This document shows positions 1-57,793 of a DNA stretch of 57,793 nucleotides, piece by piece. The DNA lies in NCBI GenBank assembly GCA_934130215.1, contig CAKOXR010000001.1:1-57793 (forward strand). The letters are read 5' to 3'. This DNA comes from an uncultured Bacilli bacterium. GTDB taxonomy: Bacteria > Bacillota_I > Bacilli_A > RF39 > UBA660. The position numbers and the translations under genes are program-made. The notes beneath the pieces were generated by a model that searched no databases, was not told the origin of the DNA, and was given only the letters and a program-made list of their open reading frames with translations. Within the stretch, counting starts at the first letter, position 1; the number at the start of each line of letters is the position of its first letter.

Positions 1-119
1 TCGTATATAAATTATATATGGTAATCTAGTCTTTTTTTGAATTTGTTTAGGTATCGTTTTCGGGTGTTACTTTCAAGATTATTACTTTAGCGGCTGTTTT
101 AGAGGAAGGATTAGTTGAT

Positions 120-1100
120 TTGGATAATGATATTTTTTATGATACTGGTGGTGTTAATGTATCTGGTGCTAGAATTAGATGTTGGAAAGCAGGTGGTCAT
201 GGATCGCAGACTTATTTACAAGTAGTTGAAAACTCTTGTAATACAGGGTTTGTTAGTTTAGGTTTTAAATTAGGAAAAGATAAATTATTTGATTATATTA
301 AAAAATTTGGGTTCGGTTCTAAAACTGGTGTTGATTTAAATGGAGAAGAAAATGGTATATTATTTAAATTAGATAAAGTTGGTGATTTAGAACTTGCAAC
401 CACTTCTTTTGGTCAAGGAGTAAGTGTAACACCTATACAACAAATAGTTGCGGTATCTGCTGCAATTAATGGTGGCTATTTAATGAAACCTTATATTGTT
501 AAATCATTAAACGAACCAGTTACTAATACTGTTATAAAAGAAAATAAACCAGTTATTGTAAGAAAAGTTATTTCTGATGAAACAAGTAGTAAAGTTAGAT
601 ATGCATTAGAAAATGTTGTTGCAAATGGAACGGGAAGGAATGCTTATATTGAAAATTATAGAGTTGGAGGTAAAACAGGAACAGCTCAAAAAGTAAAAAA
701 TGGAACATATATGGTAGGAAATTATATTGTATCATTTATAGGTTTTTTACCAAGTGATGATCCTGAAGTAATTGTATATATTGCAATTGATCATCCTCAA
801 GGTATTGTACAATATGGAGGTAGTGTTTCAGCACCAATTGCTAGAGAAGTTTTAATGGATTCTATATCTGCTTTAAAAATAAAGCCTAAAAGTGGACTTA
901 TTAAAAAATATAATTGGAATGATAAAAAAGGATATCTCCTTGAAGATGTTGTTGGACTTGATGTAAATGATGCTATAAAAAAATTAAAACATTTTAAAGT
1001 TGAGTATTCTGGAAATGGTAATAAAGTAGTTTATATGTCACCTAAAAGTGGAACAAGATTACTTGAAGGAAGTACTATAAAATTAATGATTGGGGAATAA
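120..1100 (+). CDS. Class B penicillin-binding protein (SpoVD/FtsI-like): transpeptidase C-terminal part plus PASTA domain. Appears 5'-truncated.
   Basis: SxN motif (NSCNTGF), KTG motif (GGKTGTAQK) and a C-terminal PASTA-like segment; collinear with SpoVD as I remember it. In-frame similarity continues upstream to nt 51 (..SGVTFKIITLAAVLEEG). An in-frame TAG at 48-50 closes the frame, and no N-terminal domain is present. Confidence 0.8.
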   Translation: MDNDIFYDTGGVNVSGARIRCWKAGGHGSQTYLQVVENSCNTGFVSLGFKLGKDKLFDYIKKFGFGSKTGVDLNGEENGILFKLDKVGDLELATTSFGQGVSVTPIQQIVAVSAAINGGYLMKPYIVKSLNEPVTNTVIKENKPVIVRKVISDETSSKVRYALENVVANGTGRNAYIENYRVGGKTGTAQKVKNGTYMVGNYIVSFIGFLPSDDPEVIVYIAIDHPQGIVQYGGSVSAPIAREVLMDSISALKIKPKSGLIKKYNWNDKKGYLLEDVVGLDVNDAIKKLKHFKVEYSGNGNKVVYMSPKSGTRLLEGSTIKLMIGE

Positions 1101-1149
1101 ATATTATTATGGTATAATATATTTAGGTATTAATTTTAAGGGTGACATA

Positions 1150-2631
1150 ATGGATAAAATATATATGTGTATTGATTTAAAAAGCTTTTATGCATCAGTA
1201 GAGTGTAGAGAAAGAAATTTAGATCCGCTTGATACAAATTTAGTAGTTGCTGATGAATCTAGAACTGATAAAACCATTTGTTTAGCAGTTACACCATCTT
1301 TAAAAGCATATGGTTTATCAGGTAGATGTAGATTATATGAAGCAAAACAAAAAGTAAAGGAAATTAATTATCAAAGAAGAAAAAATAATAATTATAAACC
1401 ATTTAAAGGAAAATCTTATATTGCTTCAAAGTTAGTTGATAAAGAATTAGAACTTGATTTTATAAGAGCTGTTCCAAGAATGAAATTATATATGAAATAT
1501 AGTACAGATATATATAATATTTATTTAAAATATATTTCTTCTGATGATATTTTAGTTTATTCAATTGATGAAGTATTTTGTGATATAACAAATTATTTAT
1601 CTTTATATAATATGACTGCTGAAGAACTTGTTATAAAAATAATTGAGGATGTTTATAATAAAACAGGAATTACCGCTACTGCTGGCATTGGTACTAATAT
1701 GTATTTAGCTAAAGTAGCAATGGATATAACTGCCAAAAAAATGAAACCGAATAAATTTGGTGTTAGAATGGCTAGACTTGATGAAATGAGTTATAAAAAA
1801 GAATTATGGGATCATAAACCACTTACTGATTTTTGGAGAATTGGAAAAGGTTATCAAAAAAGGTTAGAGTCTAATAACATGTTTACAATGGGAGATATAG
1901 CTAGAATGTCTATTGAAAATGAAGATTTATTGTTTCAATTATTTGGAATTAATGCTGAATTTTTAATAGATCATGCATGGGGATATGAGTGTTGTACTAT
2001 ACAAGATATTAAAAATTATGAACCATCTTCTTCTAGTATTAGTCAAGGTCAAGTTTTACATTGTCCTTATACTTATGAGAAAGCTAAATTGATAGTTAAA
2101 GAAATGATTGATAATTTAGCTTTAGATTTAGTCAATAAAGGTTTAAAAACAAGTCAAATTGTTTTAACAATTGGATATGATGTTTCTAATTTAACTGATA
2201 ATAATATTAATAGATTATATCATGGTGATATTGTTTTAGATAATTATGGTAGAAAAATTCCCAAACATAGTCATGGTACTGTTAATATTAATCATAAAAC
2301 ATCCTCTAGTAAAATAATAACTGATAATGTTGTTTTACTTTATGATCGAATAGTTAACCCTTTATTATTAATTAGAAGAATAAATATAACAGCTTGTAAT
2401 TTAGTTAATGAAAATTATAAAGAAAGAAGTTATGAACAATTAGATATTTTTACTAATTATGAAGAAATTGATAAAAAGAAAAATGATGAAGAAAAGGAAA
2501 AAAATATTCAAAAAGTAATACTTGATATAAAGAAAAAATATGGAAAAAATTCTATTTTAAAAGGTATTAATTTAGAGGATGGTGCAACTAGCATTGCTAG
2601 AAATGAAGAAGTTGGAGGACATAAAGGATGA
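1150..2631 (+). CDS. Y-family (translesion) DNA polymerase, ImpB/UmuC/UvrX-like
   Basis: N-terminus MDKIYMCIDLKSFYASVECRERNLDP is typical of the family. ATG at 1150 follows a GGTGA RBS. The ORF-track start at 1090 is probably an upstream extension. Confidence 0.85.
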   Translation: MDKIYMCIDLKSFYASVECRERNLDPLDTNLVVADESRTDKTICLAVTPSLKAYGLSGRCRLYEAKQKVKEINYQRRKNNNYKPFKGKSYIASKLVDKELELDFIRAVPRMKLYMKYSTDIYNIYLKYISSDDILVYSIDEVFCDITNYLSLYNMTAEELVIKIIEDVYNKTGITATAGIGTNMYLAKVAMDITAKKMKPNKFGVRMARLDEMSYKKELWDHKPLTDFWRIGKGYQKRLESNNMFTMGDIARMSIENEDLLFQLFGINAEFLIDHAWGYECCTIQDIKNYEPSSSSISQGQVLHCPYTYEKAKLIVKEMIDNLALDLVNKGLKTSQIVLTIGYDVSNLTDNNINRLYHGDIVLDNYGRKIPKHSHGTVNINHKTSSSKIITDNVVLLYDRIVNPLLLIRRINITACNLVNENYKERSYEQLDIFTNYEEIDKKKNDEEKEKNIQKVILDIKKKYGKNSILKGINLEDGATSIARNEEVGGHKG

Positions 2632-3041
2632 GTAAATATGATGATATTATAAATTTAAATAGACCTATTTCTAAATATCCTCATTTGAGTATAGATTCAA
2701 GAGCTTCACAGTTTGGTTCTTTTTCTGCTTTAACTGGATACGAAGATGAAGTTAAAGAAGTTGAGAGAATTACTTGTAAAAAAATAGAAATTAGTGATGA
2801 TTTTAAAAATATTTTAAATAATAAAATAAATTATTTGAATAATCATATTAAAGATAAAATAGAAGTTACTGTTACTTATTTTGTCAAAGATTTAAAAAAA
2901 GATGGAGGTATTTATATTAATAAAAAAGGTTTTATTAAAAAATTAGATTTTATTAATAAAAATATAAAATTTGATGATAATTTTATTATAAATATTAATG
3001 ATATTATAAATATTAATTTTGAAGAAATAAATTATGAATAA
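2628..3041 (+). CDS. YolD-like protein, the usual partner of Y-family polymerases
   Basis: ATGA overlap with the polymerase stop. 137 aa with a QFGSFSALTGYEDE motif and a YolD-like layout. This position downstream of a UmuC-like gene is the classic context. Confidence 0.55.
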   Translation: MSKYDDIINLNRPISKYPHLSIDSRASQFGSFSALTGYEDEVKEVERITCKKIEISDDFKNILNNKINYLNNHIKDKIEVTVTYFVKDLKKDGGIYINKKGFIKKLDFINKNIKFDDNFIININDIININFEEINYE

Positions 3042-3049
3042 ATTTTTTA

Positions 3050-3078
3050 TTGAAATCGGAAAAAATATGTGGTATTAT
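3050..3078 (+). promoter_or_regulatory. Sigma-A type promoter of the tasA/sipW-like operon
   Basis: TTGAAA (3050-3055), 17-nt spacer, TATTAT (3073-3078), with an extended -10 TG at 3070-3071. Confidence 0.55.
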
Positions 3079-3100
3079 TTATACTAGGAGGAGGATAAAA

Positions 3101-3754
3101 ATGGAAAAAAATAGAAATAATCAAGTTATTGCTGTAATAGCACTTGTTATTGGTATAATTGGATTATCTGTTGGTTTTGCTGCATTTTCAAATGTTTTAA
3201 AAATACAATCTTCTGCTGAAGTAACACCTGATAAATCTACTTTAAATGTTGATTTTTCAAGTTCAAGCACTGAAGTTGCGACAGATGATATTACAGCTGT
3301 TACTACACCAACTACTGTTGTTGCTACAAAAGCTACTATTGATAATACTAATGATCCAACTATTTCCAATTTAAAAGCTACATTTACTGAACCTGGACAA
3401 AAAGCTGTTTATAGTTTTTATGCTTATAATAATGGTAAACTAGATGCTTATTTAAAAAGCATAGTATTTGAGAATGTTACTGGCCAAACATCTAGTAAAG
3501 TATGTAGTAGTAAAGAAGGTACAACTGATGCTTTAGTTCAAAGTGCTTGTAATGGTATTTCTGTTAAAGTTAAAGTTGGAAATGAAGCAGAAACAAGTGG
3601 AAGTGTTGCTAGTATAACTAATCACGAATTAATTAAAGCAAATAGTGAAATGGTTACTGTTACTATTGAATATCAAGCTGATGCAACTAGAGCTGATGGA
3701 GATTTTACTGTATCATTTGGTGATATAATATTGAATTATAGTTCAGTTGATTAA
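3101..3754 (+). CDS. Secreted TasA/camelysin-like beta-sandwich protein with a SipW-type signal peptide
   Basis: AGGAGG RBS then ATG at 3101. The hydrophobic segment ends in GFAAFSNVL, which resembles the SipW-cognate signal motif. Also has PGQKAVYSFYAYNNGKLDAYL (PG..f.v.N.G.ld pattern). Lies directly upstream of a SipW-like peptidase. Confidence 0.5.
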   Translation: MEKNRNNQVIAVIALVIGIIGLSVGFAAFSNVLKIQSSAEVTPDKSTLNVDFSSSSTEVATDDITAVTTPTTVVATKATIDNTNDPTISNLKATFTEPGQKAVYSFYAYNNGKLDAYLKSIVFENVTGQTSSKVCSSKEGTTDALVQSACNGISVKVKVGNEAETSGSVASITNHELIKANSEMVTVTIEYQADATRADGDFTVSFGDIILNYSSVD

Positions 3755-3759
3755 TTTAA

Positions 3760-3787
3760 ATGACACAGTAAGTCTGTGCCATTTTTG
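3760..3787 (+). terminator. Intra-operon hairpin/attenuator after the tasA-like gene
   Basis: ATGACACAG (3760-3768) pairs with CTGTGCCAT (3774-3782) with one mismatch and a 5-nt loop, followed by TTTT. Confidence 0.45.
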
Positions 3788-3803
3788 TTTAAGGAGATTA
3801 TTT

Positions 3804-4901
3804 ATGAAGAAAAGTTATGTTAAATTAATTATTATAAATTTTTTAACAATTTTATTTTGTTTATTTAATTCATTTTATTTTAAAAAAATAAATTCTTTAT
3901 TTTTAACTTTTTTTCTTATAATTTTACTTTTAATTACAAAAATATTGTTTGGATTTGAAAAAGATAAACATCGATATATTAAAGATGTTTGTTTAAAAAT
4001 AGTTATTAATTTATTTATATTTTTGATTTTTTATTATTTAGTTGGTATTTTTATAGGGTTTGCAAAAACTTATAATTTTTCTTCTTTAAAAGCTATAATA
4101 AATATTATATTTTATATTGTTATTAAAGAATATTTAAGATATACTTTAATTACAAAGTCTAGTGAAAGCAAATTTTTATTAATACTTACAACAATAATGT
4201 TTATTTTTATTGATAATACTATTGCTTTTTCAATAAATGGTTTTTTATTTAATAAAAGTACTTTTCTTTTAGTTGCTATTACATTTATTCCATCAATTAC
4301 AGAAAATATTTTATGTTCATGGATGAGTTTTAAATTTGGTTTTAAACCAGTTATGTTGTATTTATTAATTATAAAATTATATCTTTATATTTTACCTATT
4401 ATTCCAAATCCAAATGAATATATATATTCAATAATTTTCTTTTTACTGCCTATAATAATTTTATTTAATATTAAAAAATGGTTAGATAAAGGAGATTTAA
4501 ATATAGTTTTAAATAAAGCAAATATTATTCCATATTTTTTAATTGCTTTTTCTTTGATTTTGATTTATTTTGTTTCAGGTTATTTTAGATATTATGCAAT
4601 TGCGATTGCAAGTGGTTCTATGAATCCTGTAATCAAAAAGGGTGATGTTGTTATTGTTGATCAAAAGTTTAAAAATTTAAAAAAAGGTGATATAATTGCT
4701 TATAGATATAATGGAACTGTAATTGTTCATCGTATTAATGATTTAATTAGAGATAAAAATGATATTATTATTTATACTAAGGGTGATAGTAATAGTTCTT
4801 GTGATAGTTGGAAAGTTGAATATGATATGATAATTGGGGTTATTAATTATAAAATACCTTTAATTGGATATCCGACTGTATGGATTAATAATTATTGGTA
4901 G
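3804..4901 (+). CDS. Archaeal/SipW-type signal peptidase I (S26B) fused to an N-terminal ~280-aa polytopic membrane domain
   Basis: AAGGAG RBS then ATG at 3804. C-terminal catalytic motifs are SGSMNPVIKKGD (Ser), VHRI (His) and KGDSN. The preceding ~280 residues are almost entirely hydrophobic F/I/L-rich segments. Confidence 0.75.
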   Translation: MKKSYVKLIIINFLTILFCLFNSFYFKKINSLFLTFFLIILLLITKILFGFEKDKHRYIKDVCLKIVINLFIFLIFYYLVGIFIGFAKTYNFSSLKAIINIIFYIVIKEYLRYTLITKSSESKFLLILTTIMFIFIDNTIAFSINGFLFNKSTFLLVAITFIPSITENILCSWMSFKFGFKPVMLYLLIIKLYLYILPIIPNPNEYIYSIIFFLLPIIILFNIKKWLDKGDLNIVLNKANIIPYFLIAFSLILIYFVSGYFRYYAIAIASGSMNPVIKKGDVVIVDQKFKNLKKGDIIAYRYNGTVIVHRINDLIRDKNDIIIYTKGDSNSSCDSWKVEYDMIIGVINYKIPLIGYPTVWINNYW

Positions 4902-4912
4902 GGAGGTAATAT

Positions 4913-5965
4913 ATGTTTAAAAAGATGCATTTTTCTTATAATTTTAGATTAATTATAAATTATTTTTTGTTTTTTATTTTTCTAGTTTTAAGTTTTATAA
5001 TGATTTATAATTCTTTAGATATTAAAAAAGAAGAAAATATAAAATATAATGAAAAGGGTAGTATTAATTATAAGGTTTGTTTAAAAGAAAATAATTTTTA
5101 TGAAAATAGTTGTATAGATAATAATATGTCATATATTTCTGGTTTAATTAAAAATATACCTTTATATTTTGATTATAATTTTAAAGTTAATAAAAGCTCT
5201 AATATAATTGTTAAATATGAAGTTAGTTGTAATTTAGTTATTTCCAATATTGAAAATTCTTTAATTTATTTTAATAAAAATTATATATTAGTTCCATTAA
5301 CAGAGTCCATTTATCATAATAATAGTTATAATTTAGTTAATAATGATATTATAATTGATTATGATTATTATAATAATATTGCAAGTAATTTTAAAAGTGA
5401 ATTTGGTGTTGATACTAAGAGTTATTTAGAGGTTATATATACAGTTTATAATGAAATAAATGGTAATATTATATCTCCTAGTGTTAGCTCTATAAATATT
5501 CCTCTTTCACAAAAATCAATTGATATTAATATGAAATCTAATGATCTTTTAAATAGTGGTAATCAAAAAAGTTTTAAATATTCGATTAGTTTAGTTAATA
5601 TTATTTATTTTAGTTTAGGTTTAATTAGTTTTTTATGTTCTTTTATTTTTTTAATTAAGGGTATTAGGTTGTCGTTGTTAGTTTTATCTACTAAAAATGA
5701 ATATGATAAATATATTAATAAAATTTTAAAAGAATATGATAGATTAATTGTTGAGACAACTTCAATTCCTGATTTTAATGATTACAATGTTATTTTAATT
5801 AAAAAGTTTTCAGAATTACTTGATGTTAGAGATAATTTACATTTACCTATAATGTATTATGTTGTTGTTAAACATCATAAATCTTATTTATATATTTTAA
5901 ATAATAATAATTTATATTTACTTACTTTAAAAAGTGTTGATTTTTGTAAAGAGAGGGTAAAATGA
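4913..5965 (+). CDS. Two-TM membrane protein of unknown function (possibly DUF5305-like, a family I recall next to SipW-type peptidases)
   Basis: GGGAGG RBS. N-terminal TM, an extracytoplasmic region of about 200 aa, a second TM (IIYFSLGLISFLCSFIFLI), then a cytoplasmic tail of about 100 aa. Confidence 0.45.
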   Translation: MFKKMHFSYNFRLIINYFLFFIFLVLSFIMIYNSLDIKKEENIKYNEKGSINYKVCLKENNFYENSCIDNNMSYISGLIKNIPLYFDYNFKVNKSSNIIVKYEVSCNLVISNIENSLIYFNKNYILVPLTESIYHNNSYNLVNNDIIIDYDYYNNIASNFKSEFGVDTKSYLEVIYTVYNEINGNIISPSVSSINIPLSQKSIDINMKSNDLLNSGNQKSFKYSISLVNIIYFSLGLISFLCSFIFLIKGIRLSLLVLSTKNEYDKYINKILKEYDRLIVETTSIPDFNDYNVILIKKFSELLDVRDNLHLPIMYYVVVKHHKSYLYILNNNNLYLLTLKSVDFCKERVK

Positions 5966-7440
5966 TTAATAAAAAAATTTTATATTTTATTTTTTTCATT
6001 ATTTTATTTTTATCTATTGGTTTTTCTGCTTTTCAAAATAATTTAAGTATTGATAATATTTTTTTAAATGTTAATATTGATAAAGATATTAGAGTTATGG
6101 GGATTTCTGTTAATGAATCAAAAGATGCTTTTAGTACATATGAAGATTATAATGTTAGTAATATTAAATCAAATGTTACTTTATCTAATAGTAATTCATA
6201 TATTATTTATAAGATTCCTGTTTATAATTTAGGGAATGTTGTTATGGGTATTAGGAGTATAAGTATAAATTATGATAATTTAAGTGTTAGTATTTTAAAT
6301 TATGATTTAAAATCTAAACTTTGTGATGATAAATGTGCTTCTGGTGTAAAAAAAGATTTACTTGTTAAAATATCTTATAAGGATGGATTATTTGATAGTT
6401 TAAATACTTCTTATGATATTAAAATAGATTTTGTTTTTGGAAGAATATTTAATATTGATTATAAAGATATTGATATTTCTTATCCTAAAGAAATAATCGA
6501 GGGTGATACTTTAACTTTAAATATTCCTGATAGAGAAGATAGTTCTTTAAAAGTTTTTATGAATAAAAGAAAGTTAGTTATTGATTCTGATTATCAATAT
6601 TCATCTGGTGTTTTGACTATTCCAAATGTAGATGGTGATATTTCGATGTTTTTTAAATTACCGATTTGTCAAAGAGCAACAGTTCTTCATACTGAGGAGT
6701 GTACAGGTAAATTTTGTGGTGGTATGGGTTTTACTAATGATGGTAAAATGAAAACAACTACAATTACTTATGGTTCATTAGGAATTCAAGGTACTTTAAA
6801 TTCTGGTGATGCTTTTGATTGTGATACCAATGGTGATGGAGAATATAATCCAGAAACAGAAAGATTTTATTATGTTACAACAATGGGTGATGATTCTAGG
6901 GTTGCTGTTTTAATTTATTATAATAATGTTAGTGCTGGTGAACCTAATAATAATAGTTTTTATGCATATGATGATTTTGATGGAAATTGGTTTGGTCCTA
7001 GAGTTGCGATTCAACAACTTCCAACTAGAAGTCAATGGAGTAATATTAGTTTATCAAATACTGAAAGAAAAATAACAAATGAATATGGTACTAATAATAC
7101 TAAAGATAATCATACTTTTCCTAGTGTTTTTAGTTATGATGGTTATTCTGCTAGATTTTTAACTTATCAAGAGTTAAAAAAAGTTGTAAATAATATCCCA
7201 ACTTGGAAAAGTGGTGAATTTAATGATCATTTATATTTATCTGAGAATACTAAGTTTTCTAATGGTAAGGCATCTGTTTTTGATGGATATTGGTTAGAAA
7301 ATCCTCGATATGGTTTACCTACTTATGCTTGGTTTCTTTATACATCTGAAAGAAGGGTACATAGTGCTGATGTTAAAATAAATAATATTTATGGTGTTAG
7401 GCCAGTTATAGAAATTTCATTTGACGATATATTATATTAA
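5962..7440 (+). CDS. Large secreted protein with a SipW-type signal peptide and a C-terminal module ending YGVRPVIEI
   Basis: ATGA overlap with the upstream gene. The signal segment ends in GFSAFQNNL. Contains a Cys cluster CQRATVLHTEECTGKFCGG. The C-terminal pattern YWLENP...AW....YGVRPVI resembles DUF6273-like domains. Confidence 0.6.
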   Translation: MINKKILYFIFFIILFLSIGFSAFQNNLSIDNIFLNVNIDKDIRVMGISVNESKDAFSTYEDYNVSNIKSNVTLSNSNSYIIYKIPVYNLGNVVMGIRSISINYDNLSVSILNYDLKSKLCDDKCASGVKKDLLVKISYKDGLFDSLNTSYDIKIDFVFGRIFNIDYKDIDISYPKEIIEGDTLTLNIPDREDSSLKVFMNKRKLVIDSDYQYSSGVLTIPNVDGDISMFFKLPICQRATVLHTEECTGKFCGGMGFTNDGKMKTTTITYGSLGIQGTLNSGDAFDCDTNGDGEYNPETERFYYVTTMGDDSRVAVLIYYNNVSAGEPNNNSFYAYDDFDGNWFGPRVAIQQLPTRSQWSNISLSNTERKITNEYGTNNTKDNHTFPSVFSYDGYSARFLTYQELKKVVNNIPTWKSGEFNDHLYLSENTKFSNGKASVFDGYWLENPRYGLPTYAWFLYTSERRVHSADVKINNIYGVRPVIEISFDDILY

Positions 7441-7445
7441 AAAGA

Positions 7446-7474
7446 TTGATTATTTTTAAATTTAATGATAAAAT
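7446..7474 (+). promoter_or_regulatory. Sigma-A type promoter of the M23 peptidase gene
   Basis: TTGATT (7446-7451), 17-nt spacer, TAAAAT (7469-7474), with an extended -10 TG at 7466-7467. Confidence 0.45.
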
Positions 7475-7495
7475 TAGTTTAAGGGTAGGTGTAAA

Positions 7496-8695
7496 ATGAA
7501 AAAAAAGTTTATTTTGATACTATTTTTAATATTAATATTACCTATTAATATAAGTGCTAAAACGATTAATGATATGAAAAAAGAATTACAAAAGCTTGAA
7601 AATAAACTAGCTGAATCAAAGAAAATGTCAAAATTAAATAAAGATGAAATTGATAAAATTAATAATGAAATTAATACAATTAGTCAAAATATAATAGATG
7701 CACAAAATGCAATAGAAAAAGCAAATAAAAAAATTGAGTTAAATGAAAAAGAAATTGAACAAAAAAAAGAAGAAACAGATGAATTATTAAAATATTTTCA
7801 GGTTTCATCAAATGAAAATGTTTATTTAGAGTATTTGTTTGATGCTAAAACTTATACAGAATTTATTTATAGATTTTCCATTGTAAAACAATTAACGGAA
7901 TATAATGATGTACTTTCTAAAGAACTTTCTAAAATGACTTTAGATTTAGAACAATCAAAAGTTGATTTAAAACAAAAAACTGAAGATTTAAAAAATGAAA
8001 AAATTAATTATGAAGATAAATTATTAACTCTTGCTTTAAGAAGTGATGAAATAAGAGAAGAAGGAACTTCTATAGAAGAAGATATTGAATTTATTAAAGA
8101 AGAAATTAAAACATATACTGAAATGGGATGTGCTCCTAATCAAGATATTAGATTATGTAAAGCTGTTCCTAATTCAAAAGGATGGGTCTATCCATTACTT
8201 AGTGGATGGGTTACAAGTAACTATTCTAGTAATAGAGGAGTTGTAATTTCTAATGGAGTTGTTGTTAGTAGTGGTGCTCATTATGGTATTGATTTAGGTG
8301 GTATGCCTGAGGGAACTAGTGTTTATGCTGCTGCTCCTGGTATGGTTACAAGACTTGTTTATAGAAGCAGTTGTGGTGGTAATCAAGTTTTTGTTGAACA
8401 TAAAGTTAATGGAGTTGTTTATACAACTGCTTATATGCATTTGCTTTCAATTAGTGTTAAAAAAGGAGATATTGTTGGACCTACTATAGAGATTGGTCGA
8501 GTTGGTGGTGATTCTACTAGTGCTACTACAAAGACTGGTAAATTAAGAGGTGGGTATGATTGGTGTACTAATGGAACTCATTTACATTTTGCTGTTTCTA
8601 ATGGTTCTTATTCTACTAGTACTTATGGATTTAATGCTAATTCATTTAATCCAACTAAAATACTTGATTTTTCAAAAGGACGTTTTTCAAGATAA
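7496..8695 (+). CDS. M23 family peptidoglycan metalloendopeptidase with an N-terminal coiled coil
   Basis: Signal peptide, a long K/E-rich coiled-coil region, and LytM motifs HYGIDLGG and THLHFAV. Confidence 0.85.
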   Translation: MKKKFILILFLILILPINISAKTINDMKKELQKLENKLAESKKMSKLNKDEIDKINNEINTISQNIIDAQNAIEKANKKIELNEKEIEQKKEETDELLKYFQVSSNENVYLEYLFDAKTYTEFIYRFSIVKQLTEYNDVLSKELSKMTLDLEQSKVDLKQKTEDLKNEKINYEDKLLTLALRSDEIREEGTSIEEDIEFIKEEIKTYTEMGCAPNQDIRLCKAVPNSKGWVYPLLSGWVTSNYSSNRGVVISNGVVVSSGAHYGIDLGGMPEGTSVYAAAPGMVTRLVYRSSCGGNQVFVEHKVNGVVYTTAYMHLLSISVKKGDIVGPTIEIGRVGGDSTSATTKTGKLRGGYDWCTNGTHLHFAVSNGSYSTSTYGFNANSFNPTKILDFSKGRFSR

Positions 8696-8758
8696 TGTCC
8701 TTTTTAACTTGCTTTTTTTTATAAAAATGATATTATATAATTGTAGGAGGGCTAGCAT

Positions 8759-9658
8759 ATGAGTAAAATAGATTTACATTTACATAGCACTTTTTCTGAT
8801 GGTGCTTTAGATATTGCAAATCTTTTGAACGAAGTTAAAAAAAAGGATATTAATGTGGTTGCAATTGCTGATCATGAAACAGTAATTGGTTTAGAGGGAT
8901 ATAAAAGAATTAAAGATATTAAAATTATTCCTGCAATAGAAATGAATGTTGATTTATCGGGAGCACATATTCTTGGATATGGTATGGATAATTTTAAAAA
9001 GATTGAGGATGAATTTGATAAAATTAAAAAAAATAATGAAAATATTGTATATGATATAATTAAATCATTAAAAAATGATAATATTAAAATTGATGAAGAT
9101 GATGTTGTTAAAAGTACATTAGAATATCATCGTATAAAAAAACTTCAAGTTGAGTCTAATTCTGATATATTTAAATATAATAAAAATTTTATAATTGTTA
9201 AAACTGATATAGCAAGAACATTAATGGAATTAGGTATTACTAAAAGTATTGATGAATCATATAAAAGATATTTAGGACCTCAAGGTAAATATTTTATTAA
9301 AACAGAAAAAATTAAAACAAGAGATGCTATTGAATTAATTGATTCATGTAATGGTGTAACTGCTCTTGCTCATCCTATGACTGTTAATACAAAAAAAAAT
9401 AATTTATTAAATATTTGTAAAATGTTAAAAGAATATGGTTTATCTGGTATTGAAGTTAATGGGAATACTCGTAGATATTCTGTTAATCAATCTAAAACTT
9501 ATATAGCACTAGCTCGTAAATTGGATTTAATTGAAACTGTTGGAACAGATTTTCATAGAAACGGTCAACAAATGGGAATTGAAGTTTCATCTAAAATTGT
9601 TAGTAATTTAGAAGCAAAAATTAAAGAATTAAAATTAATAAAACATCAGGTTATCTGA
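8759..9658 (+). CDS. PHP-domain metal-dependent phosphoesterase
   Basis: N-terminal IDLHLHSTFSDG motif, then ADHE and AHP motifs. Confidence 0.8.
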   Translation: MSKIDLHLHSTFSDGALDIANLLNEVKKKDINVVAIADHETVIGLEGYKRIKDIKIIPAIEMNVDLSGAHILGYGMDNFKKIEDEFDKIKKNNENIVYDIIKSLKNDNIKIDEDDVVKSTLEYHRIKKLQVESNSDIFKYNKNFIIVKTDIARTLMELGITKSIDESYKRYLGPQGKYFIKTEKIKTRDAIELIDSCNGVTALAHPMTVNTKKNNLLNICKMLKEYGLSGIEVNGNTRRYSVNQSKTYIALARKLDLIETVGTDFHRNGQQMGIEVSSKIVSNLEAKIKELKLIKHQVI

Positions 9659-9665
9659 TGTTTTT
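9640..9665. terminator. Bidirectional hairpin shared by convergent genes
   Basis: AAAACATCAG (9640-9649), loop GTTAT, CTGATGTTTT (9655-9664). The stem is perfect and overlaps both stop codons. Confidence 0.55.
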
Positions 9666-10727
9666 GCTTATATTTAATAATAGTCCAATTGAAATCATAC
9701 TTATTAATAAGCTAGATCCACCATAACTTAAAAATGGTAAAGTTACACCTGTTACAGGTATTAAGCCTACAACAACCATTAAATTAAGAGATGATTGAAG
9801 TGCTAGTGAAAATGTTAGTCCAAATGATAAATATTTTTGAAATAAATTGTTACTTTTTCTTGATATTTTAAATCCTTCATATGTTAATATAGAAAATAAA
9901 AATATTATTAATAAAGAACCTATAAAACCTAGTTCTTCACATATAATTGAAAATATAAAATCTGTTTGAGGTTCTGGAAGATAAAAATGTTTTTGTCTTG
10001 AATTACCTAAACCAAGACCAAATAATGATCCTGGTCCAATTGCATATAATGATTGTATTATTTGAAATCCTGTTTTAAGAGGATCTTTCCAAGGATCTAT
10101 AAATGATATGATTCTATTTAGTCTATAAGGTGCTATTATTATTAATAAAGTGATTCCAAATATACCTAGTAAAGCTATAACTGTAAAAAAACTTAGTTTT
10201 ACACCACTTATAAATAGCATAGCAATTGTTGTTAACATTATAATTGTTCCTGTTCCTAAATCAGGCTCTAACATTATTAAACCAAATATAAATAAATTTA
10301 GTAATAATATAGGAAATACACCTTTTTTTATATCTTTTATTTCTTTATTATTATTTTCTAAATATTTTGCTGTAAATATTATAATTGATATTTTCATAAA
10401 TTCACTTGGTTGGATTCCAAAAGAACCTATTCCAAACCATGATCTAGAGCCATTTCTAACTTTACCTATATGAGGAATTAAAACTAATATTAATAATATT
10501 AAACTTATAAATAATAATAAATTAGATTTTTTTTTAATAAAATTTATATTTATTTTTGATATTATTTTTATTAAGATAAGACCTAATATTGTAAATAATA
10601 ATTGATATTTTAAATATCTAAATGAATCGTTAAATTTATATTTTGCCCATACAGAAGAAGATGAATAAATCATAATTAATCCAATAATATTTAATAATAA
10701 AGATGAAATTAATATTTTTTTATTCAT
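9651..10727 (-). CDS. SEDS family peptidoglycan glycosyltransferase (FtsW/RodA/SpoVE), copy 1
   Basis: Polytopic protein with PEPQTDFIFS and LPFLSYGGSS motifs. The ATG at 10727 forms an ATGA overlap with the mraY stop. Confidence 0.85.
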   Translation of the reverse strand: MNKKILISSLLLNIIGLIMIYSSSSVWAKYKFNDSFRYLKYQLLFTILGLILIKIISKININFIKKKSNLLLFISLILLILVLIPHIGKVRNGSRSWFGIGSFGIQPSEFMKISIIIFTAKYLENNNKEIKDIKKGVFPILLLNLFIFGLIMLEPDLGTGTIIMLTTIAMLFISGVKLSFFTVIALLGIFGITLLIIIAPYRLNRIISFIDPWKDPLKTGFQIIQSLYAIGPGSLFGLGLGNSRQKHFYLPEPQTDFIFSIICEELGFIGSLLIIFLFSILTYEGFKISRKSNNLFQKYLSFGLTFSLALQSSLNLMVVVGLIPVTGVTLPFLSYGGSSLLISMISIGLLLNISKNIR

Positions 10728-11716
10728 AACCAAACTCCATATATTATAGCAAGTAAACTTGATATAAAACCTATACACCAAAATAGTTTAACAATATCTC
10801 TTTCGTTCATTCCTTTTTTTTCAAATGCATGATGTATTGGTGTCATTGTAAAAAGTCTTTTTTTAGTTATTTTATAATAGATTCTTTGTATTATTGTTGT
10901 TAACATTTCAATAACAAATACAAAACCAATTAATATTAATAATAATTCATGTCTTGTTAATATTGCAATTGAAGCTAAAATACTTCCTAAAGCAAGAGAT
11001 CCAGTATCTCCCATAAATACTTTTGCGGGATTTATATTAAATGTTAAAAAACCAAGTAAAGATCCTACTAAAGTAAATATAAAAAGAGCTATACTATCAT
11101 ATCCATTTAACCAATCTGTATTCCATACAATAATACCAAATGTTGAAAGAGCAATTACCCCTAATCCTGCTGCTAAACCATCTAATCCATCTGTTAAATT
11201 TACTGCATTAGTTGAAGCTAGTAATATTAATAAAATAAATATTCCGTATAAAAAACCTATATTTTTTTTAAAGTTTAATATATGAATCCATAATAATGGT
11301 TCATAACCTGATTTTAAATAGATAAAAAAGAATATAAGTGCTATTAAAATTTGTAAAATTAATTTTTGATTTTCTGTTAAACCATCATTTGATTTTCTTT
11401 TAATTTTTAAAAAATCATCAATAAATCCTATTAATGAATACGATATAAATGTAAAAATAATAATAATTAATGAATAATTAAGATTTATTTTATTTAAAAT
11501 TAAAAATAGAATTGTTATAAATAAAGTTGGTAATATAAATATTAAACCACCTATTGTAGGGGTATTATTTTTATTTTGATGTTCTCTTTCTAAATATTTA
11601 CTTATATTTTGATTTATTTTTAATTTTTTTAATAATGGTATTAATAAGTATCCAGTAATTATTGATAGAATAAAACCTATTAAGACTGCTATAAATGATT
11701 TTGTTATTATATACAT
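10724..11716 (-). CDS. mraY: Phospho-N-acetylmuramoyl-pentapeptide transferase
   Basis: NAVNLTDGLDGLA and MGDTGSLALG motifs. AAGGAG RBS precedes the ATG at 11716. Confidence 0.9.
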   Translation of the reverse strand: MYIITKSFIAVLIGFILSIITGYLLIPLLKKLKINQNISKYLEREHQNKNNTPTIGGLIFILPTLFITILFLILNKINLNYSLIIIIFTFISYSLIGFIDDFLKIKRKSNDGLTENQKLILQILIALIFFFIYLKSGYEPLLWIHILNFKKNIGFLYGIFILLILLASTNAVNLTDGLDGLAAGLGVIALSTFGIIVWNTDWLNGYDSIALFIFTLVGSLLGFLTFNINPAKVFMGDTGSLALGSILASIAILTRHELLLILIGFVFVIEMLTTIIQRIYYKITKKRLFTMTPIHHAFEKKGMNERDIVKLFWCIGFISSLLAIIYGVWL

Positions 11717-11837
11717 ATTTATCTCCTTATAAATTATATTCATATTTTATTTATAAGTTGCTTACTTGTTTTTATTTTTTGTTTATGCTACAATATTTTT
11801 GAGAATGAAAAGAGGTAAAAATTAATAGGAGATTTTT

Positions 11838-12830
11838 ATGAAAAATAAAGTAGTAGTATTTGGTGGAGGAACAGGTATGTCCCATTTAATAAAAGGGTTA
11901 AAATTATTTCCTCTTGATATAACAACTATTGTATCTGTATGTGATGATGGAAAAAGTACGGGAAGACTTAGAAATGAATTTCATATTCCTGCTGTTGGTG
12001 ATATAAGACGAATTTTAGTTGCTTTATCAGAAACAGAACCTTTAGTTGAACAACTTTTGAATTATCGTTTTAATACAACGAGTGATTTAAATGGCCATAC
12101 TGTTGGTAATTTATTGTTAACTGCCGCAACTAACATTACTGGTAATATGTCTGATGGAATAGAGGCTTTAGGTAAGGTTTTAAATTTAAAGGGAAGGGTT
12201 TTACCTTTGACAGAGGATTATGTTGTTTTGATGGCTTTAATGGATGATGGAAGTATAGTTGAGGGTGAACATTTAATAACTGAAAGTAATAAAAAAATTC
12301 AAAAAGTTTTTTATAAAGATAAAACAGTTATAAATGATAATGTTATTAAGTCTATTAAAGAAGCTGATTTAATTATTTTAAGTATGGGTAGTTTATATAC
12401 TAGTATTATTCCAAATTTACTTAGTAAAGATATTATTAATGAAATAGATAATAGTCATGCTAAAATAGTTTATACTTGTAATTTAATGACTCAACCTGGT
12501 GAAACTGATGATTTTATGGTTAGTGACCATTTAAAGGTTTTAAATGGTTATTTGGGTAAAAGAAAAATTGATATTGTAATTGCTAATAAGGGTATTATTG
12601 ATAAATCAGTTGCGGAATTATATGCTGATTTAGAACAAAAGGATCCTGTTATTTTAGATTCTAAAGAAGTTAGAAGACTTGGAACTAAAATAATGAGTGA
12701 TGATTTTGCTATTTTGGAGAATAATGTTTTAAGACATGATACTTTAAAACTTGGTTTTAATATATTTTCAATTATTTTAAAAGAAAATGATTTAAAAAAT
12801 CAAAAAAAATTATGTTTACAAAAAAAATAA
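11838..12830 (+). CDS. yvcK: YvcK/CofD-family protein (gluconeogenesis factor, UDP-sugar binding)
   Basis: VVVFGGGTGMSHLIKGLK N-terminus and GSLYTSIIPNLL motif. Confidence 0.85.
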   Translation: MKNKVVVFGGGTGMSHLIKGLKLFPLDITTIVSVCDDGKSTGRLRNEFHIPAVGDIRRILVALSETEPLVEQLLNYRFNTTSDLNGHTVGNLLLTAATNITGNMSDGIEALGKVLNLKGRVLPLTEDYVVLMALMDDGSIVEGEHLITESNKKIQKVFYKDKTVINDNVIKSIKEADLIILSMGSLYTSIIPNLLSKDIINEIDNSHAKIVYTCNLMTQPGETDDFMVSDHLKVLNGYLGKRKIDIVIANKGIIDKSVAELYADLEQKDPVILDSKEVRRLGTKIMSDDFAILENNVLRHDTLKLGFNIFSIILKENDLKNQKKLCLQKK

Positions 12831-12849
12831 GAAGAACTATTTGTTCTTC
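12831..12849. terminator. Hairpin after yvcK
   Basis: GAAGAAC, loop TATTT, GTTCTTC. The T-tract that follows is short. Confidence 0.4.
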
Positions 12850-12947
12850 TTTAAATATAATGTGTTTAATACTTTAACTTTTTTACCAATTTTTGTAATA
12901 AATTGTTTTTTTACTCCTTCTGGTAATCTTTTTTTAATTACTTTCAT
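12837..12947 (-). CDS. Candidate 36-aa lysine-rich small protein, absent from the ORF track
   Basis: My translation of the minus strand gives MKVIKKRLPEGVKKQFITKIGKKVKVLNTLYLKKNK. It is preceded by AAGAAAGGAAATAAA-ATG (RBS-like) and lies in an otherwise empty 283-nt gap. Confidence 0.2.
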   Translation of the reverse strand: MKVIKKRLPEGVKKQFITKIGKKVKVLNTLYLKKNK

Positions 12948-13113
12948 TTTATTTCCTTTCTTATATATAGGTATAAAAATTTAAGTTAAATTTTTTTAAT
13001 TTTACCTCTTTTTCTTAATAATTATATCATATTTACTTTTATTTACAATAGTTTTTAATAAAAAACTGGAATAAATTTTATTTTTAAGGTAAAATAATAA
13101 TAGGTGGTTTGTT

Positions 13114-14358
13114 ATGAAAAAAAGACATATAAAAAAGGCTGTTTTATATATATTTATTATAATTTTAATATTATATATTAGTATTATGTTAATTATAATT
13201 AATAAGAAAAAAGAAGCTAAGGTTAAAGATATTTATATGATATCTTTAATTGGTAAGAGTGAAGATGAAGTTTTAGAATTTGCATCAAAATATAAACTTA
13301 GATTAAATATTAACTATGTTTATAGTGATAGTAATAAGGGTGCTTCTAAACAAAGTATTAAAGAAGGAACTATAATAAAAGAAAATGATAGTTTAGATGT
13401 TACTATTAATAAATATATTGATAAAGAAAAGTTAAAAAAAGATGATATTAATGAATTAGGTAGAATTCCTGTTATGATGTATCATCATATTGTAAATATT
13501 GATGATAATAAATATACTGGTGGTAATGTTGATAAAGATGGTTATAATAGAACTAGTAATGCTTTTAGAAATGATTTAGAATTTTATTATAAAAATGGTT
13601 ATAGAATGATTAGATTAATAGATTATGTTAATGGTAGAATTGATGTTGAATATGGTAAAAGTCCAATTGTTTTAACTTTTGATGATGGAAATGCTGATAA
13701 TATAAAGGTTCTTGGTTTAGATGATAATGGTGATATTATAATTGATCCTAATAGTGCTGTTGGTATTTTAGAGGAATTTAAAAAGAAATATCCTGATTTT
13801 TCTGTAACTGCTACTTTCTTTGTTACTGGTGCTTTATTTAATCAAGGCGAATATAATGAAAAAATACTTAAATTCTTGGTTGATAATGGTTATGATGTTG
13901 GTAATCATACTAAAGATCATAATAATATGAGTAATATTTCTGAAGATGAAACTGAATATGTTGTTGGTTATGTTTATGATAAACTTGAAAAAATTATAAA
14001 TGATAAATATGTTAATATAGTAGCACTTCCTTTTGGTACTCCTTATTTATCAACTCATAAAAATTTTAGTCATATTAAAAAATCTAATTTTAATGGAAAA
14101 ACATATAATACAGTTACAGCATTAAGAGTAGGATGGGAACCAGATACTTCACCTTTTTCAAAAAACTTTAATAAAGATTTTATAAAAAGGTGTAGAGCAT
14201 ATGATAATAATGGTAAAGAATTTGATATTGATATGGTTTTTAATAGTATTTTAAAAGATTTAAGGTATATATCAGATGGTGATCCTAGTACTATTACAAT
14301 TCCTAAAGAATACGAAAAATATTTAAATGATAATAATTTATATAAAATATTATATTAA
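13114..14358 (+). CDS. Membrane-anchored polysaccharide deacetylase (NodB fold) with a PASTA-like segment
   Basis: N-terminal TM; NodB motifs LTFDDGNADN and GNHTKDH. Confidence 0.8.
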   Translation: MKKRHIKKAVLYIFIIILILYISIMLIIINKKKEAKVKDIYMISLIGKSEDEVLEFASKYKLRLNINYVYSDSNKGASKQSIKEGTIIKENDSLDVTINKYIDKEKLKKDDINELGRIPVMMYHHIVNIDDNKYTGGNVDKDGYNRTSNAFRNDLEFYYKNGYRMIRLIDYVNGRIDVEYGKSPIVLTFDDGNADNIKVLGLDDNGDIIIDPNSAVGILEEFKKKYPDFSVTATFFVTGALFNQGEYNEKILKFLVDNGYDVGNHTKDHNNMSNISEDETEYVVGYVYDKLEKIINDKYVNIVALPFGTPYLSTHKNFSHIKKSNFNGKTYNTVTALRVGWEPDTSPFSKNFNKDFIKRCRAYDNNGKEFDIDMVFNSILKDLRYISDGDPSTITIPKEYEKYLNDNNLYKILY

Positions 14359-14359
14359 A

Positions 14360-14384
14360 AAAATTCTACTTTTGTAGAATTTTT
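14360..14384. terminator. Bidirectional hairpin between convergent genes
   Basis: AAAATTCTAC (14360-14369), loop TTTT, GTAGAATTTT (14374-14383). Confidence 0.55.
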
Positions 14385-15808
14385 GTTTTATGAATCATAT
14401 TATTTGATAAATCAAGATTGATTGTTTCTTCTAATATTTTATATTCTAAAGCTAGTAAAGTACATTTATGTAGTATTATATCTTTTAAACTAGAATAATC
14501 ACTTGCATTAATCATTGTATAATTATTTGGTAATGTTATTTTATCAAGATGTGTTTCTGGAAAATATTTATTGATATTATCGTCAATATATGTTAAACGG
14601 TTATGAGTTCTATTACTCATTAGACAAACAGTAATATTATTTATAGGATCTACTGTTAATTGAGTTCCAGTCCATCCTGCGGTTGCAAATGATCTACTAC
14701 TTAATGAGTGATGAATTTCACTATTTTTTAATATTGGATTTTTTGTATAACATAAGAAACCATAGTATTGTGTTGATTTATGAATGTTTTTATCTGTATA
14801 TAAGAATCCTGTATGATTTTTTGTCATTAATTTAAAATATTTTTCATTTAATAATTGATTATTTATTAAACCATGAGCTAGTTTAACCATATCTTTTGAT
14901 GTTGAAAATAAACCAGCATGACCACTTAGGTTTCCTTCTGGTTGACCTAGTATTCTTGCTTTTTCATCAGATGAAATACCAAGGTCTGCAGTTGTTCTTA
15001 TTAATGTATCACCATTTTTAAAGATTCTTCCATCATAGTTACTATTTGCACATCTTTCTTTATCTTTAACAGTTACATATGTATCATTCATATCTAAGAC
15101 ATCTAATATATTTTCTTTTATATAATCATAAAAATTTTGATTTGTTATTTTTTCTACAATATATTTTAAAACCATTGAAGAAAAATCATTGTATCTTTTA
15201 GAATTAATACTTATATTTTTTGTTTTAACTGTTAATAATGCTTCATATGCTTCATCATAACTATTACATTCATCTAATCTTTTTTCTGTTTCTAATGGAT
15301 AAAATGTTAATAAATCATAAATATTTAGTTTTCCAATATTTTTAAATTCTGGTAAATATTTTTCAACTTTGTCTTCTAGTTTTAATTCTTTTTTAGATAA
15401 TAATTGTGTAATAGCAATACTTGTAAATAATTTTGTTTCCGAAGCTAGATCAAAGATTGTATCATATTCCATTTTTATTGGTTTATTAACTAATCTACCA
15501 TTTTTAAGTATTACTTCTTGTTTATTACCAACAACTATATTTTGTTCATAGTTTTTTGTTCCAAAACTTATAACAGCACCAGGTGCTATTTTTCTTTCTA
15601 AAAAGAAGTTTTTAATTAATTGTTCAATTTTTGAATTTTCATATAATTTATTGTATAGTTCTGTTAAAGAACAATCCTTGTTTTCATTTAAAACTTTAGT
15701 TACATCATTTAATAATAATTCATAATCATCTTTTTTGTATAAATTTTTTAAATTTATATCATTTATTTTGTTTTGTTTTCTAATTAAATTAGAAATTGAG
15801 CTATTCAT
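14366..15808 (-). CDS. Serine hydrolase, beta-lactamase/class C PBP-like family
   Basis: SxxK motif in DLASETKLFTS. The ATG at 15808 follows a GGTGGGGGG RBS. Confidence 0.8.
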   Translation of the reverse strand: MNSSISNLIRKQNKINDINLKNLYKKDDYELLLNDVTKVLNENKDCSLTELYNKLYENSKIEQLIKNFFLERKIAPGAVISFGTKNYEQNIVVGNKQEVILKNGRLVNKPIKMEYDTIFDLASETKLFTSIAITQLLSKKELKLEDKVEKYLPEFKNIGKLNIYDLLTFYPLETEKRLDECNSYDEAYEALLTVKTKNISINSKRYNDFSSMVLKYIVEKITNQNFYDYIKENILDVLDMNDTYVTVKDKERCANSNYDGRIFKNGDTLIRTTADLGISSDEKARILGQPEGNLSGHAGLFSTSKDMVKLAHGLINNQLLNEKYFKLMTKNHTGFLYTDKNIHKSTQYYGFLCYTKNPILKNSEIHHSLSSRSFATAGWTGTQLTVDPINNITVCLMSNRTHNRLTYIDDNINKYFPETHLDKITLPNNYTMINASDYSSLKDIILHKCTLLALEYKILEETINLDLSNNMIHKTKILQK

Positions 15809-15907
15809 TTTTCCCCCCACCTCGTTATAAATACTAACATATATTTATAAATTATACAAATTGAAGTCCATTTTTTTTTTATTTTCATAAAATATATTGG
15901 TGATACA

Positions 15908-17155
15908 ATGAATATATATGATTTAAATAAAATAATAGAAGGAAATATTATAAATATTTATAAAAAAACTTATGATAATGTTCAAACTGATACTAGAAAA
16001 GTAGATAGTAATAGTTTGTTATTTATTTTTAAATTAGAGCATGATAATGCTTATAAATATATTAAAAATATGAAAGTAAAACCCTCAATTATTGTTATAA
16101 ATCAAGATGAAGAAATAATTGATGGTGTTTCTTGTATAACTGTTGAAAATACTATTTTATCTTATGCAAAACTTGCTAGATGTAATAATAGATGTTTATA
16201 TACCATTATGATTACTGGTTCGGTTGGAAAAACAATAACCAAAGATTTAATATATGATATATTAAGTAAATGTTATAAAGTTAAAAAAACTGAACAATCT
16301 AAAAATAATATTTTAGGTATTTCTGAAACCATGTTATCATTAAAAGATGAAGATATATTAGTTATAGAAGCTGGTAGTAATCATATTGGTGAAATTGATC
16401 AAATTGCCCGTATTTTAAAACCTAATATTGGTGTTATTACAAAAATTGGAACAAGTCATATAGGAAATTTTGGTAATTTAAAAAATATATTTATTGAAAA
16501 AACTAATTATAGTAAAAATATACTTACTTTTGTTAATGGAAAAGATAAATATTTAAAAAAATTAAAAGGTAAAAATATAATTTTTGTTAATTATAAAAAT
16601 GTTAAAATAAAAGAAAATATTACTTTTAAAATAAATAATATTACATATGAATTTAATAGTTTAAATAAAGATTTAATATCCGATGTTGCTCTTGCTATTA
16701 ATATTGGTTTATTATTTGATATACCTATTAATATAATAAAAAATACAATTAAAAATTTTAAATTTCCTTTACATAGACAAAATATTTATAGATTTAAAAA
16801 CACTATTTTAATTGATGATTCTTATAACTGCTCTTATGAATCTTTAATCGCAAGTATAAATTTAATAAAAAAAATAAATAAAAAAAAATTATTAATTTTA
16901 GGGGATATATATGAACTTGGAAAAAAAGAAAAGAAAATACATAAAAAAATAATAAAGAAAGTTAAAAAATATGAATTATATACAGTTGGTAATAAATATA
17001 AATATAAAAATAATTTTAAAACAAAAGAAGAATTATATAAAAAATTAGAAACTATTAATTTTGATAATAAAGTTATATTAGTTAAAGCATCAAGAAAAAT
17101 GGAATTTGAAAAAGTTGTTACATTTATTATTAAATTACTGGAAAAAGATTCATAA
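15908..17155 (+). CDS. murF: UDP-N-acetylmuramoyl-tripeptide--D-alanyl-D-alanine ligase
   Basis: TDTRKVDSNSLLFIF segment, Mur ligase P-loop ITGSVGKTITKD, and DDSYNCS. Confidence 0.8.
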   Translation: MNIYDLNKIIEGNIINIYKKTYDNVQTDTRKVDSNSLLFIFKLEHDNAYKYIKNMKVKPSIIVINQDEEIIDGVSCITVENTILSYAKLARCNNRCLYTIMITGSVGKTITKDLIYDILSKCYKVKKTEQSKNNILGISETMLSLKDEDILVIEAGSNHIGEIDQIARILKPNIGVITKIGTSHIGNFGNLKNIFIEKTNYSKNILTFVNGKDKYLKKLKGKNIIFVNYKNVKIKENITFKINNITYEFNSLNKDLISDVALAINIGLLFDIPINIIKNTIKNFKFPLHRQNIYRFKNTILIDDSYNCSYESLIASINLIKKINKKKLLILGDIYELGKKEKKIHKKIIKKVKKYELYTVGNKYKYKNNFKTKEELYKKLETINFDNKVILVKASRKMEFEKVVTFIIKLLEKDS

Positions 17156-17185
17156 ATAGTATATAATATAGTTGAGGTGTAAGAT

Positions 17186-17656
17186 ATGTATAGGAAAAAA
17201 ACTGATGGTTTTATGTATATAGTTGCTAGTTTTATGGTTACATTTGTACTTGTTTCAATGGCAGGAATGACATATTGTAGAGTTCAAGATGAACCAATTA
17301 TCGAAGAAAAAAAAGAAGTTAAAATGGTTGCTAAAATTGAAGGATGGAATAAAAATAATAAAGATTTTAATATAGATGATAAAAAGATAGAAATTAATGT
17401 TGATGCTACTGGTAGTACTACTTCTGTTAAGTATAAAGTTATTGTTTCTAATATTCCATCTGGTGTTAAATTATATAAAGATGAAAATTTTTTCTATGAA
17501 CTTGCAAATGAATTTGATGGTGTAATTGAGCATAAAGAAACAATGAAAGAACAAATTATTTTTTATGTTGAAAATTTAAATGAAAAAGCACCAGAATTAG
17601 GAGACGAAGTTAGTTCTGAAAAAATAAATGTAAAGTTGGAATTCGAAAAAAGTTGA
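17186..17656 (+). CDS. Small exported or membrane-anchored protein, unknown function
   Basis: N-terminal hydrophobic segment, then a beta-rich region (INVDATGSTTSVKYKVIVSN) like the N-terminal modules of the SipW-signal proteins in this window. Confidence 0.5.
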   Translation: MYRKKTDGFMYIVASFMVTFVLVSMAGMTYCRVQDEPIIEEKKEVKMVAKIEGWNKNNKDFNIDDKKIEINVDATGSTTSVKYKVIVSNIPSGVKLYKDENFFYELANEFDGVIEHKETMKEQIIFYVENLNEKAPELGDEVSSEKINVKLEFEKS

Positions 17657-17681
17657 CAAAAATGCTCTAATTTTATATACT
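17653..17681 (+). promoter_or_regulatory. Sigma-A type promoter of the NrtR-like gene
   Basis: TTGACA (17653-17658), 17-nt spacer, TATACT (17676-17681). Confidence 0.55.
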
Positions 17682-17687
17682 AGATAT

Positions 17688-17700
17688 TGTCCCTTGGACA
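17688..17700 (+). promoter_or_regulatory. Candidate operator palindrome
   Basis: TGTCC-CTT-GGACA, a perfect 5-3-5 inverted repeat starting 7 nt after the -10 element and ending just before the RBS. Confidence 0.3.
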
Positions 17701-17713
17701 CAAAGGAGTATAT

Positions 17714-18364
17714 ATGAGTACTGAAATAGAATCCCTGATTAGTATTTATACTATTGATCAAGGAAAAATTAAAGTTTTATTAATTAAAAATATTGAAGAA
17801 CCTTATAAAGGTTATTGGCATTTGCCTGGTAGTTTTTTAAAATCTACAGAATCACTTGAAAATAATATAACAGATGTTGTATATGATGAGTTAGGATTTA
17901 CTAATTTAAGTATTGAACAAAGTCATACATTTAGTGATATAAATAGAATTGCTGATAAAAGAGTAATTGCTGTTAATTTTATATCTATTATAGATGTTAT
18001 TACAGCAAGTATAAAAAGAGTTCCTGTTGAAAATATTCAATCAGAATGGTTTTCAATTGATGAATTACCAAAACTTATGTATGATCATGATATAATTATA
18101 AATAATTCAATAAAATCATTAAAACAAAAATTATCAAATTCAAATTCTTTAAAATCTTTGTTTCCTAGTGATTTTACATTACCAGAAATACAAAAAGTTT
18201 ATGAATATTTATTTGATATAAATATTGATAGAAGAAATTTTAGAAAAAGATTTATTAAATTTGATATGATTGAGGAAACTGGAGAATATAGTGATTCTTT
18301 AAGTGGCAGACCTGCTAAATTATATAGATTTAAAGATGATATAAAAAATATAAATTTATTTTAG
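17714..18364 (+). CDS. NrtR-like regulator: degenerate Nudix domain fused to a C-terminal winged helix
   Basis: Nudix box is degenerate (GSFLKSTESLENNITDVVYDELG). The C-terminal FTLPEIQKVYEYLF...DRRNFRKRF...GRPAKLYRF matches the NrtR wHTH signature. Confidence 0.8.
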   Translation: MSTEIESLISIYTIDQGKIKVLLIKNIEEPYKGYWHLPGSFLKSTESLENNITDVVYDELGFTNLSIEQSHTFSDINRIADKRVIAVNFISIIDVITASIKRVPVENIQSEWFSIDELPKLMYDHDIIINNSIKSLKQKLSNSNSLKSLFPSDFTLPEIQKVYEYLFDINIDRRNFRKRFIKFDMIEETGEYSDSLSGRPAKLYRFKDDIKNINLF

Positions 18365-18372
18365 GAGTTAAT

Positions 18373-18732
18373 ATGAATCAAAAAGGAATGACATTAGGTG
18401 TGGAAATATTTGTGATTGTTTTTTTTGCTTTTGCTGCTTTTTTTTCTGTGTATCTTTTAAGTAAATCTTTTACAGGAAAATATGAAGTTAATGAAAATAA
18501 ATTAAGTTATTATCTTAAAATAGAAAATGAACTTGAAAATGCAGCTAAAAAGTATATTGAAAAAAATGAAACCGGAGAAAAAATAGTAGTTAGTTCAAAT
18601 ACTTTAAGAGAAGTTGGGTATTATATAAATAGATGTAATGGTTATGTTATAATTGATAAATTATTATATAAACCATTTATAAAATGTGATGATTATACTA
18701 CAATTGGATATTCTAGTGAACTTGCTAATTAA
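18373..18732 (+). CDS. Small membrane-anchored protein, possibly a degenerate pseudopilin
   Basis: N-terminus MNQKGMTLGVEIFVIVFF is a near-miss of the G|FTLxE prepilin motif, with Glu at +6. Two Cys lie in the C-terminal part. Confidence 0.45.
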   Translation: MNQKGMTLGVEIFVIVFFAFAAFFSVYLLSKSFTGKYEVNENKLSYYLKIENELENAAKKYIEKNETGEKIVVSSNTLREVGYYINRCNGYVIIDKLLYKPFIKCDDYTTIGYSSELAN

Positions 18733-18797
18733 AAAAATGTATTCCATTTTTTTTTAATATGGTGTATAATTATTTAGGAACATAAAGGAGGAATTAA

Positions 18798-19934
18798 ATG
18801 TCTGCAATAATTACATTATTATGTTTTATATTAGTATTAGGTGTAACAGTATTTATTCATGAATTAGGTCATTTTTTATTTGCTAAAAAAGCAGGTATAT
18901 ATTGTTATGAATTTTCATTAGGAATGGGACCTGTTATATGGAAATTTAATCGTAAAAATGATGAAACAACTTATTCTTTAAGATTATTTCCTATAGGTGG
19001 ATTTGTTCAAATGGCTGGTGAAGCTGTTGATTTGGATGAAAATATACCAGAAGATAAAAGAATGCAAAGTAAAACTTGGATGCAAAGATTTTTAACTGTA
19101 TCAGCAGGTGTTATATTTAATTTTTTACTTGCTTTGGTTATATTTTTTACAGTTGGTATGATAACTGGTACTGATGATCAAAAAGCATATGTTGGAAATA
19201 TTAGTGAAAATTTTAAGGTAAGTTCTACTAATCTTAAAGTAGGGGACCAAATATTAAAAATAAATGGAAAAAGTAGTTGGTCAAGTAATAAAACATTACT
19301 ATTATTAATGGTTAATAGTGGTAATAATATATCAGTTGAAGTAAAACATGCTGATGGAACTAAAGAATTAATTAATATTGAACCAACTTTAGTAAAAGAA
19401 ATAAAAGATGAAAATGATAATATTAAATATGAAATAGTTAATGAAAAAAATGATGAAACTACATATAAATTTGGTATTGGTTTAACTCGTAAATCAACAA
19501 GTGTAAAAGTAAAAAATGTTAAGGATTTCTTTAATAATTTATATCATTCTATAATTTATGCATTTGTTAATTTTGTAAGTTTATTAGACCAAATGATTTA
19601 TACAATCTTTTATTTATGTACAGGTAAAATATCACTTTCTAATTTAAGTGGACCAGTTGGTATTTATCAAGTAGTTGGTGAAAGTGCAAAATATGGATTT
19701 ATAAATGTTGTTTATTTAATAGGTTATATATGTGTTAATGTAGGTTTTATAAATTTACTTCCACTTCCAGCTTTTGATGGTGGTAGAGTATTCTTTATGA
19801 TAATTGAAGCAATTAGAAAAAAACCTATTAGTCCTAAAGTAGAAAATATAATTCATGCTGTTGGATTAGTATTATTAATGATTCTAATGGTTGTTATAAC
19901 ATTTAATGATATTGTTAGAATTTTTATAAAATAA
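18798..19934 (+). CDS. rseP: Site-2 (M50) regulated intramembrane metalloprotease
   Basis: HELGHF zinc motif, a PDZ-like middle region, and NLLPLPAFDGG. Confidence 0.9.
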   Translation: MSAIITLLCFILVLGVTVFIHELGHFLFAKKAGIYCYEFSLGMGPVIWKFNRKNDETTYSLRLFPIGGFVQMAGEAVDLDENIPEDKRMQSKTWMQRFLTVSAGVIFNFLLALVIFFTVGMITGTDDQKAYVGNISENFKVSSTNLKVGDQILKINGKSSWSSNKTLLLLMVNSGNNISVEVKHADGTKELINIEPTLVKEIKDENDNIKYEIVNEKNDETTYKFGIGLTRKSTSVKVKNVKDFFNNLYHSIIYAFVNFVSLLDQMIYTIFYLCTGKISLSNLSGPVGIYQVVGESAKYGFINVVYLIGYICVNVGFINLLPLPAFDGGRVFFMIIEAIRKKPISPKVENIIHAVGLVLLMILMVVITFNDIVRIFIK

Positions 19935-19955
19935 AAACCACTTTGTGGTTTTTTT
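19933..19955. terminator. Bidirectional rho-independent terminator
   Basis: AAAAACCAC, loop TTT, GTGGTTTTT. It overlaps both convergent stop codons. Confidence 0.6.
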
Positions 19956-21804
19956 ATTTGCTTGCTTCTAATATAGCTTTGCTATATAGATATAAACCTT
20001 TAATATTAGGGTGAATATAATCAATTAAATAAAAACTTGAATTGGTATTATTTAAAGTTTCTTCTAATATATTATTTGGATTTATAAATAAATAGTTATT
20101 TTTTAAAGCATAATCTTCTAATTGTTTTGTATATTCATTAAATAATTTATTTTTTTCAATTAAATCTAATTTAGTTACAGTATCATTATTCATAGAATAG
20201 AAAGGTGCAATTAAAATAATTCTTTTTGAATCTAATAATTTAATAATTTCATTTATATTATTTATATATTCATGACTTGTTAAAGCTGATACATCATTAC
20301 GATATCTAATATCATTAGTACCAATTGCTATTATATTTAAATCACTTGAACAATTTTTAATTTCTGTTTTTTTATTTTTTAATAATAATTTAGATGTATA
20401 AGAACCATAACTTGCTTTATTTATTTTGGTATTAAAATTTAACATTAATGGTTCATACCATCCATGGCCATTATTAATAGTTCCATCTGTAATACTATCA
20501 CCTATAAAACAAACAGATTTAGAGTGTTCTAGTTCTTGATAAAGTTGTTTTGTTTTATAAGAAGATATATCTAATTTTTTAATTTCGTTTGGTTTATAAC
20601 CTTCTTTTGTATAAAAATAAAATTCATTTACATCATATATACTAAGTTCTTTATTAAGCATAACTTTAGTAATTAATTTTTGTATTTCCTCAATTCTTTT
20701 TAATTCTGTATTACTCATACTATTATATATATCAATATTATTTAAAATATCATAAATAGGAATAGAATAATAAAAACCATCTTTATCAGATTTTGTAAAC
20801 ATTGGAATTATAGATGAATTAATAACTTTTTTTGCTTTTTTATCAATATAAACATTAACAATACTAGTTGCATCACCATTATTTTTGGTATATTGATTAG
20901 CAAAATTACCGGGTGAGTTTACTATAAAACAATCATTTATAAATTCAAGAGGTTGAACTGTATGAGAATGATCACCGAATATAATAGAAGCACCATTTTC
21001 TTCGAATATTTTATTCCATGTATTTTGCATTTCATTTTGTTTTAAAGAAAATTGAGTTCCCATATGTGGTAATACAATTATTAAATCAACATTTTGTTTT
21101 TTTAATTGATTAAAATCATCAATAACTTGTTTTTTTATTTCTTTAAATAAAGGATCTGATTCTGGAACAATTAGATTAGTTATATTTTCTTTATAAATTT
21201 GTTCTGTTGTGTAATAGTTTGAACCATAAGTATAAGATAGAAAACCAACTTTTAAATTTTGAATATTTATTATTTTATATCTTTCTTTATACCCAATAAA
21301 ATCTAAATTTCTTTCTTTTAAATTAGAAACTGTTTCTTTAATACCATTTATACCTTTATCTAAAATATGATTGTTTGCTATTGTTACTAGATCAATACCA
21401 CTACCTTTAATGCTATCTATGAATTCTTTAGGATAATTCAAATATATATTTTTTCCGTCATCAAAATTTCCTTCGGAATAAGAACTATTTGCAACAGGGC
21501 CTTCTAATACTCCAATTGTATAATCTGATTTTTCAAAATATTTATTTACATAACTAAACATTTTATTATAATTATAAAATTTACCATTAAAACCACTTTT
21601 TACTTGATTTTCAAGCATTATAAGATCCCCAACAAAAGAAATTGAGATTATATTATTATCGGTTGTATAATCCATATTATCTAATTTAGTTTGTTTATTT
21701 AATATTTTAATATTAATACTTGTAAAAAGAAGTAATAATGTAATCATTATAGATATAGATATATTAAAATAAGCAATATTTTTTTTAGTTAAAATTTTTT
21801 TCAT
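19954..21804 (-). CDS. CapA/PGA_cap metallophosphatase-like domain fused to an SGNH/GDSL hydrolase domain
   Basis: N-terminal TM. CapA-like motifs SFVGDLIM, ANNHILDKG and GDHSHTVQP. C-terminal SGNH blocks FIGDSITDG, GTNDIR and DYIHPN. Confidence 0.75.
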   Translation of the reverse strand: MKKILTKKNIAYFNISISIMITLLLLFTSINIKILNKQTKLDNMDYTTDNNIISISFVGDLIMLENQVKSGFNGKFYNYNKMFSYVNKYFEKSDYTIGVLEGPVANSSYSEGNFDDGKNIYLNYPKEFIDSIKGSGIDLVTIANNHILDKGINGIKETVSNLKERNLDFIGYKERYKIINIQNLKVGFLSYTYGSNYYTTEQIYKENITNLIVPESDPLFKEIKKQVIDDFNQLKKQNVDLIIVLPHMGTQFSLKQNEMQNTWNKIFEENGASIIFGDHSHTVQPLEFINDCFIVNSPGNFANQYTKNNGDATSIVNVYIDKKAKKVINSSIIPMFTKSDKDGFYYSIPIYDILNNIDIYNSMSNTELKRIEEIQKLITKVMLNKELSIYDVNEFYFYTKEGYKPNEIKKLDISSYKTKQLYQELEHSKSVCFIGDSITDGTINNGHGWYEPLMLNFNTKINKASYGSYTSKLLLKNKKTEIKNCSSDLNIIAIGTNDIRYRNDVSALTSHEYINNINEIIKLLDSKRIILIAPFYSMNNDTVTKLDLIEKNKLFNEYTKQLEDYALKNNYLFINPNNILEETLNNTNSSFYLIDYIHPNIKGLYLYSKAILEASK

Positions 21805-21907
21805 ATAAATCTTCCTTCAGTTTAAATTATAACATATTTATAATATCAAAAACAATGTAATATTGTATAATAAAAGTAAAAATGTTATAATTAAAAAGGA
21901 GGAAACC

Positions 21908-22792
21908 ATGATTTTAAAATGTGAAAATTTAAATAAAAAATTTGGAAAAAAACAAATTTTAAAAAATGTATCATTTGAGGTAAATGAAGGCGATATTATG
22001 GGTTTTATTGGGCCAAATGGTGCTGGTAAAACAACAACTATTAAAAATATACTTCATCTTCAAAGTATTGATAGTGGAACCGTTTTTATTAATGGTTATG
22101 ATATAAATAAAGATTTTGAAAAAGCAATTGAAAGAGTTGGATGTGTTGTTGAAAATCCTGATCTTTATATGTATTTAACTGGTTATGAAAATCTAAAATT
22201 GGTATCTAGCCTTTATAAAAATATAACCAAAAAACAAATTGATGAAATTATTGATTTAGTTAAATTAAATTCAAGAATAAATGATAAAGTTTCTAAATAT
22301 TCTCTTGGTATGAGGCAAAGACTTGGTATTGCAATTGCATTAATTAATAAACCAAATTTATTAGTTCTTGATGAACCAACAAATGGATTAGATCCTGAAG
22401 GAATAAAAGAACTTAGAGTAATTTTAAAAGATCTTGCTTTAAATAAAAATGTTGGTATTATTATATCAAGTCATAATTTATCTGAACTTGAAAGTTTTTG
22501 TAATAAAATTGTTATAATTAAAAAAGGAGAAATTGTAGAATCTGATAATTTAACAAATTTTAAAAATATAGATCATTCATATATAATTGAATTAGATAAT
22601 TTATCTAAAGTAAAAATTAAATATGAAAAAATTGATAAAAATAATATTAGAATTCATTGTTTAAAAGAAGAAATACCTAATATTATAAAACAATTGGTTG
22701 AAAGTAATGTTAATATATATATGGTAAAAGAAGAAGTGATTTCACTTGAGGATGCATTTCTTAAAAAAGCTGGAGGTAATATAATTGATTAA
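21908..22792 (+). CDS. ABC transporter ATP-binding protein
   Basis: Walker A GPNGAGKTT, signature YSLGMRQR, Walker B LLVLDEP. AGGAGG RBS precedes the ATG at 21908. Confidence 0.9.
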   Translation: MILKCENLNKKFGKKQILKNVSFEVNEGDIMGFIGPNGAGKTTTIKNILHLQSIDSGTVFINGYDINKDFEKAIERVGCVVENPDLYMYLTGYENLKLVSSLYKNITKKQIDEIIDLVKLNSRINDKVSKYSLGMRQRLGIAIALINKPNLLVLDEPTNGLDPEGIKELRVILKDLALNKNVGIIISSHNLSELESFCNKIVIIKKGEIVESDNLTNFKNIDHSYIIELDNLSKVKIKYEKIDKNNIRIHCLKEEIPNIIKQLVESNVNIYMVKEEVISLEDAFLKKAGGNIID

Positions 22793-24137
22793 TTTAATTA
22801 AAAATGAAATTTTTAAAATTTTTAAAAAAAAGGGAATATGGATTATATTAATTGTATTATTTATTTATATATTTTTTATAAGTTTTATTAATTATAAGAT
22901 GGTAAATAAAAGTTTTAATATAAATGAACTAAAAGAAACTTTGAAAAGTATAGATATAGAAAATGATTTATATTTATATGTTGATACATTAAGTCAAATT
23001 GAAAAATATGAATTACTTAAAAATTATGATAAAGATTCTTGGCAGTATTATATTATTAATAATAATGGATATGAATATATAACATATATTAATAATTTAA
23101 AATATGTAGAAAAAGATTTAAAAGAATTAGAAAAAGCAAATAAAGAATTTGAATTATTTAAAGAAAGTTTAAAAGGATCTTGGATAGAATATACTTATAA
23201 AGAAATGAGAAAAATTGAGAATGATGATCCAAATTATGAAGAAAATGAAAGTTATAAAAAATTAAAATTAAGGTTAAAATATGATATACCTTATGGTAAT
23301 AATAAATTGAATACAGCTTTAAATAATTTTATTAATTTTTCATATGATAATGGTAATAAAATTAATTTAGATCATGAAGAAATAATTAATCGAGAAAATA
23401 ATGAAAAAGTATATTATACAAGTAAATATATGATTGAAAATAAATTTAATGAACCAGATGATATTTCTTGTCGTGGATTACTTCTTAGCTTTTTTTCTAC
23501 AACAGAATTATTTATTGTTGTTGCTGTTTGTTTAATTGCTAGTTCAATTATAAGTGAAGAATTTAATAAAGGAACAATTAAAATGTTATTAGTTAGACCT
23601 TATAGTAGAACTAAAATATTATTATCTAAATTTATAACAGTTTTACTTAGTATTTTATTTATGATACTTGTTTCATATTTTATTCAATTGATTGTAGGTA
23701 TTATTTTCTTTGGACCTAAATCACTTAGTAGTGGAGTTCTTATTTATAATTATATTACTCATAATGTTAAAGAAATAAGTATATTTAGTAATATTTTGAT
23801 TACTATTTTATGTAAATTACCAATTTATATAATAATAGGAACATTTGCTTTTTGTTTTAGTACTTTTATTAATAATACAGGAGTTAGTATAGCAATCAGT
23901 ATAGCTTTTTATATTGGTTCAGAAATAATTAATTCAATTGTTTATTATTTTAATATTAAATGGATAAAATATATTATTACTGTAAATTGGGATTTTAGTT
24001 CTTATTTATATGGTAAAACACCGATTATAAATGGAACTGGTTTTATGTTTTCTTTAGTTATTTGTTTAATATATTTTATTATAATGATAATACCTACATT
24101 TATATATTTTAATCATAAAAATATAAAAAATATTTAA
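22785..24137 (+). CDS. ABC-2 type permease with a large extracytoplasmic loop
   Basis: Overlaps the ATPase stop by 8 nt. One N-terminal TM, a loop of about 200 aa, then five or six TM segments. Confidence 0.7.
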   Translation: MINLIKNEIFKIFKKKGIWIILIVLFIYIFFISFINYKMVNKSFNINELKETLKSIDIENDLYLYVDTLSQIEKYELLKNYDKDSWQYYIINNNGYEYITYINNLKYVEKDLKELEKANKEFELFKESLKGSWIEYTYKEMRKIENDDPNYEENESYKKLKLRLKYDIPYGNNKLNTALNNFINFSYDNGNKINLDHEEIINRENNEKVYYTSKYMIENKFNEPDDISCRGLLLSFFSTTELFIVVAVCLIASSIISEEFNKGTIKMLLVRPYSRTKILLSKFITVLLSILFMILVSYFIQLIVGIIFFGPKSLSSGVLIYNYITHNVKEISIFSNILITILCKLPIYIIIGTFAFCFSTFINNTGVSIAISIAFYIGSEIINSIVYYFNIKWIKYIITVNWDFSSYLYGKTPIINGTGFMFSLVICLIYFIIMIIPTFIYFNHKNIKNI

Positions 24138-24188
24138 ATTTATTTATTTTAATATATTATTTATGATATAATTTAGCAGGTGATTTAT

Positions 24189-25010
24189 ATGGATGAATAT
24201 AAAATTATTGAAAGAAGCATTATAAAAAAATATCGAAAAGAGATTTGGAGTAAATTTATTAAAGCTGTTCAAGAATATAAACTAATTAATGAAAATGATA
24301 AGATAATGGTTTGTATTAGTGGTGGTAAAGATTCGTTTTTACTTGCTAAATGTATTGAGGAATTAAAAAAACATGGTAAATATCCTTTTGATGCAGTTTA
24401 TGTTGTTATGAATCCAGGATATAATATAGAAAATATTAATAAAATTAAGGAAAATGCAAGTAGATTAAATATTGATATAGAAATATTTGAAAGTGATATT
24501 TTTTCTGTTACAGAAAAGGAATGTCCTGATAATCCTTGTTATTTATGTGCAAGGATGAGGAGAGGATTTTTATATAGTAAAGCTAAAAGTATGGGTTGTA
24601 ATAAAATTGCTCTTGGTCATCATATTAATGATGTTATTGAAACTACTTTACTTAGTATGTTTTATGGTTCAGAAGTTAAAACTATGCTTCCTAAATTGCA
24701 TAGTGAAAATTTTGATGGTTTAGAGTTAATTAGACCTCTTTATTTAGTAAATGAAAGTGATATTATTAGTTGGAGTTTATCTAATAATTTAACTTTCTTA
24801 AATTGTGCTTGTAGATTTACTTTAAAAAATGATGATAGAGGGAAAAGAAAAGAGATAAAAAATTTAATAAATAGTATGAAAAAAGTAAATCCTAATATAG
24901 AACATAATATTTTTAAGGCTTTAGATAATGTTAATTTAAATTGTGTTTTATCTTATAATAAGGATGGTAAAAAGTATAGTTTTTTGGATGATTATGAAAA
25001 AAATACCTAA
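24189..25010 (+). CDS. PP-loop ATPase, TtcA-like tRNA 2-thiolation family
   Basis: PP-loop CISGGKDS and a Cys motif CPDNPCYLCARMRRG. Confidence 0.75.
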   Translation: MDEYKIIERSIIKKYRKEIWSKFIKAVQEYKLINENDKIMVCISGGKDSFLLAKCIEELKKHGKYPFDAVYVVMNPGYNIENINKIKENASRLNIDIEIFESDIFSVTEKECPDNPCYLCARMRRGFLYSKAKSMGCNKIALGHHINDVIETTLLSMFYGSEVKTMLPKLHSENFDGLELIRPLYLVNESDIISWSLSNNLTFLNCACRFTLKNDDRGKRKEIKNLINSMKKVNPNIEHNIFKALDNVNLNCVLSYNKDGKKYSFLDDYEKNT

Positions 25011-25017
25011 ATGGTAT

Positions 25018-25713
25018 TTAAATTTGAGATTTATTTTTAATAAATTCACGGAGCATTTTAGTAAGTGCTCTTTTTTCGATCCTTGAAACATAACTTCTTG
25101 ATATATTTAATTTTTTAGCAATATCTTTTTGAGTTGTTTCTTCATAATCGTTTAGACCATATCTTTTTTCAATTATTTCTTTTTCTCTTTTTGTTAAAAC
25201 TTTCATATATTTTTTTAAATTATTTATATTATTTTGTGTATGGATTGATAACGCATATTCTGGATCTGGTGTTTTTAGAATATCCAAAAATGTTATTTCA
25301 TTTCCTTCTTTATCGAATCCTATTGATTCATTTAAACTTATGTTTTTTTTATTTTTTTTATTTGATCTAAAGTACATTAGTATTTCATTTTCAATGCATC
25401 TGGCACAATATGTTGTAAGCTTTGTTTCTTTTTTTTCAGAATAACTATCAATTCCTTTTATTAAACCTATTGTTCCAATTGATATTAAGTCATCTGCTTC
25501 ATCTACTTTATGTTCATATTTTTTTACTATATGTGCGATTAATCTTAAATTATGTTCAATTAATTTATTTCTAGCTTCTTTAGATCCTTCTTTTAATTCT
25601 TTAATACATTTTTCTTCATCTTCTTTTGATAAAGGATCAGGAAATACATTATTTGAGTATGCTGCTGTAAAAATATATAGATTTTTAAATAAAAATAATA
25701 ATTTTTTAAACAT
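25018..25713 (-). CDS. sigK: Sporulation-type sigma factor, best resembling pro-SigK
   Basis: NNVFPDPLS..., LIEHNLRLIAHIVKKY, DLISIGTIGLIKGI, CIENEILMYFR and ISRSYVSRIEKRALTKM line up with B. subtilis SigK as I remember it. GGAGG RBS precedes the ATG at 25713. Confidence 0.75.
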   Translation of the reverse strand: MFKKLLFLFKNLYIFTAAYSNNVFPDPLSKEDEEKCIKELKEGSKEARNKLIEHNLRLIAHIVKKYEHKVDEADDLISIGTIGLIKGIDSYSEKKETKLTTYCARCIENEILMYFRSNKKNKKNISLNESIGFDKEGNEITFLDILKTPDPEYALSIHTQNNINNLKKYMKVLTKREKEIIEKRYGLNDYEETTQKDIAKKLNISRSYVSRIEKRALTKMLREFIKNKSQI

Positions 25714-25788
25714 TTTTACCTCCATTATTATTTTATGCAATTTTACATTTTTTTTATAAGATTACTAGATTTTTTAAATTTAATACTG

Positions 25789-25794
25789 TATAAT
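25789..25794 (+). promoter_or_regulatory. Putative -10 element of pilin-like gene A
   Basis: TATAAT 20 nt upstream of the ATG. The same element sits at the same spacing upstream of paralogue B (28222-28227). Confidence 0.35.
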
Positions 25795-25813
25795 TTAAAT
25801 GGTAGGTGAATAT

Positions 25814-27856
25814 ATGAAAAAAGGTTTTACTTTAGTTGAACTAATAGTAGTTATTGTTTTACTTTCATTAATAACGGTTTTTACATTTCCAAGTATAAAT
25901 AAATTATTAAATGAAAGAAAAGAAAAATTATATAATATTCAGATAGAAAATATAAAATTATCTGCTCAAAATTATATAAATAAATATCAATTATTTAATA
26001 CAAGTGATAAAGTTATGGTTACACTTTGTCAATTAAAACAAAGTGGATTTACGGATGAAAATATAAAAGATCCAAGAACAGGTGTTTTAATTTCTGATAA
26101 TTCTATGGTAATTGCTTTAAAAAATACAAATGAATATACATTTATGCCTGGTTTAGATAGCACAACATCTTGTTCAGTAAATGATAGTATTCTTTATGAA
26201 TATATTGAAGTTGGAAGCGAATATATTTTAAAAAATGATGATAGCAAATATACAATTACAATATATCTAAATAATGAGGAAGTAGATAGTGTAGATACAA
26301 GTGAAATAAATACTTATGTTATAAAATATGTTTCTAGCAATGAAACAATAAATAAATATGTATATATTATTGATACAACAGGACCTAATATTGAATATGT
26401 TAATGAACAAACATATAGAGATAAAAATGGTTATGAAGAAAGTAGTAAAAAAATAGGTGAGGGAACAATTTTTATAAGTGCTAGTCAGAATAGTACTTTT
26501 GTTCCTTTCCCTGCTACGGCTATTGATAAAGGTGAGGGTGAAACAACACTTGAAATAACATCTAATGTTAATTTAAAAATACCTGGTATATACTATATTA
26601 CTTATTCAAGCAAAGATTCCAAAGGTAATGCAACGACTAAAAATCAAACTATTGAAGTATATGATGATGTAGCACCTGTAATAGATAATATTTCAGGAAT
26701 ACCAAATGGTAAAACATCTAATAGTATAGTATTAACAGTTGATGCCCATGATAATGAATCAGGATTACATCCAAGAGGAGCATATTCATTTGATGGTGGT
26801 GCGACATGGCAAGTAAGTGATACAATTAATGTTACAGAAAATAAAACATTAAATATAGTAGTTAGAGATGCAGCTTTAAATGAAACAAGAAGAACTGTTA
26901 CAATTAATAATATATTAAAAGATGATAAAACATTATCATTTAATATTAAAAAAGGAACTATGAAAAATAGTGGCTGGTATGTAGATAATGTTGAAGTTGA
27001 AATAAAACCTTTAGTAAATGAAGAATATTTTAGTTCTTATAGTTATTGTATAAGTTCAAATACTAATTGTACACCTAATAAAGAAATTAGAACAATTAAT
27101 AGCACTACTGAAGTAATTAGTCAAAGTACAACAGGATTATATATATGTGGATATGTTACTAAAAAAGATGGTACAAGAACTTCTCAAGTATGTAGTATGA
27201 ATATTAAAATTGATAAAGAATTACCTACTTGTGAAATTGAATATCAATCAAATTATGATATATCACTTGGTTTACCAGGTAAAATCATTGTCAAAGATAG
27301 TATAAGTGGTGCTGCTACTAATCCAATTTCATTTTTGTTAAAAAGTTCAAAGACTTATGAAATATACGATAAAGCTGGTAATAGAAATACTTGTGAAGTA
27401 AAAGTAAAAGTAACATTACAACATAGATATAAAACATGTGCTGGCTATAAATCTTGTGCAAATGCTGATTATTGTGGAAGAAATACTTATAGCTGTAATT
27501 GTAGTGATTGCAAGTATGGATCAAATACTTGTAGAGGAGGCTGCAATAGAAGTAAATGTTCTCGATATTATTGCTGTTCTAATTTAGCAGGTACTCGTTG
27601 TAAATCTCTTAGTCGTCCAGGCAATTATAAATATTGTAGTTGTACTGATTATAAATGTACTGATTGGGATTCATGTAAATATGGATCAAATACTTGTTCT
27701 TATGGATGTGATACATGTCAAGGAGATGCTAAATCGTGTGCTAATCCAACATGTGGATGTGCTTCATATTCATATTCTGAATGGACACTTGGGGCATGTA
27801 CAAATGTACCTGGCAAAACTTGTGAAACTCGTGGTGGATATTTAAGAGGTGATTAG
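25814..27856 (+). CDS. Large modular type IV pilin-like protein A: prepilin signal, Ig-like modules, Cys-rich C-terminal module
   Basis: MKKG|FTLVELIVVIVLLSLITVF has Gly at -1, Phe at +1 and Glu at +5. Ig-like modules include TAIDKGEGETTLEITSNVNLKIPGIYYITY and DNESGLHPRGAYSFDGGATWQ. By my count there are 24 Cys in the last ~140 aa. Confidence 0.75.
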   Translation: MKKGFTLVELIVVIVLLSLITVFTFPSINKLLNERKEKLYNIQIENIKLSAQNYINKYQLFNTSDKVMVTLCQLKQSGFTDENIKDPRTGVLISDNSMVIALKNTNEYTFMPGLDSTTSCSVNDSILYEYIEVGSEYILKNDDSKYTITIYLNNEEVDSVDTSEINTYVIKYVSSNETINKYVYIIDTTGPNIEYVNEQTYRDKNGYEESSKKIGEGTIFISASQNSTFVPFPATAIDKGEGETTLEITSNVNLKIPGIYYITYSSKDSKGNATTKNQTIEVYDDVAPVIDNISGIPNGKTSNSIVLTVDAHDNESGLHPRGAYSFDGGATWQVSDTINVTENKTLNIVVRDAALNETRRTVTINNILKDDKTLSFNIKKGTMKNSGWYVDNVEVEIKPLVNEEYFSSYSYCISSNTNCTPNKEIRTINSTTEVISQSTTGLYICGYVTKKDGTRTSQVCSMNIKIDKELPTCEIEYQSNYDISLGLPGKIIVKDSISGAATNPISFLLKSSKTYEIYDKAGNRNTCEVKVKVTLQHRYKTCAGYKSCANADYCGRNTYSCNCSDCKYGSNTCRGGCNRSKCSRYYCCSNLAGTRCKSLSRPGNYKYCSCTDYKCTDWDSCKYGSNTCSYGCDTCQGDAKSCANPTCGCASYSYSEWTLGACTNVPGKTCETRGGYLRGD

Positions 27857-28183
27857 ATGAAAAAATATATTCCGTATATTATGATTTGCTTAATTATTGT
27901 GATTACTATTATTTCTATTTTAGGTATTAATTATTCTAAAAAGAATAATATTAGTTTAGATGAAAAGATGAAAAATTATTGTGAACAAATTTTTAAAAAT
28001 GAAGAAATTGGATCTAATGAGGTATATGTTTCTTTAAAATCCATGAAGGAAAGATATAATTTAGATATTTCTGATTTTACTAATCCTAAACATAATTGTT
28101 CTCTTGAAAATAGTATGGCAAAAGCAAGTAAAGTAAACGGTAAGTTAACTTGTTCTATTAATTTAATTTGTGAAAATATGTAA
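27857..28183 (+). CDS. Small membrane-anchored Cys-containing protein between the pilin-like paralogues
   Basis: Its ATG directly abuts the TAG of gene A. N-terminal hydrophobic helix and four extracytoplasmic Cys. Confidence 0.55.
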   Translation: MKKYIPYIMICLIIVITIISILGINYSKKNNISLDEKMKNYCEQIFKNEEIGSNEVYVSLKSMKERYNLDISDFTNPKHNCSLENSMAKASKVNGKLTCSINLICENM

Positions 28184-28246
28184 AAGTTTAGTTTATACTA
28201 GACTTTTTTGTTTTTAATTTGTATAATTTAGATAGTAGGTGGTCTA

Positions 28247-30283
28247 ATGAAAAAAGGTTTTACTTTAGTTGAGTTGATAGTGGTTATTGTTTTACTTTCA
28301 TTGATAACAGTTTTTACATTTCCTAGTATAAATAAGTTATTAATTGAAAGAAAAGAAAAATTATATAATGTTCAAGTTGAAAATATTAAATTATCTGCTC
28401 AAAATTATATAAATAAAAATCATTTATTAAGTAGTAATGATAAAGTATTTGTTACTCTTTGTCAGTTAAAACAAGCTGGTTTTACTGATGAAAATATTAA
28501 AGATCCTAGAACTGGTGTTTTATTTCCAAATGATTCAAAAGTTATTGCTTTAAAAGACAATTCAGAATATGAATTTGTTTTAGGGGAGGGTGGAAATACA
28601 ACTTGCTCTAAAAATGATAATACTTTGTTTGAGTTTATTGAGGTTGGTAGTACTTATATAGAAAGTATGAATAAGAATAAGTATAATATTACAATTTATT
28701 TAGATAATAAAGAAGTTGATAATATTGATACTAGTTGTGAAGACACTTATGTTATTAAGTATGAGGATTCTAATAAAGAGATAATTTATAAATATGTTTA
28801 TGTAATAGATACAAGTGGTCCAGATATTAGTTATGTTAATGAAATTGAGATGGTTGATGAAAATAATAATAAATTTAAAAGTCGTGAAATTGGTAAGGGT
28901 ACAATTGTTTTACTAGCAAATCAATATAATATTTTTACGGCTTATAAAGCAAAATCAATTGATAGTAACGATGGAGAAGTAGAGGTTACTTCTAAATCTA
29001 ATGTTAATTTAAAAATACCTGGTGTTTATTATATTACTTATACTAGTACTGATGAAAAAGGGAATACAACAACAAAAAATCAAAAACTTGAAGTTATTGA
29101 TAATGTAAAACCAGTAATTGATAGTATTGATGGAATTCCAAATAATAAAACTACAGGTACTATTACAGTTACTGTAAAAGCTCATGATAATGAATCAGGA
29201 TTACATCCTAGGGGTGCTTATTCGTTTGATGGTGGAAATACATGGCAAGTAAGTAATACAATTAATATTGTAGATAATAAAACTATTGATATTGTTGTTA
29301 GAGATTCTGCTTTAAATAAAATTAATAAAACTATTACAATTAATAATATTTATAAAGATGATAAAAGTTTAACTTTTAATATTGTAAATGGAACTTTAAA
29401 AAATAATGGTTGGTTTATAAATGATGTTAGGTTAGAGATTAAACCTGTTGCGAAAGAAAATTTTAAATCTTATAGTTATTGTATAGGTTCTGATTCTAGA
29501 TGTACTCCAAATAAAACTATATATTCATTAACTAGTACTTATGAAACTATTAATTATAATACAAAAGGAGTATATGTTTGTGGGTATGTTACTAAAAGTG
29601 ATTATACAAAAACAGATATAGTTTGTAGTATGAATATTAAGGTAGATAAAGAAAAACCAACATGTTATCCTTCATATAACTCTAATTATGATATAACATC
29701 AGGTGTTTCTGGAAATATTATTGTAAATGATGCAATTAGTGGACCTACAACAAGTTCAATTCCATTCTTTTTAAGAAGTAATCAAACATATAAAGTTTAT
29801 GATAATGCAGGAAATGAAAATACTTGTGAAGCAAAAGTTAGAAGTGAAACTCAATATCAAACAAGATCGTGTGCAAGATATAAAAGCTGTAAAAGTGAAA
29901 AATACTGTGGAAATGAATACTATGCTTGTAATTGTAGTGATTGTAAAATACAATTAAGATCATGTGTTGGAGGATGGAAAGGTACCAATTGCACTCGTTG
30001 GAAATGTTGTAATAAAAAATCAAAAAAAATACCGTGTTTTTATACTAGTGATCCAGGAAGGCGTACAAATTGTAATTGTGTAAAAACAGAAAAATCAGAT
30101 TGGGACGATTGCCTACATCAAAGCACTCAATGTGCATGGGGCTGTGATGAATGTAAAGGTGGAGCTCGTTCATGTGTTAATCCAACATGTGGATGTAAAA
30201 CATGGAATTATAGCGGTTGGAATAACGGAAGCTGTAATGGAAGAAGCAATTGTAGTGAAAGAACAGTTTATTATCCAGGATAA
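28247..30283 (+). CDS. Large modular type IV pilin-like protein B, paralogue of A
   Basis: The first 33 residues are identical to A and the two stay collinear throughout. By my count there are 22 Cys in the C-terminal ~140 aa. Confidence 0.75.
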   Translation: MKKGFTLVELIVVIVLLSLITVFTFPSINKLLIERKEKLYNVQVENIKLSAQNYINKNHLLSSNDKVFVTLCQLKQAGFTDENIKDPRTGVLFPNDSKVIALKDNSEYEFVLGEGGNTTCSKNDNTLFEFIEVGSTYIESMNKNKYNITIYLDNKEVDNIDTSCEDTYVIKYEDSNKEIIYKYVYVIDTSGPDISYVNEIEMVDENNNKFKSREIGKGTIVLLANQYNIFTAYKAKSIDSNDGEVEVTSKSNVNLKIPGVYYITYTSTDEKGNTTTKNQKLEVIDNVKPVIDSIDGIPNNKTTGTITVTVKAHDNESGLHPRGAYSFDGGNTWQVSNTINIVDNKTIDIVVRDSALNKINKTITINNIYKDDKSLTFNIVNGTLKNNGWFINDVRLEIKPVAKENFKSYSYCIGSDSRCTPNKTIYSLTSTYETINYNTKGVYVCGYVTKSDYTKTDIVCSMNIKVDKEKPTCYPSYNSNYDITSGVSGNIIVNDAISGPTTSSIPFFLRSNQTYKVYDNAGNENTCEAKVRSETQYQTRSCARYKSCKSEKYCGNEYYACNCSDCKIQLRSCVGGWKGTNCTRWKCCNKKSKKIPCFYTSDPGRRTNCNCVKTEKSDWDDCLHQSTQCAWGCDECKGGARSCVNPTCGCKTWNYSGWNNGSCNGRSNCSERTVYYPG

Positions 30284-30288
30284 TAATA

Positions 30289-30317
30289 TTGACAATTCAA
30301 TAAAAAAAATGTATATT
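30289..30317 (+). promoter_or_regulatory. Sigma-A type promoter of the proS leader
   Basis: TTGACA (30289-30294), 17-nt spacer, TATATT (30312-30317). Confidence 0.6.
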
Positions 30318-30329
30318 AATAAAAACGAG

Positions 30330-30506
30330 AAAAAATATTATTAATTCCCTTATATTAGTGAGCTTGAGATAGTGAAAACAAGTTATAATAATTAATAATT
30401 CCTATTTTCTTAAGTGAAATGAAAACATTTCCGGTTATAACCGTTATATTAATTAAGTAAAAAAAAGGATGGTACCGTCTTATGACTCCTTGTACTATTC
30501 TTTTTA
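30330..30506 (+). promoter_or_regulatory. T-box leader (riboswitch) controlling proS; predicted specifier CCU (Pro)
   Basis: Stem I elements GAGAT and AGTGAAAA (30366-30378). CCT followed by A at 30401-30404. T-box sequence AAGGATGGTACCG at about 30465-30477. Terminator arms are 30466-30475 and 30492-30501 (10 bp including two G-U pairs), followed by TTTT. Confidence 0.75.
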
Positions 30507-30526
30507 TTATATTTGAGGAGGAAAAA

Positions 30527-31942
30527 ATGGCAAATAAAGCAATAACAAAAAGAGATCTAGACTTTGCACAATGGTACACTGATGTTGTAAAAGCAGCAAG
30601 ATTAGCAACTTATTCATGTGTTAAAGGATGTACCATATTTGAACCAAATGGATATGCTATATGGGAAAATATTCAAAAAAATATGGATGAATTATTTAAA
30701 AAAACAGGACATAAAAATGTAGCAATGCCCTTATTTATACCTGAAAAATTATTAAACAAAGAAAGTGAACTTGTAAATGGATTCGCACCAGAAGTTGCTT
30801 GGGTAACAGAAGGTGGAAGTAAACATTTAGATGAAAGACTTTGTGTAAGACCAACAAGTGAAACATTATTTAGTGATTATTATAGTAAAGTAGTTAAATC
30901 ATATAGAGATTTACCACTTAAATATAATCAATGGTGTAGTGTTGTTAGATGGGAAAAAGAAACAAGACCTTTTTTAAGATCAAGAGAATTCTTTTGGCAA
31001 GAAGGACATACAGTTCATGCAACAAAAGAAGAAGCTGAAGATGAAACAAGAGATATGTTAAATTTATATAAATTTTTCTTTGAAAAATACTTAGCAATAC
31101 CAGTAATAACAGGAAGAAAAACAGAAAAAGAAAAATTTGCAGGTGCAGAATATACATTAACAATAGAAGCATTAATGCATAATGGAGTATGTTTACAAAG
31201 TGGAACAAGTCATTATTTTGGACAAAAATTTAGTAAAGCATATGATATTAAATTTTTAAATAAAGAAAATAAACTTGAATATTGTTATCAAACATCTTGG
31301 GGAACATCTAATAGAATGATAGGTGCCTTAATAATGGTACACGGAGATGATAATGGATTAGTTTTGCCACCATTAATAGCACCAATACAAGTTGTTATTA
31401 TAGGAATTGGCGAAGTGGATAATGAAGTAGATAAAATATATAATACACTAAATAAAGCAGGAATAAGAGTTAATATTGATGATAGTGATAAATCTCCAGG
31501 ATTTAAATTTGCAGAAGCAGAAGTAAACGGAATACCAATTAGAATTGAAATAGGTAAAAGAGATTTAGAAAATAATGAAATTACTATTGCAAGAAGAGAT
31601 ACACTTGAAAAAATTAAAGTTTCAAAAGATATAGATATAGTATTATATATAAAAGAATTATTTAATAAAATACAAGAAAATATGTATAATAAAGCATTAG
31701 ATAGAATGGAAAAAATGACTTATAAAGTAACATCTATCGAAGAAATGGAAAATGTACTTAATAAACAACCAGGTTTTATAATTGCTGATTGGTGTGGAAG
31801 TGAAGAATGTGAAACTAAAATAAAAGAAATAAAAGGTTGTAAATCAAGATGTATATTAGAAAATCATGAAAAAATAACAGGAAAATGTGTTGTTTGTTCT
31901 AAAGAAGCAAAAGAAACAGTAGTTTGGGGAATTCAATATTGA
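30527..31942 (+). CDS. proS: Prolyl-tRNA synthetase, archaeal/eukaryote-like short type with a C-terminal Zn-binding domain
   Basis: MANKAITKRDLDFAQWYTDVV N-terminus, class II motifs, and a C-terminal CGSEECE...CVVC. GGAGG RBS precedes the ATG at 30527. Confidence 0.9.
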   Translation: MANKAITKRDLDFAQWYTDVVKAARLATYSCVKGCTIFEPNGYAIWENIQKNMDELFKKTGHKNVAMPLFIPEKLLNKESELVNGFAPEVAWVTEGGSKHLDERLCVRPTSETLFSDYYSKVVKSYRDLPLKYNQWCSVVRWEKETRPFLRSREFFWQEGHTVHATKEEAEDETRDMLNLYKFFFEKYLAIPVITGRKTEKEKFAGAEYTLTIEALMHNGVCLQSGTSHYFGQKFSKAYDIKFLNKENKLEYCYQTSWGTSNRMIGALIMVHGDDNGLVLPPLIAPIQVVIIGIGEVDNEVDKIYNTLNKAGIRVNIDDSDKSPGFKFAEAEVNGIPIRIEIGKRDLENNEITIARRDTLEKIKVSKDIDIVLYIKELFNKIQENMYNKALDRMEKMTYKVTSIEEMENVLNKQPGFIIADWCGSEECETKIKEIKGCKSRCILENHEKITGKCVVCSKEAKETVVWGIQY

Positions 31943-31993
31943 TTTTCCTTTACAAATAATAAAATGTATGTATAATATGTACTGGGTGAATAT

Positions 31994-32953
31994 ATGAATA
32001 ATTTTATAAATCTAAATGGTAATGACCAAATATCTAGTATGGATAGTAATGATTTGGATGAATTTTTAAAATTACTAAATAATTATGAATTAATACTAAG
32101 AGAAAAATTGGACTTCGATAATAATATTACATTTGGTATGGAAATAGAATGTGAAAGAGTAGATATTAAATTAATCGAAGAACATTTAAATAAAATAAAA
32201 TTTGTTAAAAAATGGTTAATTGAACCAGATGAATCATTAAAACAAACAGATGGTTTAGAATTTATAAGTCCTATATACAAAAATGAAAAATATGTTTATC
32301 AAGAATTAAGACAAGTTTGTAATATATTAAAAAGGTTTTCGTATATTGGTAAAAGAGCAGGGGGACATATACATATTGGTGCTCATTTAATTGAAAATGA
32401 AAACAATTTGTATAATTTAATCAATTTTTGGTTATTATATGAACATATAATATTTAGATTTACAAATGGGGAATTTTTATATTCAAGACCTAATATTTAT
32501 TCATTTGCAATACCTTTAAGAGAAGAAATGGGGTTACTTCCAATTGAATGTAATAAAGATTTAAATGAATTAAAATGTAGATTTATAGATACTTGTATAA
32601 GATTATATAATATTAAAAATTTAAAAAAACAAAAATTAAAAAATACTATAGAATTTAGATGTCCAAATGGAACACTTGATTCTGTTATATGGCAAAATAA
32701 TTTAAATTTTTTTGTTAAATTTATAGAATATTCAAAAAACACCGAAATGGATCATGATGAAATATGCAAACTTTTATATTCTGCTTCATTAGTTGAACCA
32801 AATAATTATTATAAAATATATTTAAAAGAAGCTATTTATTTATGTGATCAAATATTTGATAAAAATATTGATAAAATCTATTTTTTAAAACAATATTTAA
32901 AAAATTTTGAAGTAAGTACATTATATATTAGAAGTAAAAAGTTTACAAAATAA
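31994..32953 (+). CDS. Amidoligase_2-like (glutamine synthetase-fold) enzyme
   Basis: Motifs FGMEIECE, EPDESLKQTDGLEFISP, AGGHIHIGAH and TIEFRCPNGTLD fit the putative amidoligase family pattern. Confidence 0.6.
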   Translation: MNNFINLNGNDQISSMDSNDLDEFLKLLNNYELILREKLDFDNNITFGMEIECERVDIKLIEEHLNKIKFVKKWLIEPDESLKQTDGLEFISPIYKNEKYVYQELRQVCNILKRFSYIGKRAGGHIHIGAHLIENENNLYNLINFWLLYEHIIFRFTNGEFLYSRPNIYSFAIPLREEMGLLPIECNKDLNELKCRFIDTCIRLYNIKNLKKQKLKNTIEFRCPNGTLDSVIWQNNLNFFVKFIEYSKNTEMDHDEICKLLYSASLVEPNNYYKIYLKEAIYLCDQIFDKNIDKIYFLKQYLKNFEVSTLYIRSKKFTK

Positions 32954-32982
32954 TTGACAGATTATAAATAATTTGCTATTAT
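32954..32982 (+). promoter_or_regulatory. Sigma-A type promoter of the gltX leader
   Basis: TTGACA (32954-32959), 17-nt spacer, TATTAT (32977-32982), with an extended -10 TG at 32974-32975. Confidence 0.65.
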
Positions 32983-32989
32983 CTTTGTA

Positions 32990-33190
32990 GAACCAAGAAA
33001 AAGAAGAGTAAAATAATTTATATTTTAAAGAGAGTTTATATAATGGTGAAAATAAATAAATATAATTATTTGAAGAACCTTTGGAGTTAAATACTGTATA
33101 TAAGGTATTTCGCATAATATGCGTTAAAATAAAGAGATAAATTAAGGTGGTACCACGGTTTTTCGTCCTTAGAAATTCGTGGTTTTTATT
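32990..33190 (+). promoter_or_regulatory. T-box leader (riboswitch) controlling gltX; predicted specifier GAA (Glu)
   Basis: AGAGAG (33029-33034), GGTGAAA (33045-33051), GAA followed by G at 33072-33075, and T-box sequence AAGGTGGTACCACG (33144-33157). Terminator is ACCACG (33152-33157) with CGTGGT (33178-33183), followed by TTTTTATT. Confidence 0.85.
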
Positions 33191-33207
33191 ATGAAAGAGA
33201 GGAAAAA

Positions 33208-34851
33208 ATGACAAGAAAAGATTTAGCAAATTTAATATTTCCTAATATTAAATTAACAGTAGAGGATTATGAAAAAATGTATCCTGAAAGAAATTTAGAA
33301 AAAAATGCTATTGTTTCAAGATATGCTCCAAGTCCTACAGGATTTATACATATTGGAGCATTATTATCAAGTTTTACAGATAGTGTTTTTGCAAAACAAA
33401 CAAATGGTGTTTTTTATCTTAGAATCGAGGATACTGATACAAAAAGAACTGTTTTAAATGGTATTGAAACTATAATTGATGGATTAAAAGAATTTAATGT
33501 AACTTTTGATGAAGGACCAAATAGTGATAATACAAGTTATGGAGCTTATGGGCCTTATATTCAAAGTCAAAGAAAAGAAATATATCAATCTTTTATTAAA
33601 TATTTGATTGAAAATGATAAAGCTTATCCTTGTTTTTGTTCTAGTGAAGAAATTGATAAAATAAGAGAAGATCAAGAATCTTGTAAAGCTAGAATTGGTT
33701 ATTATGGAGAATGGGCACATTGTCGTAATTTAAGTATAGATGAAGCATATGAAAAAATAAAAAATGGTGAATCTTATATTATTAGATTTAAAAGTTATGG
33801 TGATTTTAATAAAAAAATTGTTTGTCATGATGAAATAAGAGGAGATATTCTTTTTCCTGAAAATGATATTGATATAGTTATAATGAAAAGTGATGGTTTA
33901 CCAACTTATCATTTTGCTCATTTAGTAGATGATCATTTAATGAGAACAACACATGTTATTAGAGGAGATGAGTGGTTAAGTAGTTTACCACTTCATGTTC
34001 AATTATTTGAAGCTTTTAATTTTGAACCTTTAAAATATTGTCATATTGCACCTTTATGTAAGGTTGATGAAGAAACTGGTAATGTTAGAAAGGTTAGTAA
34101 AAGAAAAGATCCTGAATTTGCAATGAGTTATTATCATAAAGAAGGAATTCCATCAGAAGCTGTTAGGTTATATTTAGCTAATATTACAAGTAGTAGTTTT
34201 GAATCATGGTATTTAGCTAATCCAACTCTTGATATAAAAGATTTTAAATTTGAGTTTAAAAAGATGAATAAAAGTGGTGCTTTATTTGATGTTAACAAAT
34301 TAATGAATATAAGTAAAATGTATATTAGTCATTTAAAAGCTGATGATTTATATAATAGGGTTAGTAAATATTTATATGAGTATAACAAAGATTTTTATGA
34401 TGAATTTACTAAAGATAGTAATTATTCAATTAGTATATTAAATATTGAAAGAGAAATAAAAAAGCCTCGTAAAGATATTGGTAAATATAGTGATGTTTTT
34501 AATGAAATTAATTATATGTATGATAAATATTTTAATCCAAATTATGAGAATAAAGAGTTAGATTCTAATATGTATTTAGAATATATAAAGAATATATTTA
34601 ATGAAAATGATGATAAAAATACATGGTTTAATAATTTATCTTTATTTGCTAGTAAATATAATTATGGTTCTATGAAAGAATATAAAGAAAATCCAGATAA
34701 TTATAAAGGTCATATTGGTGACTTTTGTGAAGGATTACGATATATTATTTCTGGTCGAACTCAAACACCTGATTTATATGAAATAACAAAAATTCTTAAA
34801 AAAAATAGATTAATTGATAGAATTAATAATTATAAAAAAATAGTTGAGTAA
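33208..34851 (+). CDS. gltX: Glutamyl-tRNA synthetase (long form)
   Basis: RYAPSPTGFIHIG (HIGH region), KVSKRK (KMSKS region), and a Glu-specifier T-box upstream. Confidence 0.85.
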   Translation: MTRKDLANLIFPNIKLTVEDYEKMYPERNLEKNAIVSRYAPSPTGFIHIGALLSSFTDSVFAKQTNGVFYLRIEDTDTKRTVLNGIETIIDGLKEFNVTFDEGPNSDNTSYGAYGPYIQSQRKEIYQSFIKYLIENDKAYPCFCSSEEIDKIREDQESCKARIGYYGEWAHCRNLSIDEAYEKIKNGESYIIRFKSYGDFNKKIVCHDEIRGDILFPENDIDIVIMKSDGLPTYHFAHLVDDHLMRTTHVIRGDEWLSSLPLHVQLFEAFNFEPLKYCHIAPLCKVDEETGNVRKVSKRKDPEFAMSYYHKEGIPSEAVRLYLANITSSSFESWYLANPTLDIKDFKFEFKKMNKSGALFDVNKLMNISKMYISHLKADDLYNRVSKYLYEYNKDFYDEFTKDSNYSISILNIEREIKKPRKDIGKYSDVFNEINYMYDKYFNPNYENKELDSNMYLEYIKNIFNENDDKNTWFNNLSLFASKYNYGSMKEYKENPDNYKGHIGDFCEGLRYIISGRTQTPDLYEITKILKKNRLIDRINNYKKIVE

Positions 34852-35574
34852 TCAACTATTTTTTGTTTTATTTAGTAAATATCCTAATAGAAATCCTCCT
34901 ATAATATTACCTAGTGTTACAAAAAATAAATTATTTAAAATTCCAATTAATGATATTTGGTTATAGTTTGTAAAAAGTGCTGATAATAAATAATACATAT
35001 TTGCTATACTGTGTTCAAAACTAAGTAAAACAAATGCAAAAACTGGAAAAATACAACATAAAACTTTTTCAACAAGAGTTTTAGAAATACTGGCTTGATA
35101 AACTGCGGTACAAACTAAAATGTTGCACAAAATTCCAAGTGCAATAGCATTAATAATGCTTAAATTAATTTTAGATAATCCAATTTTTAATATGGAACTT
35201 GCAAATAAATCAAAATGATTAGTTAAACTAACTAAAATAACTGTTCCAATTGCACCAACTAAGTTTCCTAAATAAGAAGTAATAAGTAATTTTAAACTAG
35301 ATTTTAATTTTATTTTTTTGTTGATCAAAGGTATAATAATAAGACAATTACCAGTAAAAAGTTCGGTTTTAAATAAAACGACTAAAATTAATCCAATTGG
35401 AAATACTAAAGCACTTAATAATTTAGAAATAGAATAGTTAGTAATACTAGAACTTACAACAATTGATAACATTGATGCAATTGCAATAAAGAATCCTGCC
35501 ATAATTCCTTTTATAAAAATAGTATTAATATTTTGATTAACTTTTTTAATCATATTTTCTTCAAAATCATTCAT
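34852..35574 (-). CDS. Formate/nitrite transporter (FNT) family channel
   Basis: Six-TM protein with ELFTGN and SFEHSIANMY motifs. Confidence 0.85.
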   Translation of the reverse strand: MNDFEENMIKKVNQNINTIFIKGIMAGFFIAIASMLSIVVSSSITNYSISKLLSALVFPIGLILVVLFKTELFTGNCLIIIPLINKKIKLKSSLKLLITSYLGNLVGAIGTVILVSLTNHFDLFASSILKIGLSKINLSIINAIALGILCNILVCTAVYQASISKTLVEKVLCCIFPVFAFVLLSFEHSIANMYYLLSALFTNYNQISLIGILNNLFFVTLGNIIGGFLLGYLLNKTKNS

Positions 35575-35661
35575 AATAACCTCCTATAATCATTTTATCA
35601 TAGAAAGAAAAAAATAAAAATAAATTATAATTAATTATTTCTTTTTCATAATTTTTTATAG

Positions 35662-35696
35662 AAAAAGAGATTTTTTTATAAAAATTTGATATAATT
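35662..35696 (+). repeat. Direct repeat copy 1 (35 nt, identical to 36988-37022); contains an extended -10 promoter
   Basis: AAAAAGAGATTTTTTTATAAAAATTTGATATAATT. TGaTATAAT lies at 35687-35695. Confidence 0.9.
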
Positions 35697-35735
35697 ATGT
35701 ATGAAAAATTAGTTGTTATTAAAAGGAGAAATATT

Positions 35736-35993
35736 ATGGAAAAAAAAGATCCATTTAAAACTGATAAACCACTTTATGATTATACTATAGAATATGATTA
35801 TTCTCATTTGCCAGAAAATTTAAAAGAAATCATACATGAATTAGAAAAATTCGATAAAGAAGGAGATTGGTTTAGCTATGATATGAAGTTTCCTGAACTT
35901 GATATAGATGCAAAATCTTATTGGCGTATTGGTAAAATTACTGAATATGATTATAAAACATTACTTAAAAAATACGGAGGAATATATGATTAA
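35736..35993 (+). CDS. Small acidic protein of unknown function, upstream partner of the HipA-like kinase
   Basis: AAGGAG RBS then ATG at 35736; 85 aa. Its last 8 nt overlap the start of the kinase gene. Confidence 0.55.
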   Translation: MEKKDPFKTDKPLYDYTIEYDYSHLPENLKEIIHELEKFDKEGDWFSYDMKFPELDIDAKSYWRIGKITEYDYKTLLKKYGGIYD

Positions 35994-36927
35994 AATAGAA
36001 AATTTTGATTTATTAAAACCAAGTGGAATTAGTTATGGAGGACATGGTGGAAGTAAAAGAGGAATCATTATAAATAATGAAAAATGGTTTTTAAAATATC
36101 CAAAATCAACTAAAAGTATGGAAGTTGAAGGATTATCTTACTCGACAACACCGTTATCAGAATATCTTGGATCACATATATATGAATCAATTGGTCTTGA
36201 AACCCATAAAACTAAATTAGGAATTGCAAATAATAAAATAGTAGTAGCTTGTAAAGATTTTTTAGATAGTAATGAAATAATAATTGATTATAATATGATA
36301 AAAAATGAATATGATGAAAATGTAGAAAGAGCAATAGAGAATTTATCATCAAGTTCAACACTTAACTCAAATCATAATCTTGAAGAAATATTAGTTATTA
36401 TGGAAGAAAATAAGTATTTTAAATCTATTCCTGAACTAAAAGAAAGATTTTGGGACATGTTTATCATAGATGCATTTATCGGAAATAATGATAGAAACGA
36501 AGGAAACTGGGGATTAATTTTGAATAAAAAAACTAATAAATTGAGTTTATCACCCATATTCGATAATGGTGCTGCTTTCTATAACAAGTCAAGTGATGAT
36601 AAATTGTCATCAATTTATGATGATGATTTTAAATTTAAACAATCAGTTTATGAAAGTGCTATTTCAATTTATACATTAAATAATAAAAAAATTAATCCAT
36701 TAAAATATATTGAAAGCATGATTAATGAAGAATGCAATAAAGCTATATTAAGAATTGTACCTAAAATTGATATGCAAAAAATAGAGAATATATTTAATGA
36801 TTTACCATCAAAATATGAAAATTTATTAGTAATAAGTGAAATTCAGAAGAAATACTATCTAAAATCACTTAAATATAAATATGATAACATATTAATGCCA
36901 GTATATAATAAATTATTAAGTAGATAA
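35986..36927 (+). CDS. HipA_C-like serine/threonine kinase-fold protein
   Basis: GGAGG RBS then ATG at 35986. GGHGGSKRG is a P-loop-like motif. FIGNNDRNEGNWGLI is the catalytic-loop equivalent. SPIFDNGAAF is a DxG-like motif. Confidence 0.6.
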   Translation: MIKIENFDLLKPSGISYGGHGGSKRGIIINNEKWFLKYPKSTKSMEVEGLSYSTTPLSEYLGSHIYESIGLETHKTKLGIANNKIVVACKDFLDSNEIIIDYNMIKNEYDENVERAIENLSSSSTLNSNHNLEEILVIMEENKYFKSIPELKERFWDMFIIDAFIGNNDRNEGNWGLILNKKTNKLSLSPIFDNGAAFYNKSSDDKLSSIYDDDFKFKQSVYESAISIYTLNNKKINPLKYIESMINEECNKAILRIVPKIDMQKIENIFNDLPSKYENLLVISEIQKKYYLKSLKYKYDNILMPVYNKLLSR

Positions 36928-36952
36928 AAGTCATTTAAGAATGACTTTTTTT
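36927..36952 (+). terminator. Rho-independent terminator after the HipA-like gene
   Basis: AAAGTCATT, loop TAAG, AATGACTTT, followed by TTTT. Confidence 0.7.
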
Positions 36953-36987
36953 AATACCAAAAACTATTTTTCATTAATATTTGAGTA

Positions 36988-37022
36988 AAAAAGAGATTTT
37001 TTTATAAAAATTTGATATAATT
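36988..37022 (+). repeat. Direct repeat copy 2; the murC promoter
   Basis: Same 35-mer as 35662-35696. TGaTATAAT lies at 37013-37021, 24 nt upstream of the murC ATG. Confidence 0.9.
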
Positions 37023-37044
37023 TTATTAAGAAAAGAGGAATAAA

Positions 37045-38337
37045 ATGAAATACTATTGTATTGGTATAAAAGGATCAGGAATGGCTGCACTTGCTTGCAT
37101 ACTAAAAGATTTAGGAAATGAAGTATGTGGATATGATGATGATACATCATACAAATATACTCTTGAAGGATTAAATAAAAGAAATATAAAAGTTTATAGC
37201 GATAACAACCATGAAATAGATAAAGATTCAATCGTAACATATTCAAAAGCATTTTCTTTAGATCATCCAGAAATGAAAAGATGTAAAAACTTAAATTTAA
37301 AATTTATTGAATATTTTGATTTAATGGGACGATTATCTAAAGAATTTTATACAATTGGAGTAAGTGGAACTCATGGAAAAACAACAGTTTCTAGTTTATT
37401 AAGAACAATAATTGGACCAAAAGCTAATTATTTTATCGGAGATGGAGAAGGCTATGCTTCAAAAGAAAACAAAATTATGATTATGGAATCATGTGAATTT
37501 AATAAACATTTTTTAAATTATTTTCCTAGTTTAGCTATAATAACTAATATAGATAGAGATCATACAGAATGTTATAAAGATATGGATGATTTAACTAATT
37601 CTTTTAAAGAATTTGGATCAAGAGCTAGTAAAGTTATTTGTTTAGGGGATGATAAAAGAATAAAAAGTATTAATTTTGATAATGTTATTTATTATGGTAT
37701 GTCAGAAGATAATGATTATTATTGTAAAAATATAATTAAAAATGAAAAAGGAAATACTTTTGATTTATATAAAAAAGGACAATTTTTAGAAACTATTTAT
37801 GTACCTTTATTTGGAGATCATATGATTTTAGATACACTTGGTGCTATTAGTTGTGCTTTAGAAATTGGTATTAATATTAATATTATTAAAGAAAAATTAA
37901 TCAATTTTGAAAATGCTAAAAGAAGATTTAAAGAAATTAAAATTGATGATACTGTTATAATTGATGATTATGCTCATCATCCAACTGAAATAAAAGCAAC
38001 ACTTGAAAGTGCTAAACAAAAATATCCAAATAAAAAAATAATTGCGGTTTTTATGCCAAATACTTATTCTAGATATAAAGATTATGCCGAAGAATTTGTT
38101 GAAACATTTAAAAAAGCAGATTATACATTTTTAACAATGGTTTGTTCTAATAGAGAAAAAAAGGAAGATTATAATATAGATAGCACTGATATTATAAAAG
38201 AAATAAATGGAGAAATTTTAACAGATGATTTAAGTAGTTTATTAAAATATAAAGGTTCTGTATTTTGTTTTATGAGTTGTGCATCTATTTACCATATTGA
38301 AGAAAAATTTGAAAATTTATTAAAAAAATCAGTATAA
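37045..38337 (+). CDS. murC: UDP-N-acetylmuramate--L-alanine ligase
   Basis: YYCIGIKGSGMAALACILKDLG and GVSGTHGKTTVSS motifs. Confidence 0.9.
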   Translation: MKYYCIGIKGSGMAALACILKDLGNEVCGYDDDTSYKYTLEGLNKRNIKVYSDNNHEIDKDSIVTYSKAFSLDHPEMKRCKNLNLKFIEYFDLMGRLSKEFYTIGVSGTHGKTTVSSLLRTIIGPKANYFIGDGEGYASKENKIMIMESCEFNKHFLNYFPSLAIITNIDRDHTECYKDMDDLTNSFKEFGSRASKVICLGDDKRIKSINFDNVIYYGMSEDNDYYCKNIIKNEKGNTFDLYKKGQFLETIYVPLFGDHMILDTLGAISCALEIGININIIKEKLINFENAKRRFKEIKIDDTVIIDDYAHHPTEIKATLESAKQKYPNKKIIAVFMPNTYSRYKDYAEEFVETFKKADYTFLTMVCSNREKKEDYNIDSTDIIKEINGEILTDDLSSLLKYKGSVFCFMSCASIYHIEEKFENLLKKSV

Positions 38338-38351
38338 TACTGATTTTTTTT
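38328..38351 (+). terminator. Rho-independent terminator overlapping the murC stop codon
   Basis: ATCAGTA, loop TAA, TACTGAT, followed by TTTTTTT. Confidence 0.6.
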
Positions 38352-38386
38352 AATTATTATGATAAAATAAAAAAAGGTGATTAAAA

Positions 38387-39493
38387 ATGACATATTTGGA
38401 TTATTCTGCTACAACTCCTGTTAATAAAGAAGTTTTGGATAGTTTTAATAAAGTTACAAATGATTTTTTTGGAAATCCTAATTCTTTACATAGATTAGGG
38501 GTTGAAGCAAAAGAAATAATTGATGAAGCAACAAAACAAATTGCAAATATTTTAAATATTAAAGAAGAAGAAATAATTTATACAAGTGGTGCTTCTGAAA
38601 GTAATAATACAGCAATTAAAGGAATTTGTTTTAAATATCAAAATAGAGGTAAAAAAATATTAACAACAAAACTAGAACATTCTAGTATATATGGAGCTTT
38701 AGGATATTTACAAAAAAATGGTTTTATTGTTGATTTTATTGATTTAGATGAAAATGGTGAAGTTGATTTAGTTGATTTAAAAACTAAATTAACAAGTGAT
38801 ACTATATTAGTTACAATAAGTCATGTAAATAGTGAACTTGGAATTAAACAAAATATAAATGAAATTGGTAAATTAATTCATGAAAATAGTAAAGCTTATT
38901 TTCATGTTGATATGACTCAATCAATTGGTAAAATAAATGTATCATTTGATAATATAGATCTTGCTTCTTTTACAGCACATAAAATTTATGGTTTAAAAGG
39001 AATTGGGGCTTTATATTTAAAAAAAGGTATTGTTATTGATAACTTAATTCATGGGGGTAAAAGTACTAGTATATATAGAAGTGGTACTCCTTCTCCTGCT
39101 TTAATTGTTTCGTTTTCTAAAGCTTTAAGATTAATTTATGATAATATAGATGATAAATATAAACATGTTGAATCTTTAAATAAATATTTAAAAGATAATT
39201 TAAACTGTTATATTAATAGTACTTCATCATCTATACCACATATTTTAAATTTATCTGTTTTAGATATTAAACCTGAAACTTTATTACATGCTTTAGAAGA
39301 ATATAATATATTTATATCTACTCAAAGTGCTTGTTCAACAGGTGATACTAGTACTAGTGTGTATGCTGTTACAAATGATATTTTAAGAGCAAAACATAGT
39401 ATAAGAATTAGTTTATCTTACTTAACTACATTTGATGAGGTTGAATATTTTATAAAATGTTTTAATGAGGTTATTTTGAAATATGGAAAATAA
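38387..39493 (+). CDS. Cysteine desulfurase (class V aminotransferase, NifS/IscS-like)
   Basis: SGASESNN, FTAHKIYG (PLP lysine) and STQSACSTG (active-site Cys loop). Confidence 0.85.
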   Translation: MTYLDYSATTPVNKEVLDSFNKVTNDFFGNPNSLHRLGVEAKEIIDEATKQIANILNIKEEEIIYTSGASESNNTAIKGICFKYQNRGKKILTTKLEHSSIYGALGYLQKNGFIVDFIDLDENGEVDLVDLKTKLTSDTILVTISHVNSELGIKQNINEIGKLIHENSKAYFHVDMTQSIGKINVSFDNIDLASFTAHKIYGLKGIGALYLKKGIVIDNLIHGGKSTSIYRSGTPSPALIVSFSKALRLIYDNIDDKYKHVESLNKYLKDNLNCYINSTSSSIPHILNLSVLDIKPETLLHALEEYNIFISTQSACSTGDTSTSVYAVTNDILRAKHSIRISLSYLTTFDEVEYFIKCFNEVILKYGK

Positions 39494-39728
39494 AATAACC
39501 GTTGTTGAGATAAGTGCTATATGGTGTCCTAGTTGTTTAGTAATGAGACCTATATATGATAAAATATATAAAAAATATAATTTATCTGTTATTAAATTAG
39601 ATTATGATACTGATTCAATTAATGAATATAATGTTGGTAATATATTACCAGTTTTAATAATCAATGATAAAAGATTTATTGGTGAAGTTAATATAAAGGA
39701 AATAGAAAATTATTTGGAGAATTTATGA
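39483..39728 (+). CDS. Small thioredoxin-fold protein (WCPSC)
   Basis: 81 aa, no signal peptide, CxxC motif WCPSC. Overlaps the desulfurase stop. Confidence 0.7.
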   Translation: MENKITVVEISAIWCPSCLVMRPIYDKIYKKYNLSVIKLDYDTDSINEYNVGNILPVLIINDKRFIGEVNIKEIENYLENL

Positions 39729-40189
39729 AAAAAATAGTATTTATTTTATTATTTATGATATTTATAAATGTTAATGCAAAAGTAAATGTTTCATTATTTT
39801 ATGGAGAAGGATGTCCTTATTGTAAGAATTTTGAAGAATTTGCTTATAAAAATAGTGAAAAATATGATTTTAATCTTATAAAATATGAAGTTTGGTCTAA
39901 TAAAAAAAATAATGATTTATTAAAAAAAGTTGCTTCTAAATTTGGTGATACTGATATAGGTATTCCTTATATAGTTATTGGTAATAAAAGAATTATTGGA
40001 TGGACTAGTGCTAAAACAAAATTATTTGTTGATTTAATTAATAAACAAAAAGAATATGAAATGTGTGATATTATAAATGATAACTCTTGTACAAAAGATA
40101 GTGGTACAAATATATCAATTTTTAAAGGAACCGTATTTGCAACATATATTAAAAATTATGCTACAATTGTTTTAAATTTATTTGGATAG
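39725..40189 (+). CDS. Secreted thioredoxin/glutaredoxin-fold CxxC protein
   Basis: Signal peptide, GCPYC motif, IPYIVIGN (cis-Pro loop region). ATGA overlap with the upstream gene. Confidence 0.65.
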   Translation: MKKIVFILLFMIFINVNAKVNVSLFYGEGCPYCKNFEEFAYKNSEKYDFNLIKYEVWSNKKNNDLLKKVASKFGDTDIGIPYIVIGNKRIIGWTSAKTKLFVDLINKQKEYEMCDIINDNSCTKDSGTNISIFKGTVFATYIKNYATIVLNLFG

Positions 40190-40198
40190 GATGTATAT

Positions 40199-41356
40199 AT
40201 GAAGAAGTTAATTTTAATTTTTATAAGTTTTTTTATAATATTTAATGTAAGTGCTAAAACAGCAAAAGTTTATTTATTTTATGGAGATGGTTGTCCACAT
40301 TGTTCTCAATTTGAGAAGTTTGCTAACAAAAATAAAGATAAATATAATTTTGAAATTATTTCTTATGAAACATGGTATAATGATGAAAATAGTGCTTTAT
40401 TAGATAAATTATATGAAAAATTTAATGATAATAAAGCAGGAGTCCCTTATATTGTTATAGGAAATCAAAGAATTATTGGTTGGAATACTGCTAATGAAGA
40501 AAAGTTTATTTCAATGATTAAAAAAAATAGACAAAATGATATTTGTGATATTGTAGAAGATGTTTTAAATGGAACAAATAAATGTACTTTAGGCTTAGAT
40601 ATTGATGGTAAAGTAAAAATACCTTTTATTGGTTATGTTGAACCAGAAGAAGCTTCTTTAGGTTTGATTGCAATGATAATCGGACTTGTTGATGGATTTA
40701 ATCCATGTGCAATGTGGGTTTTATTATTTTTACTTTCAGTTTTAATTAATATGAAAGATAGAAAAAGAATGTGGGTTATTGGTTTTACTTTTCTATTTAC
40801 AAGTGGTTTAGTATATTTTCTTATTATGGGATCTTGGGTAACTGTTGTATCTAAGATGAGTGATATTATTTTATTAAGAAATATAATTGCTATAATTGCT
40901 GTAATAGGGGGTATATATAATTTATATAACTTTTTTAAAGTTAGTCCAACAGGTTGTAATGTAACAGATAATAAAAAAAGAAAAAAAATAATGGATCGTA
41001 TAAAAGAATTTTGTTTAGAAAAAAACTTTTTGCTTGCTATTATTGGAACTATTGGTTTAGCTGTTTCTATTAATGTAGTAGAACTTGCTTGTTCTGCAGG
41101 ATTACCTATAGTTTTTTCAGAAATTCTTAGTGTTAATAATTTAAGTGGTTTTGAACATTTTATATATTTATTAATTTATATAATTTTCTTTATGTTAGAT
41201 GATATTATTATTTTTATATTAGCGATGACTACAATGAAATTAACTGGAATATCAAATAAATATAGTAAATATTCTCATTTAGTAGGTGGTTTAATTATGA
41301 TAGTTGTTGGAATACTTTTACTTTTTAAACCAGAATGGATAATGTTAAGTTTTTAG
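40199..41356 (+). CDS. Secreted thioredoxin-fold CxxC domain fused to a DsbD/CcdA-like multi-TM domain
   Basis: The N-terminal ~120 aa are paralogous to the previous gene (GCPHC, VPYIVIGN). The membrane part carries GFNPCAMW and ELACSAGLP, which look like TM-embedded Cys motifs. Confidence 0.6.
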   Translation: MKKLILIFISFFIIFNVSAKTAKVYLFYGDGCPHCSQFEKFANKNKDKYNFEIISYETWYNDENSALLDKLYEKFNDNKAGVPYIVIGNQRIIGWNTANEEKFISMIKKNRQNDICDIVEDVLNGTNKCTLGLDIDGKVKIPFIGYVEPEEASLGLIAMIIGLVDGFNPCAMWVLLFLLSVLINMKDRKRMWVIGFTFLFTSGLVYFLIMGSWVTVVSKMSDIILLRNIIAIIAVIGGIYNLYNFFKVSPTGCNVTDNKKRKKIMDRIKEFCLEKNFLLAIIGTIGLAVSINVVELACSAGLPIVFSEILSVNNLSGFEHFIYLLIYIIFFMLDDIIIFILAMTTMKLTGISNKYSKYSHLVGGLIMIVVGILLLFKPEWIMLSF

Positions 41357-41425
41357 AAATAAAAACTTTTTTTTAAACTTGTTTTAATAAATATTATATG
41401 ATACACTATTATTGGGAGGAATACT

Positions 41426-42712
41426 ATGGAAGTTGCTTTTGTAGAATATGAAATAGTAGATATTGATAAAAAGGGGATCAAAATTTTAATGCCTAAAAGA
41501 GCTTCAATTGGAAATTTAAATAATTTTGAAATTACTTTTGGTTCAGAAAAAATAAAACATATTTCTAAAACAAATTATAAAAATAATGAAACTTGTTTTG
41601 TTGATACAATTTCTGTTGATGAATTTAAAAAAGAATTAAAAGGAGAGTATGATGCTAATATTTTAATTGAAGAATTAGTAAATCAAGTTAATTCAGAAAT
41701 TATTTATATTGAAGATGGTCAAGTAAAACAAGAATTAAAAGAAAAATTTGAGAAAGAAAGGAATCTAGAAATTGATTATTCTAAAAGAGAAATTGATGAA
41801 ATTGAATATAAAGATTATACTATTAAAGAATTAGTTGAATCTATTGAAAAAAAGATTATGTTTCAAAGAGAAGCTATTAAAAAAATTGCATCAACTTTAG
41901 TTAATAATCAATATTTAGAAAATCCAAAAAATATAGTTTTATTAGGATCAAAAGGTGTTGGGAAAAGTAAAATTGTTGATTTAGTTGCAAGAGAACTTGC
42001 ATCACCTTATGCTAAAGTTGAAAATTTTGATGGTGATTCTTTAATTAATGCTTATTTAACTTTATTTTTAAAAACTAACAAAGATAATAAATGTACTGGT
42101 CCATCTATAATATTTATTGATGGAATAAATAGAGGAATTGAAAAAGTTTCAAAAATTGATGGAGATATTTTAGTTGAAATAATTTCCAAAATATTTAAGA
42201 AAAAATCTCCGTTTCCGATTGCTCTTAATGAATCTCAAACAATTTTATTTGATCCAAGTGATATAAATTATATAGTTGCACTTGATTTAGAGAATGATAT
42301 TGATATGCCATATTTAATGGGACTTGGTAAAGATTCTAGTAAAGAAAAAGAAAAAATAATTAATCATTTAAGAGAAATGTTAGTAGATTCTAATTGTGAA
42401 ATAATTGATATGAATAATTTAACAGAAGCAAATTTAGTTGAAATTTTAAAAAAATCAGAAATTAGTCCAATTAATGAATATAAAAAAATATTATCAGTTC
42501 AAGGAACTAAATTAAATGTATCAAATAAAGCATATGAATTATTAGCAAACTCTGCATATAAATTAAATAAAGGAGCAAAAGGTTTAAATATTATAACTGA
42601 TTATGTTGTTTTAGATGATGTTGTTGAAGCACAGTATAATGGTTGTGATATAGTTAGAATAAATCAAAATAAAGTATTAAAAAAAATAAATTCAAATAAA
42701 AAATTATATTAA
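41426..42712 (+). CDS. ClpX-like AAA+ ATPase paralogue with a non-canonical Walker B and no zinc-finger N-domain
   Basis: Walker A LLGSKGVGKS. The Walker B position reads IIFIDGINR, with Gly where the catalytic Glu is expected. The C-terminal GAKGLN corresponds to the ClpX GARGLR motif. Confidence 0.55.
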   Translation: MEVAFVEYEIVDIDKKGIKILMPKRASIGNLNNFEITFGSEKIKHISKTNYKNNETCFVDTISVDEFKKELKGEYDANILIEELVNQVNSEIIYIEDGQVKQELKEKFEKERNLEIDYSKREIDEIEYKDYTIKELVESIEKKIMFQREAIKKIASTLVNNQYLENPKNIVLLGSKGVGKSKIVDLVARELASPYAKVENFDGDSLINAYLTLFLKTNKDNKCTGPSIIFIDGINRGIEKVSKIDGDILVEIISKIFKKKSPFPIALNESQTILFDPSDINYIVALDLENDIDMPYLMGLGKDSSKEKEKIINHLREMLVDSNCEIIDMNNLTEANLVEILKKSEISPINEYKKILSVQGTKLNVSNKAYELLANSAYKLNKGAKGLNIITDYVVLDDVVEAQYNGCDIVRINQNKVLKKINSNKKLY

Positions 42713-42736
42713 AAAAACTCTAAAAGAGTTTTTTTT
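42712..42736. terminator. Bidirectional rho-independent terminator
   Basis: AAAAAACTCT, loop AAA, AGAGTTTTTT. Confidence 0.65.
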
Positions 42737-42896
42737 AATTATTAGTTCCTGGACCAAATGCTCTTGCACCAAGTATAATTACAAGTAAAATAAATAGTAC
42801 TAATACAATTGCTCCGTTATAATTTGATTGGTAACCATATCCTGTGTTAACTCCTGCATAAGGAGTATAACCACTATTACATCCATAATAATACAT
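42735..42896 (-). CDS. YjcZ-family-like small sporulation protein (53 aa), absent from the ORF track
   Basis: My translation of the minus strand gives MYYYGCNSGYTPYAGVNTGYGYQSNYNGAIVLVLFILLVIILGARAFGPGTNN. GGAGG RBS lies 8 nt upstream. The G/Y-rich head followed by an IVLVLFILLVII helix is the YjcZ pattern. Confidence 0.55.
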   Translation of the reverse strand: MYYYGCNSGYTPYAGVNTGYGYQSNYNGAIVLVLFILLVIILGARAFGPGTNN

Positions 42897-43016
42897 ATAA
42901 AATCCTCCTATCTATTAATAGTCTATTTTATTATGTAAATAATGTTTATAACATTTGTCTAGGTGTTTGCAAATCTTTAAAATTATGATATCATATAAAA
43001 TAGAAGATGGTGAAAA

Positions 43017-44183
43017 ATGAAAAAAGTAATTAAAAATTTTAAAAGTATGAATTTAACTTTATTATTTTGGACAATGGTAATGTTTTTATATGGTTTATTT
43101 AATATTGTTACTGCATCTAGTAGAGAAGCTGAAGTAATGTATAATGCTGGATTATATTATTATTTTTTTAGACAACTTAAAATGTTAGTTTTAGGTATTA
43201 TTGGATCTTTAGTAATAATAAATGTTGATACAAAAAAATATCCTTTTATATCTTTTGTTTTATATTTATTTATATTTAATCTTTTAATATATATGTTATT
43301 TAATGGAAGTGCTGATAGAGGAAGTATAAACTGGATAAATTTACCATTTATTGGAAGATTTCAACCTTCAGAAGCTGCTAAACCTATTTCAATTGTATTT
43401 TTTGCTTTTATTTTAGATAAATTTAGTAATTTGGTTAATATAAAAGATAAAAGTAGATGGAAATATATAATAATATTATTTATTATTATGTTTATATTAC
43501 CAGGTATTATATTTTTTCATAATGATATGGGGACTGCTTCTATATTACTTGGTATAACTGGTATTATGTTTTTAGGTGGACCTGTTAAAAATATTGATAA
43601 ATTAAGAGCGATTATGGTTTCAATTATATTTGTTTCTTTAGTTGGTGGAATGAGATATTTTACAAAAGGTTATGTTTTAACTGAAGAACAATTATCAAGA
43701 ATTACAGATTTTATTAAACCTTGTAGTAAATATACTGATGGTGGATATCAAGCTTGTAATGATTTTATTGCAATTAATAATGGTGGTTTAAATGGTGTTG
43801 GTATTGGAGAAAGCAAACAAAAGTATTCATATATTCCAGAACCTCATACTGATAGTGTATTTGCTATAATAGCGGAAGAATATGGTTTGATTTTTACTAG
43901 TTTTATTTTACTTATTTATTTTATAATTATAAGAACAATTTTAAAAATTGCTTATACCGCTGATAATTTGATGAATAAATATATGTGTTTAGGATGTGCT
44001 GGTTATATATTTTTACATATTGTTATAAATCTTGGTGGTTTAATGGGGTTAATGCCAATGACTGGTGTTCCGCTTCCGTTTTTAAGTTATGGTGGTACAT
44101 TTGCAATTTCTTTAATGGGTATGCTTGCTATTGTACAAAGAGTTTCTATTGAAACAAAATTAAATAAAAAAGTAAAAATATAA
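43017..44183 (+). CDS. SEDS family peptidoglycan glycosyltransferase (FtsW/SpoVE position), copy 2
   Basis: PSEAAKP, PEPHTDSVFA and LPFLSYGGT motifs. Lies directly upstream of murG, murB and divIB. Confidence 0.85.
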   Translation: MKKVIKNFKSMNLTLLFWTMVMFLYGLFNIVTASSREAEVMYNAGLYYYFFRQLKMLVLGIIGSLVIINVDTKKYPFISFVLYLFIFNLLIYMLFNGSADRGSINWINLPFIGRFQPSEAAKPISIVFFAFILDKFSNLVNIKDKSRWKYIIILFIIMFILPGIIFFHNDMGTASILLGITGIMFLGGPVKNIDKLRAIMVSIIFVSLVGGMRYFTKGYVLTEEQLSRITDFIKPCSKYTDGGYQACNDFIAINNGGLNGVGIGESKQKYSYIPEPHTDSVFAIIAEEYGLIFTSFILLIYFIIIRTILKIAYTADNLMNKYMCLGCAGYIFLHIVINLGGLMGLMPMTGVPLPFLSYGGTFAISLMGMLAIVQRVSIETKLNKKVKI

Positions 44184-44227
44184 ATTTTTAAACATATATT
44201 GTGGTATAATGATAATGAGGTGAATTT

Positions 44228-45307
44228 ATGAGAATTGTAATAAGTGCTGGTGGTACTGGGGGACATATTTATCCTGCACTTGCTATAATAAATAAGATTA
44301 AGGAAAAAGAACCTGATAGTGAGTTTTTATATATTGGAACTCATAATAGAATGGAAAAAGATATTATTCCTAATAAGGGTATTCCTTATAAGGAAATTGA
44401 AATATATGGTTTTAATAAAAAAGTTTTATTAAATTTTAGGTTATTTAAATGTGTTATAAAAAGTTATTTTGAATGTAAAAAAATTATTAAGAGTTTTAAA
44501 CCTGATATTGTAATAGGTGTTGGTGGATATGTTACTGCTCCTGTTATTCTAGCTGGATCTAAACTTAAATATAAAACTTTTATTCATGAACAAAATAGTG
44601 TTCCTGGTAAAACTAATAGATTTTTATCAAAATATGTTAGTAAAATTGGTGTTTCATTTGAGGAAAGTAAAAAATATTTTCCTTTAGATAAAACTGTTTT
44701 TACTGGTAATCCTTGTTGTGAACTCGCTTTAGAATCTGGTTTGATGGATTTAAAAGAATTGGGTATAAATAAAGATTTTGTTTATATTGTAATGGGTTCT
44801 CTTGGTTCTGATAAAATGAGTAGTATATTACTTGATGATTTGAATAAATTTAATTTTAATAATTATAATGTTGTTATAGTTACTGGTAATAGTTATTATG
44901 AAAAGGTAAAAAATAATAAGTTTCCTAAAAATGTTATAGTTTTACCTTATGTTGATAATCAAACAAGATTGATGAAACAAGCAAAGTTAGTTGTTAGTAG
45001 GTGTGGAGCTACTACATTGGGTGAGATTGCTACTTTAGGTCTTCCTTCTATTTTAATTCCTAGTCCTTATGTTGCTGATAATCATCAATATAAAAATGGT
45101 CTTGTTTTGTCTGATAGGAAAGCTGCTATAATGATTGAAGAAAAGGATTTAAATAGTTCTATTCTTTATGAAAAGATTGATTATTTAATGAATCATCAAG
45201 ATGAACTTGATAAAATGAAGAATAATTTAAAGGGGTTGACACTAGCTAATGGTGCAACTAATATTTATAATTTGCTTGCATCTATGATTGGAGATAAAAA
45301 TGATTGA
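44228..45307 (+). CDS. murG: Undecaprenyl-PP-MurNAc-pentapeptide N-acetylglucosamine transferase
   Basis: ISAGGTGGHIYPALAI N-terminus and RCGATTLGEIA. Confidence 0.9.
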   Translation: MRIVISAGGTGGHIYPALAIINKIKEKEPDSEFLYIGTHNRMEKDIIPNKGIPYKEIEIYGFNKKVLLNFRLFKCVIKSYFECKKIIKSFKPDIVIGVGGYVTAPVILAGSKLKYKTFIHEQNSVPGKTNRFLSKYVSKIGVSFEESKKYFPLDKTVFTGNPCCELALESGLMDLKELGINKDFVYIVMGSLGSDKMSSILLDDLNKFNFNNYNVVIVTGNSYYEKVKNNKFPKNVIVLPYVDNQTRLMKQAKLVVSRCGATTLGEIATLGLPSILIPSPYVADNHQYKNGLVLSDRKAAIMIEEKDLNSSILYEKIDYLMNHQDELDKMKNNLKGLTLANGATNIYNLLASMIGDKND

Positions 45308-46184
45308 TAAAATTAAAAATATGAATTTTGGGGAAGTTTTAGAGAATGTTGATTTAAGAAAATATACAACTTATAAAGTAGGTGGTACTGGTAGATTACT
45401 TGTTATTCCTGATAATGTTTCTAAATTGATCGAATTAATTAATTATTTAAAATTAGAAAATATTAAATATAAAATACTTGGTAATGGTTCTAATTTGATT
45501 TTTGTAAATGATTATGATGGTGTTTTAATTAAACTTGATAAATTAAATAGTGTTTCTATTAATGATAATGTTGTTACATTAGGTGCTGGTGTTAGTTTAA
45601 TTTCTATTTCTTTAAAGGTTTCTAAGATGGGACTTAAGGGTATGGAGTTTGCAACTGGTATTCCTGGTACTGTTGGTGGTGCTGTTTATATGAATGCTGG
45701 TGCTTATAAGTCTGATATGGCGGCTATAATTAAGAGTGTTAAATTACTTGATAATGATGGTAATATTGTTGATTTTTCTAATGATGATTTAGAATTTGGG
45801 TATAGAAAATCTATTTTACAGAGTAATAAATATATATGTTTGGAAGCTACTTTAGTTTTAGAGCATGGTTCTTGTTTAGAGATAATGGAATTGATTGAAA
45901 AAAGAAAGCAGAAAAGACTTGAGACTCAACCTCTTGAATATCCTTCTGCGGGTTCTGTTTTTAGAAATCCTGATAATGATTTTGCTTGGAAGTATATTGA
46001 TGCTATTGGTTATAAGGGTAAAATGGTTGGTGGAGCTATGGTTAGTTTAAAACATGCTAATTTTATTATTAATACTGGTAAAGCTACTGGTAGTGATATT
46101 AAGAATCTTATTTATGATATAAAGGATAAAGTTAAAGAAAGGTTTAATATTGATTTAAAGATTGAACAAGAAATAGTGGAATAG
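45300..46184 (+). CDS. murB: UDP-N-acetylenolpyruvoylglucosamine reductase
   Basis: YTTYKVGG, GNGSNL, PSAGSVFRNP and HANFIIN motifs. GGAGA RBS precedes the ATG at 45300. Confidence 0.9.
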   Translation: MIDKIKNMNFGEVLENVDLRKYTTYKVGGTGRLLVIPDNVSKLIELINYLKLENIKYKILGNGSNLIFVNDYDGVLIKLDKLNSVSINDNVVTLGAGVSLISISLKVSKMGLKGMEFATGIPGTVGGAVYMNAGAYKSDMAAIIKSVKLLDNDGNIVDFSNDDLEFGYRKSILQSNKYICLEATLVLEHGSCLEIMELIEKRKQKRLETQPLEYPSAGSVFRNPDNDFAWKYIDAIGYKGKMVGGAMVSLKHANFIINTGKATGSDIKNLIYDIKDKVKERFNIDLKIEQEIVE

Positions 46185-46191
46185 GTGTTAT

Positions 46192-46869
46192 ATGAAAAAG
46201 AAAAAAAGGAAAATTAGTTTATTAAAGGTAATGATTGTATTTTTACTTATTTATTTGTTAACTATTAGTTTTTATAAATTGGTTACAATTAATATTAGGA
46301 ACATATATATTATTGGTAATACTTATGTTAGTGATAAATATATTATTGATAAAGCTGGTTTAACTAATTATCCTCCTTTTTTCTTGACTTTGAGTTCTGG
46401 TATTAAGAAAAAATTACTTGATTGTGATGAAATTTTAGATGTTAGAGTTAAAAAAAATTTATTTTCAGTTTATATATATATTAATGAAAATATTCCTCTT
46501 TTTTATAATAAGAGTAATGATAAATTTGTTTTAAAGGATGGTAGAGAAGTTGATTTAAAGTATAATGTTGCTTCTTTAAATAATTATGTTCCTGATACTA
46601 TTTATGGTGATTTTATTAAAAAAATGGGGGATGTTAATTTAGATATTTTATATAGGATTTCTGAGATTGAATATAGACCTAATGATGTTGATAGTTTAAG
46701 GTTTTATTTAGTTATGGATGATGGTAATGAGGTTTATTTAACTTTAAATGATTTTCTTAAGATTAATAATTATATTGAAATTGTTAAAACTTTAGATAAT
46801 TCTAAGGGTACTATTTATTTAGATAGTGGTAATTATTTTGAGGTTAAAACTGATCGGTTTTTAAGTTGA
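46192..46869 (+). CDS. divIB: Cell division protein DivIB/FtsQ (POTRA domain)
   Basis: Basic N-terminus, one TM, and a POTRA-like IRNIYIIGNTYVSDKYIIDKAGL. This is the conserved position after murB. Confidence 0.7.
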   Translation: MKKKKRKISLLKVMIVFLLIYLLTISFYKLVTINIRNIYIIGNTYVSDKYIIDKAGLTNYPPFFLTLSSGIKKKLLDCDEILDVRVKKNLFSVYIYINENIPLFYNKSNDKFVLKDGREVDLKYNVASLNNYVPDTIYGDFIKKMGDVNLDILYRISEIEYRPNDVDSLRFYLVMDDGNEVYLTLNDFLKINNYIEIVKTLDNSKGTIYLDSGNYFEVKTDRFLS

Positions 46870-46913
46870 CTTTTATTTTAAAATATTGTATTATTAATGT
46901 AGAGGTTAAGGAT

Positions 46914-47318
46914 ATGAAAAAAGAGTTAGTTAATATTTCAGATAAAATAAATTTTATTAATAATAAAAAGAAAGATATTGAATTTAGAATAAATTTGTAT
47001 AAAGAATCTAGAAGTGGTTTTATGAGTGTTTATTCTATTTGTAGTATTTTTATATTTTCTTTTTGTTTTTGTTCAATTATTGTTTCTTATATTTTACCTT
47101 CTTATATAGTTGGTTATTTAACTCTTTTATTAAATAGTATTTCTGTTTCATTTTTGATTTATTTACTTAGTGAAAATAAGACAAATTTAAAAGTTATGGA
47201 AAAACTTAATTTAAATAAACTTGATTTAGAGTTAAAAAAATATAATAAAGAATTAAATAAATATGATAATGAATATAAACAAATTGTTGAAATGGTTATG
47301 TTAGGTGATGATGTATAA
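46914..47318 (+). CDS. Small two-TM membrane protein with coiled-coil ends, unknown function
   Basis: GAGG RBS then ATG at 46914. Central hydrophobic hairpin. Confidence 0.5.
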   Translation: MKKELVNISDKINFINNKKKDIEFRINLYKESRSGFMSVYSICSIFIFSFCFCSIIVSYILPSYIVGYLTLLLNSISVSFLIYLLSENKTNLKVMEKLNLNKLDLELKKYNKELNKYDNEYKQIVEMVMLGDDV

Positions 47319-47345
47319 AAAGAATAAAAAAATATTCTTTTTTTA
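47319..47345 (+). terminator. Rho-independent terminator ending the SEDS/murG/murB/divIB operon
   Basis: AAAGAATA, loop AAAAAA, TATTCTTT, followed by TTTTT. Confidence 0.6.
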
Positions 47346-47439
47346 TTTTAATTAAAATCATTATATACTTGTCTTATTTATATCTAATATGGTAAAATTA
47401 AATTGTAATAAAAAATAAAGTGTTGAAAGGGGATGAAAC

Positions 47440-49023
47440 ATGAAAAAACAAATTTTATTTTTATCGATTTTATTTTTATTATTTTTTATATTATCTTATA
47501 CATTTTCTATATTTAATAGTTTTATTAATGGAGATATAAGTGCGAATATTAAAGATTGGGTTTTTAAGGTTAATATTATTGATGCTATTGTAGAAAATGA
47601 TGGTTATAAATTAAATTTAAATGGTACTAGTGGCGAGATTAATATAAATATTAATACTATAGGTGGTAATAAGAGTGTTGATTATTCTATAGAATTAATT
47701 GGGGATAATTCTATTGAGTATTATGAAGATAATAATTATACTCAATTAATTCATAATAATATCTATAATGATAGTGTTGATCATAATTCAAATATTAATA
47801 AGAAAATATATTATAAATCAAATAATAATAGTGATATTTTTATTAAAACAAAAGCTAGTATAAAAGAATATGCGATTATGAAGAATGGGAATTATTATAG
47901 TAACAATACTGAATTTTGGAATAATAATTATAAACCTTATATTAAAACAATTAACTTTAGTAATGATTTGAGTAATTTACCAAGTAATTGTACTATAGAA
48001 AATTTATGTTGGGATATATCTGAAAATGAAAATCAGAAGAAAAAGGTATATGGTTATTTAGTTGATACTGGGTTAAAAGATAGTACTGATAATACTAAAC
48101 CATTATATGATTTGTATATAGTTAGCAAACATGAAATATTTGCACCAATAAATTGTGGAAAAATATTTTCATTTTATAAAACTGAAAATAATAAAGATAT
48201 ATCTAATTTAACTCAAATTAATTTTAATAATAATTTTAATACCTCAAATGTTACAAATATGAATAATATTTTTGCATTGTGTAAACAATTAAAGAGTTTA
48301 GATTTAAGTAATTTTAATACGGCAAATGTAACAGATATGAATGCTATGTTTAATTTTTGTAGTTCTATAGTTAATTTAAATTTGAGTGGTTTTAATACCT
48401 CTAATGTAACAAATATGACTCAAATGTTTGGGGACTGTAAAGCTTTAACAAGTTTAGATTTAAGTGGCTTTAATACAATGAATGTAACAAATATGAATTT
48501 TATGTTTAATTATTGTAGTTCTTTAGTAAATTTAAATTTAAGTAGTTTTAATACTGTGAAAGTAACAAGTATGCATAGTATGTTTACTCAATGTTCATCA
48601 TTGACAAGTCTAGATTTAAGTAGTTTTAATACCTCAAATGTAACAAATATGTCATATATGTTTCAATCATGTTCAAAGTTAAAAACTTTAAATCTAAATA
48701 ATTTTGATACGACAAAAGTTACTGATATGAGAAGTATGTTTTTTAGATGTACAAGTTTATATAATTTATATATTAATAATTTTAATACGGCAAATTTAGT
48801 AAATACTTTCAGAATGTTTAGCAATTGTTATTCTGCAGTTGCAACGATAACCATAAGAAATAGTAATGTTAATGACTATAGTTCAATGTTTTCCAATGCT
48901 GCTATCTATTCAGGAGCTAAAATAATTGTTAATTATACATCAAATACAAGTGCTATAGTTGATAGTATGATTGCAACAAAATCAGCAAGTAGTAATGTTA
49001 TAAAAGGAAGTTTAGTTTCATGA
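47440..49023 (+). CDS. Surface protein with DUF285/BspA-type 26-residue leucine-rich repeats and a SipW-type signal peptide
   Basis: Signal segment ends in YTFSIFNSFINGDISANIKDWVFKVN. About eight repeats of FNTSNVTNMxxMFxxCSSLxSLDLSx. Confidence 0.8.
   Translation: MKKQILFLSILFLLFFILSYTFSIFNSFINGDISANIKDWVFKVNIIDAIVENDGYKLNLNGTSGEINININTIGGNKSVDYSIELIGDNSIEYYEDNNYTQLIHNNIYNDSVDHNSNINKKIYYKSNNNSDIFIKTKASIKEYAIMKNGNYYSNNTEFWNNNYKPYIKTINFSNDLSNLPSNCTIENLCWDISENENQKKKVYGYLVDTGLKDSTDNTKPLYDLYIVSKHEIFAPINCGKIFSFYKTENNKDISNLTQINFNNNFNTSNVTNMNNIFALCKQLKSLDLSNFNTANVTDMNAMFNFCSSIVNLNLSGFNTSNVTNMTQMFGDCKALTSLDLSGFNTMNVTNMNFMFNYCSSLVNLNLSSFNTVKVTSMHSMFTQCSSLTSLDLSSFNTSNVTNMSYMFQSCSKLKTLNLNNFDTTKVTDMRSMFFRCTSLYNLYINNFNTANLVNTFRMFSNCYSAVATITIRNSNVNDYSSMFSNAAIYSGAKIIVNYTSNTSAIVDSMIATKSASSNVIKGSLVS
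48234..48850 (+). repeat. About eight tandem 78-nt (26-codon) coding repeats
   Basis: The periodic FNT[SA]NVT[ND]M..MF..C..L..L[DN]LS block is read directly from the translation. Confidence 0.8.
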
Positions 49024-49113
49024 ACTTCTTTTTATTTGATTTATAAGATAAATATAAAATACTTTACTAAATATAAAAAATATTGTAAAATTAGTATAGT
49101 AAAGGTGATAACT

Positions 49114-49818
49114 ATGGATTTTAAAATTGAAGAAATAAAAAATAATAATAAAAAAATCTATAATTATGATATTAAGAAATTATTAAAAAAAGATACAGTT
49201 AATTTTAGTGAAGCAAGATTTGTACTTGAAACATTAGGTAATGAAGTATCACAAGAAAATTTTGATTTCTTTGTTTTATTTATTAAATATAGAAAATTTA
49301 ATATAAAAAAATATATAATAAATAATAAAAATAATTTTTTTAGAATTAAAAGTAAATTTAAATTATTAAAAACAAAACAAATAATAGGGGTATATTTATA
49401 TTATAATAAAGAAATATTTTTACTAGGGCATTCATTAAGTTTAAGTAATATGTTAAAAGAATTATTTTTAAAATTAAGATATATAAATCAAGAACGAAGA
49501 ATCAAATTTATAAAACAAAATCCAGAATTATCCAAAAATAATGAACAAATATATTTAATATATAAAGAAAATATATTAAAAATAAAAAATAAAAAATTTT
49601 ATAATGAAAAAAAAGATTATTTTGAATCAAATATAGATGCTTATGAAGTTTCATTAAAACAAATGATTGGAATATGTGAAAGATTTGATTTAAATAATAA
49701 ATTATTAAACAAAATAAAAAAAGAATTAACAATAATACAAAATAGAAGAAATAAAAAAGAATATGAAGAAATAAAAAATAAATTAAAAATAGAATTCATA
49801 AATTTTGGTGAAATATGA
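49114..49818 (+). CDS. Lys/Asn-rich cytoplasmic protein of unknown function, translationally coupled to a radical SAM enzyme
   Basis: GGTGA RBS then ATG at 49114. No TM or signal peptide. Its stop overlaps the downstream ATG (ATGA). Confidence 0.5.
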   Translation: MDFKIEEIKNNNKKIYNYDIKKLLKKDTVNFSEARFVLETLGNEVSQENFDFFVLFIKYRKFNIKKYIINNKNNFFRIKSKFKLLKTKQIIGVYLYYNKEIFLLGHSLSLSNMLKELFLKLRYINQERRIKFIKQNPELSKNNEQIYLIYKENILKIKNKKFYNEKKDYFESNIDAYEVSLKQMIGICERFDLNNKLLNKIKKELTIIQNRRNKKEYEEIKNKLKIEFINFGEI

Positions 49819-50615
49819 GATTTAAAAGAATATATGTAGAACTTTCAAATATATGTAATTTGAACTGTTCTTTTTGTTCTAAAGATAAAAGAAAAAAAAG
49901 AAGTTTAACAATTGATGAATTTAAATTAATAATAAAAGAAATAAAACCATATACTAACCTTATATATTTACATATAAAAGGAGAACCATTATTATATAAA
50001 AACATAGAGCAAGTATTTGAGTATGCTTTAAAAAATAATATTAAAATCAAAATAACAACAAACGGAATATATTTAAATAAATATATTGATCTAATAAATA
50101 AATATAATAATATAGTCCAAATAAATATATCAATAATGTGTGAAAATAAAGAAAAAGATTATTTAAATAAAATATTTGAAACTTCTTCTAAAATAAAAAC
50201 GACTATAGTATATAGAATATGGTTAAATAAAAATAATAATTTATATTTAGATAAAATATTAAAATATTATAAAAAAGAAAATACAGGTAAAAATATAAAA
50301 TTAAATGACCATATTTATTTAGATAAAGATATAGAATTTATATGGCCAAATGAAGGAAAAAAAGATAAAACAAAAGGAATATGTTATGGCTCAAGAAGCC
50401 ATATCGGTATATTATCAAATGGAGAAGTAGTACCTTGTTGTTTAGATTCAGAAGGAATATTATCATTCGGAAATATATTTGATAAACATTTAGAACAAAT
50501 ACTAAATTCAAATGAATTTAAACTATTTAATGAAACAATGAAAAAAGGTATTATGAAAGAAGAATTATGTCAAAAATGTAATTTTAAAAACAGATTAACT
50601 AAACATAATGTTTGA
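49815..50615 (+). CDS. Radical SAM enzyme with a SPASM/twitch-like C-terminal Cys cluster
   Basis: CX3CX2C in ELSNICNLNCSFCS. C-terminal GICYGS...VVPCCLDSEG...ELCQKCNF. Confidence 0.8.
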   Translation: MRFKRIYVELSNICNLNCSFCSKDKRKKRSLTIDEFKLIIKEIKPYTNLIYLHIKGEPLLYKNIEQVFEYALKNNIKIKITTNGIYLNKYIDLINKYNNIVQINISIMCENKEKDYLNKIFETSSKIKTTIVYRIWLNKNNNLYLDKILKYYKKENTGKNIKLNDHIYLDKDIEFIWPNEGKKDKTKGICYGSRSHIGILSNGEVVPCCLDSEGILSFGNIFDKHLEQILNSNEFKLFNETMKKGIMKEELCQKCNFKNRLTKHNV

Positions 50616-50662
50616 TAACATACAATAAATAAAAATAATCTTTTTCTTTTGTTTTTTTAGTG

Positions 50663-50668
50663 TATAAT
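50663..50668 (+). promoter_or_regulatory. Putative -10 element of the acyl-ligase operon
   Basis: TATAAT lies 17 nt upstream of the ATG at 50685. Confidence 0.3.
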
Positions 50669-50684
50669 GAGATTGGAGATTTAT

Positions 50685-52217
50685 ATGAAAAAAAATTACC
50701 CATACTATAACCCTTATAAAATAAATAATTTAAAACAAATGTTAGAGCATAGTATCTTAAAAGGAAATGATATTGCTTTTAAATATAAAGATAAAACTAA
50801 AACTTATTTTGATTATTATAATGATGTTATAAATATAAGTAATTATCTATATAAAAATCATAAAAATGAACATATAGCAATTATAGGAGAAAATAGTTAT
50901 AACTATTTAGTTTTATTTTTAGGAATTATTTTAAGTGGTAATATAGCGGTATTAATAGACAAAGATTTAAATGAAGAAAAAATAAATGAATTATTAAAAT
51001 TAAGTGATTGTAAAAATATATATAGTTCTAATTATACTAATATAAAAAAAGGTAAAAAAATTGAAAATATTGATAAATATATTCAAGAAGGAAAGAATTA
51101 TTTTAACAATTATAAATTAGATGAAAATAAAGAAGCAGTTATATTCTTTACAAGTGGAACAGTTGGTGCAAATAAAGCAGTTATGTTAAGTCAAAAAAAT
51201 ATAGCAAACAATATATATTCAGCATCATGTTTATTTGAAGCAACAGGAACAGTTTTATCTGTCTTACCATATCATCATGCTTTTGGACTCTTAACAGGAG
51301 TATTTGCACCATTTAATTATCACTGTCCAGTATTTATAAATAGTTCTATTAAAAATATAATTAAAGATATGAAAGAATCTAAACCCCAAGTTTTATTTTT
51401 AGTACCAGCTTTTGTTGAAAAGTTTTATAAACAAATATGGAGTCAAGCAAGAAGAAAAAAAATGCAATATTTATTAAGTGCTGTTATTAAAACAAGTAAC
51501 GGATTAAAACATTTAGGAATAGATATAAGAAGAATAATGTTTAAATCAATACTAGATGAATTTGGAGGAAATATTGAATATATAATATGTGGAGGAGCGA
51601 GATTATCAAAAAAATATGTAAAACTATTTAGAAGTTTTGGAATTGAAATATTAAACGGATATGGAATAACAGAATGTTCCCCAGTAATATCTGTCAATCG
51701 AAATAATTATTCTAAAGATGGAAGTGTTGGTCAAGTTATAAAAGATGGAATAGTTAGAATAGAAAATAATGAAATTGTTTTTAAAAGCGAAAGTGTTATG
51801 TTAGGGTATTATAAAGATAAAAAAAGTACCGATGAATCTATTAAAAACGGATGGTTTTATACAGGAGATCTAGGATATATAGACAAAGATGATTTCTTAT
51901 TTATAACAGGAAGAAAGAAAAATTTAATCATTTTAAGTAATGGAGAAAATATATTACCAGATGAAATAGAGGAAATATTAAGTAATGATAAAGGAGTATC
52001 AGAAGTAGTTGTAACTGCTTTAAATCAAAGATTAGTTGCTTTAATATATCCAGAATCTACATATATGGGAGACCAAGAATATTTTGATAATCTAATATAT
52101 GAATATAATAAAAAAGTACCCAAAAATAAACAAATTGCTTATGTAATTTTAAGAAATGAAGAATTTAAAAAAAATAATAATAGAAAAATATTAAGGAGTA
52201 AAATATATGAAAGATGA
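50685..52217 (+). CDS. AMP-dependent acyl-CoA/acyl-ACP synthetase (FadD-like adenylating enzyme)
   Basis: FTSGTVGANKAVMLSQKN, GYGITECSP and YTGDLGYIDKDDFLFITGRKKNLII motifs. Confidence 0.85.
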   Translation: MKKNYPYYNPYKINNLKQMLEHSILKGNDIAFKYKDKTKTYFDYYNDVINISNYLYKNHKNEHIAIIGENSYNYLVLFLGIILSGNIAVLIDKDLNEEKINELLKLSDCKNIYSSNYTNIKKGKKIENIDKYIQEGKNYFNNYKLDENKEAVIFFTSGTVGANKAVMLSQKNIANNIYSASCLFEATGTVLSVLPYHHAFGLLTGVFAPFNYHCPVFINSSIKNIIKDMKESKPQVLFLVPAFVEKFYKQIWSQARRKKMQYLLSAVIKTSNGLKHLGIDIRRIMFKSILDEFGGNIEYIICGGARLSKKYVKLFRSFGIEILNGYGITECSPVISVNRNNYSKDGSVGQVIKDGIVRIENNEIVFKSESVMLGYYKDKKSTDESIKNGWFYTGDLGYIDKDDFLFITGRKKNLIILSNGENILPDEIEEILSNDKGVSEVVVTALNQRLVALIYPESTYMGDQEYFDNLIYEYNKKVPKNKQIAYVILRNEEFKKNNNRKILRSKIYER

Positions 52218-52431
52218 AGTAATTGAAATAATATCAAATGTAACTGAAATACCAGTAAAAAAAATAAATATTAATTCTAATTTAGTAAAAGATTTAGAAT
52301 TAGAATCATTAGATTTAGTATCTTTAATAGCTTCTTTTGAAGAAAAATATAATATAACAGTAGAAGATAAAGACATTAAAAATTTACAAACAGTTAAAGA
52401 TATAGTTGAATATATAGAAAAAAATGTATAA
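52207..52431 (+). CDS. Acyl carrier protein
   Basis: 74 aa with LELESLDLVSLI (phosphopantetheine-attachment Ser motif). Overlaps the ligase stop by 11 nt. Confidence 0.8.
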   Translation: MKDEVIEIISNVTEIPVKKININSNLVKDLELESLDLVSLIASFEEKYNITVEDKDIKNLQTVKDIVEYIEKNV

Positions 52432-52873
52432 ATTATATATAAAAACTAATATAAGTAGTAATAAATTATTAGATATAGTACTAAAAGAAAATAATATAAA
52501 AAATTATAAAATTTATTATAATAAATATGGTAAACCATATTTAAATTTAGATAAATATTTTAATATTAGTAATACTGATAATATAACAGTATGTGTTTTT
52601 TCTGATAAAGAAATTGGTGTTGATATTGAAAAACTAAAATATAACGAATTAGTTATGAAAAGAATGTTTAATAAAAAAGAAATTGATTTAGTAAATAAAT
52701 CTTTAAATAAAAAAGAAATTTTTACTATTATATGGACTATTAAAGAAAGTTATTCTAAATTATTAGGACTAGGTTTAAATTATAAATTTAAAAATATAGA
52801 TAGTTTTAATTTAAAAAATAAAATTAGTATAAAAAAATATCAAAATTATATTGTTACTATTATTGAGGAGTGA
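52424..52873 (+). CDS. 4'-phosphopantetheinyl transferase (short Sfp-like)
   Basis: KYGKPYL, GVDIEK and WTIKESYSKLLG motifs. Confidence 0.7.
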   Translation: MYKLYIKTNISSNKLLDIVLKENNIKNYKIYYNKYGKPYLNLDKYFNISNTDNITVCVFSDKEIGVDIEKLKYNELVMKRMFNKKEIDLVNKSLNKKEIFTIIWTIKESYSKLLGLGLNYKFKNIDSFNLKNKISIKKYQNYIVTIIEE

Positions 52874-52880
52874 AGTTGAA

Positions 52881-53687
52881 ATGAATATTATGTATTGTGG
52901 TGATAAGAATACTATAGATGGTCTTATTATTTCTTTATTATCAATTGTAAAACATGTTAAAAAAGAATTACGGATTTATATATTAACTATGAAATTTAAT
53001 AATCATGAAGCATTAAGTAATAAAGAAAAAGATATTCTTGAAAATATTATTAAAAGTGTAAATAAAAATAGTTTTGTAAAATTAATAGATTGTAAAAAGG
53101 AATATGAATCATTAATTCCTGTTGCAAATATAGATACAAGATTTACACCATATTGTATGCTAAGATTATATGCTGATTTATTAGATTTACCAAATAAAAT
53201 TTTATATTTAGATTATGATGTTGTTTGTAATAACAATTTTGAAGATTTATATAATATAGATAATTCTAACTATGAAATTGTTGGTGTTTTAGATTATTAT
53301 GGAAGTCATTTTTTTAAGAAAAAATTTTATGAAAAAGATTATATAAATTCTGGTGTTTTATTATTAAATATGGATTTAATTAAAAAAAGTAATTTATTTT
53401 TAAAAGCAAGAAAAATGTGTCATAACATTAAAATGTTAATGCCAGATCAAACAGCTTTAAATAAAATTTGTAAAAAGAAGATGGTTGTTGATTCAAAATA
53501 TAATGAACAACATATGATGAAAGATGATACTGTTTTTAGACATTTTACAACAACATTTAAGTTTTTTCCAAGATTTAAAACTCAAACTATTAAACCATGG
53601 CATATTGATAATTTACATAATATTTTAAATACTTATTGTTTTGATGATATATTAGAACAATACTTAAAAATAAAGGAGAATTTATGA
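52881..53687 (+). CDS. Glycosyltransferase family 8
   Basis: YLDYDVV (DxD) and INSGVLLLNM motifs. Confidence 0.8.
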   Translation: MNIMYCGDKNTIDGLIISLLSIVKHVKKELRIYILTMKFNNHEALSNKEKDILENIIKSVNKNSFVKLIDCKKEYESLIPVANIDTRFTPYCMLRLYADLLDLPNKILYLDYDVVCNNNFEDLYNIDNSNYEIVGVLDYYGSHFFKKKFYEKDYINSGVLLLNMDLIKKSNLFLKARKMCHNIKMLMPDQTALNKICKKKMVVDSKYNEQHMMKDDTVFRHFTTTFKFFPRFKTQTIKPWHIDNLHNILNTYCFDDILEQYLKIKENL

Positions 53688-54628
53688 TACCAATTTTTTT
53701 TGCAGTTGATGATAATTATGCAGCATTTTTAAGTGTTGCTATTATATCTTTATTAGAAAATAGTAATAAAAATAAATTTTATAAAATACATATTATTCAT
53801 GATAATATGTCTTATGAAAATATAAATAAAATTAAAAGTTTAGAAACAAGTAATTCATCTATTAATTTTTATTCTATTAATAATAAATTAGATTTTATAA
53901 ACGATATTAAAGATAATAGATTAAGACCAGATATTTTTACATTAACAATTTATTTTAGATTATTTATACCAGAAATGTTTAAAGAATATGATAAAGCCAT
54001 ATATATAGATTCAGATATTGTTTTAAATAGTGATATTTCTGAATTATATGATATTCCTTTAGATAATAATTATATTGGAGCATGTAATGATATATCAATA
54101 GTTGGAATAAAGGAATTTGAAGATTATTTTACATATGGTGTAGGTATTAATTATAAAAATTATATAAATTCGGGTGTTTTATTATTAAATATGAAAGAAT
54201 TAAGAAATAGAAATTTATCTTTAAAATTTTTGTATTTATTTAATAAATATCATTTTGAAAATGTAGATCCTGATCAAGCATATCTTAATTTTTTGTGTAA
54301 TGGTAATATTAAATATTTAGATAATTCTTGGAATACAATGCCAAATATAAATTATAAAGATATTAAAAATCCAAAATTAATTCATTATAATTTGTTTTTT
54401 AAGCCTTGGCATTATGATAATATTATGTATGAAGATTATTTTTGGAAATATGCTAGTAAATCGATTTATTATCAAGATATATTAAATATTAAAAATAATT
54501 TTAATCAAGAATGTAAGAAAAAGGATGAAGAACATTTAAAAGATATGTTAAAAAGAGCCTCTAATATAGCAAGTAGTTCATCTAATTTTAGAACAGTTTA
54601 TGAATCAGGAGAAGAAACTAGATTATGA
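53684..54628 (+). CDS. Glycosyltransferase family 8
   Basis: IPIFFAVDDNYA, YIDSDIV (DxD), INSGVLLLNM and HYN..FKPW motifs. ATGA overlap with the upstream gene. Confidence 0.85.
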   Translation: MIPIFFAVDDNYAAFLSVAIISLLENSNKNKFYKIHIIHDNMSYENINKIKSLETSNSSINFYSINNKLDFINDIKDNRLRPDIFTLTIYFRLFIPEMFKEYDKAIYIDSDIVLNSDISELYDIPLDNNYIGACNDISIVGIKEFEDYFTYGVGINYKNYINSGVLLLNMKELRNRNLSLKFLYLFNKYHFENVDPDQAYLNFLCNGNIKYLDNSWNTMPNINYKDIKNPKLIHYNLFFKPWHYDNIMYEDYFWKYASKSIYYQDILNIKNNFNQECKKKDEEHLKDMLKRASNIASSSSNFRTVYESGEETRL

Positions 54629-55479
54629 TTATTGGTGGAAGTAAAAAGGAAGTAATTGAAAATATTAAAAAAAATACTATTTCTTTAGAATTAAATAAAA
54701 AAGTTGAAGTAGGAGATCCTATTTTTAGTTTAGATGAATCAAATGAAATATTAGATAAATTTTATAAAAATAAAAATAGTTTATTTTATAAATTTAAAAA
54801 GAAAAAAGCAGAAAATATTGTTTTAAATGTTAGAAAACAATTAGAGGATATAGAAATAAAAGGTTATGAAAATATTTCTTCTTTAGATTTATCAAGAGGT
54901 GCTATTGTTACAAATAATCATTTTAATCCTCTTGATAGTTATGGTATTAGAGATATTGCTTTAAAACTTAATAAAGATCTTTATATAGTAATTGAGGATA
55001 CTAATTTAAGTTTACCGGGAGTTATTGGATTTTTAATGAACAATTTAAATACTTTGCCTGTTAGTAAGAGTCCGAATTATTTGCTAAAAAAATTTAATCC
55101 TGAATTAAAAAAAGTACTTGATTTAGGTAATTTAGTTTTAATATATCCGGAAGAAGAAATGTGGTTTAATTATTCTAAACCAAGACCTTGTAAGAGGGGA
55201 GCTTATCAGTTTGCGAGTTTAAATAAAGTTCCTATTATTTCTTGTTTTACAGAAATAGTAGATCTTGGTATTCCTGATAATGATGAGTTTAATAAAGTAA
55301 AATATATTGTTCATATATTAAAGCCAATACTATATGATGAAGAAAAAAGTTTAAAACAAAATAGTATTGAAATGTCTAATAAAGATTATGAACAAAAAAA
55401 AGAAGCTTATGAAAAAGCTTATAATAAGAAATTAGATTATGATTTTGATAAAAAAGATATAATTGGATTAAGAAATTAA
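54625..55479 (+). CDS. PlsC/LPLAT-family acyltransferase
   Basis: HX4D motif NHFNPLD and YPEEE block. ATGA overlap with the upstream GT8 gene. Confidence 0.7.
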   Translation: MIIGGSKKEVIENIKKNTISLELNKKVEVGDPIFSLDESNEILDKFYKNKNSLFYKFKKKKAENIVLNVRKQLEDIEIKGYENISSLDLSRGAIVTNNHFNPLDSYGIRDIALKLNKDLYIVIEDTNLSLPGVIGFLMNNLNTLPVSKSPNYLLKKFNPELKKVLDLGNLVLIYPEEEMWFNYSKPRPCKRGAYQFASLNKVPIISCFTEIVDLGIPDNDEFNKVKYIVHILKPILYDEEKSLKQNSIEMSNKDYEQKKEAYEKAYNKKLDYDFDKKDIIGLRN

Positions 55480-56198
55480 TCTTTTTTTATATATTTAATA
55501 TATGAATATGTACTATTTTTACTTAAATTAACCATACTATTATATACTTTGTCATGTAAATTTTTCATTTTTTGTTTTTTTGTTTCTAAATTATCAGGAT
55601 AAAATGGTCCATCAAAGTATATTGTTATTTTAGGTTTTTTTGAGTATTTTCTTTTTTGGTAAGTTGTAATCATTGTATAAACTGGTTTATTATTTGTTAT
55701 AGGGAAATCAAATGATGTAATTGGAAAATCTCTTATAAATGTATTATAAGGCCATACATGTGCTTCTGGATATATTATTATAGGATTTTTATTTGAGTAA
55801 TAATTTACTGCTTTTATAAAATTTTTCATTTGATGTATATTATCTGGAATAGGTAATGCACCTAAGTATGGTAATAGTTTTCCTATACCTTTTATTCCTA
55901 GGTTTGATTTAGATACTATAACTTTTGGTTTTTTAGGAAATAATGCTATATATGGTATAAAAGCATCTCCTATTGGTTGAGTATGGTTAGCATATATATA
56001 AAAGTTTTTTTCTTTTATTTTTTTATTTTTTATTTTTACTTTTAGTATTAATTTTGTATAAATAAATCCAAATATTAGAAATGGTATATATAATATTATT
56101 GGGACATGGTGAATCCATTTATAATTTTGTTTTAAGTTATAGTTTTGATTATTTGATTCTACAAAATCATCATTATAACTTTTATAATATTTTATCAT
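55476..56198 (-). CDS. Membrane-anchored LPLAT-family acyltransferase
   Basis: N-terminal TM, ANHTQPIGD and IYPEAHVW blocks. Convergent with, and overlapping by 4 nt, the preceding acyltransferase gene. Confidence 0.6.
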   Translation of the reverse strand: MIKYYKSYNDDFVESNNQNYNLKQNYKWIHHVPIILYIPFLIFGFIYTKLILKVKIKNKKIKEKNFYIYANHTQPIGDAFIPYIALFPKKPKVIVSKSNLGIKGIGKLLPYLGALPIPDNIHQMKNFIKAVNYYSNKNPIIIYPEAHVWPYNTFIRDFPITSFDFPITNNKPVYTMITTYQKRKYSKKPKITIYFDGPFYPDNLETKKQKMKNLHDKVYNSMVNLSKNSTYSYIKYIKKD

Positions 56199-56279
56199 TT
56201 TTACACCTCTTAAATATTATATCATATAAATATATATACTTTTTATAATATTTTTGTTAAAATTGTAGTGGTGGTAAAT

Positions 56280-56984
56280 GTGCAGAGATATTTTGTTAAA
56301 AATGTAAATAATAATATTATTTTTGAAGATGGTGATATACATCATATTAAGAATGTAATGAGAATGAAGGTTAATGATTTAATTGAAGTTGTTTATGATA
56401 AAAAGATTTATAGAGCTGTTATTGTTAATACTTCTCCTTTAGAGGTTACTGTTATAAATAGTTTGGATAATGATCATTATGATAAACCTTATGTTACTAT
56501 TATTATTCCTTTGTTGGTTGAACAAAAAATGGATTTTATTTTTCAAAAGTGTACTGAATTAGGGGTTGATGAGTTTTATATTTATGATTCTATGAGGAGT
56601 AAGATAAAACTTGATAGTGAAAAGTTTGTTAAAAAGGTAAATAGATGGTCAAAAATATGTAAAGAATCAAGTGAACAATGTCATAGGGTTGATATTCCTA
56701 AGATAAGTGGAATTTATAAATTAAAGGATTTAAAGGATTGTTCTGGTGTTAATATTATTTGTTCTACAAAAAAGGTGCAAAATTTTAAAAATGTTTTGAA
56801 AAATAATTTAAAATGTGATAAAATTAATATAGTAGTTGGTCCTGAGGGTGGATTTGATGATAGAGAAGAAGAAACACTTGTTTCTTTTAACTATTTAAAA
56901 GCAAGTTTAGGGCCTAATGTTTTAAGGTGTGAAACTGCACCTTTATGTGTACTTAGTTTTATTAATTATGAATTTATGGAGTGA
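56280..56984 (+). CDS. rsmE: 16S rRNA (uracil1498-N3)-methyltransferase
   Basis: A GTG start at 56280 gives the canonical MQRYFV N-terminus (the ORF track starts at 56268). Also VGPEGGF and LGPNVLRCETAP. Confidence 0.85.
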   Translation: MQRYFVKNVNNNIIFEDGDIHHIKNVMRMKVNDLIEVVYDKKIYRAVIVNTSPLEVTVINSLDNDHYDKPYVTIIIPLLVEQKMDFIFQKCTELGVDEFYIYDSMRSKIKLDSEKFVKKVNRWSKICKESSEQCHRVDIPKISGIYKLKDLKDCSGVNIICSTKKVQNFKNVLKNNLKCDKINIVVGPEGGFDDREEETLVSFNYLKASLGPNVLRCETAPLCVLSFINYEFME

Positions 56985-56988
56985 ATGT

Positions 56989-57594
56989 ATGGAAAAAATT
57001 TTGATTGTTTTAGTTGTTTTATTAGTGCTTGCTTTATTAGTGCTTATTTTTGTTGTTAAACCTAAAAAGAAAAGGGGTATGGATAAGTCTTTTGTTAAAG
57101 AGAGTCCTGTTATAGATAAGCCTATTATTAAAGATGAACCTGTTATAGATAAGCCTATTATTAAAGAGGAACCTGTTATAGATTTAAGTGAATCTATTAT
57201 TGAAAGTGTTTCTGATGATGATTATAAAGAAAAGACTGAGGTTATTGAGATAATTGAATCAATGCAAGAAAAGGCAAAGGATTTAACTGAAAAGGTTGCG
57301 GATTATGAAGATGAACAAGAGGAGAATGCTATTATTAGTTATACAGAGTTATTAAATGCTGTTAAAGCTAAAAAGAGTGTTCAAGAAGAACTTAAGTTTG
57401 AGGAATATAGTGATCCTGCTCAAGTTAGTAAACCTTATAATGATGAAAAAAAGTTTCATTCTTCAGAAGCTATTTCTCCTCTTGGTAGGATTAATGGTGC
57501 TTCTGATGATAGTTATAGAAGTAATAGAAAGCCAGATAATATGGAAAATGGTGAGTTTTTAAAGTCTTTAAAGGATTTTAGAGAAAATTTATAG
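56989..57594 (+). CDS. Membrane-anchored acidic protein with a PVIDKPIIK tandem repeat
   Basis: GGAGTG RBS then ATG at 56989. One N-terminal TM, a KKKR stop-transfer sequence, then an E/D-rich tail. Confidence 0.6.
   Translation: MEKILIVLVVLLVLALLVLIFVVKPKKKRGMDKSFVKESPVIDKPIIKDEPVIDKPIIKEEPVIDLSESIIESVSDDDYKEKTEVIEIIESMQEKAKDLTEKVADYEDEQEENAIISYTELLNAVKAKKSVQEELKFEEYSDPAQVSKPYNDEKKFHSSEAISPLGRINGASDDSYRSNRKPDNMENGEFLKSLKDFRENL
57106..57183 (+). repeat. 33-nt tandem repeat, about 2.4 copies, in frame
   Basis: CCTGTTATAGATAAGCCTATTATTAAAGA[T/G]GAA occurs twice, followed by a 12-nt partial copy. Confidence 0.9.
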
Positions 57595-57636
57595 TTTGAT
57601 ATTATTAAATAAATTTAAAACTCACTTTAATTGTGG

Positions 57637-57670
57637 GATTAGCTGTATTAGAATAACTAATCTTCTTTTT
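57637..57670 (+). terminator. Weak hairpin plus T-tract
   Basis: GATTAG (57637-57642) pairs with CTAATC (57657-57662), followed by TTCTTTTT. The loop is long. Confidence 0.3.
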
Positions 57671-57699
57671 AGTATTTAAATAAGCGGAGGTTTAAACAT

Positions 57700-57793
57700 A
57701 TGAAATTGAGTAAAAAAATATTTATTGGTGTATTATCTATTATTTGTATGATTACTATATTAATTGGTAGTATAGCTTATTATAGGGTTATTG
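57700..57793 (+). CDS. 5' end of a membrane or secreted protein gene, truncated by the window edge
   Basis: GGAGG RBS then ATG at 57700. The translation MKLSKKIFIGVLSIICMITILIGSIAYYRVI runs off the window. Confidence 0.5.
   Translation, partial: MKLSKKIFIGVLSIICMITILIGSIAYYRVI

Follow-up and report, generated by a model that had tools for sequence, protein, structure and literature searches.

A four-gene operon in the very AT-rich DNA (22% GC) of an uncultured gut bacterium probably encodes a TasA/AbpX/Tafi-type extracellular fibre whose subunits come from an unannotated family. Within the window (the whole stretch of DNA analyzed, 57,793 nucleotides), the operon consists of genes for a small secreted subunit (g1), a signal peptidase (g2), a helper (g3) and a larger subunit related to the first (g4). 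In the mechanism proposed here, g1 and g4 would be exported via the Sec pathway, and g2, with its DUF5305 partner g3, would cut their signal ends, putatively at G-F-A|A-F-S in g1 and at G-F-S|A-F-Q in g4. The cut would release a conserved amphipathic N-terminal segment (AF-S/Q-N-x-L-x-I...), which may act as a donor strand inserted into the beta-sandwich of a neighbouring subunit, g1 thereby forming the shaft. g4, which has this segment in common with g1 and contains a diverged g1-like domain, would enter once per fibre, as nucleator or tip, and would display a C-type-lectin-like, probably Ca-binding, DUF6273-like module as a candidate adhesin. A hairpin after g1 would lift g1 output over that of g2-g4.

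The four genes, a promoter upstream and the hairpin were all found where the preliminary description of this DNA had placed them, with corrections to the coupling of the genes and to the topology of g2. The sigma-70-type promoter TTGAAA-17-TATTAT (positions 3050 to 3078, forward strand, as are all features below) shows 10/12 matches and a TG immediately before the -10 hexamer. On its own it is not significant in such AT-rich DNA, where 71 promoter-like matches were found vs 64.9 expected from shuffles, with no enrichment; a comparable promoter is present at the same position in two related loci, L002 (TTGCCA-17-TATCAT) and L011 (TTGAAA-16-TATAAT). The ribosome-binding site of g1 reads AGGAGGAGG (3087 to 3095). 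Between g1 and g2 lies the predicted hairpin AAAUG-A-CACAG / CUGUG-C-CAUUU with its U-rich tail (3758 to 3790; the hairpin proper spans 3758 to 3784 and is followed by UUGUUU). Because its predicted energy is -9.3 kcal/mol (z = -1.7), it is weak on its own, but its position is conserved in the close relatives L001 and L002, where the same hairpin is perfect and stronger (-17.5 and -18.3 kcal/mol, z about -4); L011 lacks it. It is probably a leaky terminator or a stabilizer of the 3' end.

Translational coupling had been proposed for all four genes. It holds for g2/g3, which are tightly coupled across an 11-nt gap, the ribosome-binding site overlapping the stop codon, and for g3/g4, equally tight through an ATGA overlap, but not for g1/g2, which are 49 nt apart. 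Synteny is borne out in relatives: the order g1-g2-g3 is kept between different flanks and the fourth gene varies. The complete g1-g2-g3-g4 order is found again in L011, L002-type operons have a fourth gene other than g4, and the g4 homologue stands as an orphan gene in L005-L007 and L010. The most conserved gene of the operon is g1, with 69-77% identity vs 44-62% for the others. Among all open reading frames of the window, only g1 and g4 contain the motif G-F-[AS]-A-F. No wall or surface anchor was found in the window, neither an SLH domain nor, in any frame, an LPXTG-like motif with a hydrophobic tail, and none of the 57 long members of the g1 family has an LPXTG sorting signal. A sortase-assembled pilus was rejected on the lack of such a signal in every frame of the window.

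The second gene (3804 to 4901) encodes a polytopic archaeal/ER-type signal peptidase I of 365 residues, in agreement with its first assignment as an archaeal-type enzyme. It matches TIGR02228 (S26B) with 75 bits (cutoff 51.85), is also above the cutoffs for Peptidase_S24 (38 bits) and Peptidase_S26 (25.4 bits), and has intact catalytic Ser/His/Asp motifs (SGSM at 270, VHRI with His309 and GDSN at 327). Its relatives match over the full length with 50-62% identity. Hydropathy places about nine hydrophobic segments (residues 8-259) ahead of the catalytic domain (262-365); these N-terminal membrane segments are not mentioned in the preliminary description. An orthologue of Bacillus SipW was considered and rejected, given the score against NF046067 (61 bits vs a cutoff of 190) and the number of hydrophobic segments. 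The third gene (4913 to 5965) encodes a DUF5305 protein of 350 residues: the suggested search with this family gave 30.6 bits against PF17231 (cutoff 29), covering positions 14-215 of the 217 in the profile, and the g3 homologues in L002 and L011 carry PF17231 as well. Hydropathy confirms the two-membrane-segment layout noted before, with segments at 13-31 and 230-248 enclosing an extracytoplasmic domain and followed by a cytoplasmic C-terminal tail of 100 residues. By analogy with characterized systems, g3 is presumed to be an accessory subunit of the signal peptidase g2 (PMC11821415; PMC12337348; bioRxiv 10.64898/2026.01.04.697558).

This set of genes has published counterparts. AbpX loci of archaea and Bacillota combine a signal peptidase of about ten membrane helices with DUF5305 and minor or tip subunits (bioRxiv 10.64898/2026.01.04.697558), Tafi loci have the same layout (PMC11821415; PMC12337348), and in both the substrates are strand-donation filaments (bioRxiv 10.64898/2026.01.04.697558; PMC11821415; PMC12337348). 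The polytopic g2, the DUF5305 protein g3 and the paralogous g4 are co-located in the same manner. The operon had been called non-canonical in composition; it is not: a polytopic peptidase accompanied by DUF5305 and by minor or tip subunits has been published before for loci of the AbpX and Tafi types (bioRxiv 10.64898/2026.01.04.697558; PMC11821415). The layout, recently described for TasA-like fibres, is known, and what differs here is that an unannotated subunit family is its basis.

The probable major subunit, g1 (3101 to 3754; 217 residues), starts with a signal (residues 1-27) reading ...GLSVGFAAFSNVL and ending in G-F-A|A-F-S. This end is the best-conserved part of the protein (mean 3.5 bits per column), with G25, F26 and A27 conserved at 94%, 94% and 87% across the family. 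It is followed by a conserved amphipathic segment (residues 28-49) with alternating hydrophobics, L33, I35, A39 and V41 at 86-96% and then F48, V50 and F52. F29, at mature position 2, is aromatic and conserved at 75%, and N31, at mature position 4, is variable and non-acidic. In the AF2 monomer (pLDDT 95), residues 50-217 form a complete Ig-like beta-sandwich in which Cys135 and Cys150 are conserved, and residues 28-49 lie ahead of it with no beta-pairing. From the conserved amphipathic residues 32-41, unpaired in the model, we infer that g1 may polymerize by strand donation. The mature protein is acidic (pI 4.5, 12% Asp+Glu). Its family is large, about 1,288 clusters at 50% identity, none of them annotated; no Pfam or NCBIfam family matched g1 or its 82 relatives, the recurrent weak Pfam matches of the family being generic CARDB-like Ig domains, DUF11 and DUF7507. 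C-terminal extensions occur in 59 of 150 family representatives, and about half of these end in G[VI]RP[VI]I.

Likeness of g1 to TasA and camelysin, which the preliminary description had read from a strand pattern, was not detectable by HMM, hhalign or PDB profile search. The searches proposed there found no match to PF12389 (Peptidase_M73) at E <= 1 in g1 or any of the 82 relatives, and none to TIGR04088 (SipW-cognate signal) in g1, g4 or the 82 relatives. hhalign of the g1-family alignment gave 1.3% against TasA and again 1.3% against a 40-sequence TasA-family alignment, and membership of g1 in Peptidase_M73 was rejected on the missing PF12389 match and this hhalign value. The g1 profile found nothing among PDB sequences, and the g1 model had no Foldseek match at E <= 0.001 among 350,542 chains. 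Of the solved jelly-roll structures of TasA (5of1, 8aur), the fibre 8aur_A ranked third among these chains (E 0.015, probability 0.80, TMq 0.30), AbpA, thread and Tafi structures were not among the top 50 matches, and FimA and the PapG pilin domain gave weak ones. The only stretch aligning to TasA was the PG...N.G.L motif, insignificantly. Two distant family members (P0376 and P0381) gave sub-threshold Peptidase_M73 matches (E 0.011-0.031; 14.5-16.1 bits vs a cutoff of 22.5), which together with the third-ranked TasA fibre are weak hints of a TasA link. What could be retained is the resemblance of the signal end common to g1 and g4 to that of TasA, GFA|AFS here vs TWA|AFND there, at the level of a motif only: the mature TasA chain in 8aur begins AFNDIK, so the g1 signal end resembles the A|AFND of TasA.

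The fourth gene (5962 to 7440) encodes the probable minor or tip subunit, a secreted protein of 492 residues (AF2 pLDDT 87) whose signal reads ...LSIGFSAFQNNL and ends in G-F-S|A-F-Q. It has cysteines at 121/125/236/247/252/287 and its C-terminal end is YGVRPVIEISFDDILY; a Cys cluster and this ending had been described before. Residues about 40-230 form two domains, one a diverged version of g1 and the other a second beta-sandwich. Comparison of the two families by hhalign (95.1%, E 3.4e-8) identifies the N-terminal domain of g4, at the level of sequence, as a diverged g1 paralogue. The C-terminal half, from about 235 to 492, looks like a DUF6273/DUF1566 module; four of its Cys are conserved and it has a DCDxNGDG loop. 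g4 itself matched in Pfam only Lcl_C (DUF1566; E 0.25), and DUF6273 was matched in 10 of 39 relatives (best 27.2 bits, cutoff 23.5). Foldseek against BFVD returned DUF6273 phage proteins with probabilities of 1.00 and 0.97 and a DUF1566 phage protein with 0.94 (E 2e-3 to 2e-2). DUF6273-like domains reportedly adopt the C-type lectin fold (PMC10743442), and the module looks like a binding domain. It is reused in the family: in P0131, a genuine g1 domain is fused to a C-terminal module of the g4 type (E 4e-52).

Among known systems, the AbpX loci (TasA superfamily; archaea, Bacillota/Chloroflexota) are like the present operon in having a major subunit, a signal peptidase I of about ten helices, DUF5305 and minor or tip subunits, and like g1 their mature subunit is acidic, with an amphipathic N-terminal strand and an aromatic residue at mature position 2. 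Unlike AbpX, g1 has no significant match in sequence or fold to deposited TasA-superfamily structures and is missing the acidic residue at position 4, which mediates Ca-dependent strand complementation in AbpX and is present in TasA; the operon here lacks a regulator and an SLH or LPXTG anchor, and its probable tip subunit has a DUF6273-like lectin module. Assignment of g1 to the AbpX family was rejected, as position 2 fits (F29) but position 4 does not (N31). In the haloarchaeal Tafi system, the TafD peptidase and the DUF5305 protein TafG likewise stand beside the subunits (major, minor and tip, with TafA/E as pilins) of a pilus assembled by strand donation (PMC11821415; PMC12337348), and there too it is the structural genes that vary, the enzymes being conserved. 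However, Tafi subunits have Tat signals whereas those here are of Sec type, the peptidase TafD contains four membrane segments plus an extra domain, the present operon belongs to a low-GC gut bacterium, and the subunit families are unrelated in sequence. With tapA-sipW-tasA of B. subtilis and sipW-bsaA-bsaB-bsaC of C. perfringens, the operon shares a dedicated ER/archaeal-type signal peptidase beside its substrates, the fibre subunits; also common to them are the A|AF(N/S) signal end and a second substrate with the same N-terminal strand (TapA or BsaB, comparable to g4). SipW, unlike g2, is small, with two membrane segments and no DUF5305 partner; gene order also differs, g1 lies outside Peptidase_M73, and no isopeptide N-E-K triad is evident. 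Finally, g4 and P0131 resemble the two-domain tip adhesins FimH and PapG in joining a shaft-like domain to a lectin-like binding module, but here there is no chaperone or usher, the binding module is C-terminal (the opposite polarity), and homology is not detectable.

Several findings count against a fibre. g1 has no significant sequence or fold link to TasA or to any solved strand-donation filament (its TM-score to 8aur is only 0.30), its recurrent weak Pfam matches are to generic CARDB-like Ig domains, the acidic residue at mature position 4 is missing, the window contains no anchor, and g4 is not always in the operon. The strongest alternative, which we regard as unlikely, is that g1 and g4 do not polymerize: they would be surface or secreted proteins, such as a coat protein and a lectin-like adhesin, that need a specialized peptidase and DUF5305 for their processing and form no fibre. 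It would suit a generic Ig-like sandwich with only weak CARDB, DUF11 and DUF7507 matches and no significant similarity to any filament subunit, as well as g4 homologues encoded by orphan genes and the many family members that carry the g1 domain and a binding module on a single chain and could be stand-alone adhesins. Yet in every characterized system in which a dedicated SipW-type peptidase, with or without DUF5305, stands beside its substrates (TasA, BsaA, Tafi, AbpX), these form filaments. Moreover, the amphipathic stretch after the cleavage motif is strictly conserved and common to g1, g4 and a third N-terminal type, which is hard to explain in monomers, and a small abundant subunit with a larger paralogue bearing a binding module is the typical arrangement of a pilus.

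It is less probable still that the export or assembly of g1 and g4 is tied to a type IV pilus or pseudopilus machine, for which the operon would supply cargo and tip modules instead of building a fibre of its own. Pointing in this direction, a g1-family protein with a DUF6273-like module lies between pilD and pilB in L014, the C-terminal module of g4 type is also fused to true type IV prepilin N-termini (P0387, with the prepilin motif present), and efficient secretion of BsaA and BsaC in C. perfringens depends on type IV pilus genes (PMC11580942). However, such a neighbourhood was seen in L014 alone, and no type IV pilus genes adjoin the operon in the window, L002 or L011. Neither g1 nor g4 matches the prepilin motif G|FTLxE (PF07963), and both were rejected as type IV pilins for lack of it. 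Least credible is an uncleaved N-terminal helix that would make g1 and g4 type II membrane-anchored surface proteins, with g2/g3 serving another substrate or releasing them conditionally: the hydrophobic region is long for a signal peptide (16 residues, Kyte-Doolittle mean 2.8), AF2 draws it as one continuous helix over residues 5-27, the window is devoid of wall anchors and BsaA oligomers of C. perfringens are reported to be membrane-anchored (PMC11580942), but G25, F26 and A27 satisfy the -3/-1 rule of signal peptidases, are the best-conserved residues of the family and coincide in position with the site at which TasA is known to be cleaved, and a dedicated peptidase with intact catalytic motifs adjoins.

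Beyond the fibre reading of this one operon, it is conceivable, though we hold it only tentatively, that g1 founds an unannotated and very large family of Ig-like pilins, exported by Sec and processed by SipW-type peptidases, in uncultured gut bacteria of low GC content. Its members would polymerize by N-terminal strand donation with no detectable TasA homology, and their C-type-lectin-like tip modules would be interchangeable and also traded with type IV pilins and phage receptor-binding proteins. If such a family exists, it would constitute a third major adhesive-fibre system of gut Bacillota, beside sortase pili and type IV pili. Should g1 not polymerize, the operon would still be a clear example of a signal peptidase dedicated to its cognate substrates, ordinary but helpful for annotation. 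If it does, the principle of a signal-peptidase/DUF5305-dependent fibre, known so far from TasA, BsaA, Tafi and AbpX, would reach abundant uncultured bacteria of the human gut, with a new subunit family, of the size given above, that is invisible to current domain databases. The DUF6273-like module can be swapped, being present both with g1-type domains and with type IV prepilins and, as judged by fold, in phage proteins too; this suggests a common pool of ligand-binding tips, which would be relevant to gut colonization and to phage-host recognition.

The operon comprises four genes on the forward strand, all inside 3050-7440: g1 (3101-3754, 217 aa), a probable major subunit; g2 (3804-4901, 365 aa), a signal peptidase; g3 (4913-5965, 350 aa), a DUF5305 protein; and g4 (5962-7440, 492 aa), a probable minor or tip subunit. 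In the narrower claim, these genes very probably encode two secreted substrates and a signal peptidase dedicated to them. The promoter proposed in the preliminary description (TTGAAA-17-TATTAT) is present at 3050-3078 on the forward strand, with a TG just 5' of the -10 hexamer, and a comparable promoter is found at the equivalent position 5' of the g1 homologues in two related loci, L002 and L011. Promoter-like matches are not enriched in the AT-rich DNA of the window (about 22% GC; 71 found vs 64.9 expected). A strong ribosome-binding site, AGGAGGAGG, lies ahead of g1. All four genes had been thought to be translationally coupled; this is true only for g2, g3 and g4, because the g3 ribosome-binding site overlaps the g2 stop codon and g3 and g4 overlap by ATGA, whereas g1 is split from g2 by a 49-nt gap containing a hairpin.

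The hairpin, already noticed as sitting right after g1, was found at 3758-3784 on the forward strand and is followed by a U-rich tail. In L001 and L002 the stem, AAAUGACACAG/CUGUGUCAUUU, pairs perfectly (-17.5 and -18.3 kcal/mol, z about -4); the copy in the window has a single A-C mismatch (-9.3 kcal/mol, z = -1.7), and the hairpin is absent from L011, where the spacer is just 19 nt. The element is thus real but specific to certain lineages. An Rfam scan of the window gave no match, and the hairpin accordingly belongs to no known RNA family. It is plausibly a leaky terminator or 3'-end stabiliser favouring g1 output. No terminator was found 3' of g4, and the gene for an M23/PcsB-like peptidase that follows (7496-8695; PF01551 and PF24568, a PcsB-like coiled coil) may be co-transcribed with the operon; in relatives, it does not adjoin the operon. 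Immediately 5' of the operon, within 1090-3041, a Y-family DNA polymerase gene (IMS and IMS_C domains) is overlapped by a weak YolD-like ORF (2628-3041; PF08863, E 0.043). Such pairs often occur on mobile elements; no integrase was seen near this one. An 82-aa antisense ORF inside g1 (3121-3369, minus strand) is probably spurious.

The assignment of g2 as an archaeal-type signal peptidase is borne out by its match to signal peptidase I family TIGR02228 (75 bits, cutoff 51.85), by further matches to Peptidase_S24 and Peptidase_S26, and by its SGSM (270), His (309) and GDSN (327) boxes. Orthology with Bacillus SipW does not hold (NF046067, 61 bits vs a cutoff of 190). About nine hydrophobic segments (residues 8-259), unmentioned in the preliminary description, lie N-terminal to the catalytic domain, and relatives share the full-length architecture (375-376 aa, 50-62% identity). 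The two-TM topology ascribed to g3 also stands: residues 13-31 and 230-248 are hydrophobic, and the last 100 residues form a C-terminal tail. The protein scores over the DUF5305 threshold (30.6 vs 29 bits).

The AF2 model of g1, for which 83 diverse sequences were used, has very high confidence (pLDDT 95): residues 5-27 form a helix, 28-49 are extended and unpaired, and 50-217 make up a beta-sandwich. Conservation in the family alignment peaks at G25-F26-A27-A28-F29-S30 (mean 3.5 bits), and alternating hydrophobic residues follow the signal end (L33, I35, A39, V41, then F48, V50, F52). This signal end resembles that of TasA, T-W-A|A-F-N-D, of which the deposited mature chain (8aur) begins AFNDIK. 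Nevertheless, g1 is not detectably a TasA-family protein, and direct membership was rejected on the sequence searches. Peptidase_M73 and TIGR04088 (Pfam, NCBIfam) were matched neither by g1 nor by any of 82 relatives, the g1 family profile found nothing among PDB sequences, and hhalign gave 1.3% both for TasA alone and for an alignment of 40 TasA-family sequences. The only stretch aligned between g1 and TasA was "PG...N.G.L", the motif that had suggested the likeness. It is common in CARDB-like Ig domains, and the recurrent weak matches of the g1 family are to such domains (DUF7507, Cep192_D5, HYDIN/VesB Ig, DUF11). Foldseek searches of the PDB with the g1 and g4 models returned nothing at E <= 0.001; for g1, the TasA fibre ranks third (E 0.015, probability 0.80, TM 0.30, full-length queries including the membrane helix depressing TM-scores), and the FimA and PapG pilin domains appear at similarly weak levels. 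This rank, together with sub-threshold Peptidase_M73 matches in two distant g1-family members (E 0.011-0.031) beside otherwise negative searches, makes a very remote relationship to TasA possible but unproven. The g1 family itself is large and unannotated (1,288 clusters at 50% identity, 310 at E <= 1e-30), with close homologues in metagenomes only.

Profile-profile comparison establishes homology between the N-terminus of the g4 family (signal and first sandwich, 1-193) and the g1 family (95.1%, E 3.4e-8). In the AF2 model of g4 (pLDDT 87), two regions fold as beta-sandwiches, and residues from about 235 to 492 make up a C-terminal module. Four cysteines of this module are near-invariant (Cys236, Cys247, Cys252, Cys287), and it also has a D-C-D-x-N-G-D-G loop; the g4 profile found nothing among PDB sequences. 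The distribution of the module among homologues indicates that it is a swappable domain, with a putative binding function. In other organisms, at 53-62% identity, it sits on several different N-termini: on true type IV prepilin N-termini, MKKKGFTLIELL... (PF07963), for example in P0387 from Clostridium sp. CAG:433; on an N-terminus of a third type, ...GITVAYATLSQNLNISG, which belongs to the g1 family (97.4% by hhalign); and on canonical g1 domains, for example in P0131 (E 4e-52). The gene for P0387 (BN654_00879, L008:7001-8167) is an orphan that directly follows dnaJ, and pilus genes are absent nearby. DUF6273 is matched by 10 of 39 relatives, the best above threshold, and Lcl_C/DUF1566 by five; against viral models, Foldseek pairs g4 with DUF6273 and DUF1566 phage proteins (probabilities 0.94-1.00). 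A C-type lectin fold has been reported for DUF6273-like domains of phage receptor-binding proteins (PMC10743442). C-terminal extensions are also present in 59 of the 150 best g1-family representatives, about half of the 59 ending in G[VI]RP[VI]I and none containing LPXTG. Two proteins in alignment A2 look like fusions: P0324 (715 aa, 51 member sequences), in which a C-terminal piece of a signal peptidase and the N-terminal portion of DUF5305 are combined with the g4 body, and P0352, in which the start of the polytopic peptidase is linked to the C-terminal half of g4. They could reflect genuine deletions or fusions, or else artefacts of assembly or gene calling.

A genome-collection scan returned one locus only, UMGS1573 "uncultured Tenericutes" (L001). 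Across the related loci, g1-g2-g3 recur in L001, L002-L004 and L011-L012 with different flanks in each, and all four genes stand in order in L011, where the g4 homologue has 500 aa. The most conserved gene is g1 (69-77% identity to relatives), compared with g2 (50-62%), g3 (44-49%, and 64% over an 81-residue fragment at the contig end of L001) and g4 (52-60%). The L002-type fourth gene (L002:10964-11530) was considered as a short g4 and rejected: its 188-aa product, without a Pfam family, is an unrelated zinc-ribbon protein (N-terminal CxxC...CxxC) with several hydrophobic segments. An orphan g4 homologue occurs at L010. In L005-L007, a g4 homologue and a large serine recombinase are neighbours between the two parts of a split PBP gene; at L005:3846-9494, and likewise in L006 and L007, the full-length homologue P0315 (54% identity), a 64-aa ORF and the 528-aa recombinase are flanked by PBP_dimer+Transpeptidase and Transpeptidase+PASTA halves. 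L006 has an additional TraG/VirD4-like gene and a second recombinase upstream, and the P0315 segment has the appearance of cargo on an intervening or integrative element.

The composition of the operon had been regarded as non-canonical. This is so with respect to tapA-sipW-tasA, but the layout is canonical for a wider group, as AbpX and haloarchaeal Tat-fimbriae (Tafi) loci have been described likewise. AbpX loci of archaea and of Bacillota/Chloroflexota combine a major subunit, a dedicated signal peptidase of about ten membrane helices, DUF5305 and minor or tip subunits, with DUF5305 proposed as an accessory subunit of the peptidase (bioRxiv 10.64898/2026.01.04.697558); the same set, polytopic peptidase included, is found in g1-g4. 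In Tafi, which assemble by strand donation, the TafD peptidase and the DUF5305 protein TafG take the places of g2 and g3 (PMC11821415; PMC12337348). The operon differs from this group in its subunit family, unrelated or undetectably related, in its Sec-type signals, in a mature position 4 that is not acidic, in having no anchor or regulator genes and in its DUF6273-like tip module. The observations of the preliminary description are confirmed, and its interpretation is partly supported.

Among other explanations, g1 and g4 could be monomeric surface proteins, which is unlikely. Dependence on a type IV pilus machine, which would add to the main reading and not compete with it, is less likely again. 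Within a type IV pilus cluster at L014:664-5297 (pilC fragment, pilD (Peptidase_A24), P0377, pilB (T2SSE, minus strand), two prepilin-like genes), P0377, a g1-family protein with a DUF6273-like C-terminal module, brings to mind C. perfringens, where secretion of BsaA and BsaC depends on type IV pili (PMC11580942). It is very improbable that g1 and g4 are uncleaved membrane anchors; the predicted g1 site G-F-A|A satisfies the -3/-1 rule for signal peptidase cleavage. The g4 signal ends G-F-S|A-F-Q-N-N-L-S-I, and across the whole window the G-F-[AS]-A-F motif occurs in g1 and g4 only. Type IV pilins are rejected because g1 and g4 have no prepilin motif, and a sortase pilus because LPXTG is absent. 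Polymerisation of g1 is suggested by the system architecture, by the pairing of major and minor paralogues, by the amphipathic stretch conserved at the N-terminus and by the modular build of the family, in which a shaft domain is combined with a binding domain. Altogether, the reading that is favoured, with some reserve, is one in which g2 together with g3 would process g1 and g4, g1 would form a strand-donation fibre and g4 would be its lectin-like minor or tip subunit.

Follow-up and report, generated by a model that had tools for sequence, protein, structure and literature searches.

An uncultured human-gut bacterium with very AT-rich DNA carries two tandem genes, A and B, whose products are most likely adhesins located at a pilus tip and belonging to a general type described before, the modular pilins. 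The reading that both are modular type IV (minor) pilins, which would be cleaved, incorporated into a filament, and displayed as tip adhesins, is given a probability of roughly 0.6. Modular pilins in many architectures have already been published as widespread (PMC8179133), and A and B add to that kind. The window, i.e., the whole 57.8-kb stretch of DNA that was analyzed, contains the following features.

18373..18732, plus strand: 119-aa divergent pilin-like ORF (MNQKG/MTLGVE, Glu at +6), kept in the related locus L001
25766..25813, plus strand: upstream element of A, read from the sequence and conserved between copies and species
25814..27856, plus strand: gene A, 680-aa modular prepilin (ORF; PF07963, TIGR02532, and PF16403 matches; model m869afa268d52)
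25814..26167, plus strand: pilin (carrier) module of A, residues 1-118 (HMMs, alignment, model pLDDT 86)
26168..27427, plus strand: stalk of A, residues 119-538, five beta-sandwich modules (PF16403, model, structure matches)
27428..27856, plus strand: Cys-rich tip of A, residues 539-680 and stop codon, 24 Cys, internal repeat CKYGSNTC..GC
27857..28183, plus strand: 108-aa ORF between A and B, membrane-anchored at its N-terminus, 4 Cys
28199..28246, plus strand: upstream element of B (TAGACT 28199-28204, 17-nt spacer, TATAAT 28222-28227)
28247..30283, plus strand: gene B, 678-aa modular prepilin with the architecture of A (ORF; PF07963, TIGR02532)
from about 29861, plus strand: Cys-rich tip of B, 22 Cys

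Both large ORFs were found where an earlier sequence-only reading had placed them, and its by-eye estimate of about 60% identity between collinear proteins agrees with BLASTP (59% identity and 75% positives over the full length of 682 columns, collinear throughout). The alignment also contains the identical patch AHDNESGLHPRGAYSFDGG(A/N)TWQ that had been noticed. The shared N-terminus stands, although the identity covers 32 residues rather than the 33 claimed (at residue 33, A has N and B has I). A start of ORF A at 25799 is formally possible, but every homologue begins at MKKG.

The N-terminus of both proteins reads MKKG/FTLVE (slash, predicted cleavage site), comprising the leader MKK, Gly-1, Phe+1, and Glu+5. 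The class III prepilin signal proposed earlier is borne out by the HMMs, for which A and B have the same values, above the cut-offs of PF07963 (23.0 vs. 21.2 bits) and TIGR02532 (24.3 vs. 16.3 bits). A six-frame translation of the window contains the string G-F-T-L-V-E just twice. All 16 members of an alignment share Gly-1 and Glu+5, and so do 94 of the 100 relatives that were retrieved; the remaining six match in the Ig modules alone. In the model of the pilin module of A (pLDDT 86), residues 7-58 form the alpha1 helix, and the small head has strands at residues 66-70, 98-102, and 108-111. It is the best-conserved module both between paralogues (78% for A vs. B) and between species; stand-alone pilins of 116-129 aa consist of the same module, and the pilin subfamily comprises 6,094 representative clusters at E<=1e-10. 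These observations bear on a possible but unlikely alternative, in which the class III signal, cleaved or not, is a membrane anchor for a wall-spanning Ig stalk and A and B are unpolymerized surface adhesins. Such display is difficult to reconcile with the retention of Gly-1 and Glu+5 in essentially all members, with a globular head that is superfluous for anchoring and yet belongs to the most conserved module, and with the same head forming stand-alone pilins with nothing to display. Two results count against the filament reading: Foldseek with the isolated pilin module retrieved nothing significant from the PDB (best E = 1.9), and the KG/FTLVE helix, whose best NCBIfam matches are ComGD, ComGE, ComGF, ComGG, and GspG (21-26 bits), scores far under the equivalog cut-offs (49-89 bits) and matches at the N-terminus only, size and architecture being unrelated.

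The modular plan described earlier, a pilin helix and head followed by Ig-like modules and a Cys-dense end, is upheld by HMMs, conservation, and models, with a pilin module of about 118 residues. Structure prediction and Foldseek searches, which had been recommended, place cadherin/adhesin-stalk-like beta-sandwich modules after the alpha1 helix and small head. The module boundaries in the stalk of A lie near residues 186, 285, 367, and 466; PF16403 spans residues ~225-282, module 3 carries an Asp-box-like motif (YSFDGGATW), and module 5 has a HYR-like stretch at its end. The YSFDGGxTW module recurs at 65 loci of Lachnospiraceae and Clostridia. The matches of the stalk are 2kpn and protocadherin, and the modeled beta-sandwich arrays match protocadherin EC1-4, the GhpA neck, and the RTX-adhesin extender (full-length model pLDDT 76, with the Cys-rich tip modeled at low confidence). 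The Cys-rich tail of ~140 residues is hypervariable across paralogues and species and has no match among Pfam and PDB sequences. Stalk modules and tips are shared with Firmicutes Ig-repeat adhesins (DUF5011/PF16403, HYR, Big) and BspA-type DUF285 LRR proteins, whereas those adhesins carry Sec signal peptides (P0074, P0081, P0093) and A and B carry the prepilin signal, with neither LPXTG nor another C-terminal anchor. Display by an anchor alone gains from this architecture, in that a five-Ig-module stalk could cross the Gram-positive wall, and from an ordinary signal-peptide protein in the same genome (window ORF 47440-49023) whose DUF285 tip shares 56% identity with that of the pilin P0059.

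Between the tandem copies, the carrier is conserved and the cargo varies. Per-module identities of A vs. B, in the order pilin, modules 1-5, and Cys tail, are 99/100/100/100/100/62/47% in L001 and 89/97/94/98/100/87/42% in L002; up to residue 466, identity between the L001 copies is 99-100%, and the tails in these two loci are 42-47% identical. In the window strain, B is a divergent allele: each module up to and including module 5 is 53-78% identical to its counterpart in A, and the tail 41%. Between lineages, the DNA identity of gene A reaches 98-99%, against ~82% in the flanks, and the A alleles differ by 14.5% in the pilin module and by 1-3.6% in the other modules; these values suggest that the stalk-plus-tip part has been swapped between lineages. 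The same carrier bears the Cys-rich knob, a DUF285/BspA LRR (P0059), DUF6273, and other tips. Gene conversion may keep the stalks of the tandem copies similar, and the copies would display two different knobs on one carrier type. The stalk-plus-tip cassette would be exchanged between lineages while the pilin module remains lineage-specific, which fits a module having to match the host assembly machinery.

A hypervariable C-terminus on a conserved N-terminal carrier is also what a polymorphic toxin would present, with the tail as delivered effector and the small ORF 3′ of A as immunity protein. This small membrane-protein gene begins right at the stop codon of A, its ATG directly abutting the TAG; its orthologues in L001 and L089 measure 107 and 110 aa, respectively, the four Cys are kept in 3/3 orthologues, and no significant similarity to the pilin module was detected (11.9 bits against the pilin-module HMM). 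The toxin explanation is nevertheless extremely unlikely. The island of ~99% identity stops at the A stop codon; the small ORF was not co-transferred with the A tail and is 73-83% identical between lineages, like the background. Furthermore, such a gene is lacking downstream of B and entirely in L002, searches with the tail yielded neither an enzyme-like nor a toxin match, and the alternative tips (LRR, DUF6273) are adhesin-type domains.

As had been stated in the sequence-only reading, pilus machinery was not found in the 57.8 kb: a Pfam scan of the 52 other window ORFs of at least 90 aa returned no T2SSE, T2SSF, or Peptidase_A24, and tblastn with TadA, PilC-like, PilD, and ATPase queries and motif screens of the window found nothing. 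This lack of an ATPase, platform, and prepilin peptidase in the window counts against the filament reading. The absence cannot, however, be taken as a special feature of this locus, as had been implied, because across these Bacilli lineages the pilins of the subfamily, large and small, occur as orphans surrounded by housekeeping genes. None of the three components lies within 10 kb of the other full-length family members, except in the L003/L007/L094 clade, and stand-alone pilins reside in a dnaE-cvpA-trx-rsmE operon with no machinery close by. Orphan placement in all species examined, of large and stand-alone pilins alike, counts in favor of anchor-only display. Against that alternative, in related low-GC Bacilli the Tad operon is directly followed, immediately after tadC, by modular pilins beginning MKKG/FTLVELL, and in two species a family member lies 5-8 kb downstream of a Tad operon. 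The linkage holds at 8/8 informative loci of the L003/L007/L094 clade, although it is mostly one inherited synteny, with roughly three independent occurrences overall, a point that counts against the filament reading. In L106 and L111, the Tad operons have as neighbors the genes for a two-domain PilC-like platform and a PilD-type peptidase, along with that for a second ATPase (T2SSE). Related lineages hence encode type IV filament machinery elsewhere in their genomes, and either a PilB/PilC/PilD-like set or Tad could serve A and B. Tad (type IVc) systems normally polymerize Flp-type pilins, not GFTLVE-type pilins, which also speaks against the filament reading. Unlike Flp, A and B have G/FTLVEL and an alpha1 of ~50 residues, with neither G/xxxxEY nor a mature size of ~50 residues; they do not match PF04964, and the TadF score is 13 bits, short of the cut-off of 27.

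Under the preferred filament reading, A and B would be synthesized with a three-residue leader (MKK), inserted into the membrane by the hydrophobic alpha1-N helix, and cut after Gly-1 by a PilD/ComC-type prepilin peptidase presumably encoded elsewhere in the genome. The ~118-residue pilin module would serve to incorporate them in a type IV filament. The tip is the most probable position, since so bulky a C-terminal part could not be packed within the filament body. The five Ig/cadherin-like modules would form a rigid stalk projecting the ~140-residue Cys-rich knob, the putative ligand-binding (adhesin) part.

In the survey of Raynaud et al. (2021), >1,200 modular pilins fell into 264 architectures; some have several domains, and lengths reach 860 residues. 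Such pilins were described there as widespread, with a predicted location at the tip (PMC8179133). A and B likewise combine a class III signal, a small pilin module, and grafted modules not specific to pilus biology, and their predicted role as tip-exposed adhesins is the same; unlike those pilins, they have homogenized stalks, diverging tips, and a stalk-plus-tip cassette that appears to move between lineages. The prototypes are PilB (vWA module) and PilC (lectin module) of Streptococcus sanguinis (PMC8179133). The difference in modules from PilB and PilC noted earlier holds, with five Ig/cadherin-like modules and an unclassified Cys-rich knob in place of vWA or ConA-like lectin modules, and A and B are moreover tandem orphans outside any pil locus. 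In the type IVb tip-located minor pilins CofB of enterotoxigenic E. coli and TcpB of Vibrio cholerae, a pilin module is likewise followed by beta-repeat/beta-sandwich domains, which project from the pilus tip (PMC8179133). Neither was retrieved as a sequence or fold match to A and B, and both, in contrast to A and B, lie within pilus operons of diderm type IVb systems.

The survey of related genomes that had been proposed found the tandem layout kept in a related species, in the order sigK (minus strand), pilin, small ORF, pilin, and proS. The divergent upstream gene is sigK as reported (TIGR02846, 300.2 bits vs. a cut-off of 298.65); it directly adjoins in the window, L001, and L089, and this neighborhood is not kept in L002 and L003. 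Spore coats and exosporia typically contain Cys-rich proteins, which the tail recalls, and relatives possess the spore genes CotE, YabP/YqfD, and Coat_F. A sporulation-linked surface protein, with expression tied to sigK and the tail cross-linked into outer spore layers or appendages, is nonetheless very unlikely, given the loci without the sigK neighborhood, family members with non-Cys tips, a prepilin signal that directs export through the cytoplasmic membrane of the vegetative cell, and an upstream element resembling a sigma-A type -35/-10 pair. In A, this element comprises a -35-like TAGATT (25766-25771), a 17-nt spacer, TATAAT (25789-25794), and the Shine-Dalgarno sequence GGTAGGTG (25801-25808); that of B has 10/12 consensus matches and the Shine-Dalgarno sequence GTAGGTGG. 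In both, the last base of TATAAT lies 20 nt 5′ of the A of the ATG, as had been observed. Consensus matches by themselves are not significant in such AT-rich DNA (55 observed vs. 40 +/- 7 in shuffled sequence). TACTAGA(C/T)TTTT...TGTATAATTTAAATGGTAGGTG is common to A and B in the window, L001, and L089 and partly in L002, and this conservation between copies and across species favors a real promoter. Terminator prediction found none between the small ORF and B.

Two smaller ORFs are missing from the sequence-only reading, the 108-aa ORF and the third, small pilin-like ORF at 18373-18732, which is 31% identical to the A pilin module over 84 aa (E 5e-6) and scores 21.8 bits against the pilin-module HMM.

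Genes A and B of the window encode, with a probability of roughly 0.6, modular minor pilins, for which cleavage by a PilD-type peptidase and mounting on a type IV filament through the pilin module, probably at the filament tip, are proposed. The binding surface would then be the Cys knob, with the Ig stalk as its spacer, and the two genes would provide two specificities. The feature is real, and the sequence-only reading, which had proposed a tandem pair of type IV pilin-like proteins, described it correctly overall. The reading frames lie in DNA with a G+C content of 22.6% and are as follows:

25814-27856, forward strand: gene A, 680 aa counted from MKKG; pilin module (residues 1-118), five Ig/cadherin-like stalk modules (119-538), and Cys-rich tail (539-680)
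27857-28183, forward strand: ORF of 108 aa between A and B, with a membrane anchor and four Cys; its ATG lies directly 3' of the TAG of A
28247-30283, forward strand: gene B, 678 aa

The two proteins are collinear and 59% identical in BLASTP (75% positives), close to the 60% estimated by eye, and the patch AHDNESGLHPRGAYSFDGG(A/N)TWQ is indeed identical in both; the stretch of identical N-terminal residues, put at 33, comprises only the first 32. Both proteins open with MKKG/FTLVELIVVIVLLSLITVF (the slash follows Gly-1), i.e., a short basic leader, Gly at -1, Glu at +5, and a hydrophobic stretch, and the proposed prepilin signal was recovered by both HMMs for A and B alike (PF07963, 23.0 bits versus a cut-off of 21.2; TIGR02532, 24.3 bits versus 16.3). 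In a six-frame search of the whole window, G-F-T-L-V-E occurs only at the start of A and B. Gly-1, Thr+2, and Glu+5 are invariant in the alignment of 16 family members, and G[FY][TA][LI][VI]E is present in 94 of 100 relatives among the matches listed, nearly always behind the leader MKK; the remaining six match through an Ig module and have ordinary signal peptides. The isolated pilin module was modelled (pLDDT 86) with the expected long helix (residues 7-58) and a small head with three short strands, and in the AlphaFold2 model of the entire A protein (mean pLDDT 76) the α1 helix spans residues 7-57 and the small head contains strands at 66-70, 98-102, and 107-111. The best Foldseek match of the isolated module in the PDB is not significant (E 1.9), and sequence-level PDB matches to PilE1, geopilin, and MshA are weak (E 0.02-0.04) and cover residues 2-59 only; the missing Foldseek match is not counted against a pilin fold, and it is the topology and the conserved motif, together with the two signal HMMs, on which the pilin assignment is based. 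The main rival explanation, that the prepilin signal of A and B is a membrane anchor and nothing more, is unlikely: Glu+5 is kept throughout the family, the pilin head is its most conserved module, and the same head is also found in stand-alone pilins.

A homologue search gave about 60 clusters of full-length relatives among the 100 matches listed (45-97% identity), almost all from gut metagenome assemblies, and no source names this full-length family. Among species-representative genomes, full-length relatives occur only in metagenome-assembled genomes (MAGs) of uncultured Bacilli/'Tenericutes' (loci L008-L015, L045, L051, and L080), including contig CAKPQS010000012.1 (L008), which derives from Hadza samples and is assigned to an uncultured Bacilli bacterium; the remaining 65 matches in the species-representative genomes have only the internal YSFDGGxTW Ig module in common. 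The host lineages are uncultured, very AT-rich, small-genome Bacilli, which are common in non-industrial human guts. Arrays of giant pilin-like genes recur in these lineages: a 'Tenericutes'/Bacilli MAG carries three tandem pilin-like genes of 591-609 aa (L080, 9986-15912), and a complete 1.49-Mb chromosome carries a single pilin-like gene of 1,530 aa (L051, 9980-14572).

An exhaustive profile search of representative clusters with the pilin module returned 50,513 matches at E <= 1e-3, 6,094 at E <= 1e-10, and 90 at E <= 1e-30. Lengths among the best 150 matches run from 74 to 1,599 aa, and many of these matches are stand-alone pilins of 110-135 aa; in those whose sequence was read (116-129 aa), the C-termini are natural. 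Since the module is found both stand-alone and fused, it is considered a general carrier, used alone or grafted. Furthermore, the same pilin module and stalk bear other tips in longer members.

Tips found on the same pilin module plus stalk
P0053 (protein relative): longer stalk plus Cys knob
P0059 (protein relative): DUF285/BspA-type LRR domain
376-aa pilin of the Tad-bearing contig L094: DUF6273 domain

The window itself encodes, at 47440-49023, an LRR surface protein of the DUF285/BspA type that has an ordinary signal peptide. Its C-terminal region is 56% identical over 354 aa to the P0059 tip; the same cargo is therefore used on two kinds of anchor. A pilin-borne adhesin family with interchangeable tips would offer concrete candidates for attachment to hosts, mucus, or partner cells.

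Beyond the pilin head, the model of A continues as consecutive beta-sandwich modules, delimited near residues 118, 186, 285, 367, 466, and 538, and ends in a tail of low confidence. The grafted Ig-like modules anticipated from the sequence were recovered as tandem Ig/cadherin-like fold matches, the whole-chain Foldseek search of A returning protocadherin EC1-4, the neck of the GhpA grappling hook, and an RTX-adhesin extender; sequence matches are PF16403 (Bact_surface_Ig-like), an Ig-like domain annotated as bacillolysin (2kpn), and a protocadherin. Because these arrays are only generic, they give no clue to a specific ligand. The 16-member alignment is strongly conserved up to about residue 540, after which the Cys-rich tail is hypervariable in sequence and length. 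The tail contains 24 Cys in A and 22 in B, with an internal repeat CKYGSNTC..GC, and has no match in Pfam or among PDB sequences.

The identity between A and B was computed module by module.

Identity of A versus B (%), listed for the pilin module, then modules 1-5, then the Cys tail
Strain L001: 99/100/100/100/100/62/47
L002 (different species): 89/97/94/98/100/87/42
The window: 78/61/53/72/59/56/41

It follows from these values that the stalk is homogenised between tandem copies and that the tips are kept different. B of the window is only 53-72% identical per module to B of L001 and is, as judged by sequence, a different allele. In the nucleotide profile of the window against L001, the flanks are 70-90% identical (mean near 82%), and gene B, at 65-74%, lies under this background. 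Gene A forms a sharp island of 98-99% nucleotide identity to both L001 and L008, from about 26100 to the stop codon. When the 18 cluster representatives of A are compared with the window, the difference amounts to 14.5% in the pilin module and 1-3.6% in the stalk modules and tail. Taken together, the per-module identities, the nucleotide profile, and the alleles of A show that a stalk-plus-tip cassette recently spread across lineages, one recombination breakpoint lying within or just past the pilin module, and the identity profile indicates a recent inter-lineage transfer of the A cassette with replacement of the B allele. One allele is spreading between lineages at 98-99% DNA identity, the pilin module staying with its host lineage while stalk and tip are homogenised, duplicated, and exchanged. 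A toxin/immunity reading of the pair is highly improbable, as the identity island ends at the stop codon of A and the tail has no toxin match.

Modular pilins were defined by Raynaud et al. (2021; PMC8179133) as an N-terminal pilin module plus at least one domain that is not specific to type IV filament biology; more than 1,200 such proteins in 264 architectures, with multi-domain examples of up to 860 residues, were described, and a location at the filament tip was argued. A and B fit this definition, combining N_methyl with PF16403 and the tandem Ig/cadherin-like fold matches, and the carrier-and-cargo logic that has been put forward for modular pilins is cleanly exemplified in nature by this locus. 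By contrast with Streptococcus sanguinis PilB and PilC, which carry a vWA (MIDAS) or a ConA-like lectin module and are encoded inside the pil locus, A and B have no vWA or lectin match in Pfam or NCBIfam and no pil genes are present in the window; they are therefore not orthologues of PilB/PilC. The NCBIfam equivalogs ComGC/D/E/F score only 17-26 bits against cut-offs of 49-80, over the N-terminal helix alone. Flp/Tad pilins and TadE/TadF follow the motif G/xxxxE[YF], whereas A and B read G/FTLVEL, score 13.4 bits for TadF (cut-off 27.3), and have no Flp_Fap match. As all equivalog or motif tests fail, A and B are not members of the ComG, GspG, or Flp/TadE families. They also differ from sortase-anchored Ig-repeat adhesins, in which a C-terminal LPXTG is followed by a hydrophobic segment and a basic tail: LPXTG is absent from both C-termini (...CETRGGYLRGD and ...CSERTVYYPG). 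The literature on reduced-genome gut lineages (PMC12306168) holds nothing about these pilins. The known framework is unchanged and is extended to a new lineage and a new architecture; what is new is this architecture, a Cys-rich tip that is unclassified, the dynamics of carrier and cargo in tandem copies with inter-lineage transfer, and, in this lineage, the scattering of pilin genes in housekeeping operons.

T2SSE, T2SSF, and Peptidase_A24 were not found by a Pfam scan of the 52 other window ORFs of at least 90 aa, so the proposed absence of filament machinery holds for the entire 57.8 kb. The peculiarity that this seemed to lend the locus has largely gone, because orphan placement is common to the lineage: with the exception of the clade L003/L007 plus L094, the other full-length members have no machinery in the surrounding 10 kb either. 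The subfamily's stand-alone pilins, too, are orphans, which makes orphan placement a habit of the lineage. In two Bacilli MAGs, stand-alone pilins of 118-120 aa overlap the dnaE stop codon (L092, 10001-10357; L093, 8538-8900) in a conserved operon with the order rpmB (minus strand), dnaE, pilin, cvpA, trx, and rsmE; the pilin gene is apparently translationally coupled to dnaE, an odd place for a pilin gene.

The exceptional clade, L003/L007 plus L094, belongs to low-GC Bacilli and has a complete Tad operon (flp, tadE, tadZ, tadA, tadB, and tadC), in which the true Flp reads G/QALVEY and TadE reads G/QALVEF (L007/L094). In L094, modular pilins of 376 and 388 aa with MKKG/FTLVELL begin only 2 nt past tadC, and at a further distance of 5-8 kb this clade has a family member, 483 or 651 aa long. 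The TadB of these operons is 500 aa long, with an N-terminal PF16403 Ig-like domain (L007, 8502-10004; L094, 8499-10001), an extension that is unusual among Tad platform proteins. Scanning metagenomes with TadA gave 54 Tad loci. Within the clade of at least 91% TadA identity, such a pilin is found within about 1.6 kb of tadC in all eight loci with enough downstream sequence; among more distant Tad loci the link is sporadic (L118, L143, L129, and L123), with roughly three independent occurrences overall. Furthermore, a two-domain T2SSF (PilC-like) gene and a bifunctional A24_N_bact plus Peptidase_A24 (PilD/ComC-type) gene adjoin the Tad operon in L106 (4709-7757), and L111 (6864-10655; L112 is the same species) has a PilC-like homologue, a PilD/ComC-type peptidase, and a second full-length T2SSE ATPase (423 bits); the PilC-like assignment was made by Pfam in L106 and by 50% identity to the L106 protein in L111. 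Related low-GC Bacilli lineages thus encode the enzymes for processing and assembling G/FTLVE pilins. No short TadV-type peptidase was seen in the surroundings of the L106/L111 Tad operons, and Flp may therefore be processed there by the PilD-type enzyme. It is conceivable, as a doubtful alternative, that in these gut Bacilli with reduced genomes the proteins are displayed by a Tad (type IVc) machine that works with a bifunctional PilD-type peptidase and not TadV and whose Flp filament is primed or capped by type IVa-like G/FTLVE modular pilins from genes scattered over the chromosome; if true, the filament would be a hybrid, supplied from a library of stalk-and-tip cassettes that are exchangeable and move between species. 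TadA-bearing contigs at a GC of 0.23-0.24 were found (L128, L112, and L129), none of them tied to the genome of the window; the homologue searches for machinery covered the best 100-120 clusters.

Concerning the locus itself, the divergent neighbour was rightly called sigK (TIGR02846, 300.2 versus a cut-off of 298.65), and the layout sigK (minus strand), pilin, small ORF, pilin, and proS is kept in a related species, with ProRS 91% identical. A sporulation-linked reading of A and B finds little in its favour and is improbable. A sigK homologue on the minus strand also lies 1.3-2.5 kb past tadC in two other loci (L121, 11419-12150; L122, 14241-14945), with 64-65% protein identity to the SigK of the window; that region has no pilin and the sigK region of the window has no tad genes, and the proximity may go back to an older neighbourhood of tad, sigK, and pilin genes or be a coincidence. 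The TATAAT promoters proposed upstream of each gene do not stand on the consensus, since promoter-like matches are barely above those in shuffled AT-rich DNA. The element TACTAGAC...TGTATAATTTAAATGGTAGGTG followed by ATG is common to most copies in three lineages, and this sharing is better evidence than the consensus match for a real promoter and ribosome-binding site. The small ORF between A and B was considered as a degenerate pilin and rejected (BLASTP E 0.45; 11.9 bits against the pilin-module HMM).

Two further features of the window concern surface proteins:

18373-18732: third pilin-like ORF, 119 aa, MNQKG/MTLGVE, 31% identical to the pilin module of A (E 5e-6)
3050-7440: SipW-type cluster of four genes

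The third pilin-like ORF, overlooked in the sequence-only reading, has Glu at +6 instead of +5, is kept in L001, and is placed between genes for an NrtR-like regulator and an RseP-type M50 protease. The SipW-type cluster encodes, in order, a 234-aa signal-anchor protein, a 384-aa fusion of a polytopic membrane protein with an archaeal-type signal peptidase I (TIGR02228, 74.8 bits, SipW-like match), a DUF5305 protein, and a 492-aa signal-anchor protein, and may represent a second, separate surface-fibre or surface-display system. The C-terminal GVRPVIE of ORF 5962-7440, noticed by eye as a link to the Tad-linked pilin tips, gave no BLAST match, and the link was rejected. Rfam and tRNA scans of the window gave no matches, and the remaining Pfam assignments comprise ProRS, GluRS, an ABC transporter, the SipW-type and DUF285 proteins, and a cell-wall/division cluster (PBP, MraY, two FtsW/RodA-type proteins, MurG, MurB, FtsQ, and Mur ligases). 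Finally, 39725-41356 encodes a pair of neighbouring exported proteins that resemble thioredoxin/glutaredoxin and carry CPYC and CPHC motifs, the second fused to a polytopic membrane domain; the pair could form an extracytoplasmic thiol-disulfide system for Cys-rich exports such as A and B.

Follow-up and report, generated by a model that had tools for sequence, protein, structure and literature searches.

Two neighboring genes on this contig begin like those of type IV pilins and end, in both cases, in about 145 residues crowded with cysteine, which raises the question of what this C-terminal module is, how it folds, and what it could be for. The window is the whole stretch of DNA that was analyzed (57,793 nt, or 57.8 kb). 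Cysteine-rich exported proteins are atypical in Firmicutes and in obligate anaerobes (PMC2823432; PMC12453122), and the earlier note on this DNA, which had called such a cysteine density unusual for an exported protein, agrees with that literature. The two genes and their N-terminal features are:

25814..27856, + strand: paralogue A, 680-aa modular type IV pilin-like protein (N_methyl, TIGR02532, PF16403)
25814..25900, + strand: class III (prepilin) signal peptide and hydrophobic alpha1-N of A, MKKG/FTLVELIVVIVLLSLITVFTFPSI
28247..30283, + strand: paralogue B, 678-aa modular type IV pilin-like protein

For paralogue A the start given by the ORF finder is 25799; all homologues begin MKKGF, which corresponds to nt 25814. 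Both proteins carry the prepilin motif MKKG/FTLVE and a class III signal peptide (MKKG/FTLVELIVVIVLLSLITVFTFPSI in each), a short basic leader before a hydrophobic stretch; in A, position -1 is Gly, +1 is Phe and +5 is Glu. Their pilin-like nature, as first proposed, is borne out by profile scores above the cut-offs: 22.9 and 23.0 for Pfam N_methyl in the two proteins (cut-off 21.2), and 24.3 for TIGR02532 (cut-off 16.3). Searched with phmmer against PDB sequences, the N-terminal part of A matches S. sanguinis PilE1 (8pfb, E = 0.006, residues 5-85) and geopilin (E = 0.0025), in each case mostly over alpha1. Ig-like domains follow in both A and B (Bact_surface_Ig-like, PF16403, at 35.8 bits in A), and a single polypeptide thus combines N_methyl, PF16403, and a cysteine-rich module of ~145 aa. 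Since the proteins are pilin-like, a distal, exposed position is the natural reading for the module. The same scaffold also occurs with other modules at the same C-terminal position (DUF285/LRR in P0060, and a true TSP1 repeat in P0084, a distant pilin), and a scaffold with swappable ends is in line with the modular-pilin concept (PMC8179133). The window contains neither a type IV pilus ATPase nor a platform protein or prepilin peptidase, and the sequences flanking 19 related loci have no Walker A motif of a secretion ATPase (T2SSE).

Translation of the ORFs reproduces the cysteine counts given earlier, both of them even: 24 in the last ~140 residues of A, spanning residues 547-675 of the 685-aa ORF, and 22 in the equivalent region of B. 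Cysteine makes up 1.56% of residues over all long ORFs in the window, and at that rate 140 residues would contain 24 or more with a probability of 5e-18. The first cysteine codons are at nt 27437 (A) and 29870 (B), and homology places the start of the module slightly upstream of these, at 27413 and 29846; the start originally proposed for A, 27435, is one base off the codon phase. In both proteins the module can be divided as follows:

27413..27508, + strand: module A base strand and N-arm (TLQHRYKTCAGYKSCANADYCGRNTYSCNCSD; 5 Cys; AlphaFold2 pLDDT 93-95)
27509..27532, + strand: module A first CxYGxNTC unit (CKYGSNTC)
27533..27673, + strand: module A variable tip (47 aa, 8 Cys, net charge +6; CC doublet and apex loop)
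27674..27697, + strand: module A second CxYGxNTC unit (CKYGSNTC)
27698..27754, + strand: module A C-arm (SYGCDTCQGDAKSCANPTC; 4 Cys)
27755..27853, + strand: module A conserved aromatic end (GCASYSYSEWTLGACTNVPGKTCETRGGYLRGD; 3 Cys; predicted pairing with the base strand)
29846..30280, + strand: module B, whole (22 Cys)
29846..29941, + strand: module B base and N-arm
29942..29965, + strand: module B unit 1
29966..30109, + strand: module B variable tip (6 Cys, net charge +6)
30110..30133, + strand: module B unit 2
30134..30190, + strand: module B C-arm
30191..30280, + strand: module B end

That the cysteine skeleton is kept between the paralogues while the rest has diverged holds on alignment: all 22 cysteines of B align with cysteines of A, and identity outside Cys-Cys columns is 17-53%, depending on the segment. 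The motifs by which the earlier note described this skeleton, including a CC doublet, are present, except that the spacing written as DWD.C.....C is C-x6-C, not C-x5-C. The two extra cysteines of A are C44 and C82 of the module; they lie on opposite arms, and so fit one added rung. With one His, one Val, and no Ile, Phe, or Met, module A is without an aliphatic core. The internal duplication reported in A is also real (SDCKYGSNTCRGGC and DSCKYGSNTCSYGC, identical at 27 of 42 nt over 14 codons), but it is not peculiar to A, because in nearly all family members each half of the module has its own unit of this kind. It reflects two arms facing each other throughout the family, and not a recent event in A.

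Nothing among known domains resembles the module closely. The isolated modules of A and B match no Pfam family at E ≤ 1, and their only NCBIfam match at that threshold is a sub-threshold one (VlpA_Nterm, module B, E = 0.068); no Pfam or NCBIfam profile for EGF, metallothionein, zinc ribbon, dockerin, or other curated cysteine-rich domains was matched. Nine full-length module-bearing relatives searched against Pfam at E ≤ 10 have no match in the module region, and PDB sequences (phmmer with single sequences, hmmsearch with two profiles, E ≤ 10) gave nothing relevant for it. By structure, Foldseek comparison of the confident model of module A yielded no significant match in the PDB (best E = 0.15, TM < 0.2; the best matches are long hairpins of pore-forming toxins, with DR5, a TNFR, among the weak ones) or in BFVD (best E = 1.6). 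A thrombospondin type 1 repeat was tried and rejected: Pfam has no match, and hhalign against a small, partly hand-typed TSP1 alignment gives a probability of 36% over only 14 columns. The earlier impression that the pattern lies outside known families is thus upheld by Pfam, NCBIfam, PDB sequences, and Foldseek alike, and a literature search found no description of a cysteine-rich pilin module of this kind.

Relatives are few. A profile search of 1.84 billion representative proteins has only 10 matching clusters at E ≤ 1e-3 and, since no known family matches either, the module is, on the evidence of sequence, a rare and undescribed domain family. All relatives traced come from metagenome assemblies or MAGs, the closest of them from human gut. 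Word-indexed searches with the module only, by sequence or by profile, return just one or two proteins; the family was recovered solely by the full-length search and by the exhaustive profile search.

Within the family a fixed plan recurs: base, N-arm, a CxYGxNTCxGG unit, variable tip, a second such unit, C-arm, and an end with the pattern CGC..W..W..C..C.R..Y. Conservation of cysteine positions among homologues, which the earlier note left to be checked, holds for the two ends of the module and not for its middle, which varies in length and in cysteine number, always by pairs. Total counts run from 14 to 26 and are even in 36/36 distinct modules of the main set, as full disulfide pairing, suggested at the outset, would have them. 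Two further lineages are also even (P0112 with 56 cysteines, the L014 lineage with 18); the sole odd count is in a relative, L015, on a contig with 1.7x coverage. Parity extends to sub-regions: the tip has an even number in 17/17 lineages, and the end a constant three. On unit landmarks curated by motif and picked by hand, the N-arm has exactly one cysteine more than the C-arm in 17/17 lineages, in five size classes (N-arm, C-arm: 3,2; 4,3; 5,4; 7,6; 8,7), and the lengths of the two arms correlate (r = 0.976); automatic placement of the CxYGxNTC units by regular expression mis-assigned them and gave no arm correlation. A palindrome test free of landmarks finds the cysteine spacing mirror-symmetric (total 438 vs. 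640 ± 30 permuted; z = -6.7; 0/5000 permutations as extreme), although the alignments are shallow (12-16 sequences) and their members phylogenetically related, so that permutation p-values overstate independence. In the 56-Cys module about 20 spacing pairs are mirrored.

AlphaFold2 predicts module A as a long beta-hairpin (mean pLDDT 88.5) with strands at 23-56 and 74-106 plus base strands, the strand ends having residue sums (i+j) of 129-130. Nested pairing of cysteines across arms and units would give sums of 128-130, a range of two; the extra C44-C82 rung would have 126 (summed by hand). For the longer-armed module of P0049 the prediction is poor (pLDDT 51.6, both arms below 50) and contains no confident ladder; closure of the base is confident in this model as well, and is its only confident part.

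The tip is the most divergent segment of the family, with 24% identity at non-Cys positions vs. 43-61% in the arms and end. In a sister genome, the two paralogues are 100% identical over ~470 aa, and all their differences fall within the C-terminal ~210 aa. The tip is likely the ligand-contacting surface, and could serve as an adhesin or receptor-binding head. The RGD tripeptide at the very end of A was also considered as a functional motif and rejected: orthologues end in LKGD, LKGE, LRGE, LRG, or YYPG, in keeping with the initial suspicion that it is there by chance.

Several features around the two genes bear on how they might be expressed and how their products might be folded:

25787..25794, + strand: extended -10-like box TGTATAAT, then RBS-like GGTAGGTG, upstream of A (consensus match)
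27857..28183, + strand: 108-aa bitopic membrane protein, N-terminal TM segment, 4 Cys
28220..28227, + strand: duplicated TGTATAAT box and RBS upstream of B
39483..41356, + strand: candidate folding catalysts, three thioredoxin-type proteins (family matches weak, below cut-offs)

A segment of ~55 nt upstream of A is duplicated before B, and the TGTATAAT box is a putative promoter by its match to the consensus. The gene for the 108-aa membrane protein, which has no Pfam or NCBIfam family match, begins one base past the stop codon of A; the protein is present in L001, L002, L003, and L006, and in L008, a distant locus, the 56-Cys pilin is followed by a homologue (BLASTP E = 5e-9). It is a conserved partner of the module-bearing pilin genes. 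A proposal that the small downstream ORF is a degenerate pilin was dropped, as BLASTP found no significant similarity. The thioredoxin-type cluster, also found in L001, comprises an 81-aa cytoplasmic thioredoxin (WCPSC) and a 154-aa exported thioredoxin-fold protein (CPYC), both on weak family matches, and a 385-aa protein in which an exported thioredoxin-fold domain (CPHC) is fused to a multi-TM domain with GFNPC. The exported CPYC and CPHC proteins are encoded 9 kb downstream of the module genes, and we infer a link between this cluster and folding of the module.

The explanation we favor, with moderate confidence, is that a pilin carrier displays the module, for adhesion or ligand binding, as a hairpin stalk laddered with disulfides and ending in a hypervariable tip. 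The carrier would consist of the prepilin signal peptide and the hydrophobic alpha1 helix, and the shaft of the several Ig-like domains. The last ~145 residues would form an almost core-less domain held by 11-12 intramolecular disulfides and folded as a two-armed antiparallel hairpin stalk, in which the first strand and the aromatic C-terminal end would close the base beside the last Ig domain, and the N-arm and C-arm would run alongside each other, with a cross-link at each rung. At the far tip would lie the middle part of the sequence, which is variable and basic. In the gut, such a ladder could give a thin projection rigidity and resistance to proteases, and A and B would present two different tips on a similar shaft. 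The host counts against a disulfide reading: it is an anaerobe of the gut, and its lineage is expected to keep cysteine out of exported proteins (PMC2823432; PMC12453122). A broader version of the proposal is put forward more tentatively, and may well prove wrong: that these are examples of a length-adjustable “cystine-ladder” hairpin, an undescribed fold class found on type IV pilus tips of uncultured spore-forming gut Bacilli, which would have a hypervariable tip and grow by matched 5-residue Cys units in both arms, with 7 disulfides at the short end (~120 residues) and 28 at the long end (356 residues).

Other readings give the cysteines a different role. The proteins might not be pilus subunits at all, the pilin-like N-terminus serving only as an anchor or export signal and the cysteine-rich end cross-linking a surface or spore layer intermolecularly, in the manner of cysteine-rich spore coat or exosporium proteins; such proteins are typical of spore outer layers. 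The genomic setting offers this some encouragement: sigK lies directly upstream of the pilin genes, divergently transcribed, with an M50 peptidase gene nearby, the relative P0111 is ~3.5 kb from two CotZ-like genes, and none of the 19 loci has type IV filament machinery in its vicinity. Orphan pilin genes distant from their machinery are common, however, the neighborhoods of the related loci are ordinary housekeeping genes that differ between lineages, and the upstream box is of the housekeeping extended -10 type, not obviously a sigma-K promoter. Cysteine parity by sub-region, matched arms, and mirrored spacing all point to pairing within a molecule, and we regard a cross-linked layer as unlikely.

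The same two-arm arrangement could conceivably suit metal (Zn, or Fe-S type clusters) in place of disulfides, with C-x4-C pairs, which recur in both arms, coming together as Cys4 sites; the anaerobic, reducing habitat would be congenial to this. A model in which all cysteines are in Zn(Cys4) sites was rejected, as many of the counts are not multiples of four (totals of 14, 18, 22, and 26, tips of 2 and 6). A mixed arrangement of metal and disulfides may occur. Almost no His is present, the domain is extracytoplasmic, and exported thioredoxin-fold proteins (CPYC, CPHC) are encoded nearby, all of which make metal binding improbable as the general explanation. Hardly credible, finally, is a very divergent member of a known cysteine-rich class (TSP1, EGF/laminin-EGF, TNFR or furin-like repeat, granulin). 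It would fit the end of the module, which in P0058, for example (CGCESWSSWSSWSFSGC...CRTRTYY), recalls the W-x-x-W and Arg layers of TSP1, and would gain from the TSP1 repeat on P0084, a pilin of the same type, and from the weak DR5 match; against it are the empty Pfam and PDB profile searches described above, the 14-column extent of the hhalign match, and Foldseek matches all at E > 0.1 and TM < 0.2.

Should the disulfide-laddered stalk be correct, the module would form a domain family of its own and would probably be new in architecture as well: a closed ladder of disulfides with two arms, which changes in length as insertions arise in pairs. It would join the modules that bacteria graft onto their type IV pilins, and would stand as a striking exception to the exclusion of cysteine from exported proteins of Firmicutes and obligate anaerobes, and how a gut anaerobe oxidizes and isomerizes 12-28 extracellular disulfides would become a concrete question. 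A true cystine-ladder fold would imply a dedicated extracytoplasmic pathway for oxidative folding and isomerization in a strict anaerobe, for which the exported CPYC and CPHC proteins would be candidates. Variable tips, a constant shaft, and signs of recombination between paralogues suggest host or partner recognition in an uncultured human-gut lineage, and a rigid, core-less scaffold with a variable tip would also be attractive for binder engineering.

The closest parallel in overall design is with the modular type IV pilins of Streptococcus sanguinis, PilB with a vWA module and PilC with a lectin module (Raynaud et al., 2021, PMC8179133; PMC9934059). Hosts are monoderm in both cases; modular pilins are thought to be tip-exposed and ligand-binding (PMC8179133; PMC9934059), and many of their additional modules lack a signature in the databases (PMC8179133). 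Modular pilins are thus already known, and it is the cysteine-packed terminal domain that is novel. Compared to PilB and PilC, the shaft here consists of several Ig-like domains, the terminal module is an undescribed domain of 14-56 cysteines in place of a vWA or lectin fold, machinery genes are not linked, and incorporation into a pilus is putative.

Theta-defensins, protegrin, tachyplesin, and gomesin are built of antiparallel strands tied by successive cross-strand disulfides, with little or no hydrophobic core. These cystine-ladder peptides are free, membrane-acting molecules of about 18 residues with two or three rungs. The module would share their disulfide-tied antiparallel strands and their lack of core; they have no sequence relationship to it, and it is a domain of 120-356 residues in a large surface protein, for which we infer from ~7 to more than 20 rungs, a closed base, and a variable tip. 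With TSP1 (PF00090) it has in common an aromatic motif of W-x-x-W type near the C-terminus, with Cys and basic residues after it, and presumably elongated, disulfide-bonded extracellular layers; the resemblance is limited to ~15 of its ~145 residues, and the CSxTCG motif and six-Cys pattern of TSP1 are absent. In TNFR CRDs, furin-like/EGFR repeats, and granulin, small core-less disulfide units stack up as a rigid rod that serves display or binding. The module, which has no similarity to them by sequence or by Foldseek, would resemble them in being core-less and disulfide-stabilized; their units run in one chain direction, whereas the chain of the module appears to run out and back, in matched arms.

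Paralogues A and B, two neighbouring type IV pilin-like genes, stand in tandem in a window of ~22% G+C that also carries ordinary chromosomal genes (PBPs, Mur ligases, FtsW/RodA, tRNA synthetases, sigK). The features that concern us are:

18798-19934, + strand: M50 peptidase, near sigK and paralogue A
25018-25740, - strand: SigK sporulation sigma factor with pro-sequence (TIGR02846 above cut-off), divergent from paralogue A
25799/25814-27856, + strand: paralogue A
27857-28183, + strand: small bitopic membrane protein (108 aa, 4 Cys), its ORF beginning one base past the stop codon of A
28247-30283, + strand: paralogue B
39483-39728, + strand: cytoplasmic thioredoxin (81 aa, WCPSC), ~9 kb 3' of the pilin genes
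39725-40189, + strand: exported thioredoxin-fold protein (154 aa, signal peptide, CPYC)
40199-41356, + strand: exported protein (385 aa, signal peptide) in which a CPHC thioredoxin fold is joined to a multi-TM domain containing GFNPC (weak LysE/DsbD-clan match)

The true start of A is placed at 25814, because all homologues start with MKKGF. A ~55-nt segment containing TGTATAAT and GGTAGGTG is duplicated 5' of both A and B. The 108-aa membrane protein could be assigned to no family and does not significantly resemble the pilin domain; homologues lie 3' of module-bearing pilin genes in related loci L001-L003 and L006, and even in the distant locus L008 (9221-9625; E=5e-9). Since SigK and a nearby M50 peptidase are present, the low-G+C host, labelled “uncultured Bacilli,” is apparently a spore-former. 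Elsewhere in the window, a cluster at 3050-7440 (+) may form a surface-fibre locus of its own, dependent on a signal peptidase: it combines a SipW/archaeal-type signal peptidase I, joined to a long N-terminal region (384 aa), with a DUF5305 protein and two ORFs that match no family. At 49815-52217 (+), a radical SAM/SPASM protein adjoins an AMP-binding enzyme and a phosphopantetheinyl transferase; two GT8 glycosyltransferases come next, and the group may be a small cluster for modification or biosynthesis.

A and B are very likely pilin-like proteins of modular architecture. Both begin MKKG|FTLVE, followed by ~20 hydrophobic residues, score above the curated cut-offs for Pfam N_methyl and TIGR02532, and are the only proteins in the window with a prepilin motif; against PDB sequences, the N-terminal part weakly matches Streptococcus sanguinis PilE1 and geopilin. 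Ig-like domains follow at residues ~130-535 (PF16403 above cut-off, with hints of HYR, Big, and OmpL47-type domains). The same scaffold carries other C-terminal modules in homologous proteins: DUF285/LRR (P0060), a true TSP1 repeat (P0084), and unknown modules (P0061-63). A PARCEL/DUF285 repeat surface protein is encoded at 47440-49023 (+; TIGR02167 at 216.8 bits), and as a DUF285-type repeat is also the C-terminal module of P0060, adhesin modules appear to be common to pilin and non-pilin carriers. One module-bearing relative, P0111 (L007, 8001-10352), has the prepilin-like motif GITLVQ, with Gln for the canonical Glu at +5; its gene lies 3' of a two-component system, and two CotZ-like genes are ~3.5 kb away.

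The earlier note had reported a cysteine-dense module at the C-terminus of both proteins, with 24 Cys in A and 22 in B over the last ~140 residues. Both counts were reproduced exactly; against a background of 1.56% Cys in long ORFs of the window, the chance of such density is ~5e-18. The Cys skeleton is indeed kept while the rest diverges: each of the 22 Cys in B has a Cys counterpart in A, with non-Cys identity of only 17-53% by segment. The motifs quoted in that note are present, among them the CC doublet and the CKYGSNTC unit that A carries twice; one spacing was a residue out. The RGD at the end of A, noted there as a curiosity and perhaps chance, is not conserved (orthologues end LKGD, LKGE, LRGE, LRG, or YYPG).

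The module could not be placed in any family from the sequence alone, and wider comparison agrees. At E<=1, the isolated modules had no match in Pfam; the sole NCBIfam match was a sub-threshold one of module B to VlpA_Nterm (E=0.068). Full-length scans of nine module-bearing relatives at E<=10 yielded no relevant match in the module, and neither a single sequence, a whole-module profile, nor a C-terminal-end profile matched any PDB sequence. Foldseek with the predicted structure found non-significant matches only (long hairpins of pore-forming toxins; phage proteins). An exhaustive HMMER search of 1.84 billion representative proteins with a 16-sequence profile returned only 10 clusters at E<=1e-3, and a full-length search ~58 proteins with the module tail, all from metagenome assemblies; the closest genome (96% identity) comes from a Hadza human-gut sample, as a MAG labelled “uncultured Bacilli bacterium.” The family is rare and undescribed; its two ends are conserved, and its middle varies in length and Cys number.

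Cys counts are even in 36/36 distinct modules of the main set (14, 16, 18, 20, 22, 24, or 26). One relative, P0112, has 56 Cys in a module of 356 residues; its complete ORF is a 1125-aa pilin-like protein (L008, 5832-9209), the public gene call of 402 aa being cut short where the contig has a stretch of Ns. An independent lineage from a scan of metagenome contigs (L014-L017; 1464-1474 aa) has 18. The sole odd count, in L015 (contig ERZ779673...NODE-874, coverage 1.7x), reflects a CGC to CGW change and is probably a sequencing error, although formally an exception. In exported proteins, a bias toward even Cys counts is an accepted computational sign of disulfide bonding (PMC2823432; PMC12453122). 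The module is very probably a novel disulfide-rich family.

Sequence conservation is limited to the two ends, a start C..Y..C...CG and an aromatic end C....CGC..W...W..G.C....C.[RK]..Y, between which lie, in order:

N-arm: a run of short C-x4-C(G) units
Unit 1: one C-x-[YT]-G-x-N-T-C-x-G-G
Variable region: 43-84 aa (228 aa in P0112), with variable Cys number
Unit 2: a second C-x-[YT]-G-x-N-T-C
C-arm: a second run of C-x4-C units

With landmarks curated from motifs by the analyst, all 17 lineages have one more Cys in the N-arm than in the C-arm, in five size classes: (3,2), (4,3), (5,4), (7,6), and (8,7). Arm lengths are correlated (r=0.976); Cys of the variable region are always even in number, and those of the end always three. 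Because these landmarks were chosen, a landmark-free test was also run, in which the first Cys and the last three were dropped and the spacing vector compared to its own reverse: total deviation was 438, vs. 640 +/- 30 in permutations (z=-6.7; 0/5000). In P0112, with nested inner and outer arms, ~20 spacing pairs are mirrored, including irregular ones: (8,8), (7,7), (2,6)/(6,2). In A and B, i+j stays within a range of 2 when Cys are paired in nested fashion across arms and units. The two Cys by which A exceeds B (C44 and C82 of the module) are on opposite arms, as expected for one extra rung.

AlphaFold2 (16-sequence alignment) models module A with a mean pLDDT of 88.5 and a pTM of 0.44, predicting two very long strands (23-56, 74-106) and base strands at 2-12, 116-121, and 136-141; the strand-end sums 23+106 and 56+74 are 129-130, which matches the register of the nested Cys ladder. 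The longer-armed module of P0049 was modeled poorly (pLDDT 51.6), with confidence in base closure alone. On balance, a two-armed ladder is the topology we favor. We found no described counterpart in the literature for such an architecture, with paired insertions lengthening two facing arms.

Divergence is greatest in the tip region, where non-Cys identity is 24%, vs. 43-61% for arms and end; the tips of both A and B are basic (net charge +6 each). In a sister genome, P0030 and P0003, on the same contig, are 100% identical over their first ~470 residues and ~45-50% over the last ~210, a pattern suggestive of a gene-converted shaft or of a head exchanged as a cassette; A and B differ along their whole length.

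One rival reading takes the Cys as metal ligands. With no Ile, Phe, or Met, one Val, and one His, module A lacks both an aliphatic core and His-Cys metal sites. The downstream thioredoxin-like genes have weak family matches, but together look like an extracytoplasmic oxidoreductase or isomerase relay; they could plausibly be oxidase or isomerase components, with a putative tie to the pilins. The cluster is also found in L001, while L006 has a different region 3'. The module might alternatively be a very divergent form of a known Cys-rich domain. A further rival is that these are membrane-anchored or spore-surface proteins with intermolecular cross-links, in keeping with the sigK and CotZ neighbors and with the lack of linked assembly machinery: pilus assembly genes are absent from the window, and the flanks of 19 related loci contain no Walker A motif of the T2SSE type. 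In the best-supported reading, a pilin carrier and Ig-like shaft would present a novel, fully disulfide-bonded domain closing into a two-armed ladder, with the variable tip as its business end; that this tip is an adhesin or ligand binder on a pilus is a tentative suggestion.

That a gut anaerobe of Firmicutes type should carry such a module goes against the cysteine-exclusion trend. The modular type IV pilin is a known kind of protein, while the module itself is new to curated libraries and the PDB. A and B share the “modular pilin” design of Raynaud et al. (PMC8179133), who counted >1,200 proteins of this kind, with 264 architectures among them, argued for exposure at the tip, and noted that many of the modules have no database signatures.
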